From Nitrososphaerota archaeon (GTDB lineage Archaea > Thermoproteota > Nitrososphaeria_A > Caldarchaeales > Calditenuaceae): a stretch of 24,000 bases of DNA. A program made the translations under genes and the position numbers. Positions 1 through 24,000 of the stretch are shown here, piece by piece. The stretch spans positions 111,537 through 135,536 of the forward strand of contig JAVQSZ010000005.1 in assembly GCA_033581555.1 (NCBI GenBank). The letters are read 5' to 3'. The notes under the pieces are model-generated. The model was not told where the DNA came from, did no database searches, and worked only from the letters and a program-made list of their open reading frames with translations. The first letter of the stretch is position 1. Each line of letters begins with the position of its first letter.

Positions 1-681
1 TAGCGAGAAGGCGACGACCGCGTGGGCCCACCAGACCCAGGCGTAGAGACCGGAGGCGACCGCTTCAGGTACCTCGAGGGCCGAGAGCGATGCAGCGACC
101 GCGTTCCCGACGAACGAGTAGCCGGCCCAGGGGACCTCTTTGACGTGGAGCCTGAGCCCCTCCATCACGAACCCCGAAACCCCGATGAACAGGATCCCGT
201 AGAGGTAGGCGTAGTACTCGAGCTTCTGCCTGAGCCTCTTCACCCCTGAGTACCTCCTGCCCAGCGCGACGACGACCCCGTACATCATCAGGACGCCGAA
301 GAGGTCCATCGCGAACTCGAAGGCGACGTAGCCCGTCCCCTGCAGGAGCTTTCCTCCGAGCCTCTCGAAGACGTCGAAGTCGATCGCAACCAGCACGGTC
401 CCGATGAAGAGGACGAGGATGCCGTAGCTGAGCGCGACGTGCATCACGCCCGGTCCGATCTCCCTCAGGAGTCTCCTCTGCGCAACCGCGTACTTCGCCA
501 CCCCCTTCAGCCAAGCGACCGGGTCCCTGAGCACCGCCTTCAGCGCCTCCCATCCGTACTCGGACATCTTCAGGTAGAAGCCGTAGAGGAAGACGGCCGC
601 GAACGGCAGCAGGACGAGGTACATCGCGACCTCGGTCCACTCCGGGAGGAGGGCGAAGTTCTCCCTCGCGGGGACCTCCAC
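1..681 (-). CDS. Partial CDS (runs off the left edge): polytopic membrane module resembling the NarI/HmeC-type N-terminal domain of membrane-bound (Fe-S)-binding, heterodisulfide-reductase-like oxidoreductases
   Basis: Not in the supplied ORF track. My own minus-strand translation gives an uninterrupted frame from 681 to 1: (V)EVPARENFALLPEWTEVAMYLVLLPFAAVFLYGFYLKMSEYGWEALKAVLRDPVAWLKGVAKYAVAQRRLLREIGPGVMHVALSYGILVLFIGTVLVAIDFDVFERLGGKLLQGTGYVAFEFAMDLFGVLMMYGVVVALGRRY... It has several hydrophobic helices and G/C-rich third positions. GTG 681-679 (alt ATG 624-622) lies ~26 nt downstream of a TTTTTA box (minus strand of 705-710). The family call is from memory of similar N-termini, not a search. 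Confidence 0.5.
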   Translation of the reverse strand, partial: MEVPARENFALLPEWTEVAMYLVLLPFAAVFLYGFYLKMSEYGWEALKAVLRDPVAWLKGVAKYAVAQRRLLREIGPGVMHVALSYGILVLFIGTVLVAIDFDVFERLGGKLLQGTGYVAFEFAMDLFGVLMMYGVVVALGRRYSGVKRLRQKLEYYAYLYGILFIGVSGFVMEGLRLHVKEVPWAGYSFVGNAVAASLSALEVPEAVASGLYAWVWWAHAVVAFSL

Positions 682-703
682 GGGTTTAGCGGCCTCACCG
701 GAG

Positions 704-711
704 CTAAAAAC
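704..711 (-). promoter_or_regulatory. TATA-like box for the leftward membrane-protein gene
   Basis: GCTAAAAAC on + (TTTTTAGC on -), an A/T island in GC-rich DNA about 25 nt upstream of GTG 681. Confidence 0.35.
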
Positions 712-752
712 GGTGCTCCGGAGTGCGCGGCGCGCGTTGGTCGGCCGCAGCC

Positions 753-758
753 TTATAC
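753..758 (+). promoter_or_regulatory. TATA-like box for the Nudix gene
   Basis: CCTTATACCC, about 27 nt upstream of GTG 782. The same CCTTAT motif recurs at 21787-21794 upstream of another start codon. Confidence 0.35.
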
Positions 759-781
759 CCGGGTCTACCCGGGCCGAGGTC

Positions 782-1336
782 GTGGAGGTAAGGGTCCTCG
801 AGTCGAGGAGGATCTACTCGGGGAGGACGGTGGGCCTGAGGGTGGAGAGGGTCTCGGTGGACGGGAGGGTAGTCCTCAGGGAGATAGTGGAGCACCGGGG
901 GGCAGCAGTGATAGTCCCGATCCGTGACGACGGAAGGCTGGTCCTGGTCAAGCAGTACAGGCGGCCGGTCGACGAGGAGGTCCTCGAGTTCCCCGCAGGG
1001 ACGCTCGAGCCCGGCGAGGACCCGGAGGGCTGCGCGAAAAGGGAGCTCCTGGAGGAGACCGGACACGAGGCCCTCTCCCTCGAGAGGCTCGCGACCGTAT
1101 ACCCCGCTCCCGGGTACTCGGAGGAGGCGATGCACCTCTTCCTGGCCAGAGCGGTCCCTAAAGGGGGTCTCGCGCTGGAGGACGACGAGGACCTGAGGGT
1201 CGTGACGCTGACGCTCGAGGAGCTGATCGGGATGGCGCTGAGGGGAGAGGTCAGGGACGCGAAGACGATCGTCGGCGCCTTCCTGCTGAGGGAGAGGTTG
1301 GGCCGAGGGAGCCAACCGGCGTCCGGGTTCCGGTGA
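782..1336 (+). CDS. Nudix hydrolase (ADP-ribose pyrophosphatase-like)
   Basis: Nudix box GTLEPGEDPEGCAKRELLEETGH (GX5EX7REUXEEXGU) within track ORF 713..1336. I prefer GTG 782 as start because of the TATA-like box at 753-758. A start at 713 would leave only ~30 bp for two divergent promoters. 713 remains the alternative. Confidence 0.85.
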   Translation: MEVRVLESRRIYSGRTVGLRVERVSVDGRVVLREIVEHRGAAVIVPIRDDGRLVLVKQYRRPVDEEVLEFPAGTLEPGEDPEGCAKRELLEETGHEALSLERLATVYPAPGYSEEAMHLFLARAVPKGGLALEDDEDLRVVTLTLEELIGMALRGEVRDAKTIVGAFLLRERLGRGSQPASGFR

Positions 1337-1371
1337 CACGTTTATCAGACGTCCCGGAGACACATCCGCGG

Positions 1372-2433
1372 ATGAAGGTAACCGCTGAGGACGTGCTGAG
1401 GGCGCTGAAGCAGGTGAAGGACCCGGAGCTCGGGGTCGACGTGGTGCAGATGGGGATGATCAAGGACCTGAAGGTGAAGGACGGCCACGTCTCCTTCACG
1501 CTCGAGCTGACCACCCCAGCCTGTCCCTACAACGAGGAGCTGAAGTCGGCGGTCCTAAAGGCCGTAGAGTCGGTGAAGGGCGTCGAGAGGGTCTCGATGG
1601 AGGTGAAGTCGAGGGTGCTGAGCGTCAGGCCCCAGAGCCAGGCCCTGAACCCGATACCCTCGGTGAAGAACGTGATCGCGGTCGCCAGCGGCAAGGGAGG
1701 GGTGGGGAAGTCCACGATCGCGGTGAACCTCGCCGTCGCGCTCTCGGAGGCGGGGGCCGCGACGGGCCTGCTGGACGCGGACGTCTACGGCCCGACCATA
1801 CCCAGGTTCATCAGGGGTTACGACTTCTCCTCGAGCGTCAGGGGCAACAAGGTCGAGCCGGCCAGGGGACCGCTCGGCGTGAAGATGATGTCACTCGGCT
1901 TGATAGTGACCGACGACACCCCCGTCATCTGGAGGGGGCCGCTCGTGGGGACGACCGTGAGGCAGCTGATCACCGACGTCGACTGGGGCGAGCTCGACTA
2001 CCTGATCGTCGACCTCCCGCCGGGCACCGGGGACGCGCCGCTGACGCTCGCTCAGACCGTCCCGCTGAGCGGGGTGGTGATCGTCACGACTCCGCAGAAG
2101 GCCGCGGTCACGATAGCGATGAAGGCGCTGAGGATGTTCCAGAGGCTGAACGTCAACGTCATCGGGATAGTGGAGAACATGTCCTACGTCAGGTGCTCCG
2201 ACTGCGGAAAGACGATCCGGGTCTTCGGGGAGAGCTACGCGAGGAGGGCAGCGCTGGAGGCCGGCGTTCCGCTCTTGGCCGAGGTCCCCCTGCTCGAGTC
2301 GATCCTCGAGGGGAGCGAGGACGGGACGCCAGTGATCGTGAGGGACCCGAAGTCCGAGGCCGCGGAGGTCTTCAGGGCACTCGCGAGGAGGGTCGCGGGG
2401 AGGGTGAGCGTCATTGCCGCCGGCGGAAGGTGA
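1372..2433 (+). CDS. mrp: Mrp/NBP35/ApbC-family Fe-S cluster carrier ATPase with N-terminal DUF59 (MIP18-like) domain
   Basis: DUF59-like N-terminus (LKQVKDPELGVDVVQMGMI...TTPACP), deviant Walker A GKGGVGKST, DADVYGPT, DLPPGTGD, and a CSDC (CxxC) motif near the C-terminus. ATG 1372 chosen. GTG 1333, in a GTGA overlap with the Nudix stop, is the alternative. Confidence 0.9.
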   Translation: MKVTAEDVLRALKQVKDPELGVDVVQMGMIKDLKVKDGHVSFTLELTTPACPYNEELKSAVLKAVESVKGVERVSMEVKSRVLSVRPQSQALNPIPSVKNVIAVASGKGGVGKSTIAVNLAVALSEAGAATGLLDADVYGPTIPRFIRGYDFSSSVRGNKVEPARGPLGVKMMSLGLIVTDDTPVIWRGPLVGTTVRQLITDVDWGELDYLIVDLPPGTGDAPLTLAQTVPLSGVVIVTTPQKAAVTIAMKALRMFQRLNVNVIGIVENMSYVRCSDCGKTIRVFGESYARRAALEAGVPLLAEVPLLESILEGSEDGTPVIVRDPKSEAAEVFRALARRVAGRVSVIAAGGR

Positions 2434-2884
2434 GCGGTCGGAGCTCCTCTCGGTCCCGAGGACAGGCGTCTACGCGAAGGGTTCCCTCGACCTGGTCGCG
2501 GTCTACGATTCCCTGAGCTCGGCCTACGGCGACGGTTCCTCTGGCGCGCTGGCGACGTTCATGGGCATAGCTAGGTCGACGAGCAGGACCGGGAAGAGGG
2601 TCGTCGAGGTCGTGATAGAGGCCTACGTCGAGAACGCGGAGCTCGAGCTGCGCAGGATCGTCTCTGAGGCGACCGAGAGGCACAACCTGACCTTCGCGGG
2701 GATTTGGCACCTCTTGGGCCCCTTCAGGCCAGGGGAGCCGATCGTGCTGGTCGCCTCGATGGGCCCGAGGAGGAAAGGGGTGATGGACGCGCTAGCCGAG
2801 ATGGTCGAGCGGTACAAGAGGGAGCCGGCGCTCTTCAAGAAGGAGGTCTACGCTGACGGGACGTCGGAATGGGTGGAGGAGTAA
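2414..2884 (+). CDS. moaE: Molybdopterin synthase catalytic subunit MoaE-like protein
   Basis: MoaE-like pattern: GALATFMGIAR, VIEAYVENAELELRRI, GIWHLLGPFRPGEPIVLVA, RYKREPALFKKEVY..GTSEW. The only in-frame start upstream of the conserved core is TTG 2414, which overlaps the mrp 3' end by 20 nt. Confidence 0.75.
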   Translation: MPPAEGERSELLSVPRTGVYAKGSLDLVAVYDSLSSAYGDGSSGALATFMGIARSTSRTGKRVVEVVIEAYVENAELELRRIVSEATERHNLTFAGIWHLLGPFRPGEPIVLVASMGPRRKGVMDALAEMVERYKREPALFKKEVYADGTSEWVEE

Positions 2885-2891
2885 CAGTCTC

Positions 2892-2910
2892 GCGTTCTCG
2901 ATGAGAACGC
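2892..2910 (+). terminator. Perfect 8-bp hairpin followed by a pyrimidine/T-rich tract just after the moaE stop
   Basis: GCGTTCTC-gat-GAGAACGC begins 8 nt after TAA 2882-2884 and is followed by CTCCCTTCCTCGTTCTCCTTCGTTCCC. A role in termination is inferred. Archaeal termination normally depends on T-tracts. Confidence 0.3.
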
Positions 2911-3164
2911 CTCCCTTCCTCGTTCTCCTTCGTTCCCAATCCCCTTCGCGAAGCTCTCTGCCACCTCGCTCCGCAGATTCAGGGGAGCCTCGGACTTCCG
3001 ATCTCTGGGCAAGGTTCCGAGCCCTACTTCGCCTCTTCGAGCCCTCCTGAGCCAGTCCCCGTCTGGGACTCGGCGTTGCCGCGCTCTTCGCAGCTCGGTG
3101 TGTATGGAGAAGAACGACGAGCCAGACACATCTCTGCTCATGACGCAGCGAGGCAGTCGACCCC

Positions 3165-3189
3165 CGAGATCGAGTGACCTCTCATCTCG
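3165..3189 (-). terminator. Stem-loop just downstream of the nucleotidyltransferase stop codon
   Basis: Minus-strand RNA reads CGAGAU-GAG-AGGUCA-CUC-G-AUCUCG (6 bp + 3 bp stem, 6-nt loop), about 18 nt after the TGA at 3209-3207. Function not established. Confidence 0.25.
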
Positions 3190-3206
3190 CGGTAGCCCCC
3201 GACTCA

Positions 3207-4211
3207 TCAGACGAACCTGAGCGACTCGACGCCGACGCCCTCGTAGGACCCGAGCAACAGCTGATAGGCAGTCCCCCTCTCGGACCGGACCTCCTCGAGC
3301 TTCGCCCTCACCGAGATCCTGTCGCCGGGCCTCAGCACCCCAGCGAGCCTCGCGAGGTACGTGACCAGCCTCTCGATCCCGAATACCCTCTCCTCGACCC
3401 TGTAGACCGAGGGCGTGAAGAGCGACTCAGAGTCGTCCACGACCTCGACGACCGTCTCGACGATCCCCTTCGAGGTGTATTGGACCTCGCCGTAGGCGTA
3501 CGGGGGCCTCTCCCTCACCCCGAAGACCGAGAACCTCGTCCCCGAGAAATCGCCCTTGTGGACAACCCTCGACGCCAGAAGCTCCGCCTGCTCCTTCGGT
3601 ATTCTCAGCTGCGACCTCAGGTGTGAGACCCACTCGGGGCCGACTCCGGTCTTCAGCCTCTCGTCCTTAGACTCCGCTAGCGCGTCCAGAACCCTCCTCG
3701 TGTTGGACCCGCCGTGCACGACTAGGTCGACGTCTGAGCCCGAGTGCGCTATTCCGAGCAGGACCGAACCGGTCACGCCGAAGCCCTCCTCCGGGACGCC
3801 GGAGGCCTCGGAGAGCCAACCGATCAGCTCGACCGCCCTCCGCTCGAGCGAGCTCTCCGGCAGCGAACTCCTCGACCTCAGCAGCTCGACCGCCTTCTCG
3901 CTGGTCCTATAAACCCTGGTCACCTCGGCGAGCGGCGGCGCGATCACCTCGCTCCCCACCGAGGGGTCGAGGTAGACGTAGTCCGGCCTGACGGACCTCA
4001 CGAACTCGATCGACCTCAGGAGCTCCCTCACCGAGTACTCAACCAGCACCCTCGAGTAGGTCCTGCCGTTCGCTGAGCGCCACGGCCCTGGCCCCGCGAC
4101 GTACTTCAGGACCGCCCAGACCCTGTCCCTCGGGTGGACGTCGCCCAGCACCGAGAAGATCCAGCCTTCGGACGTGACGAAGTAGTCCTTGTCCCTGAGC
4201 GGCCGATCCAT
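3207..4211 (-). CDS. Uncharacterised archaeal nucleotidyltransferase-domain protein (Pol-beta superfamily NTase core, possible C-terminal OB-like domain)
   Basis: Pol-beta NTase signature G-S...D-x-D in FGVTGSVLLGIAHSGSDVDLVVHG. Coding-type codon bias. Its start lies 26 nt downstream of the citramalate synthase stop on the same strand, so it is probably co-transcribed. The specific family (I recall a COG of predicted archaeal nucleotidyltransferases of this size) is from memory only. Confidence 0.6.
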   Translation of the reverse strand: MDRPLRDKDYFVTSEGWIFSVLGDVHPRDRVWAVLKYVAGPGPWRSANGRTYSRVLVEYSVRELLRSIEFVRSVRPDYVYLDPSVGSEVIAPPLAEVTRVYRTSEKAVELLRSRSSLPESSLERRAVELIGWLSEASGVPEEGFGVTGSVLLGIAHSGSDVDLVVHGGSNTRRVLDALAESKDERLKTGVGPEWVSHLRSQLRIPKEQAELLASRVVHKGDFSGTRFSVFGVRERPPYAYGEVQYTSKGIVETVVEVVDDSESLFTPSVYRVEERVFGIERLVTYLARLAGVLRPGDRISVRAKLEEVRSERGTAYQLLLGSYEGVGVESLRFV

Positions 4212-4237
4212 CCTCGTTTCTCTCCAGCCTCAAGCAG

Positions 4238-5713
4238 CTATTTCCTGTTAGCCTGCAGCGCATACCTGTAGCCGTCGGAGATCGCCGCGAGGCTCGCCTC
4301 GATCACGTTCCTCGAGACTGAGGTCGTCCTCCACGCCGAGCCGTTCCCCGAGAACTCGACGATGACCCGCACCGGGGCCGCCGTGCCCTCGAAGCCGTCG
4401 ACGACGCTGACCTTGTAGTCCGTCAGCCCGACCCCCTCGAGCTCGGGGAAGCAGGAGAGGAGCGCGCTCCTGATCGCGCCGTCCAGCGCGTGGACCGGCC
4501 CGACCCCCTCGCTGGAGGCCCTGTGGACGCGGCCGTCGACCTCGATCGCGACCGACGACCTGGCCGAAGGTCCCTCTGGGCCCTCAACCTCTACGGACCA
4601 CTCGACGACCCTGAACCCCTCCCTGAACAGGCCGGCGGCGCGAAGGAGGAGCAGCTCCACCGTCGCCTCCGCGCCCTCGAGGTGATAGCCCAGCGACTCG
4701 AGCCGCTTCACCTCCTCGAGCACCGCAGTGACCTGCTCCTCAGCGAGCCTTATCCCGACCCTCGAGGCGACGTACCTCACCGTCGACCTCCCCGAGAGCT
4801 CCGAGACCGAGAAGCTCCTCTCGTTCCCGACCGCTGAGGGGTCCAGGTGCTCGTAGGCCCTGGTGACCTTCAGGACCGCGTCGACGTGCACGCCGGCCTT
4901 GTGGGCGAAGGCGTTCCTCCCGACGTAGGGGTGATTGTCCGCAATCCTGAGGTTCAGGAGGTCCGCGACCGACCTCGAGACCCGCGTCAGGCGCCTCAGG
5001 GCCTCAGTCCTTCCCTTGAGGACCGAGAGGCCCATCTTGTAGGCGACGTTCGGGAGCACCTGGCAGAGGTCCGCGTTCCCGCACCTCTCCCCGACCCCCA
5101 GAAGTGTCCCTTGGACGTGCCTCGCGCCGCTCCTCACCGCGACGAGCGTGTTGGCGACCGCGCAGCCAGCGTCGTTGTGGGCGTGTATCCCGATGTGCGC
5201 GTCCGGGAGTCGTCCCCTCACCTCCTCGACCGCCCTCTCCACCTCCCAGGGCATCGAGCCGCCGTTGGTGTCGCAGAGGGTCAGCGTCCTCGCCCCTGCG
5301 TCTGCCGCGGCCCTCAACACCGACATCGCGTACTCCGGCGACTCCTTCCACCCGTCGAAGAAGTGCTCCGCGTCGAAGACCACTTCCGTCCCGTGGTCCC
5401 TCAGGTACTCAACGGTCTCGGAGACCATCTCGAGGTTCTCCTCCGGAGTGCACCTCAGGACCTCGGACACGTGGAGCGTCCAGGACTTCCCGAAGACGAC
5501 CGCGACCGGCACCTCGGACTCGACGACCTCGTTCAGCGAGGGGTCCTCATCAGCCCTGATCCCCTTCCTCCTCGTCGAGCAGAAAGCAGCGATCCTGCTG
5601 TTCTTCAGGGAGACGCCCCTCAGGGCCCTGAAGAGCCCGGCGTCCTTGGGGTTCGAGCCCGGCCACCCCGCCTCGATGACGTCGACGCCCAGCTCGTCCA
5701 GCCTCTCGATCAC
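4238..5713 (-). CDS. cimA: Citramalate synthase / 2-isopropylmalate synthase family protein (CimA-type with C-terminal LeuA-dimerisation/regulatory domain)
   Basis: IEAGWPGSNPKD, FGKSWTLHV, DAEHFFDG, LCDTNGG, IHAHNDAGCAVANTL, GERCGNA, AFAHKAGVHV, then a C-terminal regulatory domain. Coordinates follow the first canonical start (GTG 5713). Homology clearly continues upstream to ~5800 (IDYVETLDTTLRDGAQTRGITFSLQEKLRV). See the finding on the missing start codon. Confidence 0.9.
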   Translation of the reverse strand: MIERLDELGVDVIEAGWPGSNPKDAGLFRALRGVSLKNSRIAAFCSTRRKGIRADEDPSLNEVVESEVPVAVVFGKSWTLHVSEVLRCTPEENLEMVSETVEYLRDHGTEVVFDAEHFFDGWKESPEYAMSVLRAAADAGARTLTLCDTNGGSMPWEVERAVEEVRGRLPDAHIGIHAHNDAGCAVANTLVAVRSGARHVQGTLLGVGERCGNADLCQVLPNVAYKMGLSVLKGRTEALRRLTRVSRSVADLLNLRIADNHPYVGRNAFAHKAGVHVDAVLKVTRAYEHLDPSAVGNERSFSVSELSGRSTVRYVASRVGIRLAEEQVTAVLEEVKRLESLGYHLEGAEATVELLLLRAAGLFREGFRVVEWSVEVEGPEGPSARSSVAIEVDGRVHRASSEGVGPVHALDGAIRSALLSCFPELEGVGLTDYKVSVVDGFEGTAAPVRVIVEFSGNGSAWRTTSVSRNVIEASLAAISDGYRYALQANRK

Positions 5714-5883
5714 CCTGAGCTTCTCCTGCAGCGAGAAGGTTATCCCTCTGGTCTGCGCGCCGTCCCTAAGGGTGGTGTCCAGAGTCTCGACGTAATCGAT
5801 CCGACCACCCCGCGACCCGCGGCGGAGTGCGCCACGATATCAACGTATGCTCCGCGCCGACGCCCACAGATCGCAGAGCTTAG

Positions 5884-5891
5884 GTAAATTA
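5884..5891 (+). promoter_or_regulatory. TATA-like box for the P-type ATPase gene
   Basis: GTAAATTA, about 20-24 nt upstream of GTG 5908. Confidence 0.35.
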
Positions 5892-5907
5892 CCCCCGGGT
5901 CCGGCAA

Positions 5908-8640
5908 GTGGAGGGGTTGTCCGGGACCGAGGCGGAGTTCCACGCGCTCGAGGCGGAGGAGGTGGCTAGGCGGTTCAGGGTCGACCCTGCCAGGGGCCTG
6001 GACCAAAGGGAGGTCGAGGAGAGGCTGAGGAGGTTCGGCCCCAACGTGATCGTCGAGGCGAAGAAGCCGAGCCCGGTCCTGCTCTTCCTCAGGCAGTTCG
6101 CGAACCTGCTGATCCTGATCCTACTGGTCGCGACCACGATCACCGCCTTCCTCGGCGAGGTGATCGAGGCGGTCGTGATCGGCGTAATCGTCCTCTTCAT
6201 CGGCGTCGTGGGGTTCGTCCAGGAGTACAGGGCCGAGAGGGCGCTCGAGAGGCTGAAGGAGCTGACCGCCCCGACCTGCAGGGTCCTGAGGGACGGCGAG
6301 GTGGTCACGGTTCCGGCGCATCAGGTCGTTCCCGGCGACGTCCTGGTCCTCGGCGAGGGAGACATCGTGGCCGCCGACGGGAGACTCGTCGAGTCTCACG
6401 GGCTCAAGGTCGACGAGTCCGCGCTCACGGGGGAGTCGGTCCCCGTCGAGAAGGTGACCAGGGCCCTCCCCAGGGACGTCCCGCTCGGCGACAGGGTCAA
6501 CTCGGTCTACGCGGGGACGCTCGTCGTCTCAGGGCGGGGGAAGGCGGTCGTCACGGCGACCGGCAAGTCGACCGAGTTCGGGAAGGTGGCAGCGTACACG
6601 CTCGCGGTCGAGGAGGAGCGGACGCCCCTCGAGGCCAGGATGAACGAGCTTGGGAGGAAGTTCGGGCTGCTGGCCCTCGTGATCATCGCGGTGCTCTTCG
6701 TCCTGGAGCTCGCCGAGTCGCTGCTCTTCGGCGGCTTCACCCTCGAGTTCCTGATAGAGGTCTTCCTCTTCAGCGTCGCCCTCGCGGTCGCCGCGGTCCC
6801 CGAGGCCCTCCCGGCCGTCGTCACCGCGTCCCTCGCGATCGGTGCGTGGACGCTCGCGAAGCACGGCGCGCTGGTGAAGAGGCTCGCGGCGGTCGAGAGC
6901 CTCGGGTCGACGCAGGTGATGTGCTTCGACAAGACCGGAACCCTCACGAAAGGCGAGCAGACAGTCAGGGCCGTCTACGTCGACGGAAGGCTCCTCTCCG
7001 TGACCGGGACTGGTTTCAACGTCGAGGGCTCGATCGAGGGCGCCGACCGGAACTCGAGGGCCTTCGGGGAGCTGATGAGGGCCTCGGTCCTCTGCAACGA
7101 CGCGACCGTGACCAACGCCGACGGCAGGTGGAGGCACTCCGGCGACCCCACGGAGGTGGCCCTGCTCTTCATGGCCTTGAAGGCCGGCGTCGACGTCGAG
7201 TCGCTGAGGAGGGCTCACCCAAGGGTCTCTGAGAACCCGTTCACCAGCGAGCGGAAGATGATGTCCACGGTGAACCTCGTCGACGGCAGGAAGGTCGCGT
7301 TCGTCAAGGGAGCCCCCGAGGTCGTGATCGAGAGGTGCGTCGCGGCCCTCACCGGGAAAGGCGTCGTCCCGATGACACCCTTGATGAGGTCCGAGCTGAT
7401 TGAGGTCAACGAGCGGCTCGCGTCGGAGGGGATGAGGGTCCTCGCGTTCGGGTACAGGGACGCGGAGGGCGTCAAGGGCGAGGAGGCCGAGAGGGACCTC
7501 GTCTTCATAGGGATGGCAGGCATGATCGACCCGCCGAGACCCGAGGCGATCGAGGCGATAGGGGTGGCTAAGTCCGCGGGCGTGAAGCCCGTGATGATAA
7601 CCGGAGACCATAGGCTCACTGCGATCGCGGTCGCGAGGGAATGCGGCATCGATACCGAGCACGTCATGACCGGGAGGGAGTTGGACATGATGACGGCGGA
7701 GGAGCTCGCCGAACACATCGAGAAGGTGACCGTCTACGCGAGGACCTCCCCAGTCCAGAAGCTGAAGATCGTGGAGGGGTGGAAGCTGAAGGACGCGGTC
7801 GTGGCGATGACGGGAGACGGCGTCAACGACGCACCGGCGCTGAAGAGGGCCGATATCGGGGTCGCAATGGGGATAAGGGGTACTGCGGTCGCGAAGGAGT
7901 CCTCAGACCTGATCCTCACCGACGACAGCCTCGCCACGCTGGTGAAGGCGATCGAGCTCGGGAGGTGGATAATGGACAACATCAAGCGCTACCTCGCGTA
8001 CCTCCTCCAGGCGAACCTCGTCGAGATCGTCGTCCTCTCGTTCACCACCCTCTTCCTCCTCAGGTACCTGGGGTACTCGGGAGAGGAGGCCCTCGCCCTG
8101 CTCCCGGTCCACATTCTCTACATCAACTTGGCCACCGACGGTCTTCCGGCCCTCGCGCTCGGGCTCAGTCCTCCCGACCCGGACCTGATGAGGAGACCTC
8201 CGATGAAGAGGGGCGAGAGCGTCTTCACGAGGGAGGTCGTCGAGTTCCTGATCAGGGCGCTGATCGTTGAGCCTCCGGTCATGATACTAGCATTCTACTC
8301 GGCCCTCCCGAACGGAATCGACGCCGCGAGGACCAGGCTCTTCCTCCTCTTCGTCGCGATCGAGCTGGTGGTGGCCTTGAGCTGCAGGTCTCTGAGGCAC
8401 CCGATAGTGAAGGTTAGGCCCCACAGGTGGCTGGTGCTCGCGGTCCTGTGGGAGGCGGTCCTGATCGGCCTACTGGTCTGGATCCCCTGGACGAGGGAGG
8501 CGCTGCACCTGACCGTGCCGACGCTGGAGGACCTGACCTGGATCCTGGCCGGAGGCGCGGTGACCTTCGCGTCAATAGAGCTGCTGAAGCTCGTGGTGAT
8601 CTCGAGGCACTCGCAGGCCCAGCGGTTCAGAGCTTCCTGA
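5908..8640 (+). CDS. Cation-transporting P-type ATPase (type II, Ca2+/Na+-pump-like)
   Basis: TGES ([10 protein letters not shown]), PEALP in M4, phosphorylation site [15 protein letters not shown], hinge [21 protein letters not shown]. There are about 10 hydrophobic segments over 910 aa. Confidence 0.95.
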
Positions 8641-9313
8641 CGTCGCCTCTCCCCGAGGTCAGCCTCATGACCCTGTCGGTGACCTCGCCGAGCATCCCAC
8701 CAGGCAGCTCGACCTGACAGACCCAGGAGCCGTCCCCCTTCCACTCCTCCTTCACTATCCTCCCAACGCCGCGCAGGTATCCGCTGACCCTAGGCTGCGC
8801 GTCGCCCGGCGACCTGACCTCGACCGTTATCTGGACGATCTTGATCGGGAGGACGGTCCTCAGCCTCTCCATCACCTTCCCGACCTGCTCCGAGGCCTCC
8901 GCGAACGGATCGATCTGGACGCCTACCTCCTTCATCGCGAGCTCGATCCTCTGGGGCGGTATCGGCGCGTTGGTCCTGGGGTCGATCGCGTTCCTCGCGA
9001 TCAGGTCGATCACCTTCCTCCGCTTCTCCTCGATCAGGGCCCTCCTCTGCTCCGCGGTGAGCTGGACCTCGCCCTCCCTCACGATCGTCAGGGCGATCTG
9101 GTAGGGGTCGGTGGTCCCGAAGGCCTTCCTCAGCTCCTCCTCCTTCGCCCTGATCCCCTTCTTCGCGTCCCTGTAGACCTCTGGGTAGACGAGGACCTTC
9201 TGAGATGGCTGGGCCTGACCGAGCCTGATCTTCAGGGCCAAGTCCGGGTCCACGAGCACCTCGAAGGTCTCGCCCCGCTTCGTCATCCTAGCGATCGTGT
9301 AGTTCTGCGGCAA
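8627..9313 (-). CDS. SBDS-family ribosome maturation protein (Sdo1 homologue)
   Basis: N-terminal FYSH-like [22 protein letters not shown]..., with the size (228 aa) and three-domain layout typical of archaeal SBDS. The TTG start at 9313 is needed to include the conserved N-terminal strand. The 3' end overlaps the ATPase 3' end by 14 nt (convergent). Confidence 0.85.
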
Positions 9314-9357
9314 CTCCCTCGCACCTCACGGGACTTCCTCTCGGGAGGCTTTAGCAG

Positions 9358-10425
9358 TTAGCCCGTCGGTTTCGAAGCTCCGGAGCGGCGCTTCCCGTCA
9401 CTATTGCCTCGCCCGTGCCTCGCAGCGACCGCGAACCACAGGCCCCCGCCAGCGTGGACGAACCTCGCCCTCCCGAAGCCCGAACGCGAGAGGAGCGACG
9501 AGAGCTCCCTCCTCGAGAGCATCGACCCTCCCTGCAGAGCGTAGTCGAGCGCGATGAACCTAAGGAGCGCGTCCTGCCTCGAGTCGCCCGTCCTTTCGGA
9601 GAGCCCCTCCGCCACGACCAGGAGCCCGCCGCGCCTCAGCGCCCTTCGGGCCGACCTCAGGACCCCGAGCCTGTCGGAGGCGACGCAGAGGACCTCGCCG
9701 AGGTAGACCAGGTCGAACTCCTCCCCGAATTCCAGCGACTCGCTGGTGCCCTCGACGAACGTCAAGCGGTCCGAGAGTCCAGCTTCCTCTGCCCTCCTCC
9801 TCGCGACCGAGATCGCGGCGCCGTCAGGGTCCACGCCGACCGCGGAGGCCGCTGAATACCTCAGGCAGAGCTCGACCGCCCACCCGCCGGTCCCGCAGCC
9901 GATGTCGAGGGCCCTCGCGCCCCTCTCGAGGACCGACCGCAGCCCCCTCACCCTCGGGACGACGAGCTCGAAGAAGGCCAAGTGGTCCCACCTCGTCGCC
10001 TCCGCGTACGCCTCTGTCAGGTGCCTCGCCCCATCGCTGTCGGCGCTCCCGCGGCCGAAGAGGGCGTCGAAGAGGTGGTAATCGAGGCTCCTCAGCGCCA
10101 GGTAGGAGAGCAACCCGCCGACGTAGCGGTGATCCCGATCGTCCAGGATGAGCGCCCTCGCGTCGCCCTTCAGCGCGTACCTCCCTCGCCTTCCCTTCAG
10201 CAGGCCCAGCTCGGCGGCCGCCTCGCACCAGAGCCCTACAGCCTTCCTGTCCAGACCCGTCAGCCTCGCGATCTCGCCGGGCCCCGCCCCCCTCCCCAGC
10301 CCGTCGAGCGCCCTCAGCAGCCCGTACCTCCTCCCCAAGTGAGCGACCCAGACCGACGCGAAGCCGGCCGCGCTCTCCCACGGGTCGAACAACTCTGGAC
10401 CACCCACGGCCCCAGAGGGAGGCAT
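9358..10425 (-). CDS. Class I SAM-dependent methyltransferase with N-terminal winged-helix/dimerisation-like domain
   Basis: Motif I ALDIGCGTGGWAVEL, followed by VGVDPD and LVVAEG strands. The N-terminal ~150 aa resemble the wHTH region of O-methyltransferase-like proteins. The substrate cannot be inferred. Confidence 0.75.
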   Translation of the reverse strand: MPPSGAVGGPELFDPWESAAGFASVWVAHLGRRYGLLRALDGLGRGAGPGEIARLTGLDRKAVGLWCEAAAELGLLKGRRGRYALKGDARALILDDRDHRYVGGLLSYLALRSLDYHLFDALFGRGSADSDGARHLTEAYAEATRWDHLAFFELVVPRVRGLRSVLERGARALDIGCGTGGWAVELCLRYSAASAVGVDPDGAAISVARRRAEEAGLSDRLTFVEGTSESLEFGEEFDLVYLGEVLCVASDRLGVLRSARRALRRGGLLVVAEGLSERTGDSRQDALLRFIALDYALQGGSMLSRRELSSLLSRSGFGRARFVHAGGGLWFAVAARHGRGNSDGKRRSGASKPTG

Positions 10426-10502
10426 GAGATTAACCGCTGATCAGGTCCCCACGCGGTCGACGTGTCTCGTTTACTAGGCGGCACCGATGGTCTCCGCGGG
10501 GA

Positions 10503-12296
10503 ATGAGCGGGTTCCTGAAGATGAGGGTCGCGGTCCTGGAGCTGGAGAGGTGCCAGCCCGACAAGTGCGGGACGCCCTGCATCACCTTCTGTCCTCCCGT
10601 GAGGAACGGCATCGAGGCGATCAGGCTGGCCTCCAATGGCTTCCCCGAGGTCAACGAGGAGCTCTGCATAGGGTGCGGGATCTGCGTCGCGAAGTGCCCG
10701 TTCGAGGTCATCACGATCGTGAACCTCCCCACCGAGCTCGGGGAGGACCTCGTCCACCAGTACGGCGTGAACGCCTTCAGGCTCTATAGGCTCCCCCACG
10801 TCGAGCAGGGGAAGGTCGTCGGGGTCCTCGGGAGGAACGGCATCGGGAAGTCGACGGCCTTTAGGGTCCTCTCGGGTCAACTGGTCCCGAACCTCGGAAG
10901 GCTTGAAGGGAGGGCGAGGTGGGAGGACGTCCAGCTGAAGTTCAGGGGGACGGTCCTCCAGGACTACTTCAGGAGGGTCGCGTCCGGTCAGGTCAGGGTC
11001 GTCTTGAAGCCCCAGCAGATCGAGCAGATCTCCAGGGCAGTCAAGGGCACGGTGAGGGAGCTCCTGAGGAGGGCCGCGGGAGGGGAGGGGTACGAGGGGG
11101 TGACGAGGGAGCTCGAGCTGGACCGGATCCTCGACAGGGACGTCTCCGTACTCAGCGGCGGAGAGCTGCAGAGGCTCGCGATAGCCGCGGCGATCCTGAA
11201 GGGCGGCGACGTGCTGCTCTTCGACGAGCCGACGAGCTTCCTCGACATCAGGCAGAGGTTCAGGGTGGCGTGGGTCATCAGGGAGCTGGCCGCGAAGGGG
11301 AGGGGCGTGCTGGTCGCGGACCACGACCTCGCCTTCATGGACTACGTCTCGGACGTAGTCTTCGTCCTCTACGGCGACCCCTCGGTCTACGGGGTGGTCT
11401 CGGGGCCCTACGGCTCGAGGGAGGGGATCAACGACTACCTCGAGGGTTACCTGCCGCTCGACAACGTGAGGTTCAGGAGCTACAGGATCGCGTTCCAGGT
11501 CAAGGGCCCCGAGGAGCAGCGCGAGGAGTCCGGATGGGGCCTCTACTGGCCCGAGATGACCAAGACCTTCGAGGGCTTTAGGCTCAAAGTCCCCGAGGGC
11601 GGAATCGGAAGGGGCGAGGTCCTCGCTGTGGTGGGGCCCAACGGCACCGGGAAGACGACCTTCGTGAAGCTGCTGGCCGGCCAGCTCGAGGACGACAGCG
11701 GCCTAAGGCTCGAGTACGCCTCCGTCAGCTACAAGCCCCAGCACCCGGTCCCGAGGCCCGAGACGGTCGAGGAGGTCCTCAAGGCCGCAGCGGGTGATAG
11801 GTTCGAGGGCGAGTTCGTCCAGTCGGAGCTGATCAGGCCACTGAGGATAGACAAGTTGGCGGAGAGGAGGCTCGACGAGCTGAGCGGCGGCGAGCTCCAG
11901 AAGGTCTCGATAGTCGAGGCGCTCTCGAGGGACGCGAAGATCTACCTGCTCGACGAGCCGAGCGCCTTCCTCGACGTCGAGGAGAGGTACAACGTCGCGA
12001 AGACCATCAGGAGGATCGCCGCCGACCTCGGCGCCCACGTCGTCTTGGTCGAGCACGACCTGATGATCGTCGACTTCGCCGCGACCAAGGTGATGGTCTT
12101 CACCGGCGAGCCCGGCGTGAGGGGGGAGGCCCTGCCGCCCTCGGACCTGAGGACTGGCTTCAACGCGCTGCTCAAGGAGCTCGGCGTGACGTTCAGGAGG
12201 GACCACGAGACCAAGCGGCCGCGGGTCAACAAGCCTGGATCGAGGCTCGACAGGCACCAGAAGGAGGTCGGCGAGTACTACTACCTCTCGGCCTAG
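10503..12296 (+). CDS. ABCE1 / RNase L inhibitor-type ribosome recycling ATPase
   Basis: N-terminal 2x[4Fe-4S] domain (CQPDKCGTPCITFCP ... CIGCGICVAKCP). Two NBDs with Walker A GRNGIGKST / GPNGTGKTT, signatures LSGGELQR / LSGGELQK, and Walker B LLFDEPTSFLD / YLLDEPSAFLD. A GTTTACTA box at 10469-10476 favours ATG 10503. ATG 10521 (MRVAVLE...) is the alternative. Confidence 0.95.
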   Translation: MSGFLKMRVAVLELERCQPDKCGTPCITFCPPVRNGIEAIRLASNGFPEVNEELCIGCGICVAKCPFEVITIVNLPTELGEDLVHQYGVNAFRLYRLPHVEQGKVVGVLGRNGIGKSTAFRVLSGQLVPNLGRLEGRARWEDVQLKFRGTVLQDYFRRVASGQVRVVLKPQQIEQISRAVKGTVRELLRRAAGGEGYEGVTRELELDRILDRDVSVLSGGELQRLAIAAAILKGGDVLLFDEPTSFLDIRQRFRVAWVIRELAAKGRGVLVADHDLAFMDYVSDVVFVLYGDPSVYGVVSGPYGSREGINDYLEGYLPLDNVRFRSYRIAFQVKGPEEQREESGWGLYWPEMTKTFEGFRLKVPEGGIGRGEVLAVVGPNGTGKTTFVKLLAGQLEDDSGLRLEYASVSYKPQHPVPRPETVEEVLKAAAGDRFEGEFVQSELIRPLRIDKLAERRLDELSGGELQKVSIVEALSRDAKIYLLDEPSAFLDVEERYNVAKTIRRIAADLGAHVVLVEHDLMIVDFAATKVMVFTGEPGVRGEALPPSDLRTGFNALLKELGVTFRRDHETKRPRVNKPGSRLDRHQKEVGEYYYLSA

Positions 12297-13627
12297 GGCC
12301 CGACTCCCTGCAAGGTATCTCGCCCCTCGCGGTCTCGGCCCCTCCTCCCCGGCCCGCTCGTCCTGCCGGACCTCGCCCTCTTGGACGGACCGCTCTGGGA
12401 GTCGGCGACGATCACGTACCTCCTCGGGTAGGGGATCTCGATCCCGTTAGCCCTGAACTCTTTGTGGATCTGGTAGAGGAGCTCCCTCGCCAGCTGGAAG
12501 CCCGTTGTTTGGTCCTTCGCCCTCACCAGCAGCCTCAGCCTTATCCCCGACTCTCCCAGCTCCATCACCTGGACCTGCGGGAGCCCTGGCGCCGGCAGGA
12601 AGAGCGGGTGCCGCTCCGCGAGCTCCCTCATGATGCTCATAGCCTTGTCGAGGTCGCTCTCGTAGCTCACGTCGACGAAGACCGGGACCAGCATCGTCGG
12701 GTCTATGGCAGAGTAGTTCACGATTACCTCCGACTGGAAGACCGAGTTCGGGACCACGAACCTCCTGTTGTCCCAGGTCCTGAGGATAGTGTGGAACAGC
12801 TTGATGTCCTCCACGAAGCAGAAGTCGTTCCTAAACATCAGCGCCTCGCCTATCCTGAACGGGTGCGAGAGCGAGATCATCAGCCCCGAGATCAGGTTCG
12901 AGAGCGTCGACTGGGCCGCGAGGCCTATCACGATCGAGAGGAACCCGGCCGCGATCAGGGATGACGTCGCGATCCCGAGGAGCTCCGGGAACGTCACCAG
13001 CAGCGCCGCCAGCGCCCCGAGGAGTCCGACGAAGATGACTAGTACTCTCCGGATGAAGGTGAACGCGGTCATCGAGCTCTGATCGGTCGCGACCCTCTCG
13101 TAGAGAGCGCGGGTCAACAGGAGGTCGAGGACGGCCGCGGCGACGTAGGCGACCAGCAGACCAGTGAAGAGGTTCAGCACTCTCCACCAGAACTCGGAGA
13201 TCTGTGGTGCGATGTGGGAGCGGAGGACGATCTGCGTCGCCGCTATCACGCTCAGCAGCAGCACTCCCGCGTTCAGGACCCTCCCTATGCCTCTCTCAGC
13301 GACCTTCTCGACCGTGAGGTCAGAGACCTGACTGATCAGCGCCCTCACCGCCAGCGCCAGCGCGACGATCCCCGCGACGAATCTGGGGTTGTTCGGGTCC
13401 AAGTACGGCGAGAGGTCCGCAGGGAAGACCTGGACCAGCTCCGCGAACGCCAGCGCTACCAGGTTGCCGACGACCAGGGCTAGCAGCGCGGCCCTTAGCC
13501 TCAGCAGGAACCTCCTCACGCCCGCGATCCCCTGCAGCCTCTGGGCCATCCTCCCCATCAGGTACCAGGCTCCGACCGCGAAGGCGACGGTCACCGCTGT
13601 CTCCAGGATCAGCCCCAGAGGGACCAC
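12293..13627 (-). CDS. MscS-family mechanosensitive ion channel
   Basis: Multiple N-terminal TM helices, then the MscS core GLAAQSTLSNLISGLMISLSHPFRIGE and a beta/alpha-beta C-terminal domain, ending in an Arg/Gly-rich tail. GTG 13627 is ~27 nt downstream of TAAATA (minus strand of 13652-13657). Confidence 0.9.
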   Translation of the reverse strand: MVPLGLILETAVTVAFAVGAWYLMGRMAQRLQGIAGVRRFLLRLRAALLALVVGNLVALAFAELVQVFPADLSPYLDPNNPRFVAGIVALALAVRALISQVSDLTVEKVAERGIGRVLNAGVLLLSVIAATQIVLRSHIAPQISEFWWRVLNLFTGLLVAYVAAAVLDLLLTRALYERVATDQSSMTAFTFIRRVLVIFVGLLGALAALLVTFPELLGIATSSLIAAGFLSIVIGLAAQSTLSNLISGLMISLSHPFRIGEALMFRNDFCFVEDIKLFHTILRTWDNRRFVVPNSVFQSEVIVNYSAIDPTMLVPVFVDVSYESDLDKAMSIMRELAERHPLFLPAPGLPQVQVMELGESGIRLRLLVRAKDQTTGFQLARELLYQIHKEFRANGIEIPYPRRYVIVADSQSGPSKRARSGRTSGPGRRGRDREGRDTLQGVGP

Positions 13628-13672
13628 GCCCGCGGCCTCTGAGCCCGACGCTATTTACCGAGCGCGTCACGG

Positions 13673-13788
13673 TGCGGGGGGTGGGATTCGAACCCACGAA
13701 CCCCTTCCGTCTGGCCGAGCCTACGGGGAGCGGCTGCCCCATCGCCGGATCTTGAGGCCGCCGCCGTTGACCGCTTGGCTACCCCCGC
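13673..13788 (-). tRNA. tRNA-Leu(CAA) carrying two introns (about 15 nt at 37/38 and about 17 nt in the variable arm)
   Basis: Reverse complement: GCGGGGG-TA-GCC-AAGCGGTCAAC-GGC-G-GCGGC-CUCAAG[AUCCGGCGAUGGGGC]A-GCCGC-UCCCCGUAG[GCUCGGCCAGACGGAAG]GGGUUC-GUGGG-UUCGAAU-CCCAC-CCCCCGC-A. The acceptor, anticodon and T stems all pair perfectly once the two insertions are removed. Exact intron borders are ambiguous by 1-2 nt. No encoded CCA. Confidence 0.85.
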
Positions 13789-13812
13789 CATCCCCGTGAA
13801 CCGCTCCGTTAG

Positions 13813-13819
13813 GGATAAA
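13813..13819 (-). promoter_or_regulatory. TATA-like box for tRNA-Leu
   Basis: TTTATCC on the minus strand, 25-31 nt upstream of tRNA position 1 (13788). Confidence 0.4.
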
Positions 13820-13909
13820 CGTCTCGCCGGGTCGGAGGCCTCGCTCGCCTCGCGAATGGGTTTTAGGCGACGCTGCCAGATCGTCGCAGGGGTGTCGATC
13901 AGGAGGGCG

Positions 13910-15766
13910 ATGGAGGAGGCCCGAAAGGCGCTCGAGAGGGCTGGCGTCAGGGAGCCGAGGGTCGTCCCCACCAAGAGCCTCGCGTTCGGGATCGTGACCA
14001 GCACCTCGGCCTTCGAGGAGGCGAAGGAGAGGGGGATCGACGCGATGGCCTACGCAGAGGAGGTCGCGGCGAGGGCGAGGCAGCACACTGGGCCGCTGCT
14101 CGCGGAGGTCAGGGCCGCCCAGCCCGGCTACGTCAACTTCTACCCCGACTGGAGGAGGTTCTCAGAAGACGTCGTGAGGGGGGTCCTCGAGGACGTGAGG
14201 TCGTTCCTCTACGAGGGCCTCGGCGGCGGCGAGGTGGTGGTCGAGCACACGAGCGTCAACCCCAACAAGGCCCTCCACGTCGGCCACGCGAGGAACGTCT
14301 GCATCGGCGACACGGTCTACAGGCTGATGTCGAAGGCCGGGAGGAGGGTCACGGTCCTCAACTACGTCGACGACAGCGGCGCCCAGATGGCCGAGCTCCT
14401 CCTCGGTTTCACCGAGCTCGGGTTCGACCTGAACCCCCCGCCGGGCATGAGGTTCGACGAGTACTGCGGCGACTCGGTCTACGTCGAGGTGAACAGGCGC
14501 GCGAAGGTCGACCCCGAGATCGAGGCGAAGAGGAGGAGGGTCGCGAAGGAGTTGGAGGAAAGAGGCTCGGACGCGTTCAAGCTCTCGAGGGAGATAGCTC
14601 TGAGGGTCCTGAGGGACCAGCTAAGCACCTGCTACAGGCTCGGCGCGAGCTACGACCTCCTCGTGAGGGAGAGCGACGTCGTGGTCTCCGGCCTCTGGGA
14701 CGAGGCCTTCTCGAGGCTGAAGGAGAGCGGGGCCGTCTACCTGGCCGACCGCGGGTCGAAGGCCGGGTGTTGGGTCGCGGACCTCTCCGGCCACCCGGTG
14801 CTCTCGAAGGAGGGGGACGAGGTCCTGGTGAAGAGCGACGGCTCTACCACCTACGTCGCGAGGGACATAGGGTTCGCGCTCTGGAAGCTCGGCGAGTCGA
14901 GGACTTCGCTGAGGTTCTCCCTCTGGGACGTCAGGGACGGCAGGCCCACGTACATCTCGTCTGAAGAGGGCGTGTCTCTGAGGCCCAACTCCCCGAGCCT
15001 CGTGATCACTGTGGTCGACTCGAGGCAGAGGCGCCCGCAGGAGGTCGTGAGGTACGCGCTCTCGAGGATCGGCGTCAGCGCAGACAGGTACCTCCACTAC
15101 TCCTACGAGCCCGTCCTCCTCTCCAAGAGGTCCGCGGAGATGCTCGGGGCGAAGGCGGAGCGGTCCGCGGTCCAGATGAGCGGGAGGGAGGGGATCTATT
15201 TCAAGGTCGAGCAGGTCCTCGACAAGCTGGTCGAGGTCGCGGCCAGGGAGACGTCGTCGAGGAGGCCCGAGTGGCCGTCCGAGAGGGTCCGGGAAGTGGC
15301 TGAGGCGATCGCGGTCGGCGCGTTCAGATACGGGATGCTGAAGGTCGACAGCGACAAGCAGATCGTCTTCGACATCGAGGAGTCCCTCAGGCTCGAGGGC
15401 GACACGGGACCGTACCTACAGTACTCGGTCGTGAGGGCGAGGAAGATCTTGCTGAAGGCGGAGGAGGCAGGAGTCGAACCGTCGCCAGCTCCCTCAGAGG
15501 ACCTCACGCCGCACGAGATGCAGCTGGTGAGGGAGGTCTCCGTCGCGCCGCTCGCCCTTGAGGACACCGTCAAGGCCTTGAGGATAAGGACGCTCGTGAC
15601 CCAGGCCAGGACGCTCGCGACCGTGTTCAACGAGTTCTACGAGAGCTGCCCTGTGATCGGGGGAGGTCCGAACGCCGGCTTCAGGCTCAGCTTGGTCGCC
15701 GCGTACGCCAGGGTACAGGAGGAGTTGCTGGAGACGCTCGGCGTTCCGGTCCTCGACGAGCTGTAG
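13910..15766 (+). CDS. argS: Arginyl-tRNA synthetase
   Basis: Class I HIGH region EHTSVNPNKALHVGHARN, and a C-terminal DALR-type anticodon-binding region. ATG 13910 is preceded by AGGAGGG (13901-13907) and leaves ~115 aa before the HIGH motif, as in other archaeal ArgRS. The track start 13775 would overlap tRNA-Leu and its promoter. Confidence 0.93.
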   Translation: MEEARKALERAGVREPRVVPTKSLAFGIVTSTSAFEEAKERGIDAMAYAEEVAARARQHTGPLLAEVRAAQPGYVNFYPDWRRFSEDVVRGVLEDVRSFLYEGLGGGEVVVEHTSVNPNKALHVGHARNVCIGDTVYRLMSKAGRRVTVLNYVDDSGAQMAELLLGFTELGFDLNPPPGMRFDEYCGDSVYVEVNRRAKVDPEIEAKRRRVAKELEERGSDAFKLSREIALRVLRDQLSTCYRLGASYDLLVRESDVVVSGLWDEAFSRLKESGAVYLADRGSKAGCWVADLSGHPVLSKEGDEVLVKSDGSTTYVARDIGFALWKLGESRTSLRFSLWDVRDGRPTYISSEEGVSLRPNSPSLVITVVDSRQRRPQEVVRYALSRIGVSADRYLHYSYEPVLLSKRSAEMLGAKAERSAVQMSGREGIYFKVEQVLDKLVEVAARETSSRRPEWPSERVREVAEAIAVGAFRYGMLKVDSDKQIVFDIEESLRLEGDTGPYLQYSVVRARKILLKAEEAGVEPSPAPSEDLTPHEMQLVREVSVAPLALEDTVKALRIRTLVTQARTLATVFNEFYESCPVIGGGPNAGFRLSLVAAYARVQEELLETLGVPVLDEL

Positions 15767-15784
15767 CCCCGGAGGCGTCAGGAC

Positions 15785-15792
15785 TAAATTAT
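15785..15792 (+). promoter_or_regulatory. TATA-like box for tRNA-Ala
   Basis: TAAATTAT, 22-29 nt upstream of tRNA position 1 (15814). Confidence 0.4.
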
Positions 15793-15813
15793 CCGAGCGA
15801 GGAGGTGCACCGG

Positions 15814-15907
15814 GGGCCGGTAGATCAGCGGCAGATCGCCCGGTTCGCACCCGGGTGACGCGAAGGGCGTCCGGGAAAGGTCCGGGGTTCGAATCCCCGC
15901 CGGTCCA
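15814..15907 (+). tRNA. tRNA-Ala(CGC) with a ~22-nt intron
   Basis: GGGCCGG-UA-GAUC-AGCGGCA-GAUC-G-CCCGG-UUCGCAC-CCGGG-[UGACGCGAAGGGCGUCCGGGAA]-AGGUC-CGGGG-UUCGAAU-CCCCG-CCGGUCC-A. The G3:U70 alanine identity pair is present. The insertion contains its own hairpin GACGC-GAAGG-GCGUC. A duplicated CCGGG makes the exact intron position ambiguous: after the anticodon stem, or the canonical 37/38 site in another register. Confidence 0.85.
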
Positions 15908-15972
15908 TCACCTCCGCGGTGTCCCGTAGCTCCGCGACGAAGTCTCGAGGTCAGGGCCCTCTAGATCTCAGA

Positions 15973-16047
15973 CGGGCCCGCCGGGACTCGAACCCGGGAC
16001 CTCCGGCTCCGCAGGCCGGCGCCCTGTCCATGCTAGGCCACGGGCCC
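15973..16047 (-). tRNA. tRNA-Arg(GCG), intron-less
   Basis: Reverse complement: GGGCCCG-UG-GCCU-AGCAUGGACA-GGGC-G-CCGGC-CUGCGGA-GCCGG-AGGUC-CCGGG-UUCGAGU-CCCGG-CGGGCCC-G. It is 75 nt with all stems paired. Confidence 0.9.
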
Positions 16048-16070
16048 TCCGGTCGTCAACGCCTCTGCTC

Positions 16071-16080
16071 GTTTTATTAA
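16071..16080 (-). promoter_or_regulatory. TATA-like box for tRNA-Arg
   Basis: TTAATAAAAC on the minus strand, 24-33 nt upstream of tRNA position 1 (16047). Confidence 0.4.
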
Positions 16081-16218
16081 CTTCCCGAGACCTCCGGCGG
16101 CAGGTCCTGATCGCGCGCATCGCCCATCCCGGATACTCTCCCCTTATCGGAATGGAGTTAGGGGCTCGATGAGCTGACACCGCCACGCTCAACACGTGCG
16201 CGGCATAGTCGACGGGAA

Positions 16219-16274
16219 GCCTGATCAGATGCTGACGAAATGGGAGCAGAGGGCTGAAGTGATGGTGATCAGGC
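16219..16274. repeat. 9-bp perfect inverted repeat (GCCTGATCA ... TGATCAGGC) enclosing a 38-nt loop in a non-coding tract
   Basis: 16219-16227 is the exact reverse complement of 16266-16274. The loop contains CUGA and GUGAUGG-like elements, but no complete C/D-box arrangement could be built. Confidence 0.5.
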
Positions 16275-16427
16275 GGGTCCGAAGTCTTGCAGTTCCTCTA
16301 CTCTGTGAAGGACGGTGGTCTCTTACCGGGCCAAACCCCTCATCGCGCTCGGTGGTCAAAGGCAGCCTTTAATGGATTGAAAAGCGCCCGATCATTACGA
16401 TTATCGAACCAAAAAGAGTCTAGATTT

Positions 16428-16451
16428 GTTGTGACAACCGCACGTGGTGCG
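16428..16451. promoter_or_regulatory. Two adjacent palindromes upstream of the cstA promoter (candidate regulator binding sites)
   Basis: GTTG-TGA-CAAC (16428-16438) is followed directly by CGCAC-GTG-GTGCG (16439-16451, contains CACGTG). They lie about 55-80 nt upstream of the GATATAT box at 16506-16512. Confidence 0.3.
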
Positions 16452-16505
16452 CCATTCGGCAGATCTTCCAGGTTAAGCAACGCATTAACACAATGATCGT
16501 AAAAT

Positions 16506-16512
16506 GATATAT
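16506..16512 (+). promoter_or_regulatory. TATA-like box for cstA
   Basis: GATATAT, 26-32 nt upstream of ATG 16538. Confidence 0.4.
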
Positions 16513-16537
16513 GCCAGCAAGTGTCAGTACATGCGCA

Positions 16538-18292
16538 ATGGTGTTCGAGACGCCCTTCGGTATAACGATGGTCGGCATCGTGATATTCCTGTTGACGTTC
16601 TTCACGTACAGCAGATGGGTCGACAGGAGGGTCTGGAGCCCCGATCCGAAGAGGCCGACACCGGCGCACATGTACATGGACGGCGTCGAGTTCTTCCCGG
16701 TCTCGAGGTTCGTGCTCTACGGGTTCCAGTGGAACTCCATCGCAGCGTTGGGACCGATCCTCGGACCCGGAATAGCTCTGACCTTCGGGTGGCTGCCCGC
16801 GTTCCTCTGGATCGTATTAGCTGCCCTGCTGATCGGGTGGGTCCAGGACTACAGCTCGATGTTCCTCTCGGTTAGGAAGGAGGGGAGGTCCTTCGGTCCG
16901 ATCGCGTACGAGCTGCTGGGCCCGACGCCTAGGAGGCTGCTGCTCGGGTTCCTGCTCTTTTACTTGCTTTTGATCAACGCGGCGTTCCTCTTCGTCGTGG
17001 CGACCGTCGTGGACGCGTTCGCGGGCGCGTTCTGGTCACTGTTAGTCCTCGTGATAGCCGCGGTCATTACCGGCCACCTTCTCTTCAAGGTGAAGATGCC
17101 CGTGGTGCAGGTCACACTGATCGCGGTCGTGTTGCTCGCGATCGGAGTCGTCATCGGAGCCATCTTCAACTGGCCTCCGCCGGGGACGCTGGGCACAGCT
17201 CCCTACACGCTCTGGTACGTTCCGCTGATCGCGCTCCTGGTGGCCGGCGCGATCCTCCCCATGCCCCGGCTGATCACGCCCATGAACTACATCGCCTACT
17301 ACACGCTCTTCCCGGCGGTCATCATGCTCGCGGTTGGGGCCCTCGCTTCGATCGTGACTGGCGTGAAGGTCAACACCCCAGCGTTCACGTCGTTCTTCGG
17401 TCCTTTCGCGACCGGACCGCTGTGGCCGGCGTTGTTCGTGAGCATAGCTTGCGGCGCCATCTCAGGTTGGCACAGTCTGGTGAGCACCGGCCTGACCAGC
17501 AAGCAGATCGACGTCGAGACTGACGTGAGGCCCGTGGGCGCCGGAGCCATGCTGAGCGAGAACCTCGTGGGTCTAACCTCGCTCGCCGCTTGGATCGTGT
17601 TGCCTGCGGGGACCGCGGTAGCGCCCGCGAACTTCCCGAGGGGCGCAGTGACGCTGACCAGCCCGGTCTTCGGAGGAGCCGCTATGGCGCCTTACCTGGC
17701 GATATTCTTCGCTAGCTACATGGTCGGGATGGCCGTCACGATCCTGACTATCCTCGGGAGGTTCTGGAGGGTGACGATGGCCGAGATCTTCTCGGGGACG
17801 TCGCTCAACTTCCTCGGAAACAAGTACGTCGCGACCGTGCTGGGGTTCGTGCTGCCGGTGGCGTTCGTACTGACCGGTTCGTGGATCAACATCTGGCTAT
17901 ACTTCGGGGGCACCAACCAGCTGCTGGCAGGGTTCGCGCTGCTGATCGTAGGGCTCTACCTGTTCTCCCTCAGGAAGTTCCACTGGTACAGCACCATCCC
18001 GGGCCTCTTCATGATGGTGACGACGCTGGCCGCGATCGCCTGGCAGACCAACGTGTTCGCCACTGCGACCATCAACCCGGTCATCAGGAGGCCCGACGGC
18101 ACCATCGCCCCGTTCTTCCCGCAGCAGGCTCCGCTGCTCAACCTAGGAGGTCCGGGAGCGCTGACGGCGATCAACGCCTTCTCGACCGTGATGGGTATGA
18201 TCATGTTCGTGATCGGGCTGATGATGGCGATCTTCTTCATCAGAGCCTTCCTGAGGTACGCGAGGCAGCCGACTCAGCCCACCGCGACCTAA
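16538..18292 (+). CDS. cstA: Carbon starvation protein A (CstA) family transporter (peptide/pyruvate transporter family)
   Basis: Close motif-level match to E. coli CstA as I remember it: DPKRPTPAHMYMDGVEFFP, LYGFQWNSIAALGPILGP (cf. LFGHHFAAIAGAGPLVGP), GWVQDYSSMFLSVRKEGRSFG (cf. GAVQDFMVLFVSTRRDGRSLG), IACGAISGWHSLVSTGLTSKQ, NQLLAGFALL. ATG 16538 is preferred over the track start 16511 because of the TATA spacing. Confidence 0.9.
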   Translation: MVFETPFGITMVGIVIFLLTFFTYSRWVDRRVWSPDPKRPTPAHMYMDGVEFFPVSRFVLYGFQWNSIAALGPILGPGIALTFGWLPAFLWIVLAALLIGWVQDYSSMFLSVRKEGRSFGPIAYELLGPTPRRLLLGFLLFYLLLINAAFLFVVATVVDAFAGAFWSLLVLVIAAVITGHLLFKVKMPVVQVTLIAVVLLAIGVVIGAIFNWPPPGTLGTAPYTLWYVPLIALLVAGAILPMPRLITPMNYIAYYTLFPAVIMLAVGALASIVTGVKVNTPAFTSFFGPFATGPLWPALFVSIACGAISGWHSLVSTGLTSKQIDVETDVRPVGAGAMLSENLVGLTSLAAWIVLPAGTAVAPANFPRGAVTLTSPVFGGAAMAPYLAIFFASYMVGMAVTILTILGRFWRVTMAEIFSGTSLNFLGNKYVATVLGFVLPVAFVLTGSWINIWLYFGGTNQLLAGFALLIVGLYLFSLRKFHWYSTIPGLFMMVTTLAAIAWQTNVFATATINPVIRRPDGTIAPFFPQQAPLLNLGGPGALTAINAFSTVMGMIMFVIGLMMAIFFIRAFLRYARQPTQPTAT

Positions 18293-18308
18293 GTCTTTTC
18301 AGTCAACG

Positions 18309-18318
18309 TTTTTTAAAT
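18309..18318 (+). promoter_or_regulatory. Strong TATA box (TTTTTTAAAT) for the small-ORF/ArsA-like unit; its T6 run could also terminate cstA transcripts
   Basis: This is the only long A/T run in the 50-bp cstA to small-ORF gap, 24-33 nt upstream of ATG 18342. Confidence 0.45.
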
Positions 18319-18325
18319 GGTCCAC

Positions 18326-18337
18326 GTGAACATTCAC
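18326..18337. promoter_or_regulatory. Operator-like palindrome GTGAA-CA-TTCAC between the TATA box and the start codon
   Basis: GTGAA (18326-18330) and TTCAC (18333-18337) are exact reverse complements. The site overlaps a CACGTG hexamer (18323-18328) and sits where archaeal repressors typically block initiation. Confidence 0.3.
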
Positions 18338-18341
18338 TGGC

Positions 18342-18614
18342 ATGGGTAAGGGCGGTTTTCTTTCGTCGATGAAGAAGGCGCTGTCTGAGGTCACATACGG
18401 AGCCGCGCTGCACGGTCAGGTCTCCGCGGTCCTCAAGACGAGGATGTACATCGAGCACATGTTCATACTGATGATACTGGGCGACATGCTAGGGTTCCCG
18501 ATACTCCCGCCCTACTACTCGCTGAGGCTGCTGCCGTACGCAGTCCCCAACGTCAAGGCTTGGAAGCACAGGTTCTACAGGGAGAGGGACTTCACCGACG
18601 TGATCTACGGGTGA
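18342..18614 (+). CDS. Small (90 aa) hydrophobic protein; possible divergent YbdD/YjiX (DUF466)-like CstA partner with an inserted hydrophobic segment
   Basis: Coding-type codon bias. Motifs YIEHM and FYRERDFTDVIYG(stop) parallel YVEHM and FFRERQDARYGG of E. coli YbdD/YjiX (recalled from memory), in the same order. The gene lies directly downstream of cstA, as ybdD does. The central segment MFILMILGDMLGFPILPPYYSLRLLPYAV is hydrophobic. Its stop TGA 18612-18614 overlaps GTG 18611. Confidence 0.6.
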   Translation: MGKGGFLSSMKKALSEVTYGAALHGQVSAVLKTRMYIEHMFILMILGDMLGFPILPPYYSLRLLPYAVPNVKAWKHRFYRERDFTDVIYG

Positions 18615-19612
18615 TTCGGGTGGCCTGGGGCTTAAGGGACGTAGTCCTGAGGGACGGAGGCCCCCGGATGGTCATCTTCGCGGGAAAGGGAGGCCTCGGG
18701 AAGACGACGAGCAGCGCAGCCCTTGCGTACGCCGCGGCCCTCTCCGGCAAGAGGGTGCTCTGCTTCAGTACCGACCCGCAGGCCAGCCTCAGCGACATCT
18801 TCGAGCGGGACATCTTCGGGAAGGGCGAGGTCGAGGTGGCCAGGAACCTCTACGTCGTCGAGATAGACGCAGACGCGAAGATCAGCGCCTACATAGCAGA
18901 GGTGAAGCAGAGGATCAGGGACATGTACAAACTCGAGGAGATCCCGGCCGAGATCGAGGCCTACATCGACAGCTCGGTCGCGGAGCCCGCGATGTACGAG
19001 TCAGCGACTTACGACGCGATGGCCGACTACCTCGCGAGGGGCGACTACGACCTGTACGTCTTCGACATGCCGCCCTTCGGTCACGGGATCAGGATGCTCA
19101 CGATGGCCGACGTCCTGACCAGCTGGGTCGAGAAGCTCACGGAGGTCCGTGAGAAGGCCAGGGAGTACGACGAGATCGCGAGCAGGCTGAAGGGCGAGAG
19201 GCTGATCAAGGAGGACGAGATCCTGAACGAGCTGAAGGCCATCAAGGACAAGCTGACGACCTTCACCGACTTCATGAGGGACAAGACAAAGTCAGCCTTC
19301 TTCATGGTCATGACCCCCGAGATGATGTCCGTCCACGACACCGAGAGGGCCCTTCAGGCCTTCAGGTCGATCGGCCTCACCCTCTCCGGGATAGTCCTGA
19401 ACAAGGTCCTCCCGAAGGAGCTCGGGTCGAACCCGTCGCCGTACATCTCCTACAGGTACAAGCAGCAGGAGGCGGTCCTGAAGGTGATAGAGGAGAAGTT
19501 CGGGGACCTCGTCGTCGCCGCGATCCCGATGTTCCCGAGGGAGCCGAAGGGCCTCGAGGGGCTGAAGGAGGTCGCCAAGCACCTCGTCGACGGGGTGACG
19601 AGGGTGTGGTGA
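18611..19612 (+). CDS. ArsA/Get3-family P-loop ATPase, subunit 1 (catalytic motifs mostly intact)
   Basis: Deviant Walker A AGKGGLGKTT. The ArsA/Get3 switch I region reads FSTDPQASLSD (cf. STDPAHSLSD). Switch II reads FDMPPFGHGIRML (cf. DTAPTGHTLRLL). GTG 18611 is chosen because of the GTGA overlap with the small ORF and because the RDGGP segment before the P-loop is shared with subunit 2. ATG 18668, preceded by GGAGG at 18656-18660, is a strong alternative. Confidence 0.85.
   Translation: MIRVAWGLRDVVLRDGGPRMVIFAGKGGLGKTTSSAALAYAAALSGKRVLCFSTDPQASLSDIFERDIFGKGEVEVARNLYVVEIDADAKISAYIAEVKQRIRDMYKLEEIPAEIEAYIDSSVAEPAMYESATYDAMADYLARGDYDLYVFDMPPFGHGIRMLTMADVLTSWVEKLTEVREKAREYDEIASRLKGERLIKEDEILNELKAIKDKLTTFTDFMRDKTKSAFFMVMTPEMMSVHDTERALQAFRSIGLTLSGIVLNKVLPKELGSNPSPYISYRYKQQEAVLKVIEEKFGDLVVAAIPMFPREPKGLEGLKEVAKHLVDGVTRVW
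18648..18664 (+). repeat. 17-mer TGAGGGACGGAGGCCCC, copy 1 (16/17 identical to 19610-19626)
   Basis: Direct comparison of the two regions preceding the P-loops of the tandem ATPase genes. Confidence 0.8.
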
Positions 19613-20607
19613 GGGACGGCGGCCCCATAACCGGGGAGCACAGGTTCGTCTTCGTCGGAGGAAAGGGGGGCGTCGGGAAGACGGTACTCGCGGCCGCGTT
19701 GGCCTACGACGCGACGCTCCACGGCAAGAGGGTGCTACTGGCGAGCCTCAACCCAGTCCACTCACTCACGAGCCTCTTCGGTCAGGACCTAGCGGGCGGG
19801 AAGCTCACGAGGATCGAGGGCGCTGAAGGCCTTGACGCGATCGAGGTCGAGATAGATGACCTAGTCCGGGACTATAAGGCCAAGATGACCGGGAGGCTGA
19901 GGGAGTTCTTCAGGTGGGCGGAGGTCCCCATCAACCCCGATCCTTTCATAGAGGTCGCGACGACGAACCCAGCCTTCCACGAGTCCGCGATGTTCGACCG
20001 CGTGATGGACCTCATCCTCGAGGCGGGAGGGAAGTACGACCTGGTGGTCTTCGACACTGCTGCGGTCGCTAACGCGGTGAGGTTGATCGGGCTCAGTAAG
20101 CTCTACGGCCTCTGGCTCGCGAGGATGATCCAGTCGAGGAGGGAGGCGCAGCAGTTCAGGCTCAGCCTCTCCTTCAGGAAGGAGAAGGTGATGGAGGAGA
20201 TCAAGAGGGACCCGGTGATCGCGGACCTCATCGCCCTCCACGAGAAGTTCACGAAGACCAGGGAGGTGATAACTGACCCGAAGCTCACGGGCTTCTACTT
20301 CGTAACGACTCCTGAAAGTCTGCCGATCTCCGTCGTGGTGAGGTTCATCAAGATGGTTGAGGCCTTCAACATCCCGGTAGGCGGTGTCTTCGTGAACAAC
20401 GTGATCGACGCCTCCGAGGCGTCCTCCGACCCCTCCGGGTACCTGTCAGCTAAAGTGGAGGAGCAGCGCAGGTACCTGAAGATGATCGCGGAGCAGATGG
20501 GCGACAAGGTGAAGGGCTACGTGAGGTCGTTCCCGAGCGAGGTGAGGGGCATCGAGGCCTTGAGGGCTGTCGTCGAGGACCTGAGGGGCTACAGGCCGAG
20601 CTTCTGA
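19606..20607 (+). CDS. ArsA/Get3-family P-loop ATPase, subunit 2 (degenerate switch I/II, probably non-hydrolytic)
   Basis: Walker A is intact (GGKGGVGKT). Switch I reads ASLNPVHSL, with Asn in place of the catalytic Asp of TDPAH. Switch II reads FDTAAVANAVRL, so the P-T-G-H of DTAPTGHT is lost. GTG 19606 overlaps the subunit-1 stop (19610-19612) by 7 nt. No other canonical start exists before the P-loop. Confidence 0.85.
   Translation: MVRDGGPITGEHRFVFVGGKGGVGKTVLAAALAYDATLHGKRVLLASLNPVHSLTSLFGQDLAGGKLTRIEGAEGLDAIEVEIDDLVRDYKAKMTGRLREFFRWAEVPINPDPFIEVATTNPAFHESAMFDRVMDLILEAGGKYDLVVFDTAAVANAVRLIGLSKLYGLWLARMIQSRREAQQFRLSLSFRKEKVMEEIKRDPVIADLIALHEKFTKTREVITDPKLTGFYFVTTPESLPISVVVRFIKMVEAFNIPVGGVFVNNVIDASEASSDPSGYLSAKVEEQRRYLKMIAEQMGDKVKGYVRSFPSEVRGIEALRAVVEDLRGYRPSF
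19610..19626 (+). repeat. 17-mer TGAGGGACGGCGGCCCC, copy 2
   Basis: See 18648-18664. Here the TGA is the stop codon of subunit 1. Confidence 0.8.
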
Positions 20608-20623
20608 CCCCGGTCCGAGGGGT

Positions 20624-21094
20624 TTGAGGAGGAACAGGTTCGACCTCTTCACCGGCAACATCGTCATCGGGACTTACAGGTTCCTCACGCTGGTCCTGCC
20701 GGAGGGCTGGGCGGTCCAGAGGAGCAGGGCGCCCTCGGACATCTACTACACCGGCGTCGTGCAGGGGAAGGGCTGGGTGACGGAGGGCTACGCGCACTAC
20801 TACCTCACGAACCTCGTGACCGGCGAGCGGTACGACCTCCTCATCGAGGTCAAGAAGGGCGCGAAGGGCGTGGACCTGACCGAGCAGTCGGAGCTCACGA
20901 CGTTCTCCGGCCACTCCGCCTCCGTCAGCAAGAGGGTCTACTCCGTCGGCCTCTTCAGGAAGAGGGAGGTCAGGGAGGTTACCATCAAAACCGCCTGCCA
21001 GCTGACCTCGAGGACGATCGCGATCCAGATCAGCTCCCAGGAGGACCTGCCAAGTGAGGTCCTGGAGGCCCTCTCGGAGTCGGAGTGCCACTAG
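20624..21094 (+). CDS. Hypothetical protein (156 aa, predicted mostly beta, C-terminal SESECH)
   Basis: Strong G/C third-position bias in this frame. TTG 20624 is preceded by GAGGGG (20616-20621), 17 nt after the ArsA-like subunit 2 stop. I recognise no motif. Confidence 0.6.
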   Translation: MRRNRFDLFTGNIVIGTYRFLTLVLPEGWAVQRSRAPSDIYYTGVVQGKGWVTEGYAHYYLTNLVTGERYDLLIEVKKGAKGVDLTEQSELTTFSGHSASVSKRVYSVGLFRKREVREVTIKTACQLTSRTIAIQISSQEDLPSEVLEALSESECH

Positions 21095-21117
21095 TCCCCT
21101 GAGTTCCGGAGGAACGG

Positions 21118-21124
21118 CTAAAAC
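21118..21124 (+). promoter_or_regulatory. TATA-like box (CTAAAAC) for the 207-aa membrane-anchored protein gene
   Basis: 23-29 nt upstream of GTG 21147. It resembles the GCTAAAAAC element at 703-711. Confidence 0.3.
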
Positions 21125-21146
21125 CGGCTGTACCTTCAGAACGGGC

Positions 21147-21770
21147 GTGGATGTCGACCCGCTGTACGTCGTCGCGGCCATCGCGGTCATCCTGATCGCC
21201 CTCTCGATCGCCGGGAACGTGGCAGGTAGGAGGAGGGTCGACGCGGCGGTAATAGCGGTGGTGGACGCGGTGAGGTCGCTGGGCGGCGAGCTGAAGCTCG
21301 TCGGGAGGACCTCCTCCGCGGCGCTCCTTAAGGGATCCGGGCTCAGGCCGATGAAGGAGTTCTCGGTCATGATAGGCCTCGTCCCCAGGGGGAGCCCCCT
21401 CGCCCTCCTGGTCGCGAAGCTCGCCGGCAGGAAGGACCTTGTGATGATAAGGGGCGCCTTGGAGAGCGAGCCTCCGATGAACATCGCGGTCTTCGCGAAG
21501 GGTGCGGGCGTCGAGAGGCACGCGAAGAGGTGGGGGAAGGAGGTCAAGGACCTGGGAGGGCTGGTCGTCGCCTACGACGGCGCGGACCTTCAGCTCGACC
21601 TCTCGAAGCTGGAGCCGCTCCGGAGCACCGGCGCCATCATGCTGGCCCTCCGCGACCACCTCCCTCACGTCTACGCTTACATCAGCCTAGAGTCCGACAT
21701 CAGGTCCTCTCTCTCCGCGGTCCTGACCGGGCTCAACGAGCTCCAGAGGGCGGCGCGGCGGGGTACTTAG
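21147..21770 (+). CDS. Hypothetical protein with a single N-terminal transmembrane anchor (about 207 aa)
   Basis: From GTG 21147: MDVDPLYVVAAIAVILIALSIAGNVAGRRR..., a TM helix followed by a positive patch and a soluble domain. Coding-type codon bias. The track start 21054 would overlap the preceding gene by 41 nt and add an Arg/Ser-rich extension. No recognised motif. Confidence 0.6.
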   Translation: MDVDPLYVVAAIAVILIALSIAGNVAGRRRVDAAVIAVVDAVRSLGGELKLVGRTSSAALLKGSGLRPMKEFSVMIGLVPRGSPLALLVAKLAGRKDLVMIRGALESEPPMNIAVFAKGAGVERHAKRWGKEVKDLGGLVVAYDGADLQLDLSKLEPLRSTGAIMLALRDHLPHVYAYISLESDIRSSLSAVLTGLNELQRAARRGT

Positions 21771-21786
21771 CGGCCCGTTCCAAAAG

Positions 21787-21794
21787 CCTTATCA
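21787..21794 (+). promoter_or_regulatory. TATA-like box (CCTTATCA) for the 140-aa thioredoxin-fold-like gene
   Basis: 25-32 nt upstream of ATG 21819. Same CCTTAT core as 751-756. Confidence 0.3.
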
Positions 21795-21818
21795 CCGATC
21801 CGGTGCGTGAGACGGCAG

Positions 21819-22241
21819 ATGGCAGGCTCGATCCAGCTGAGGGTCGTCTTGCTCGACGTCTACCCGACGCAGCTGGGCCACTGCCCGCACTACAATCTGG
21901 TCTCGTCGCAGATGATGGCGGCGGGCTCCGAGTTCTGCGAGCTCTCCTCCCAGGCCCTCGAGTACCCGCAAGAGGTCATCGAGAGTCACAGGAGGGCACT
22001 CGCGGTCTTGAACGTCCTGAGGAGGGCCCTGGACGGAAAGGAGGTCAACGTCGAGGTCGAGATGGTCGACGCGCTCTCCCCCAAGGGCTTCCTGCTCTCC
22101 CTCAGGTACGGCGTGAGGGGGAATTTCGCGGTCGTCGTCAACGGGAAGAAGGTCTACGACGGCGAACCCAGCGTGGAGGCCGTCGAGCGTGCGCTTGAGG
22201 ACTACGTCTCGGAAGCGTTGAACCTCAGGCGTGTGAGTTGA
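21819..22241 (+). CDS. Hypothetical protein with thioredoxin-fold-like pattern (Thioredoxin_3/ArsD-like) lacking a CxxC pair
   Basis: An N-terminal beta strand is followed by a lone Cys (LRVVLLDVYPTQLGHCPHY). The C-terminal GNFAVVVNGKKVYDGEPSVEAVERALEDY resembles the xPALVINGKVVxxGxxPSxEEI end of small thioredoxin-like proteins and the LPLLLLDGETVMAGRYPKRAEL end of ArsD. This is pattern recognition only. ATG 21819 is preferred over GTG 21807. Confidence 0.55.
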   Translation: MAGSIQLRVVLLDVYPTQLGHCPHYNLVSSQMMAAGSEFCELSSQALEYPQEVIESHRRALAVLNVLRRALDGKEVNVEVEMVDALSPKGFLLSLRYGVRGNFAVVVNGKKVYDGEPSVEAVERALEDYVSEALNLRRVS

Positions 22242-22599
22242 CGATAGAGGCGAAGAGAATCCGCGAACCCTCTTCACCAGGGGACGGCTTCAGGGTTCTC
22301 GTCGACAAACTGTGGCCGCGATGCCTCCCGAAGGACACCGCGAAAGTTAACGCCTAGTCGAAGGAGCTGGCGCCGTCGGATGAGTTGAGGGGGTGGTTCG
22401 GTCGCGATCAGTCGAAGTGGTGGAGTTCGAGCACGAGTACTTCACTGGACTGAAGGGCAAAGAGGACCTGTTGGAATGCATCCGTGAGATGGAGAGGAGA
22501 CACGGAGTCGTAATCCTGCCCTTCGCGGCGAGAGGTGTGCATCGCGACGCCGCGGTCGCGCTGCTTGAGTACCCAAGCCGCGGAAGATCTCACCCGTAA
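22238..22599 (+). pseudogene. DUF488-family gene inactivated by an in-frame TAG and a 1-nt deletion
   Basis: Frame A from TTG 22238 reads TIEAKRIREPSSPGDGFRVLVDKLWPRCLPKDTAKVNA*SKELAPSDELRGWFGRDQSKW. The TAG at 22355-22357 sits where DUF488 proteins have Trp (TGG). The homology then continues in the -1 frame from ~22420: VEFEHEYFTGLKGKEDLLECIREMERRHGVVILPFAARGVHRDAAVALLEY (track ORF 22393..22599). The junction tgg-tgg-ag is consistent with loss of one g from tgg-gtg-gag. Confidence 0.75.
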
Positions 22600-23603
22600 G
22601 TCCTCACGACCTTCAGCCAGTCCCTCATCCTTATCTTCATCCCGTACCGCTTCTCCCTCAGCTTCATGTGTATGAAGATCGAGATCAGCAGCCAGACGTC
22701 CGGTATCGTCCGGTACTCCCTCCTGAACTTCTTCCTGATGAACTGGAACGCGCGGTAATAGGGCATGAAGAACGACCTCAGGGCCTCCTCGTATTCCCCG
22801 AGCCTCGAATCCGAGAGCAGCTCGGTCAGTATCTCCGCGTTCTGCATCCCGGGGATGATGCCCTCCCCCAAGACGGGGTAGACCGCTCCGACGCTCTCAC
22901 CCACCCCGACGACCTTGTCGTCCCTCACTGGCATGGCCAGGTGCGGAGGCGTGATCCTCACCGGCCTCCCTACCGTCGCGAGGACCTCGCCCTCGTGCCT
23001 CGAGACGAACTCGTTCAGGACCTGGACGTGCCGCTTGTAGTAATCTCCGGCCCCGACGTGGGCCAGTCCGTCACCGAGAGGGAAGTACCACAGATACCCG
23101 GAGAGGGGCTTGAGGGGTCTGACGTAGAAGTCGTCGAGGGGCGGGTCCCTGTACTTCACGAGGTACTCGAGGCTCGGGATGAAGTAGTCCCTCTCGGGCC
23201 TCGGGAGGAGGGTCCTGTGGAACCCGGTCGCGTCCACGACCAGGTCGCCGTCGGGCCGGTCCGTCCTCCTCACCTCGGCGCCGTACAGCACCCTGATCCG
23301 TTTGTGCAGGTCCAGTATCAGCCTCCTCTTGTCGAAGGTGCAGAGGCCCTTGAGGGGGACCTCGACCACCCCGTGGCCCAAGTCTACGGCCATTCTCTTC
23401 CCCACGTGGAGCACGTACTCGTCGAACTCCAGGTCCACGGCCTCGAGGAGCCTACGCATCTCGTGGTAGCTGGTCCCCCAAGCGCAGACCGCCTTGAAGC
23501 TCTCCGGTTTCTGCCTCTCGAGGACGATGACCTCGTGCTCGTCCGAGAGCAGGTTCGCGAGGTAGCTCCCTACTATCCCGCCCCCCGCTATCGTGACCCT
23601 CAT
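22590..23603 (-). CDS. FAD-dependent oxidoreductase, geranylgeranyl reductase-like family
   Basis: N-terminal Rossmann dinucleotide motif MRVTIAGGGIVGSYLANLL..VIVLER, LVVDATG, and a later GESVGAVYPVLGEGI (GD/GE-x-A FAD motif). ATG 23603 lies ~27 nt downstream of TAATAAT (minus strand of 23627-23633). Confidence 0.75.
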   Translation of the reverse strand: MRVTIAGGGIVGSYLANLLSDEHEVIVLERQKPESFKAVCAWGTSYHEMRRLLEAVDLEFDEYVLHVGKRMAVDLGHGVVEVPLKGLCTFDKRRLILDLHKRIRVLYGAEVRRTDRPDGDLVVDATGFHRTLLPRPERDYFIPSLEYLVKYRDPPLDDFYVRPLKPLSGYLWYFPLGDGLAHVGAGDYYKRHVQVLNEFVSRHEGEVLATVGRPVRITPPHLAMPVRDDKVVGVGESVGAVYPVLGEGIIPGMQNAEILTELLSDSRLGEYEEALRSFFMPYYRAFQFIRKKFRREYRTIPDVWLLISIFIHMKLREKRYGMKIRMRDWLKVVRTYG

Positions 23604-23626
23604 CCGCCTCAGTTTGAGCTACGGCG

Positions 23627-23633
23627 ATTATTA
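23627..23633 (-). promoter_or_regulatory. TATA-like box for the oxidoreductase gene
   Basis: TAATAAT on the minus strand, 24-30 nt upstream of ATG 23603. Confidence 0.35.
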
Positions 23634-23694
23634 GGAGTGATACCTCGACAAGGGATCCGGGACGTGAAGCTGGGCTCGCCCACCCTCTCGTAGT

Positions 23695-24000
23695 TCAGCG
23701 GCCGTCCATCATCTTCGTGACCAGCCTCGAGACCTCGCGGAAGTCGTTCGCCACGAAGTGGGGCCTCGCGGTCTCTATGTCCTCGGGCCTCGCTAATCCT
23801 CCCAGCACCAGGATGACCGGGATGCCTATCGACCGGGCCGCGAGCACGTCGACCACCGAGTCCCCGACGTATAGGGAGCCGTTGATGGTCGAGCCGCAGA
23901 GCCTTATCGCCCTCAGGAGCATGTGGGGGTCTGGCTTCATCGACATCACGTCGTCCCTCGAGACCACGCACCTCACGTACTTCAGGACCCCGGCCATCTC
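23695..24000 (-). CDS. Partial CDS (N-terminus beyond right edge): HAD-superfamily hydrolase, phosphoglycolate phosphatase-like
   Basis: HAD motifs III/IV: KPDPHMLLRAIRLCG and LYVGDSVVDVLAARSIGIPVILV. The frame stays open to position 24000, so the ATG at 23997 is internal. Confidence 0.75.
   Translation of the reverse strand, partial: EMAGVLKYVRCVVSRDDVMSMKPDPHMLLRAIRLCGSTINGSLYVGDSVVDVLAARSIGIPVILVLGGLARPEDIETARPHFVANDFREVSRLVTKMMDGR

Follow-up and report, generated by a model that had tools for sequence, protein, structure and literature searches.

The closest described relatives of the locus analyzed here are the gene clusters reported by Castillo and Saier in 2010 (PMC2963123), in which cstA is accompanied by cstX (~90 aa), single-domain ArsA homologues, sometimes in adjacent pairs, and cstY (~210 aa, one TM), in 26 genomes. 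These authors reported co-evolution, stated that CstX never occurs without CstA, that the three ArsA cysteines are missing from all single-domain homologues and that the clusters are devoid of arsR, arsB and acr3, and proposed that the ATPase energizes CstA via CstX. We found no experimental follow-up of CstA-CstX-ATPase clusters in the literature. An earlier note on this DNA knew of no described CstA/ArsA-like system, a claim of novelty that the 2010 paper contradicts; the locus belongs to a known, functionally uncharacterized CstA-CstX-(Get3/ArsA-like pair)-CstY module. As precedents, it is established knowledge, also given in PMC12415280, that ArsA docks on the carrier ArsB, and pyruvate uptake by Escherichia coli CstA requires the small protein YbdD (PMC5847655).

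All seven plus-strand genes listed in the earlier note were found in the window (the whole stretch of 24,000 nucleotides that was analyzed), with slightly corrected start sites (Table 1), and the short spacing claimed for them was borne out, every intergenic gap being at most 52 nt or an overlap. The ATG chosen for cstA gives an N-terminus that agrees with the MVF(E/D)TPFG of the Ca. Caldarchaeum homologue. The ATPase-1 (A1) reading frame opens at 18560, and its likely start is a GTG that overlaps the cstX stop as GTGA; the ATPase-2 (A2) gene overlaps that of ATPase-1 by 7 nt, and both overlaps speak for tight coupling of the three genes. A 16-nt gap precedes the 156-aa gene. The last gene may start at 21807 or 21819, the latter ATG fitting the 140-aa database homologues. 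In agreement with the earlier note, the window contains neither an ArsB nor an Acr3 gene, and no arsR, arsB or acr3 lies near the locus.

Table 1. Genes and promoter-like elements of the cstA locus (positions in the window).
Feature	Position	Strand	Description
TATA-like box TAAAATGATATAT	16500..16512	+	AT-rich, 26 nt 5' of the cstA ATG
cstA	16538..18292	+	CstA-family membrane carrier, 584 aa
TATA-like box TTTTTTAAAT	18309..18318	+	24-33 nt 5' of cstX
cstX	18342..18614	+	90 aa, small, highly conserved; Pfam DUF7990/PF25952
ATPase-1 (A1)	18611..19612	+	Single-domain Get3/ArsA-class P-loop ATPase, catalytic motifs intact
ATPase-2 (A2)	19606..20607	+	ATPase-1 paralogue, P-loop intact
156-aa gene	20624..21094	+	Soluble all-beta protein, Cys-His end; recurrent accessory family
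CstY-like gene	21147..21770	+	207 aa, GTG start, one N-terminal TM anchor, ~180-aa domain
Thioredoxin-like gene	21819..22241	+	~140 aa, soluble, sporadic accessory

The TAAAATGATATAT box sits in a lower-GC spacer, as read straight from the sequence, and is a putative cstA promoter. Of the three TATA-like boxes claimed earlier, the one at 18309 is convincing, as the 24-kb window contains a single TTTTTAAA (0 expected) and the box is kept 5' of cstX in related Caldarchaeales (loci L008, L009, L013/14 and L017). The TTTTTTAAAT box is thus a probable internal promoter for cstX, both ATPase genes and possibly the 156-aa gene. The boxes proposed at 21118 and 21787 are weak and leave the motif YTTAWA unmatched. 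Gene content, linkage, motif states and predicted folds are what the analysis itself shows.

The neighbourhood analysis covered the 79 loci nearest in similarity to the CstX of the window, so that more distant relatives may differ, and a locus was considered complete if at least 5 kb of flank was available on both sides (n = 23). The order cstX, ATPase-1, ATPase-2 does not vary in any of the 79 loci, which come from both archaea and bacteria (Caldarchaeales, Bathyarchaeia, Thermoplasmata, Asgard, Sulfolobales, Symbiobacteriaceae, Anaerolineae, Syntrophia and others) and include a Symbiobacterium thermophilum locus (L050) with identical gene order; cstX was always directly 5' of ATPase-1 (72 adjacencies). 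A cstA gene is present in 23 of the 23 complete loci and in 68 of the 79 overall, and in each of the 11 others the sequence extends for less than 3 kb to one side. It mostly lies directly upstream on the same strand (52 loci), in others divergently (8) or convergently (7). The linkage of CstA to the 90-aa protein and the two ATPases, suggested earlier from a single locus, was therefore found to be recurrent, which supports a functional tie between them, and the outcome that would have spoken against it, a lack of recurrent linkage in relatives, did not occur. Recurrence in 79 loci from two domains means that the association with cstA is no product of chance, and the conserved gene set is real and widespread. 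Mean identities are 0.67 for CstX and 0.58 for each ATPase, versus 0.46 for CstA. Distance-matrix correlations (CstA-A1, r = 0.92; CstA-A2, r = 0.89), which are inflated by shared phylogeny, agree with the co-evolution reported in 2010, and the matrices of the two ATPases mirror each other (r = 0.93).

CstA matches its Pfam family (PF02554, E = 3.9e-103, 346 bits versus a cut-off of 27), with 70% identity to Ca. Caldarchaeum CstA and 43% to Thermaerobacter CstA. It is 26% identical to E. coli CstA, a protein of 701 aa with three extra blocks, and no solved CstA-family structure was found by sequence search. All 736 CstX homologues, bacterial members at 60-62% identity among them, are annotated as PF25952, and CstX also weakly matches the NCBIfam model cory-CC-star (5e-7). 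CstX has 29 invariant columns, including G-D-M-x-G-x-P..PPYY within the hydrophobic stretch, and a polar C-terminal tail (F-Y-R-E-R-D-F-T-D). As there are 29 invariant residues, some of them inside the hydrophobic stretch, this constraint is more in keeping with a specific interface than with a generic membrane anchor. Close to their C-termini, CstX and YbdD both carry an F-[FY]-R-E-R motif; E. coli YbdD is PF04328/KCU-star, whereas CstX is DUF7990, and a relationship between the two was not significant by hhalign (probability 1.8%).

Both ATPases score above the cut-off (135) of the TIGR00345 subfamily model, with 231 bits for ATPase-1 and 179 bits for ATPase-2, and far under that of the ArsA model TIGR04291 (103 and 83 versus 650). 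The best PDB matches of ATPase-1 were the archaeal Get3 homologues 3zq6 (6.6e-54) and 3ug6, and among solved structures archaeal Get3 homologues are the best relatives (6.6e-54 and 1.1e-41). The two ATPases are ~28-30% identical to each other. ATPase-1 carries GKGGLGKT, STDP and DMPPFGH, and the switch-I Asp (DP) is kept in 73 of 74 family members; in ATPase-2, Asn replaces the catalytic Asp (SLNPVHSL) and switch II is degenerate (FDTAAVANA), and in the alignment to 3ug6 the N stands opposite the STDPAHSL Asp, with AVAN opposite PTGH. Since NP is found in 69 of 69 ATPase-2 family members, in place of the catalytic Asp of Get3, the pair probably has one working site; the Get3 D57N mutant binds ATP without hydrolysis (PMC12506534). 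The Get3 CXXC motif and the ArsA cysteines are absent from both ATPases.

Among the accessory genes, the CstY-like gene is found in 20, the 156-aa gene in 16 and the thioredoxin-like gene in 8 (about a third) of the 23 complete loci. In size, single TMS and context, the 207-aa protein resembles the CstY described in PMC2963123 and is a candidate CstY. Its hydrophobic maximum (Kyte-Doolittle, 19 residues, 2.55) spans residues 8-26 and is followed by GRRR; the ~180-aa domain is probably cytoplasmic. Homologues occur in Ca. Caldarchaeum (34% identity, 2.6e-25) and Thermaerobacter. The 156-aa protein has no Pfam or NCBIfam match; its family comprises 71 representatives in 1.84 billion proteins, mostly stand-alone and of about 130-200 aa, a few long proteins matching over short stretches only. 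Its AlphaFold2 model (pLDDT 75) has ten strands. The last protein bears a GHCPH...EFCE motif, and C22, P23, H24 and C40 are invariant among its 16 homologues. The protein is weakly thioredoxin-like: its AlphaFold2 model (pLDDT 77.6, <50 around the motif) gave PDI, ERp46, ERp44 and thioredoxin as top Foldseek matches, weak at E 0.016-0.4, and thioredoxin profile matches are sub-threshold (Pfam Thioredoxin_3, 0.015). An ArsD-like reading found no backing, as there was no ArsD Pfam match and no ArsD in the Foldseek top 50.

The earlier note had offered two roles for the ATPases, energizing or regulating CstA and Get3-style assembly, and these stay the two leading hypotheses. The leading explanation, to which we give a probability of about 0.45 and which is accordingly tentative, is that transport is driven or gated by a CstX-ATPase heterodimer docked on CstA. 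ATPase-1 and ATPase-2 would form a Get3/ArsA-type heterodimer, in which both subunits would bind ATP and ATPase-1 alone would hydrolyze it, ATPase-2 resembling a natural Get3 D57N. CstX, presumably co-translated with the pair, would provide a hydrophobic hairpin and a polar tail joining the ATPase to CstA at the membrane, where the pair may contact the carrier, and docking or regulation of the complex would be aided by CstY, itself anchored in the membrane, and by the 156-aa beta protein. The dimer would close and open at the expense of ATP and in this way drive or gate uptake of the CstA solute, probably pyruvate or small peptides. Several observations count against such coupling. No such ATPase is required by E. 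coli CstA or BtsT, both described as secondary carriers, with BtsT being an H+/pyruvate symporter (PMC7730263). In sequence, archaeal Get3 homologues (3zq6 and 3ug6) rather than the pump-driving ArsA are the nearest kin of the ATPases, which keep the TRC40-insert region. In addition, cstA has its own putative promoter and lies on the opposite strand in some lineages, and is therefore not always co-transcribed with the ATPases.

The same Get3 affinity favors a dedicated biogenesis role, less likely in our estimate but a serious rival, in which the A1-A2 pair would capture the hydrophobic segment of CstX or its paralogue X2 in its groove and deliver it to, or assemble it with, CstA, with CstY as membrane receptor and the 156-aa protein as pre-targeting chaperone; the transporter would then depend on the ATPase for its construction, not for its operation. 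The alignments cover helices 7-9, the region with the TRC40 insert, CstX is tail-anchor-like in layout, with a single hydrophobic stretch (residues 37-68 of 90), and the N-terminal anchor and large domain of CstY are receptor-like. Thermococcus kodakarensis TkGet3, probably identical to the CstA-linked Tko1 of cluster 14 in PMC2963123, binds tail-anchored proteins despite having no CXXC (Suloway 2012, as cited in PMC11170914). The 156-aa model resembles SciW/EagT6, which are chaperones of transmembrane helices, and also Mog1, Tsi3 and PsbP, but these fold matches are weak (TM 0.4-0.5). Moreover, the CstX segment is only marginally hydrophobic (Kyte-Doolittle maximum 1.68) and rich in invariant Pro, Gly and Asp, whereas targeting signals are usually degenerate; the groove-forming regions contain 5 (A1) and 4 (A2) Met versus 12-13 in archaeal Get3s; 9 of 63 loci are without CstY, X2 and the 156-aa gene together; and a private two-subunit ATPase would be costly for one or two 90-aa clients.

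It is improbable that the pair is a BagAB-type stress or energy-state chaperone or switch merely co-regulated with CstA, protecting from imported-carbon toxicity or sensing ATP/ADP with the carrier untouched. The BagA/BagB models give weak but real ATPase matches (1e-11 to 1e-13), PDB 6bs3 is matched in chain B (6.3e-7) and marginally in chain A (2.3e-6, no significant stretch), BagAB protects mycobacteria against glycerol and nitric oxide toxicity (summarized in PMC10597346), and the putative separate cstA promoter would be in keeping with this; but the equivalog scores (50 and 42) are far under the cut-offs (400 and 521), and near-universal cstA linkage in three gene orientations, together with CstX never occurring without CstA in the 2010 survey, is poorly explained by co-regulation alone. 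Even less credence is due to a literal ArsA-ArsB-ArsD analogue, in which the thioredoxin-like and Cys-His-tailed proteins would pass a metal, metalloid or thiol-reactive solute to the ATPase for pumping through CstA. Conserved Cys and His are a feature of the accessory proteins: 32 of 50 reading frames of the 156-aa family terminate in CH, with an internal Cys too, the thioredoxin-like protein has GHCPH...C, and X2 often ends in His (e.g. HAPHIH). E. coli YbdD, a match to the KCU-star selenoprotein model, has CC at its end. These proteins are nevertheless accessory and missing from minimal loci, no ArsD similarity or neighbouring arsR, arsB or acr3 was found, and the ATPases themselves do not support an ArsA-type metalloid mechanism, the single Cys of ATPase-1 being outside the metalloid site and ATPase-2 having none; PMC2963123 likewise reports the loss of the three ArsA cysteines in single-domain homologues. 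Finally, that unrelated genes merely stand side by side in one genome has next to no probability; all that favors it is that the window has as many as three candidate promoters, against the set's presence in 79 loci that span many phyla of archaea and bacteria and never deviate in core order, and the neighbourhood analysis rejected it.

Compared with known systems, the locus is closest to cluster 15 of Castillo and Saier (Pyrobaculum arsenaticum, S. thermophilum), with its CstA, ~90-aa CstX, ~210-aa single-TM CstY, two neighbouring ~330-aa single-domain ArsA homologues that are mutually about 25-31% identical, and no arsR, arsB or acr3. The 2010 survey found CstY in five archaea only, whereas CstY-like genes occur here in bacteria too. 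New here are the missing Cys motifs and, not described in that survey, the ATPase-2-specific Asp-to-Asn change, the 156-aa Cys-His family and the sporadic thioredoxin-like protein. As in ArsAB, two homologous ArsA/Get3-class halves are encoded beside a secondary-carrier-type membrane protein, but the halves are separate genes, the metalloid Cys are absent, the carrier belongs to another family, A1 has an altered DTAPTGH and A2 has lost it, and there is no ArsD, ArsR, ArsB or Acr3. The best sequence matches, Get3/TRC40 (3zq6, 3ug6), share the helical subdomain, the insert region and, in A1, the catalytic Asp; they differ in being homodimers with many clients, whereas here a paralogue pair with a D57N equivalent in A2, no CXXC zinc site and Met-poorer groove regions is tied to one carrier and one small protein. 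BagAB (Rv3679/Rv3680) of Mycobacterium tuberculosis is likewise encoded by two adjacent Get3/ArsA-like ATPase genes and, as the heteromeric complex solved in PDB 6bs3, is a precedent for a heteromeric ATPase pair, although only distant kin (NCBIfam 42-50 versus 400-521; PDB E around 1e-6). E. coli CstA-YbdD also combines a CstA-family carrier with an adjacently encoded small protein on which it depends, but neither it nor BtsT has an ATPase partner.

The seven closely packed + strand genes noted earlier are all present, with spacing of 52 nt or less or with overlaps, and they are listed in the table below. The locus belongs to the CstA-CstX-ArsA homologue-CstY module, which has been defined by bioinformatics. 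This association was described from SEED contexts by Castillo and Saier in 2010 (PMC2963123), and the claim of the earlier note that no CstA/ArsA-like system had been described is therefore wrong. These authors found cstA with an ArsA homologue in 26 cases, 24 of them with a single-TMS protein of ~90 aa (CstX), and a single-TMS protein of ~210 aa (CstY) in five archaea. The ArsA homologues were single-domain proteins of ~330 aa; in Pyrobaculum arsenaticum and Symbiobacterium thermophilum (the latter listed in cluster 15) they include adjacent pairs whose members are 25-31% identical; arsenic genes never occurred in these clusters, and Thermococcus kodakarensis is listed among their carriers (PMC2963123). 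In the window, cstA, a ~90-aa cstX and ~330-aa single-domain ArsA homologues likewise stand together without ars genes, and a S. thermophilum locus (L050) has the same gene order and composition. As already proposed in 2010, the ArsA homologue would energise CstA with CstX as the linker (PMC2963123), and the mechanistic guesses of the earlier note coincide with this published hypothesis. A literature search for CstX, CstY, DUF7990, or a carbon starvation protein with an ArsA-type ATPase in archaea returned nothing past the 2010 paper, and no experimental follow-up. The present analysis adds to that description a universal Asp-to-Asn asymmetry of the second ATPase, two further recurrent accessory families, CstY-like genes in bacteria, a division into a core and an optional layer, and a putative promoter within the module.

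Genes of the cstA locus and the associated TATA-like box (window positions)
Feature	Position	Strand	Remark
cstA	16538-18292	+	CstA-family carrier
TATA-like box TTTTTAAA	18309-18318	+	upstream of cstX
cstX, 90 aa	18342-18614	+	
ATPase-1 (A1)	probably GTG 18611 to 19612	+	GTGA overlap with cstX stop
ATPase-2 (A2)	19606-20607	+	
156-aa gene	20624-21094	+	
207-aa gene	21147-21770	+	one strong N-terminal TM segment
~140-aa gene	21819-22241	+	

The sequence is high-GC archaeal DNA (GC 0.58-0.68 across the window) from a Caldarchaeales ('Aigarchaeota') metagenome-assembled genome (MAG). CstX matches its counterpart in a Ca. Caldarchaeales MAG (locus L008) at 100% identity, and a protein encoded by a 'Thaumarchaeota archaeon' MAG matches the ~140-aa gene product, also at 100%. 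As the remaining window genes are housekeeping genes (NUDIX, Mrp/NBP35, MoaE, LeuA-like, P-type ATPase, SBDS, ABCE1, MscS, ArgRS and tRNAs), the gene set does not lie on an obvious mobile island. Profile searches of all sizeable window ORFs detected no arsB, acr3, arsR or arsD domains, in agreement with the earlier observation that no ArsB/Acr3 gene is present. The P-loop ORF at 1333-2433 (+) was rejected as unrelated to the ArsA-like pair: it adjoins MoaE, and its domains (ParA/NUBPL, 1.7e-91, and FeS_assembly_P) identify an Fe-S cluster carrier of the Mrp/NBP35 type. Downstream of the module, a convergent gene at 22590-23603 (-) weakly matches, below threshold, the geranylgeranyl-reductase family of flavoproteins, and it is not kept beside the module in other loci.

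Three TATA-like boxes had been proposed within the gene set. The one at 18309 is convincing: it occurs once in 24 kb (0 expected) and is kept in relatives, whereas the boxes proposed at 21118 and 21787 deviate from YTTAWA. The former is a convincing candidate for an internal cstX promoter in Caldarchaeales, putative and new here. A further TATA-like sequence, TAAAATGATATAT, is located 26 nt 5' of the cstA ATG, in a spacer of ~490 nt (16048-16537) between a tRNA-Arg gene and cstA. The spacer contains just short overlapping ORFs on both strands and matches no Rfam family; GC is 0.58 at 16001-17000 compared with ~0.66 upstream. Three tRNA genes are found upstream of cstA, at 13673-13788 (-), 15814-15907 (+) and 15973-16047 (-); the first, presumably intron-bearing with its 116 nt, was detected by Rfam and missed by ARAGORN, and the tRNA-Ala(CGC) gene, of 94 nt, is likewise intron-sized.

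The GTDB species representatives were scanned with a CstX alignment, which yielded at least 570 loci, and the genes of the best 79 were called with iterated HMMs on six-frame ORFs. The suspected linkage to cstA is recurrent: in this sample, biased to close relatives of the window CstX, cstA, A1 and A2 were each found in 23/23 complete loci (at least 5 kb on both sides), and cstA in 68/79 overall, the other 11 all having less than 3 kb of sequence on one side. The order cstX-A1-A2 never varies among the 79 best loci; in most of them (52) cstA immediately precedes these genes in the same orientation, and it is less often divergent (8) or convergent (7). Moreover, the distance matrices of CstA, A1 and A2 correlate strongly, with r = 0.89-0.93 (n = 59), to which shared phylogeny contributes. 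Chance adjacency is excluded by the recurrence of the gene set, and the genomic evidence shows that CstX, A1 and A2 are an inseparable unit dedicated to CstA. A second CstX copy (X2) was present in 19 of the 23 complete loci; the fast-evolving 207-aa, 156-aa and ~140-aa families were detected in 20, 16 and 8 of them, respectively, counts that are lower bounds. X2, 207-aa and 156-aa genes occur together in 34 of the 63 loci with cstA, A1 and A2, and all accessory genes are absent from nine of these 63, so that the module consists of a four-gene core (cstA, cstX, A1, A2) and an optional layer.

Thermaerobacter composti encodes, in this order, CstA, DUF7990, two ArsA-like proteins and the 156-aa and ~140-aa homologues, with a 207-aa homologue and a second DUF7990 paralogue on the opposite strand. 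Ca. Caldarchaeum subterraneum has all these genes too, in a different arrangement. In its locus L001 cstA and cstX are separated by a 562-aa glycosyl-hydrolase-like gene (6246-7934, -) of opposite orientation; this gene is missing from a second assembly (L002), in which A2 is broken by a frameshift or an assembly error into two ORFs, of 115 and 204 aa. In two Asgard loci (L071 and L074, Thorarchaeota/Promethearchaeota) the ATPase pair is surrounded by three or four members of the CstX family, compared with one or two elsewhere. Extra P-loop ORFs labelled A1 by the HMM lie a few kb from the module in two further loci (L064 2-772, -; L077 16142-16993, -); at least one of them is MinD/Mrp-like (GKGGVGKS, without STDP), outside the module.

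No Pfam or NCBIfam match above cut-off was found for the 207-aa, 156-aa and ~140-aa proteins of the window, and their counterparts in bacterial loci (CstY-like, 156-aa and Trx-like) had no NCBIfam match. The 207-aa protein fits the description of CstY in size, single TMS and cluster context; its N-terminal signal-anchor is followed by GRRR, and by the positive-inside rule its large domain is probably cytoplasmic. The 156-aa family is small, with 71 representatives among 1.84 billion proteins, most of them standing alone; it has a conserved internal Cys and a CH end in 32 of 50 ORFs, most of the others having CH a few residues from the end. Its AlphaFold2 model, from five sequences, is all-beta (pLDDT 75, pTM 0.70) and weakly resembles Tsi3, PsbP, Mog1 and the SciW/EagT6 chaperones (best E = 7.7e-4, TM 0.4-0.5). 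For the ~140-aa protein, 16 homologues are detectable, and GHCPH...EFCE is invariant among them. The thioredoxin-like character attributed to it may hold: the model (pLDDT 77.6, below 50 around the motif) has the thioredoxin element order with CPH after strand 1 and matches solely Trx-fold proteins in Foldseek, weakly (E 0.016-0.4, TM 0.35-0.5), but the motif is CPHY rather than CxxC and thioredoxin profile matches stay below cut-offs. The analogy to ArsD failed, with no ArsD match in Pfam/NCBIfam (E <= 0.1) or among the top 50 Foldseek matches.

CstX of the window has 736 homologue matches; among the matches listed, identity ranges from 59% up to 83-91% for the closest, and all 120 carry the PF25952 (DUF7990) annotation, a family membership that rests on precomputed annotations. 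Between this archaeon and Bacillota or Chloroflexota the protein is 60-62% identical. Of its 29 invariant positions, G47, D48, M49, G51, P53, P56, P57, Y58, Y59, P65, Y66 and P69 fall in the sole hydrophobic stretch, which is marginal (1.68), and it has a conserved polar tail (W74, R77, E81, D83, T85, D86). To judge from this pattern, CstX looks like a specific interface, not a plain anchor. CstX and X2 weakly match the NCBIfam model 'cory-CC-star' (1e-6 to 1e-9). E. coli YbdD (from the K-12 cstA-ybdD locus, L087) ends in Cys-Cys and does not match cory-CC-star, though it matches the 'KCU-star selenoprotein' model; it has the motif F-[FY]-R-E-R in common with the window CstX. Homology between CstX and YbdD was not established, as hhalign aligned the 8-residue FYRER/FFRER motif alone with a probability of 1.8%, and no YbdD-like ORFs were found in 86 loci. 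CstX, cory-CC-star and YbdD/KCU-star may belong to one superfamily of CstA-associated small proteins. The last residue of X2, a paralogue absent from the lineage of the window, is usually His, and the tail is often His-rich, as in EHAPHIH (L005, L016, L020, L022, L028, L050 and other loci). Together with the Cys-His ends of the co-occurring 156-aa family, these tails suggest a metal-binding or redox site formed from C-terminal tails.

Both ATPases pass the GET3_arsA_TRC40 cut-off (TIGR00345; 231 bits for A1 and 179 for A2, against 135) and fall well short of the equivalog cut-offs for ArsA, BagA, BagB and NosAFP. Among solved structures they best match the archaeal Get3 homologues 3zq6 and 3ug6, and the alignments extend through the helical subdomain bearing the TRC40 insert. 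Hydrophobicity and charge of the Get3 groove region are not discriminating in A1 and A2, a low Met count being the sole exception. A1 retains GKGGLGKT, STDP and the DxxPxGH switch II. A2 retains the P-loop and has Asn at the catalytic Asp position (SLNPVHSL, compared with STDPAHSL) and AVAN for PTGH; in the family sample DP is found in 73/74 A1 and NP in 69/69 A2 sequences. We take the D57 of yeast Get3 to lie within its STDP motif. D57 is catalytic, and the D57N protein binds ATP without hydrolysing it (PMC12506534); the Asp of 'SXD' was found in 2010 to be replaceable by Asn alone (PMC2963123). From these sequences we infer that A1 and A2 form a heterodimer in which the A1 site would be hydrolytic and the A2 site ATP-binding but inactive, because the genes are always adjacent and overlapping, because their distances co-vary (r = 0.93), because Get3 ATPase activity and groove need dimerisation (PMC6593721), and because the ArsA pseudodimer and the solved Rv3679/Rv3680 complex (6bs3) provide precedents.

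CstA of the window scores 346.5 bits with PF02554 (TC 2.A.114; E = 3.9e-103), for which the cut-off is 27. Compared with the E. coli pyruvate/H+ symporter CstA it is 26% identical, lacks three blocks, and scores 158 bits against the equivalog cut-off of 1188 (NF011590); by these scores it is a CstA family member and not an equivalog of the E. coli protein. No solved structure of any CstA family member or of CstX was detectable by sequence search.

We tentatively propose, with a probability of about 0.45, that CstX-A1-A2 is a peripheral ATPase complex docking on CstA through CstX with the help of CstY, and that ATP-dependent closing of the asymmetric A1-A2 dimer would drive or gate transport. 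This is favoured over a pure assembly role because CstX is under strict sequence constraint, because conservation is higher in CstX, A1 and A2 than in CstA, and because precedents exist in ArsA-ArsB and in E. coli CstA, which depends on YbdD (PMC5847655). The assembly role, the main rival and a less likely one, would be that of a private Get3-like insertion or assembly system for CstX and X2 with CstY as the receptor; the Get3-like sequence of the ATPases and the tail-anchor-like layout of CstX speak for it, as does tail-anchor binding reported for the CXXC-less TkGet3 (as cited in PMC11170914). In T. kodakarensis, the ATPase linked to CstA is probably this TkGet3.

A stress function of the ATPase pair like that of BagAB (Rv3679/Rv3680) is quite improbable; scores against the BagA/BagB equivalogs are 50/42 for A1 and 48/35 for A2, against cut-offs of 400/521. 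Still less probable is a pump for a metal or metalloid that is served by Cys/His chaperones. The Cys/His tails would suit it; the metalloid cysteines of E. coli ArsA (C113, C172, C422) are absent from A1 and A2, A2 being cysteine-free and A1 having one Cys, in VLCFSTDP before switch I, outside the metalloid site. The absence of these three cysteines from all single-domain homologues was already noted in 2010 (PMC2963123).

Should the A1-A2 pair drive or gate CstA as proposed, this would be the second known coupling of a Get3/ArsA-class ATPase to a carrier after ArsAB. It would occur in several hundred archaeal and bacterial species or more, and a large group of prokaryotic 'Get3 homologues', now read solely via the eukaryotic tail-anchor pathway, would gain a function. 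The D57N-like A2 would be a natural system for asymmetric SIMIBI ATPase cycles, and the question can be tested in organisms with genetic tools, e.g. T. kodakarensis. A wider reading, rather doubtful as a whole, is that of a distinct and ancient class of ATP-coupled transporters, in which a Get3-type heterodimer, one of its subunits being permanently 'ATP-locked', would act through an extremely conserved 90-aa adaptor to drive or gate a carrier that is a simple symporter elsewhere, and the optional X2/Cys-His/CPH layer would exert metal or redox control; as a corollary, CstX, cory-CC-star and YbdD/KCU-star may form one superfamily of small subunits obligatory for CstA carriers.

Whereas ArsA consists of two fused homologous halves (~580 aa), the ATPases here are encoded by two separate genes (~333 aa each); the ArsA equivalog model (TIGR04291, cut-off 650) gives them scores of 103 and 83, and the signal-transduction motif DTAPTGHT is represented by a partial DMPPFGHG in A1 and by DTAAVANA, with Pro-Thr-Gly-His lost, in A2. 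Since every ArsA-specific feature tested failed, the module is not an ArsAB pump. The CXXC zinc motif of Get3 is absent as well, its position aligning to SPYISY in A1 and PSGYLSA in A2, as it is from some functional Get3 homologues (PMC6593721). The pair is thus not a canonical Get3 either, being probably heteromeric, lacking CXXC and having one apparently dead site.

Follow-up and report, generated by a model that had tools for sequence, protein, structure and literature searches.

Two ArsA/Get3-like ATPase genes lie in tandem within the 24,000-nucleotide stretch of archaeal DNA analysed here (the window), and the original prediction drew attention to an Asn at the catalytic switch I position of the second product and to the loss of its switch II TGH. 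The two ORFs, here termed S1 and S2, match their first description, and their products are 32% identical:

18611..19612, + strand: S1, ArsA/Get3-fold ATPase, putative catalytic subunit, 333 aa
19606..19612, + strand: S1 stop/S2 start overlap, 7 nt (TGA 19610-19612, GTG 19606-19608)
19606..20607, + strand: S2, ArsA/Get3-fold subunit with a degenerate catalytic site, 333 aa

Both genes start with GTG. The S1 start overlaps the stop of an upstream 90-aa ORF (CstX) by 4 nt (GTGA); an alternative ATG is found at 18668, and the 18611 start is favoured because conserved N-terminal 'GL..' residues lie upstream of that ATG. The 7-nt overlap between S1 and S2, on which the original prediction had remarked, is present (junction sequence GTG TGG TGA / GTG GTG A), and at related loci the two genes either overlap or are separated by a gap of up to about 70 nt, mostly below 20 nt.

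The assignment of both proteins to the ArsA/Get3 family holds. Pfam ArsA_ATPase (PF02374, cut-off 24.3) is matched by S1 at 2.2e-71 (241 bits) and by S2 at 2e-51 (175.5 bits), and NCBIfam TIGR00345 GET3_arsA_TRC40 (cut-off 135) at 231.7 and 178.8 bits, respectively; the deviant (intradimeric) Walker A GKGGhGK[ST] occurs in S1 and S2 and is invariant in both clades. Archaeal Get3/TRC40 proteins match the two sequences with E values of 1e-41 to 1e-54, the best solved relative of S1 being M. thermautotrophicus (Mth) TRC40 (3zq6, 1.7e-54), and an AF2 model of S2 (pLDDT 82, pTM 0.80) has Mth TRC40 and M. jannaschii (Mj) Get3 as its top Foldseek matches (TM 0.72-0.83). S1 and S2 share the deviant Walker A and the overall length with these archaeal proteins (3ug6/3ug7, 3zq6). 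Their helical subdomains are likewise unshortened and match Mj and Mth Get3 in hydrophobic fraction (0.41-0.47). The archaeal Get3/TRC40 proteins are, however, homodimers or tetramers of one gene product with canonical STDPAHS and DTAPTGH motifs, a CXXC clamp and tail-anchored clients, whereas S1 and S2 are two diverged subunits in a fixed transporter neighbourhood. The CXXC zinc clamp of homodimeric Get3 is found in neither protein (MjGet3 'CDFC' corresponds to PSPYIS in S1 and PSGYLS in S2), and S1 has a single cysteine and S2 none; some accepted archaeal Get3 homologues also lack CXXC (PMC6593721). The helix-8 equivalents of S1 and S2 are charged and conserved, with 2-3 Met versus 6-9 in archaeal Get3.

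The motifs that set the two subunits apart are the following:

18767..18790, + strand: S1 switch I STDPQASL (aa 53-60), catalytic Asp55 (GAC 18773-18775) retained
19061..19099, + strand: S1 switch II FDMPPFGHGIRML (aa 151-163), Walker B Asp and His kept, otherwise non-canonical
19660..19686, + strand: S2 deviant Walker A GKGGVGKTV (aa 19-27), both lysines kept, Val/Ile replacing the usual second Thr
19744..19767, + strand: S2 switch I SLNPVHSL (aa 47-54), Asn49 (AAC 19750-19752) at the Get3 Asp57 position
20050..20085, + strand: S2 switch II FDTAAVANAVRL (aa 149-160), Walker B Asp kept, TGH His absent
20170..20214, + strand: S2-specific conserved charged segment SFRKEKVMEEIKRDP, at the Get3 helix-8/TRC40 insert position

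The motif register of S2 assumed in the original prediction proved correct. In HMMER alignments to solved archaeal Get3 structures (MjGet3, 3ug6; Mth TRC40, 3zq6), SLNPVHSL falls on STDPAHSL and FDTAAVANAVRL on FDTAPTGHTLRL, with 'llaslnpvhsl' paired with 'vivSTDPAHSL' and 'vvfdtaavanavrl' with 'viFDTAPTGHTLRF' at top posterior probability; where Get3 switch II reads DTAPTGH, S2 reads DTAAVANA, without the Gly-His. All of the best 120 among 5423 relatives of S2 at E<=1e-10 (the ArsA/Get3 family in the broad sense) carry S[LF]NP[VI]HS and FDTAAVANA[VAI]RL at 52-93% identity, and the same Asn and His-less switch II are found in 43 of 44 S2 copies at related loci, the remaining copy being truncated. 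Since it is fixed across both sets, the change is neither chance nor a sequencing error. Asn49 is invariant across more than 160 orthologues, and N49, P50, H52 and D150-A157 are invariant in a 52-sequence alignment; judged by sequence, the Asn together with the missing switch II His is a conserved signature of the S2 clade. The nucleotide-binding residues are invariant in the same alignment (G18-T26, Walker B D150 and the adenine-binding N264), in line with the claim that S2 keeps its P-loop, and GKT[VI] recurs in 43/44 copies at related loci. Conservation of the charged segment SFRKEKVMEEIKRDP reaches 90% or more throughout the S2 clade; the segment aligns opposite the Met-rich lid region of MjGet3 and may serve as a partner-binding surface. 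The Asp is likewise missing from more divergent lineages of the clade (STNPVHSL, SLSTLHSL), one of which has lost the P-loop as well (GKSSVGNT); this fits a non-catalytic partner.

Among 40 related copies of S1, 37 carry its Walker A (GKGGLGKTT, aa 25-33) and STDPQASL, and the remaining three are cut short. The S1 switch II, FDMPPFGHGIRML, aligns to FDTAPTGHTLRL of archaeal Get3 and is conserved within the S1 clade, with FDMPPFGH conserved in the consensus; DMPPFGH stands in place of DTAPTGH, so that Asp and His are kept. Since S1 departs from the canonical motif in switch I (DPQAS) as well as in switch II (DMPPFGHG), its competence for ATP hydrolysis is only assumed. The switch I differences are complementary, S1 having the Asp without the His (DPQAS) and S2 the His without the Asp (NPVHS). 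Judged by the switch I Asp of Get3 (yeast D57, STDPAH[SN]), S1 qualifies and S2 does not, and because of Asn49 the pair as a whole does not either.

S1 and S2 form separate clades, with 46-100% identity within and 23-35% between them, and these clades are co-inherited, which is what the phylogeny suggested in the original prediction was meant to test. Their distance matrices correlate closely (mirror-tree r=0.94, slope 0.91), so that S2 is as constrained as S1. CstX, S1 and S2 are adjacent and in this order at every related locus with enough flank, and among these loci there is no case of S2 without S1. It should be noted that one tandem pair, on a short metagenomic contig (L047), has Asp and Gly-His in both members; the asymmetry is thus not universal among tandem pairs.

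We consider an asymmetric heterodimer the most economical reading of the conserved motif changes, the kept nucleotide-binding elements, the tight gene coupling and the co-inherited clades. S1 and S2 very probably associate with each other, and would be the halves of an obligate heterodimer, the natural equivalent, in two separate chains, of the ArsA pseudo-dimer, with two composite nucleotide sites at the dimer interface as in other deviant-Walker-A ATPases. ATP would be hydrolysed at the S1 site, where the switch I Asp that activates the water is retained along with the His of switch II. At the S2 site, Mg-ATP would be bound by the adenine-binding Asn, the Walker B Asp and a P-loop in which both lysines are present; because the catalytic position is occupied by Asn and switch II has no His, this site would hold its ATP without turnover, and could act as a latch or regulatory site. 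That S2 binds ATP and hydrolyses it poorly seems to us reasonably likely. In Get3, D57 primes the attacking water and an intradimeric Lys acts across the interface (PMC10248533), and D57N yeast Get3 binds ATP and adopts the closed dimer but does not hydrolyse (PMC12506534). The title of PDB entry 9ns5 also supports D57N as an ATP-binding, non-hydrolysing variant. The yeast mutation is the same change at the same aligned position as Asn49 of S2, but it was engineered into both subunits of a homodimer, whereas the Asn of S2 is natural, belongs to one clade and is accompanied by a rebuilt switch II. Equivalent Asp-to-Asn changes in other SIMIBI ATPases (NifH D39N, ArsA D45 variants) alter catalysis but do not always abolish it.

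The original prediction treated the pair as free-standing; instead, it is the core of a conserved cluster with the order CstA-CstX-S1-S2-P156-CstY, which in the window comprises, besides S1 and S2:

16511..18292, + strand: CstA-family membrane transporter, 593 aa (Pfam CstA 3.9e-103)
18342..18614, + strand: CstX/DUF7990 small protein, 90 aa
20624..21094, + strand: P156, conserved 156-aa protein
21147..21770, + strand: CstY-like protein, 207 aa from GTG 21147, single N-terminal membrane segment
21807..22241, + strand: 144-aa protein with weak thioredoxin-like similarity and looser module association

The cstA gene adjoins the pair in 34 of the 40 sources examined. The window's CstA has about 15 hydrophobic segments and matches the NCBIfam pyruvate/proton symporter CstA at 2.6e-46, far below the equivalog cut-off. 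At one Thermoprotei locus, an MFS carrier replaces CstA beside CstX1-S1-S2-CstX2. CstX orthologues that immediately precede S1 carry a precomputed assignment to PF25952 DUF7990, and the conservation of this small protein is extreme (29/90 columns invariant in 38 sequences). Two paralogues, CstX1 and CstX2, occur in 22/40 sources, and the family has an actinobacterial relative, the NCBIfam 'cory-CC-star protein', matched below its cut-off by all 22 CstX1/CstX2 members (best 8.6e-10). The AF2 model of CstX is poor (pLDDT 65, pTM 0.30) and shows a long helix, a PPYY loop and two short helices; its hydrophobicity peaks at a KD19 of 1.68, on the margin of what a membrane segment would show, and the hydrophobic element is invariant, central and followed by some 30 conserved polar residues, so CstX is not tail-anchored. 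P156 has no Pfam or NCBIfam match; in 27/40 sources a homologue lies near the pair, and at loci of Sulfolobales, soil archaea and Anaerolineae it immediately follows S2 or CstX2. CstY homologues are likewise found in 27/40 sources. The start of the CstY-like protein at 21147 is inferred from a 93%-identical locus (L005), the mechanical ORF starting at 21054, and its membrane segment is strongly hydrophobic (KD19 2.55). Homologues of the 144-aa protein (NCBIfam MJ0307-family thioredoxin, E=0.0036, below cut-off) are near the pair in 18/40 sources. The module includes no gene for an insertase. The module ranges over Caldarchaeales, Geothermarchaeota, Desulfurococcales, Sulfolobales, Thermoproteus, Bathyarchaeia, Korarchaeia-like, Asgard and soil archaea, and in bacteria over a few Bacillota and Anaerolineae MAGs, whose copies were apparently acquired by transfer.

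The claim that pairs of this kind are uncharacterised was overstated, as both the pairs and a remark on the Asn were catalogued in silico in 2010 (PMC2963123); we found no experimental work on this archaeal S1/S2 family. Castillo & Saier described CstA-CstX-ArsA operons in 26 genomes, with CstA-associated ArsA homologues in their clusters 14-18 and adjacent pairs about 25-31% identical (31% in one archaeon); they concluded that CstA, CstX and the ArsA homologues had evolved together, proposed energisation via CstX, and remarked without interpretation that only N can replace the SXD Asp (PMC2963123). Thermococcus kodakarensis is a carrier of the operon according to the same paper. Their ArsA homologues, like S1 and S2, are single-domain proteins of ~330 aa that accompany cstA and a ~90-aa CstX, with no ars genes, and the single-TMS, ~210-aa CstY of some archaea is matched by the CstY-like protein here. 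Hence, the window fits this class in its CstA, CstX, S1, S2 order, its two adjacent paralogues at 32% identity and its CstY-like ORF. New relative to that survey, which kept the ArsA homologues as one class, are the separation of two clades, the tie of the Asn and His-less switch II to the S2 clade, the proposal of an asymmetric heterodimer, and the addition to the module of P156 and a frequent CstX2, of which only two CstX duplications had been noted.

This neighbourhood changes what the pair probably does, and it is in our view highly likely that its function is tied to CstA/CstX. We propose that S1 and S2 would constitute the cytoplasmic ATPase module of a membrane system made up of CstA, one or two CstX, P156 and CstY, in which CstX probably links the ATPase to CstA, and that ATP binding and hydrolysis at S1 would energise or gate the uptake by CstA of pyruvate, peptides or carbon sources of a similar kind, as ArsA does for ArsB. 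The functional analogy behind this preferred model is that of ArsA with ArsB, a soluble ATPase thought to energise a secondary carrier. Taken in full, the proposition of an S1-S2 heterodimer that hydrolyses ATP at one site, binds it with impaired hydrolysis at the other and energises or gates uptake through CstA/CstX is one we hold to be evenly balanced, and we put the chance that the pair powers or gates transport, and is not a chaperone, slightly below even. E. coli CstA and BtsT are proton symporters that work without any ATPase, and ATP coupling is therefore no requirement of the CstA family.

ArsA itself (E. coli/L. ferriphilum; 1f48, 9nbl/9nbo) resembles the proposed S1-S2 dimer in its two non-identical halves and two interface nucleotide sites, but it is a fused two-domain protein from an ars operon with Asp and DTAPTGH in both halves and three metalloid cysteines, whereas S1 and S2 are separate genes accompanying cstA. 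The source annotations nevertheless carry the automatic name 'arsenite-transporting ATPase', both proteins match Pfam ArsA_ATPase, and such genes were counted as arsenic resistance in a Caldarchaeales MAG study (PMC10547907), as would befit a split ArsA energising an arsenite pump. We rejected this identity, whose probability we put close to nil: S1 and S2 score 103 and 82.7 bits with the TIGR04291 ArsA equivalog against a cut-off of 650, both are single-domain proteins of 333 aa, and the three metalloid-binding cysteines are missing, as follows from the one cysteine of S1 and the none of S2. Neither the window nor the related loci contain arsB, acr3, arsR, arsD or arsC, and ars and cst genes were never found in one operon (Castillo & Saier, PMC2963123). 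TIGR00345 membership and the Get3-like fold would also suit a general targeting factor for tail-anchored proteins in this organism, a housekeeping Get3 with cstA nearby by coincidence; yet CstA/CstX linkage across archaeal phyla and into bacteria is unexpected of a housekeeping factor, and CXXC and a canonical switch II are absent, leaving this a very faint prospect. Somewhat less faint, though still highly improbable, is that the two proteins act separately, S1 as a homodimeric Get3-like ATPase and S2 as a homodimer with another catalytic residue or as an ATP-binding adaptor, with adjacency reflecting a shared pathway only. Single-domain members of the family are normally homodimers and the L047 pair has both catalytic sets intact, but the invariant order and tight gene coupling, the strict co-inheritance with matched evolutionary rates, the loss of the homodimer zinc clamp from both proteins, the complementary switch I differences and the absence of S2 without S1 at loci with enough flank argue for joint action. 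The adjacent Get3-like genes BagA/BagB of M. tuberculosis (Rv3679/Rv3680), whose products were crystallised together according to the entry names of PDB 6bs3, may by analogy serve as a solved bacterial heterodimer precedent for Get3-like pairs. By profile score they are only distantly related to S1 and S2 (NF053622 and NF053621: S1 50.6 and 42.8 bits, S2 47.7 and 34.6 bits; cut-offs 400 and 521), and we know of no CstA linkage for BagAB. They have been implicated in stress protection, not arsenic resistance (PMC10597346).

With archaeal Get3/TRC40 tail-anchor chaperones, and not ArsA, as nearest relatives in sequence and structure and a full helical subdomain, a client-binding chaperone fits at least as well as a pump motor. 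The S1-S2 heterodimer would then be a dedicated Get3-type chaperone or targeting factor. In a groove made by its helical subdomains it would capture the hydrophobic Pro/Tyr-rich hairpin of CstX1/CstX2 or the CstY membrane segment, to be delivered or held while the CstA complex assembles, and ATP latched at S2 would keep this groove closed until S1 hydrolyses. The relatives closest in sequence and fold include client-bound Get3 structures, the helix 7-9 region has its full length and Get3-like hydrophobic fraction with no ArsA-like shortening, and an archaeal homologue without CXXC is reported to form dimers and to bind tail-anchored proteins (Farkas 2019, PMC6593721). An invariant, borderline-hydrophobic element and no confident fold of its own are what would be expected of CstX as a bound client or partner, and its two paralogues in 22/40 sources would suit two different subunits. 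On the other hand, CstX is not tail-anchored, its hydrophobic element being central, the module has no insertase gene, and a dedicated chaperone would be a costly solution for just one or two proteins of 90 aa. Charged residues prevail over Met in the helix-8 equivalents, but Met is not required according to Farkas 2019 (PMC6593721). Overall, we regard a chaperone role as unlikely, albeit with an appreciable chance of being right.

The S1/S2 pair is part of a widely conserved gene cluster centred on the CstA "carbon-starvation" transporter. A more far-reaching version of the preferred reading, which we consider distinctly unlikely, is that the seven-gene module (CstA, CstX1, S1, S2, CstX2, P156, CstY) represents a previously unrecognised ATP-driven or ATP-gated transporter, in which a Get3-fold heterodimer, one of its subunits permanently ATP-latched, would grip the hydrophobic CstX hairpins in the groove that holds tail anchors in Get3, and a single hydrolytic site would drive CstA. 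If true, the constitutive presence of CstX in the groove could, as Asgard and TACK archaea both carry the module, be near the ancestral state of the client-carrying Get3 of the GET pathway.

The two ArsA/Get3-like ATPases encoded side by side in the window, S1 and S2, share 32% identity and both belong clearly to Pfam ArsA_ATPase and the NCBIfam TRC40/GET3/ArsA subfamily. The original prediction held that S2 carries Asn in place of the catalytic Asp of switch I and lacks the TGH of switch II. All motif strings on which it relied were found where it had placed them, and its register was borne out by HMMER alignments to archaeal Get3/TRC40 (3ug6, 3zq6), in which SLNPVHSL of S2 falls on STDPAHSL and FDTAAVANAVRL on FDTAPTGHTLRL, with maximal posterior probability and no gaps close by. 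STDPQASL and FDMPPFGHGIRML of S1 align to the same switch motifs, and are themselves non-canonical. At switch I the two proteins are complementary, S1 having the Asp without the His (DPQAS) and S2 the His without the Asp (NPVHS), and the CXXC zinc clamp of homodimeric Get3 is absent from both. An AlphaFold2 model of S2 (pLDDT 82, pTM 0.80) has archaeal TRC40/Get3 as its top structural matches (TM 0.72-0.83), with ArsA ranking behind. An N-terminal (L/V)RDGGP motif, located just before the first beta-strand, is common to S1 and S2 (18611-18680 and 19606-19645) and varies in orthologues from other orders.

The features of S2 are fixed among its relatives. A protein search with S2 returned 5423 relatives (ArsA/Get3 family in the broad sense) at E<=1e-10, and all of the best 120, with 52-93% identity and from Caldarchaeales, Thermoprotei, Sulfolobales, Njordarchaeia, soil archaea and one Anaerolineae, read S[LF]NP[VI]HS at switch I and FDTAAVANA[VAI]RL, without TGH, at switch II. 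Asn49 cannot be put down to a sequencing error or an isolated mutation, since the residue is invariant in the orthologues. In a 52-sequence alignment, N49, P50, H52 and D150-A157 are invariant, as are the entire P-loop (G18-T26) and the adenine-contacting Asn264. Because the nucleotide-binding residues are retained while the Asn/His-less signature is conserved, S2 looks like a protein under selection for nucleotide binding, devoid of two elements that serve hydrolysis and coupling. In yeast Get3, D57 primes the attacking water (PMC10248533), and the D57N variant binds ATP and does not hydrolyse it, which has been used for trapping the closed ATP state (PMC12506534; PDB 9ns5). Asn49 would be a natural, fixed equivalent of this trap, confined to one subunit, and hydrolysis has probably been lost at S2. 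Not every SIMIBI ATPase loses turnover when the Asp at this switch I position becomes Asn.

The original prediction considered the pair without its operon; this view has to be revised, as the pair lies inside a conserved module that defines the system. In the window, the surrounding genes are as follows.

Genes around the S1-S2 pair
16511-18292, + strand: CstA-family transporter, in a tight gene array
18342-18614, + strand: 90-aa ORF (CstX/DUF7990), in the same tight array
18611-19612, + strand: S1, 333 aa, GTG start, 4-nt overlap with the stop of the upstream ORF
19606-20607, + strand: S2, 333 aa, GTG start, 7-nt overlap with the S1 stop
20624-21094, + strand: 156-aa ORF without family
21147-21770, + strand: ~207-aa protein with a single membrane segment (CstY-like)
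21807-22241, + strand: 144-aa ORF with a weak thioredoxin-like match

The window has a G+C content of ~65% and is archaeal, its closest relatives being Caldarchaeales/Calditenuaceae MAGs at 93% protein identity. Its first part (1-15766) holds ordinary archaeal housekeeping genes, among them an Mrp/NBP35-type Fe-S carrier ATPase (1333-2433), a P-type cation ATPase (5908-8640) and ABCE1/RLI (10503-12296), together with a NUDIX hydrolase, a LeuA/homocitrate-synthase-like enzyme, SBDS, a methyltransferase, an MscS-like channel and arginyl-tRNA synthetase. Three tRNA genes are present (13673-13788, 15814-15907 and 15973-16047), of which the two long ones (116 and 94 nt) probably contain introns, given their length; the 116-nt gene was detected by Rfam and missed by ARAGORN. 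Between the tRNAs and cstA (16001-17000), G+C falls to 0.58.

Iterative profile searches near the pair in 40 sources found CstA in 34, the 90-aa protein in 38 (22 of which have two diverged copies), the 156-aa protein and the single-TMS ~210-aa protein in 27 each, and the 144-aa protein in 18. All three genes 3' of S2 are met again close to S1-S2 in other phyla. Precomputed Pfam annotation of related loci assigns the 90-aa protein to DUF7990. It is exceptionally conserved for a small protein: across archaeal phyla, 29 of its 90 positions are invariant, with a centre reading LGDMLGxPxLPPYYSLRLLPY and a core extending to ...WK.R.FRERDFTD. For a membrane segment it is of borderline hydrophobicity, and AF2 modelling (pLDDT 65, pTM 0.30) gives no confident tertiary fold. 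Every CstX member, the second paralogue included, weakly matches the NCBIfam model ‘cory-CC-star protein’ (actinobacterial, Corynebacterium), and this points to a counterpart in actinobacteria, perhaps located beside bagAB. As a weak negative, none of 22 members matched E. coli YbdD/YjiX (DUF466) at E<=1 in a Pfam copy lacking DUF7990. No second CstX copy occurs within the 24-kb window. At a Thermoprotei MAG locus (L001:4687-8527) the order is CstX1-S1-S2-CstX2 followed by an MFS carrier, with no CstA within 6 kb of the module; IS605/TnpB-type elements flank this region. Peptide and amino-acid ABC systems and an M14 peptidase flank the module at one locus from Sulfolobales.

The locus belongs, as an ordinary example, to a type of gene cluster known from the in silico catalogue of Castillo and Saier (2010; PMC2963123), who described the association of CstA with ArsA homologues from 26 genomes. 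Their operons comprise single-domain ~330-aa ArsA homologues, cstA and a ~90-aa cstX, with a ~210-aa cstY additionally present in five archaea; neighbouring ArsA paralogues share 25-31% identity, co-evolution of the components was noted, no ars genes are present, and CstA was proposed to be energised by the ArsA homologue via CstX. The same authors noted that the SXD Asp of the single-domain proteins ‘can be substituted only by N’, and neither tied this substitution to one paralogue nor gave it mechanistic meaning. The 156-aa protein is absent from their operon description. Later overviews of Get3-like proteins place the CXXC-less archaeal homologues together and mention neither CstA, heterodimers nor the catalytic Asp (PMC6593721). 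Our literature searches on CstX, DUF7990 and Get3 with CstA found nothing beyond Castillo and Saier, and no experimental work on the widespread S1-S2 family. The suggestion that such pairs are uncharacterised is overstated in view of the in silico description of 2010. What is new here is that the Asn/His-less signature can be assigned to one member of a pair of co-inherited paralogue clades, that the module is traced, with a second CstX, the 156-aa protein and CstY as further components, through TACK, Asgard and other archaea, and that a concrete mutant set can be proposed for testing the model.

When 185,579 species genomes were scanned (close relatives only), 39 loci with the pair came out, to which targeted look-ups added eight; together with metagenomic loci, these span TACK, Asgard and other archaea. 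The gene order small protein-S1-S2 is found in all loci with sufficient flank. S1 orthologues keep GKGGLGKTT and STDPQASL in 37 of 40 cases, the other three being truncated, and FDMPPFGH is kept in the S1 consensus. Identity is 46-100% within either clade and 23-35% between them, and the pairwise distance matrices of S1 and S2 are correlated (r=0.94, slope 0.91); on these grounds the clades are separate, inherited together and under equal constraint, which settles the phylogenetic check proposed with the original prediction. The asymmetry is a robust signature of the clade. In more divergent members of the S2 clade the Asp is missing too, the reading being STNPVHSL with FDTAPTANARRL, or SLSTLHSL, and one, P0140, has lost the P-loop as well (GKSSVGNT); the STNP variant is again located downstream of a CstX fragment and an S1-like gene. 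In P0140 the degenerate P-loop, GGKSSVGNTG, is combined with STNPAHSL, suggesting further decay toward a pseudo-ATPase in some lineages. Both members of a tandem ArsA/Get3-like pair on a short metagenomic contig (L047:2-1883) read STDPSHSL and DTAPIGH. As this pair resembles the S1 profile and the S2 profile to the same degree, it may be unspecialised and ancestral-like, and its retention of Asp and Gly-His in both members indicates that the Asp/Asn asymmetry is a derived trait of the S1-S2 clade rather than general to tandem pairs.

A programmed -1 frameshift that would join S1 and S2 in one ArsA-like protein is disfavoured: although S2 lies in the -1 frame, junctions among the loci range from overlaps to gaps of up to ~70 nt. 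Fused two-domain proteins of ~640 aa do exist (P0136, P0149, P0153, P0161 and P0167), with GKT[VI] and D[TLM]AAG[AL]H in the N-terminal half and GKGGCGKTT and S.DPQ.SL in the C-terminal half. One of them, P0136, has SVNPAHSL in the N-terminal half and STDPQRSL in the other, and by their motifs the fused proteins appear to hold the S2-like/S1-like asymmetry in a single chain, in reversed order. The halves favour the S2 or S1 profiles weakly (+6 to +40 and -7 to -59 bits), and as Rosetta-stone support for pairing they are suggestive only.

The reading that we rank first, and regard as an evenly balanced proposition, is that S1 and S2 would form an obligate heterodimer coupled to the transporter, a split counterpart of the ArsA pseudo-dimer. 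Of the two nucleotide sites at its interface, that of S1 would hydrolyse ATP and that of S2 would bind it as a latch or in a regulatory role, and the module would work on a CstA/CstX membrane complex. The heterodimer with asymmetric sites, as originally predicted, is a reasonable but unproven interpretation; what the analysis demonstrates are the motifs with their conservation, the joint inheritance and the gene clustering, and physical pairing of S1 with S2 and an action of the ATPase on CstA are inferred. In the energiser or gate version of this idea, which is Saier's proposal and draws on the analogy with ArsAB, the ATPase would drive or gate the carrier. Bacterial CstA and BtsT are proton symporters that are not known to need an ATPase. 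A solved heterodimeric Get3-like pair is provided by BagA/BagB of M. tuberculosis (Rv3679/Rv3680; PDB 6bs3), a family to which S1 and S2 do not belong, as their scores are far below the model cut-offs.

Rather unlikely, and ranked second, is that the pair serves as a dedicated Get3-like chaperone for CstX/CstY, although the data fit this and the energiser/gate version alike. A groove holding a hydrophobic partner is favoured by the closer relation of S1 and S2 to Get3 than to ArsA, by a full-length helical subdomain whose hydrophobic composition equals that of archaeal Get3, and by a CstX that seems to fold only on binding. The chaperone and energiser/gate ideas can be merged if CstX is a constitutive ‘client’ coupling the ATPase to CstA. 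We consider it improbable that S1 and S2 act as independent homodimers, and more improbable still that they constitute a housekeeping Get3. An arsenic pump, to which we attach almost no probability, is rejected in view of equivalog scores, missing cysteines and gene context.

Nevertheless, source annotations call such genes ‘arsenite-transporting ATPase’, and a study of archaeal MAGs counts them as arsenic resistance (PMC10547907); the CstA-linked pair may well give rise to such calls. Genes of this kind are routinely named arsenite pumps, and the evidence presented here speaks against arsenic pumping. The fixed equivalent of D57N offers a clean, mutation-testable hypothesis of how nucleotide state may be coupled to work in CXXC-less Get3/ArsA dimers, and the pair bears on the 2010 proposal that ATP may be coupled to transport by CstA-type carriers.

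What the first reader, a model, noticed from the sequence alone, without database searches (positions are those of the whole stretch)
18342..18614. 90-aa protein downstream of cstA carries both YbdD/YjiX signature motifs split by a hydrophobic insertion, and is translationally coupled to the ATPase pair
Seen: the protein contains YIEHM and ends with FYRERDFTDVIYG. As I recall them, E. coli YbdD/YjiX contain YVEHM and FFRERQ(D/N)ARYGG in the same order, and their genes lie immediately downstream of cstA / btsT(yjiY). Here about 35 residues separate the two motifs, including the hydrophobic stretch MFILMILGDMLGFPILPPYYSLRLLPYAV, which is absent from the enterobacterial proteins. The gene has its own strong TATA box (18309-18318), and its stop overlaps GTG 18611 of ATPase subunit 1 (GTGA). 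Inference: this may be a membrane-associated YbdD-like adaptor that physically links CstA to the ATPase pair. The motif matches are short and could be coincidental.
Basis: partly seen in the sequence, partly recalled or inferred. Interest (0 to 1): 0.6.

Follow-up and report, generated by a model that had tools for sequence, protein, structure and literature searches.

The report
CstX: small partner of CstA ATPases
The 90-residue gene is a real, widely conserved small protein (CstX, Pfam DUF7990) that always travels with a CstA transporter gene and ArsA/Get3-type ATPase genes. This arrangement and the "adaptor" idea were published in 2010, and the proposed kinship with E. coli YbdD is not supported.

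Summary
The sequence facts check out: the 90-aa ORF at 18342-18614, both motifs, a TATA-like box at 18309-18318, and a stop that overlaps GTG 18611.

The protein is not an orphan. It belongs to CstX, described by Castillo & Saier in 2010 (PMC2963123), now Pfam PF25952/DUF7990. It is related to NCBIfam "cory-CC-star".

At least 580 species genomes encode a relative.
- In the 80 closest loci, 65 of 67 have two ArsA-type ATPase genes directly downstream.
- 43 of 44 loci with both flanks carry cstA.
- In a 251-genome phylum sample, all 39 CstX-positive genomes also have CstA.

The hydrophobic stretch is the family's conserved core (GDxxGxPxLPPYYSLRLLPY), not an insertion.

Homology to YbdD/DUF466 fails:
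- Pfam gives no hit.
- hhalign gives probability 0.5-2%, against 94.7% for the positive control.
- The shared Y, H, M, F and Y residues are lineage-specific.

A weak resemblance in another register (GxP…RER) is only suggestive.

Most likely role: a hairpin-anchored cytoplasmic adaptor that couples an asymmetric ATPase pair to CstA. This is inferred, and it is already the published hypothesis.

New side observations: two CstX paralogues per genome, fusions of a thioredoxin-like domain to CstX, an actinobacterial CstX ending in Cys-Cys, and an accessory protein ending in Cys-His.

The parts
18342..18614 (+). cstX: 90-aa small protein of the CstX / DUF7990 (PF25952) family. This is the finding.
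   Evidence: ORF. 736 homologues, all tagged PF25952. PF25952 is named DUF7990. 286 representative clusters. NCBIfam NF041419 E 5.4e-7, below its cut-off. AF2 pLDDT 77.7: helix 4-50, turn 51-56, helices 57-62, 64-79 and 84-89.
18309..18318 (+). TATA-like box TTTTTTAAAT, 24-33 nt upstream of the cstX ATG. It suggests an internal promoter giving a leaderless or near-leaderless transcript.
   Evidence: Sequence. A T-rich TTTTTTA box is kept at the same distance in L019-L025 although the rest of the spacer diverges.
16511..18292 (+). cstA: CstA-family permease, short form of 593 aa. It is the only CstA in the genome.
   Evidence: PF02554 E 3.9e-103. Single copy in the 90.6%-complete genome.
18611..19612 (+). 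ArsA/Get3-type ATPase 1. The catalytic switch I is intact (STDPQASLSD). The start is GTG 18611, overlapping the cstX stop, or GTG 18620. ATG 18668 is an alternative.
   Evidence: PF02374 E 2.2e-71. Asp before Pro in switch I in 71 of 71 orthologues. The N-terminal extension is conserved with synonymous changes.
19606..20607 (+). ArsA/Get3-type ATPase 2. It carries Asn in place of the switch I Asp (SLNPVHSL), so it is probably the hydrolysis-deficient partner of a heterodimer.
   Evidence: PF02374 E 2e-51. Asn in 70 of 71 orthologues. These two genes are the only ArsA-family genes in the genome.
20624..21094 (+). 156-aa accessory protein, all-beta, with a conserved Cys-His C-terminus. It recurs after ATPase 2 in archaea and bacteria.
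   Evidence: tblastn hits in 23 of 80 loci. All 21 extracted homologues carry the Cys-His end, two of them with 1-3 extra residues. H97, C125 and C155 are invariant. AF2 pLDDT 94.1. Weak PsbP/Mog1/Tsi3/SciW-like fold matches, E 1.6e-3. No Pfam or NCBIfam hit.
21054..21770 (+). Membrane protein with one hydrophobic segment. It may be the 'CstY' of Castillo & Saier.
   Evidence: ORF. Homologues in 12 of 80 loci, in several of them (L029, L030, L037, L049) directly beside the second CstX paralogue. Identity with the published CstY was not tested.
21807..22241 (+). 144-aa thioredoxin-like protein. It is homologous to the N-terminal domain of natural fusion proteins that carry a C-terminal CstX domain.
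   Evidence: BLASTP to P0155 E 6e-8, P0135 E 3e-5, P0161 E 1.5e-4. tblastn hits in 17 of 80 loci. The P0155 locus reads CstA - [Trx-like + DUF7990] - DUF7990 - ArsA - ArsA.

Best explanation
Identity. The ORF encodes CstX (Pfam DUF7990/PF25952), the small subunit of a conserved cassette: cstA - cstX - arsA1 - arsA2, with accessory genes.

Proposed mechanism, all inferred.
- The conserved hydrophobic helix-turn-helix (residues 39-68, FxLxxxGDxxGxPxLPPYYSLRLLPY) acts as a hairpin. It either dips into the cytoplasmic leaflet or packs against CstA.
- This leaves the long N-terminal amphipathic helix and the basic C-terminal helix (WKRRxLRERD) in the cytoplasm.
- Those two helices dock an asymmetric ArsA/Get3-type heterodimer: ATPase 1 catalytic, ATPase 2 with Asn in place of the switch I Asp.
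- CstA transport thereby becomes ATP-coupled or ATP-gated, as ArsA does for ArsB.

What is shown: family membership, the strict synteny, the nested occurrence with CstA, the ATPase asymmetry and the predicted helical hairpin.

What is inferred: physical contacts, topology, the substrate and the effect of ATP.

Confidence. I put family identity and cassette membership at about 0.95, and the adaptor/coupling mechanism at about 0.5.
For: Family.
- 736 homologues tagged PF25952, with E down to 5e-48.
- 286 representative clusters at 50% identity.
- The core motif is conserved.
- hhalign to cory-CC-star gives probability 94.7%.

Synteny. At least 580 species genomes encode a relative. In the 80 closest loci:
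- 65 of 67 have two ArsA genes directly downstream and 67 of 67 have at least one, mostly with gaps under 150 nt;
- cstA is present in 43 of 44 loci with both flanks, and lies directly upstream on the same strand in 52 of 69.

More distant relatives keep the arrangement.
- Actinobacterial cory-CC-star proteins sit between cstA and arsA in 19 of 20 loci; the 20th contig ends too early to show cstA.
- Divergent CstX-like genes lie between or beside cstA and a single arsA in 9 of 9 Thermoproteota loci. tblastn finds CstX in 6 of them, and the ORFs were read in all 9.

Occurrence. In a 251-genome phylum sample, all 39 CstX-positive genomes are among the 63 CstA-positive ones.

ATPases. Asp is found in ATPase 1 in 71 of 71 orthologues and Asn in ATPase 2 in 70 of 71.

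Structure and topology.
- AF2 pLDDT 77.7, with the break exactly at G51-P56.
- Both flanks of the hydrophobic core are basic (R34, then K72-R82). That fits an in-in hairpin better than a single-pass helix (sequence).

Coupling. The cstX stop and the ATPase-1 start overlap or lie 6 nt apart.

Literature.
- Castillo & Saier 2010 found that CstX co-evolves with both CstA and ArsA and proposed that it links them (PMC2963123).
- In E. coli the analogous small protein YbdD is needed for CstA-dependent pyruvate uptake (PMC5847655).
Against: - There is no experimental or structural evidence for any contact. No CstA, CstX or YbdD structure has been solved, and Foldseek finds no analogue.
- Hydropathy is borderline: the maximum 19-residue Kyte-Doolittle value is 1.68, and the family median is 1.61. 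Membrane contact is therefore uncertain.
- The tightest linkage is to the ATPase genes, not to cstA. In several Bathyarchaeia cstA lies downstream on the other strand. CstX could serve the ATPases in a role unrelated to transport.
- The genome has a second, unlinked CstX paralogue next to an adenosylhomocysteinase gene.
- The basic C-terminal helix is replaced by an acidic tail in the single-ATPase variants. The proposed docking surface is therefore not universal.
Confidence: 0.55

Rival explanations
1. CstX is a very remote homologue of YbdD/YjiX (DUF466). There are two versions.
(b) Another register: the invariant G-x-P...Y turn and the R-E-R helix align with almost the same spacing, and CstX carries about 30 extra N-terminal residues.
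For: - Both are small proteins encoded next to cstA.
- The pairwise two-motif score of 52 is reached by 0 of 3000 shuffles.
- All three hhalign runs pick the same local match: MLGFPILPPY against MIGMPDYDNY.
- The best 5-column profile window scores 18.7, and 26.0 when paired with the RER window. These exceed 99.8-99.9% of column-permuted controls and all 26 segments from real-family decoys, whose maxima are 17.3 and 25.1.
- The spacing from G to RER is 29 residues in CstX and 28 in DUF466.
- The actinobacterial CstX subfamily ends in Cys-Cys, like DUF466.
Against: - Pfam PF04328 gives no hit at E <= 1.
- NCBIfam keeps the two families apart. DUF466 proteins hit only KCU-star, and CstX proteins hit only cory-CC-star.
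- hhalign gives probability 0.2-2% and E 0.024-0.26.
- The extended hhalign score of 13.2 is reached by 7.5% of column-shuffled profiles and nearly by the reversed profile, which scores 12.9.
- Version (a): the DUF466 invariants Y28 and H31 face variable CstX columns, and the register sum of 12.6 is ordinary.
- Version (b): the margin over real-family decoys is small, roughly P 0.01-0.03.
- The RER helix is absent from divergent CstX relatives.
Confidence: 0.2
2. The cassette is a Get3-like chaperone or insertion system rather than a transport energiser. The ATPase pair would handle hydrophobic helices. CstX, with its hydrophobic hairpin, would be the client or the membrane receptor, in the manner of Get1/2. 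The 156-aa beta protein would be a holdase. CstA would be the protein being assembled, or merely a co-regulated gene.
For: - The two ATPases are the only ArsA/Get3-family genes in the genome.
- TIGR00345 (GET3/ArsA/TRC40) matches both, at E 1.4e-68 and 1.7e-52.
- CstX is linked more tightly to the ATPases than to cstA.
- The O156 model (pLDDT 94) weakly resembles the Mog1/PsbP-like fold. That fold includes SciW, a chaperone solved bound to a transmembrane domain.
- From my own memory, not tested: the Get2 helix that binds Get3 carries an RERR motif, and CstX has WKRRxLRER.
Against: - All 39 CstX-positive genomes in the sample have CstA, and the cassette nearly always includes cstA. A general insertion machine would not be expected to track one permease.
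- CstX is not a tail-anchored protein. Its hydrophobic part is central and broken by prolines.
- The fold matches for O156 are weak: E about 1e-3, TM-score 0.45-0.55.
- Neither ATPase has a CXXC zinc motif, and ATPase 2 has no Cys at all (sequence).
Confidence: 0.2
3. CstX is a small regulator or stabiliser of CstA only, a functional analogue of YbdD. Its linkage to the ATPase genes would reflect co-regulation and not contact.
For: - E. coli YbdD is required for CstA-dependent pyruvate uptake without any ArsA partner (PMC5847655).
- cstX lies directly downstream of cstA in most loci.
Against: - Every one of the 67 closest loci with enough downstream sequence has an ArsA gene, as do 20 of 20 actinobacterial and 9 of 9 divergent loci. 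CstA-positive genomes without CstX are common, 24 of 63.
- In some lineages cstX stays next to the ATPases while cstA sits on the other strand.
Confidence: 0.1

Closest known systems
CstX of Castillo & Saier 2010 (Int J Microbiol 2010:187373; PMC2963123), now Pfam PF25952 / DUF7990
   Same: - About 90 aa with one hydrophobic segment.
- Encoded between cstA and single-domain arsA homologues of about 330 aa, in archaea and bacteria.
- Proposed to link CstA to the ATPase.
- The window protein is a clear sequence member.
   Different: Nothing essential differs. Points added here:
- the hydrophobic segment looks like a proline-broken hairpin, not a single transmembrane span;
- two paralogues per genome are common;
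- the ATPase pair is always asymmetric.
NCBIfam NF041419 'cory-CC-star protein' (Actinomycetota)
   Same: It is homologous over the core: hhalign probability 94.7%, E 6e-8. It sits in the same position, between cstA and arsA.
   Different: - The window protein scores 29.5 bits against a cut-off of 80.
- It has no Cys and ends in ...DVIYG.
- The actinobacterial proteins end in G-[FVM]-C-C or, once, A-C-C, and lack the WKRR-LRERD helix.
YbdD / YjiX, DUF466 (Pfam PF04328 'Sel_put'; NCBIfam KCU-star relatives)
   Same: - A small protein encoded immediately downstream of cstA or btsT.
- YbdD is needed for CstA function in E. coli (PMC5847655).
- It shares a local h-h-G-h-P...Y turn and an R-E-R tripeptide at similar spacing.
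   Different: - No significant sequence or profile similarity.
- DUF466 proteins are 57-82 aa, always end in Cys-Cys (or Cys-Sec), have no hydrophobic core and no ArsA partner.
- CstX is 85-125 aa and hydrophobic, and it lacks Cys in this lineage. It is always found with ArsA genes.
ArsA-ArsB(-ArsD) arsenite pump
   Same: An ArsA-family ATPase is attached to a secondary-carrier-type permease. A thioredoxin-fold accessory gene lies in the same cluster (window 21807-22241).
   Different: - The permease is CstA, not ArsB or Acr3.
- The ATPase consists of two separate half-size subunits, one of them degenerate.
- It lacks the metalloid-binding cysteines.
- There is no arsR.
- ArsAB has no small subunit like CstX.
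Get3 with the Get1/Get2 receptor, and the mycobacterial BagA/BagB pair
   Same: - ATPases of the Get3/ArsA fold (TIGR00345).
- A heteromeric pair as in BagAB, with weak NCBIfam hits at E 1e-8 to 2e-13.
- A small membrane-proximal helical partner with a basic helix.
   Different: - CstX shows no detectable similarity to Get1 or Get2.
- No tail-anchored client is known.
- The system tracks one permease gene.

Membership tests
YbdD/YjiX, DUF466 (PF04328) | Match to the Pfam model at or above its gathering score (25 bits) | tested here: not met
   No Pfam family at E <= 1 for the 90-aa protein. No PF04328 match anywhere in the genome at E <= 10, while E. coli controls score 94-104 bits.
YbdD/YjiX, DUF466 (PF04328) | Profile-profile similarity between the two families | tested here: not met
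   hhalign probability 2% with a narrow DUF466 alignment and 0.5%, E 0.11, with a diverse one. The extended score of 13.2 is reached by 7.5% of shuffled profiles. The positive control gives 94.7%.
YbdD/YjiX, DUF466 (PF04328) | Invariant residues G-x-P-(D)-Y-x-x-Y...H...P...F and a C-terminal Cys-Cys (or Cys-Sec) | tested here: not met
   DUF466 invariants are listed. The window protein has no Cys and ends in YG. The Y and H of its 'YIEHM' lie in variable CstX columns, at 14% and 34%. Only G-x-P...Y can be matched, and in a different register.
YbdD/YjiX, DUF466 (PF04328) | Encoded immediately downstream of a cstA/btsT gene | tested here: met
   cstA ends at 18292 and the ORF starts at 18342. 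The same position holds for DUF466 genes in E. coli and in 6 of the 12 plasmid records read, where the annotation shows cstA.
CstX / DUF7990 (PF25952) | Significant sequence similarity to family members | tested here: met
   736 hits, all carrying the precomputed PF25952 tag, best E 5.4e-48. 135 representative clusters at E <= 1e-10. The name DUF7990 is shown.
CstX / DUF7990 (PF25952) | Direct score against the Pfam PF25952 model | not testable with these tools
   The model is not in the local Pfam copy.
CstX / DUF7990 (PF25952) | Conserved core Y-G...R...E-x-L-F...G-D-x-x-G-x-P-x-L-P-P-Y-Y-S-L-R-L-L-P-Y...W-K-R-R-x-L-R-E-R-D | tested here: met
   All invariant and nearly invariant columns are present in the window protein: G20, G47, D48, G51, P53, Y59, L61, R62, L64, P65, W74 and R80.
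CstX / DUF7990 (PF25952) | Gene position: next to cstA and directly upstream of ArsA-type ATPase gene(s), as in Castillo & Saier 2010 | tested here: met
   Window order is cstA - cstX - arsA - arsA. The same order holds in 65 of 67 related loci for the ATPases and 43 of 44 for cstA.
NCBIfam NF041419 cory-CC-star (equivalog) | Score above the curated cut-off (80 bits) and a C-terminal Cys-Cys | tested here: not met
   29.5 bits, and there is no Cys in the protein. It is a homologue outside the equivalog.
Tail-anchored protein (Get3 client) | A single transmembrane helix within about 30 residues of the C-terminus | tested here: not met
   The hydrophobic stretch spans residues 39-68 of 90. It is interrupted by G51-F-P-I-L-P-P57 and carries conserved D48 and R62. 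It is followed by a 22-residue basic tail. The Kyte-Doolittle 19-residue maximum is 1.68, which is borderline.

The most novel reading that the evidence does not exclude
CstX/DUF7990 and YbdD/DUF466 could be two diverged branches of one ancient family of CstA accessory proteins, built around a G-x-P hairpin. In that reading the recurring C-terminal thiol motifs would mark a thiol-, selenium- or metal-dependent step in what CstA systems transport or sense, and not plain pyruvate or peptide uptake. The ArsA-type pair would then act as in the ArsD-ArsA-ArsB system.

The motifs in question are:
- Cys-Cys in DUF466 and in actinobacterial CstX;
- Cys-Sec in Campylobacter;
- Cys-His in the 156-aa accessory protein;
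- the thioredoxin-like protein that is fused to CstX in some bacteria.
Probability: 0.12. Interest if true: 0.7.

Novelty: already known. Interest (0 to 1): 0.3.

Why it matters
The CstA family includes the main pyruvate and peptide importers of enteric bacteria. How their small partner proteins work is unknown, and no structure exists for any component.

A large and widespread branch of CstA systems carries CstX plus an asymmetric Get3/ArsA-type ATPase pair. At least 580 species across archaea and many bacterial phyla have it. This would be a second case, after ArsAB, of a secondary carrier harnessed by an ArsA-fold ATPase. The idea has been in print since 2010 and has not been tested.

The present gene adds no new kind of element. 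The survey does sharpen the question for experiment. There are two CstX paralogues for two ATPase subunits. One ATPase subunit is always degenerate. A thioredoxin-like partner is fused to CstX in some genomes. Two accessory proteins end in cysteine motifs. The survey also removes a tempting but unsupported link to YbdD.

Tried and rejected
1. Rejected by Pfam, BLASTP, hhalign, per-column conservation and a profile-window test.
2. Homology to DUF466 in the G-x-P register. It looked promising against column-permuted controls (0.1-0.2%). It exceeds real-family decoys only marginally, and hhalign gives E 0.02-0.1. I keep it as a weak rival and make no claim.
3. cory-CC-star as a bridge to DUF466. 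It is clearly homologous to CstX and shares the Cys-Cys end, but hhalign against DUF466 gives probability 0.2%.
4. Classical single-pass transmembrane helix, the '1 TMS' of the 2010 paper. I consider it unlikely because of the invariant Gly/Pro turn, the conserved Asp and Arg, the two basic flanks and the borderline hydropathy. It was not tested experimentally.
5. Structural analogues. Foldseek against the PDB finds nothing for CstX. No structure of CstA, CstX or YbdD has been solved.
6. Spurious ORF. Rejected: about 60% identity is retained between archaea and bacteria.
8. The first related-loci run failed because the 65-sequence alignment was too diverse. It was repeated with 20 sequences.
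9. A regex scan for switch I and for the CC-star core failed at first and was redone.
10. Literature search for DUF7990 or for newer work on cstA-arsA found nothing beyond the 2010 paper.
Full report
**1. What is in the sequence**

The 90-aa ORF lies at 18342-18614 on the + strand and reads MGKGGFLSSMKKALSEVTYGAALHGQVSAVLKTRMYIEHMFILMILGDMLGFPILPPYYSLRLLPYAVPNVKAWKHRFYRERDFTDVIYG.

Its neighbours are:
- upstream, a 593-aa CstA permease (16511-18292; PF02554, E 3.9e-103);
- downstream, two ArsA/Get3-type ATPase genes (18611-19612 and 19606-20607; PF02374, E 2.2e-71 and 2e-51; TIGR00345, E 1.4e-68 and 1.7e-52).

TTTTTTAAAT occupies 18309-18318. The TGA stop at 18612-18614 overlaps GTG 18611, which is in the ATPase frame.

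The closest public relative of the window is a Candidatus Caldarchaeales MAG. The genome held for the window is 1.43 Mb and 90.6% complete.

**2. It is a member of a known, uncharacterised family**

The local Pfam copy gives no hit. NCBIfam gives one sub-threshold hit: NF041419 'cory-CC-star protein', E 5.4e-7, 29.5 bits against a cut-off of 80.

A search of 5.8 billion proteins returns 736 homologues. All carry the precomputed tag PF25952. They come from Caldarchaeum, Bathyarchaeia, Thermoplasmata, Anaerolineae, Symbiobacteriaceae, Thermaerobacter and others, and they still share about 60% identity across domains. PF25952 is named DUF7990. An exhaustive HMMER search finds 286 representative clusters at 50% identity.

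The literature search shows that this family was described in 2010. Castillo & Saier (PMC2963123) named a roughly 90-aa, 'single TMS' protein CstX. [quoted passage not shown] They showed that it co-evolves with both CstA and ArsA. I found no later experimental work and no paper mentioning DUF7990. No structure has been solved for CstA, CstX or YbdD.

**3. Gene context**

I analysed the 80 closest loci by tblastn.
- 65 of 67 loci with at least 2.3 kb downstream have two ArsA-type genes directly after cstX on the same strand, and 67 of 67 have at least one. The gaps range from -3 to about 150 nt in most.
- 43 of 44 loci with both flanks contain cstA. In 52 of 69 it lies directly upstream on the same strand. 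In several Bathyarchaeia it lies downstream on the other strand.
- 37 of 80 contain a second, divergent CstX paralogue at 25-50% identity.

More distant relatives keep the rule.
- Twenty-four of 401 sampled Actinomycetota genomes have a true cory-CC-star protein. In the 20 loci read it sits directly next to an arsA gene, with cstA on the other side in 19; the 20th contig ends too early.
- Nine Thermoproteota genomes with weak CstX matches (E 1e-6 to 1e-9) have a CstX-like gene next to cstA and a single arsA gene.

In a sample of 251 genomes of the window's phylum, 39 have CstX and 63 have CstA. All 39 lie within the 63. Kin are not independent, so this is a pattern and not a statistical test.

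At the genome level it is not met. The one nuance is a second CstX paralogue in the window's own genome, on another contig next to an adenosylhomocysteinase gene. In most other lineages that paralogue lies inside the cassette, typically on the far side of the ATPase pair.

**4. The YbdD/DUF466 claim**

I fetched E. coli YbdD from NC_000913. I collected close homologues and 12 diverse ones from plasmid and chromid records. From these I built a narrow alignment (A2) and a diverse one (A3).

Standard tests give nothing.
- BLASTP finds no alignment between the window protein and YbdD.
- PF04328 finds nothing in the whole genome at E <= 10, while E. coli scores 94-104 bits.
- NCBIfam keeps the families apart. 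DUF466 proteins hit only KCU-star, and CstX proteins hit only cory-CC-star.
- hhalign of CstX (65 sequences) against DUF466 gives probability 2% with A2 and 0.5% (E 0.11) with A3. cory-CC-star against DUF466 gives 0.2%.
- The positive control, CstX against cory-CC-star, gives 94.7%, E 6e-8.

The score is 52, shuffles give 32.3 +/- 3.6, and 0 of 3000 reach 52. They are not family signatures.
- In CstX the Y, H and M of YIEHM occur in 14%, 34% and 11% of sequences. The F and Y of FYRER occur in 6% and 5%.
- In DUF466 the invariant residues are Y28, H31 and F47.
- The 'inserted' hydrophobic stretch is the conserved core of the family.

All hhalign runs picked a different short match: MLGFPILPPY against MIGMPDYDNY, which is the invariant G-x-P...Y of both families. 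Extended, this register also aligns xLRER with FFRER, with spacings of 29 and 28 residues.
- In my window test this register scores 18.7, and 26.0 when paired with the RER window.
- That exceeds 99.8-99.9% of column-permuted controls and all 26 decoy segments cut from the real CstA, ATPase and O156 profiles. The margin over the decoys is small: their maxima are 17.3 and 25.1.
- The hhalign score of 13.2 is reached by 7.5% of shuffled profiles and nearly by the reversed profile.

I read this as weakly suggestive at best, roughly P 0.01-0.1.

The actinobacterial CstX proteins end in Cys-Cys, as all DUF466 proteins do. That is either convergence on a shared function next to CstA or a trace of common ancestry.

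**5. Anatomy and likely mechanism**

AlphaFold2 with the family alignment gives pLDDT 77.7. It predicts a long helix at 4-50, a break at G51-F-P-I-L-P56, and then helices at 57-62, 64-79 and 84-89.

The hydrophobic part (residues 39-68) is thus a helix-turn-helix of about 11 + 11 residues around an invariant Gly/Pro turn. It carries nearly invariant D48 and R62. The maximum 19-residue hydropathy is 1.68, and the family median is 1.61, which is borderline. Both flanks are basic: R34 before it, K72-R82 after it.

This fits a hairpin whose two ends are both cytoplasmic. The hairpin would either dip into the inner leaflet or be buried in a protein interface. It fits a single-pass helix less well. 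This topology is inferred.

The ATPase pair is asymmetric everywhere. ATPase 1 has S/V-D-P-Q-A-S in 71 of 71 orthologues. ATPase 2 has N-P-V-H-S in 70 of 71. The Asn sits at the position of the switch I Asp, which established knowledge of Get3 and ArsA describes as catalytic. These two genes are the only ArsA-family genes in the genome, and cstA is single-copy.

The most economical model is that one or two CstX paralogues tether a one-active-site ATPase heterodimer to CstA, making transport ATP-coupled or ATP-gated as in ArsAB.

The main rival is a Get3-like chaperone or insertion role for the ATPases, with CstX as receptor or client. CstX's tighter linkage to the ATPases than to cstA leaves this open, and so does the fold of the neighbouring 156-aa protein. 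The strict co-occurrence with CstA argues against it.

**6. Expression signals**

The T-rich box is kept at the same distance from the start codon in Caldarchaeales relatives although the rest of the spacer diverges. This supports an internal promoter giving a leaderless or near-leaderless cstX-arsA transcript.

The ATPase-1 N-terminal extension (V/L)(A/V)WGLR(D/E)(V/I)VL(R/D)(D/E)G is conserved in the four closest relatives (L019-L022). They differ by third-position changes and an in-frame 3-nt indel, so the extension is translated. The conserved start aligns with GTG 18620, which is TTG in one relative. GTG 18611 is the overlapping alternative. In Caldarchaeum the gene starts at the ATG just before the P-loop, 36 nt after the stop. 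Tight coupling is plausible here, but the exact overlap is lineage-specific.

**7. Other components noticed**

- The 156-aa protein (20624-21094) recurs after ATPase 2 in 23 of 80 loci across both domains. All 21 extracted homologues carry a Cys-His end, two of them with 1-3 extra residues. H97, C125 and C155 are invariant. The model is an all-beta domain at pLDDT 94.1. Its resemblance to the PsbP/Mog1/Tsi3/SciW fold is weak, at E 1.6e-3.
- The 144-aa thioredoxin-like protein (21807-22241) is homologous to the N-terminal domain of natural fusion proteins that end in a CstX domain (E 6e-8). One such locus reads CstA - [Trx-like + DUF7990] - DUF7990 - ArsA - ArsA. In Caldarchaeum loci the thioredoxin-like gene sits directly upstream of the second CstX paralogue.

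**8. Verdict**

The gene is real and belongs to a very widespread cassette. The family, its context and the adaptor hypothesis are already in the literature, and the specific new claim of a YbdD signature split by an insertion fails. The finding is therefore ordinary as a discovery. The system remains an untested and structurally unknown case of an ArsA-fold ATPase attached to a non-arsenic carrier.

Noticed in passing
window 20624-21094: The 156-aa protein after ATPase 2 is a conserved fifth gene of the cassette in archaea and bacteria (23 of 80 loci). All 21 extracted homologues carry a Cys-His end, two of them with 1-3 extra residues, and H97, C125 and C155 are invariant, which suggests a metal or thiol site. 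The AF2 model has pLDDT 94.1 and is all-beta. It only weakly resembles PsbP/Mog1/Tsi3/SciW folds. There is no Pfam or NCBIfam family.
   Followed up: partly
window 21807-22241; fusion proteins P0155, P0135, P0161; L123 6001-6675: The thioredoxin-like 144-aa protein is homologous to the N-terminal domain of natural fusions that end in a CstX/DUF7990 domain (BLASTP E 6e-8). This is a Rosetta-stone hint that it binds a CstX paralogue. Homologues occur in 17 of 80 loci.
   Followed up: partly
own genome contig C10, L002 1276-1725 (+): A second, divergent CstX paralogue lies alone next to an adenosylhomocysteinase gene. In most other lineages the second paralogue sits inside the cassette. About 29 of 39 CstX-positive genomes in the phylum sample have two copies, often about 2.2 kb apart and flanking the ATPase pair.
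   Followed up: partly
window 18611-20607 and 71 related loci: The ATPase pair is universally asymmetric. The switch I Asp is kept in subunit 1 (71 of 71) and replaced by Asn in subunit 2 (70 of 71). These are the only ArsA-family genes in the genome, so there is no separate Get3 homologue.
   Followed up: yes
L102-L121 (Actinomycetota genomes): Proteins of the NCBIfam 'cory-CC-star' family are CstX homologues encoded directly next to arsA, with cstA on the other side in 19 of 20 loci. All 19 sequences read end in Cys-Cys (G-[FVM]-C-C, once A-C-C), followed by TGA in 18 of 19. DUF466 proteins have the same Cys-Cys terminus.
   Followed up: partly
L126-L134 (Thermoproteota genomes): A divergent CstX-like subfamily lies next to cstA and a single arsA gene. 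It keeps the hydrophobic G...G-x-P...LLP core, but it has an acidic C-terminus (…DDQLGIIGFDIE or …SAMGGEW) in place of the basic WKRR-LRERD helix.
   Followed up: no
window 21054-21770: A membrane protein with one hydrophobic segment. Homologues occur in 12 of 80 loci, in several of them (L029, L030, L037, L049) directly beside the second CstX paralogue. It may correspond to 'CstY' of the 2010 paper, which was not verified.
   Followed up: no
L002 about 1150-1300: The stretch just upstream of the orphan CstX paralogue translates like a tRNA gene (…GGLEPPTTRYL…). It was not scanned with the tRNA tool.
   Followed up: no
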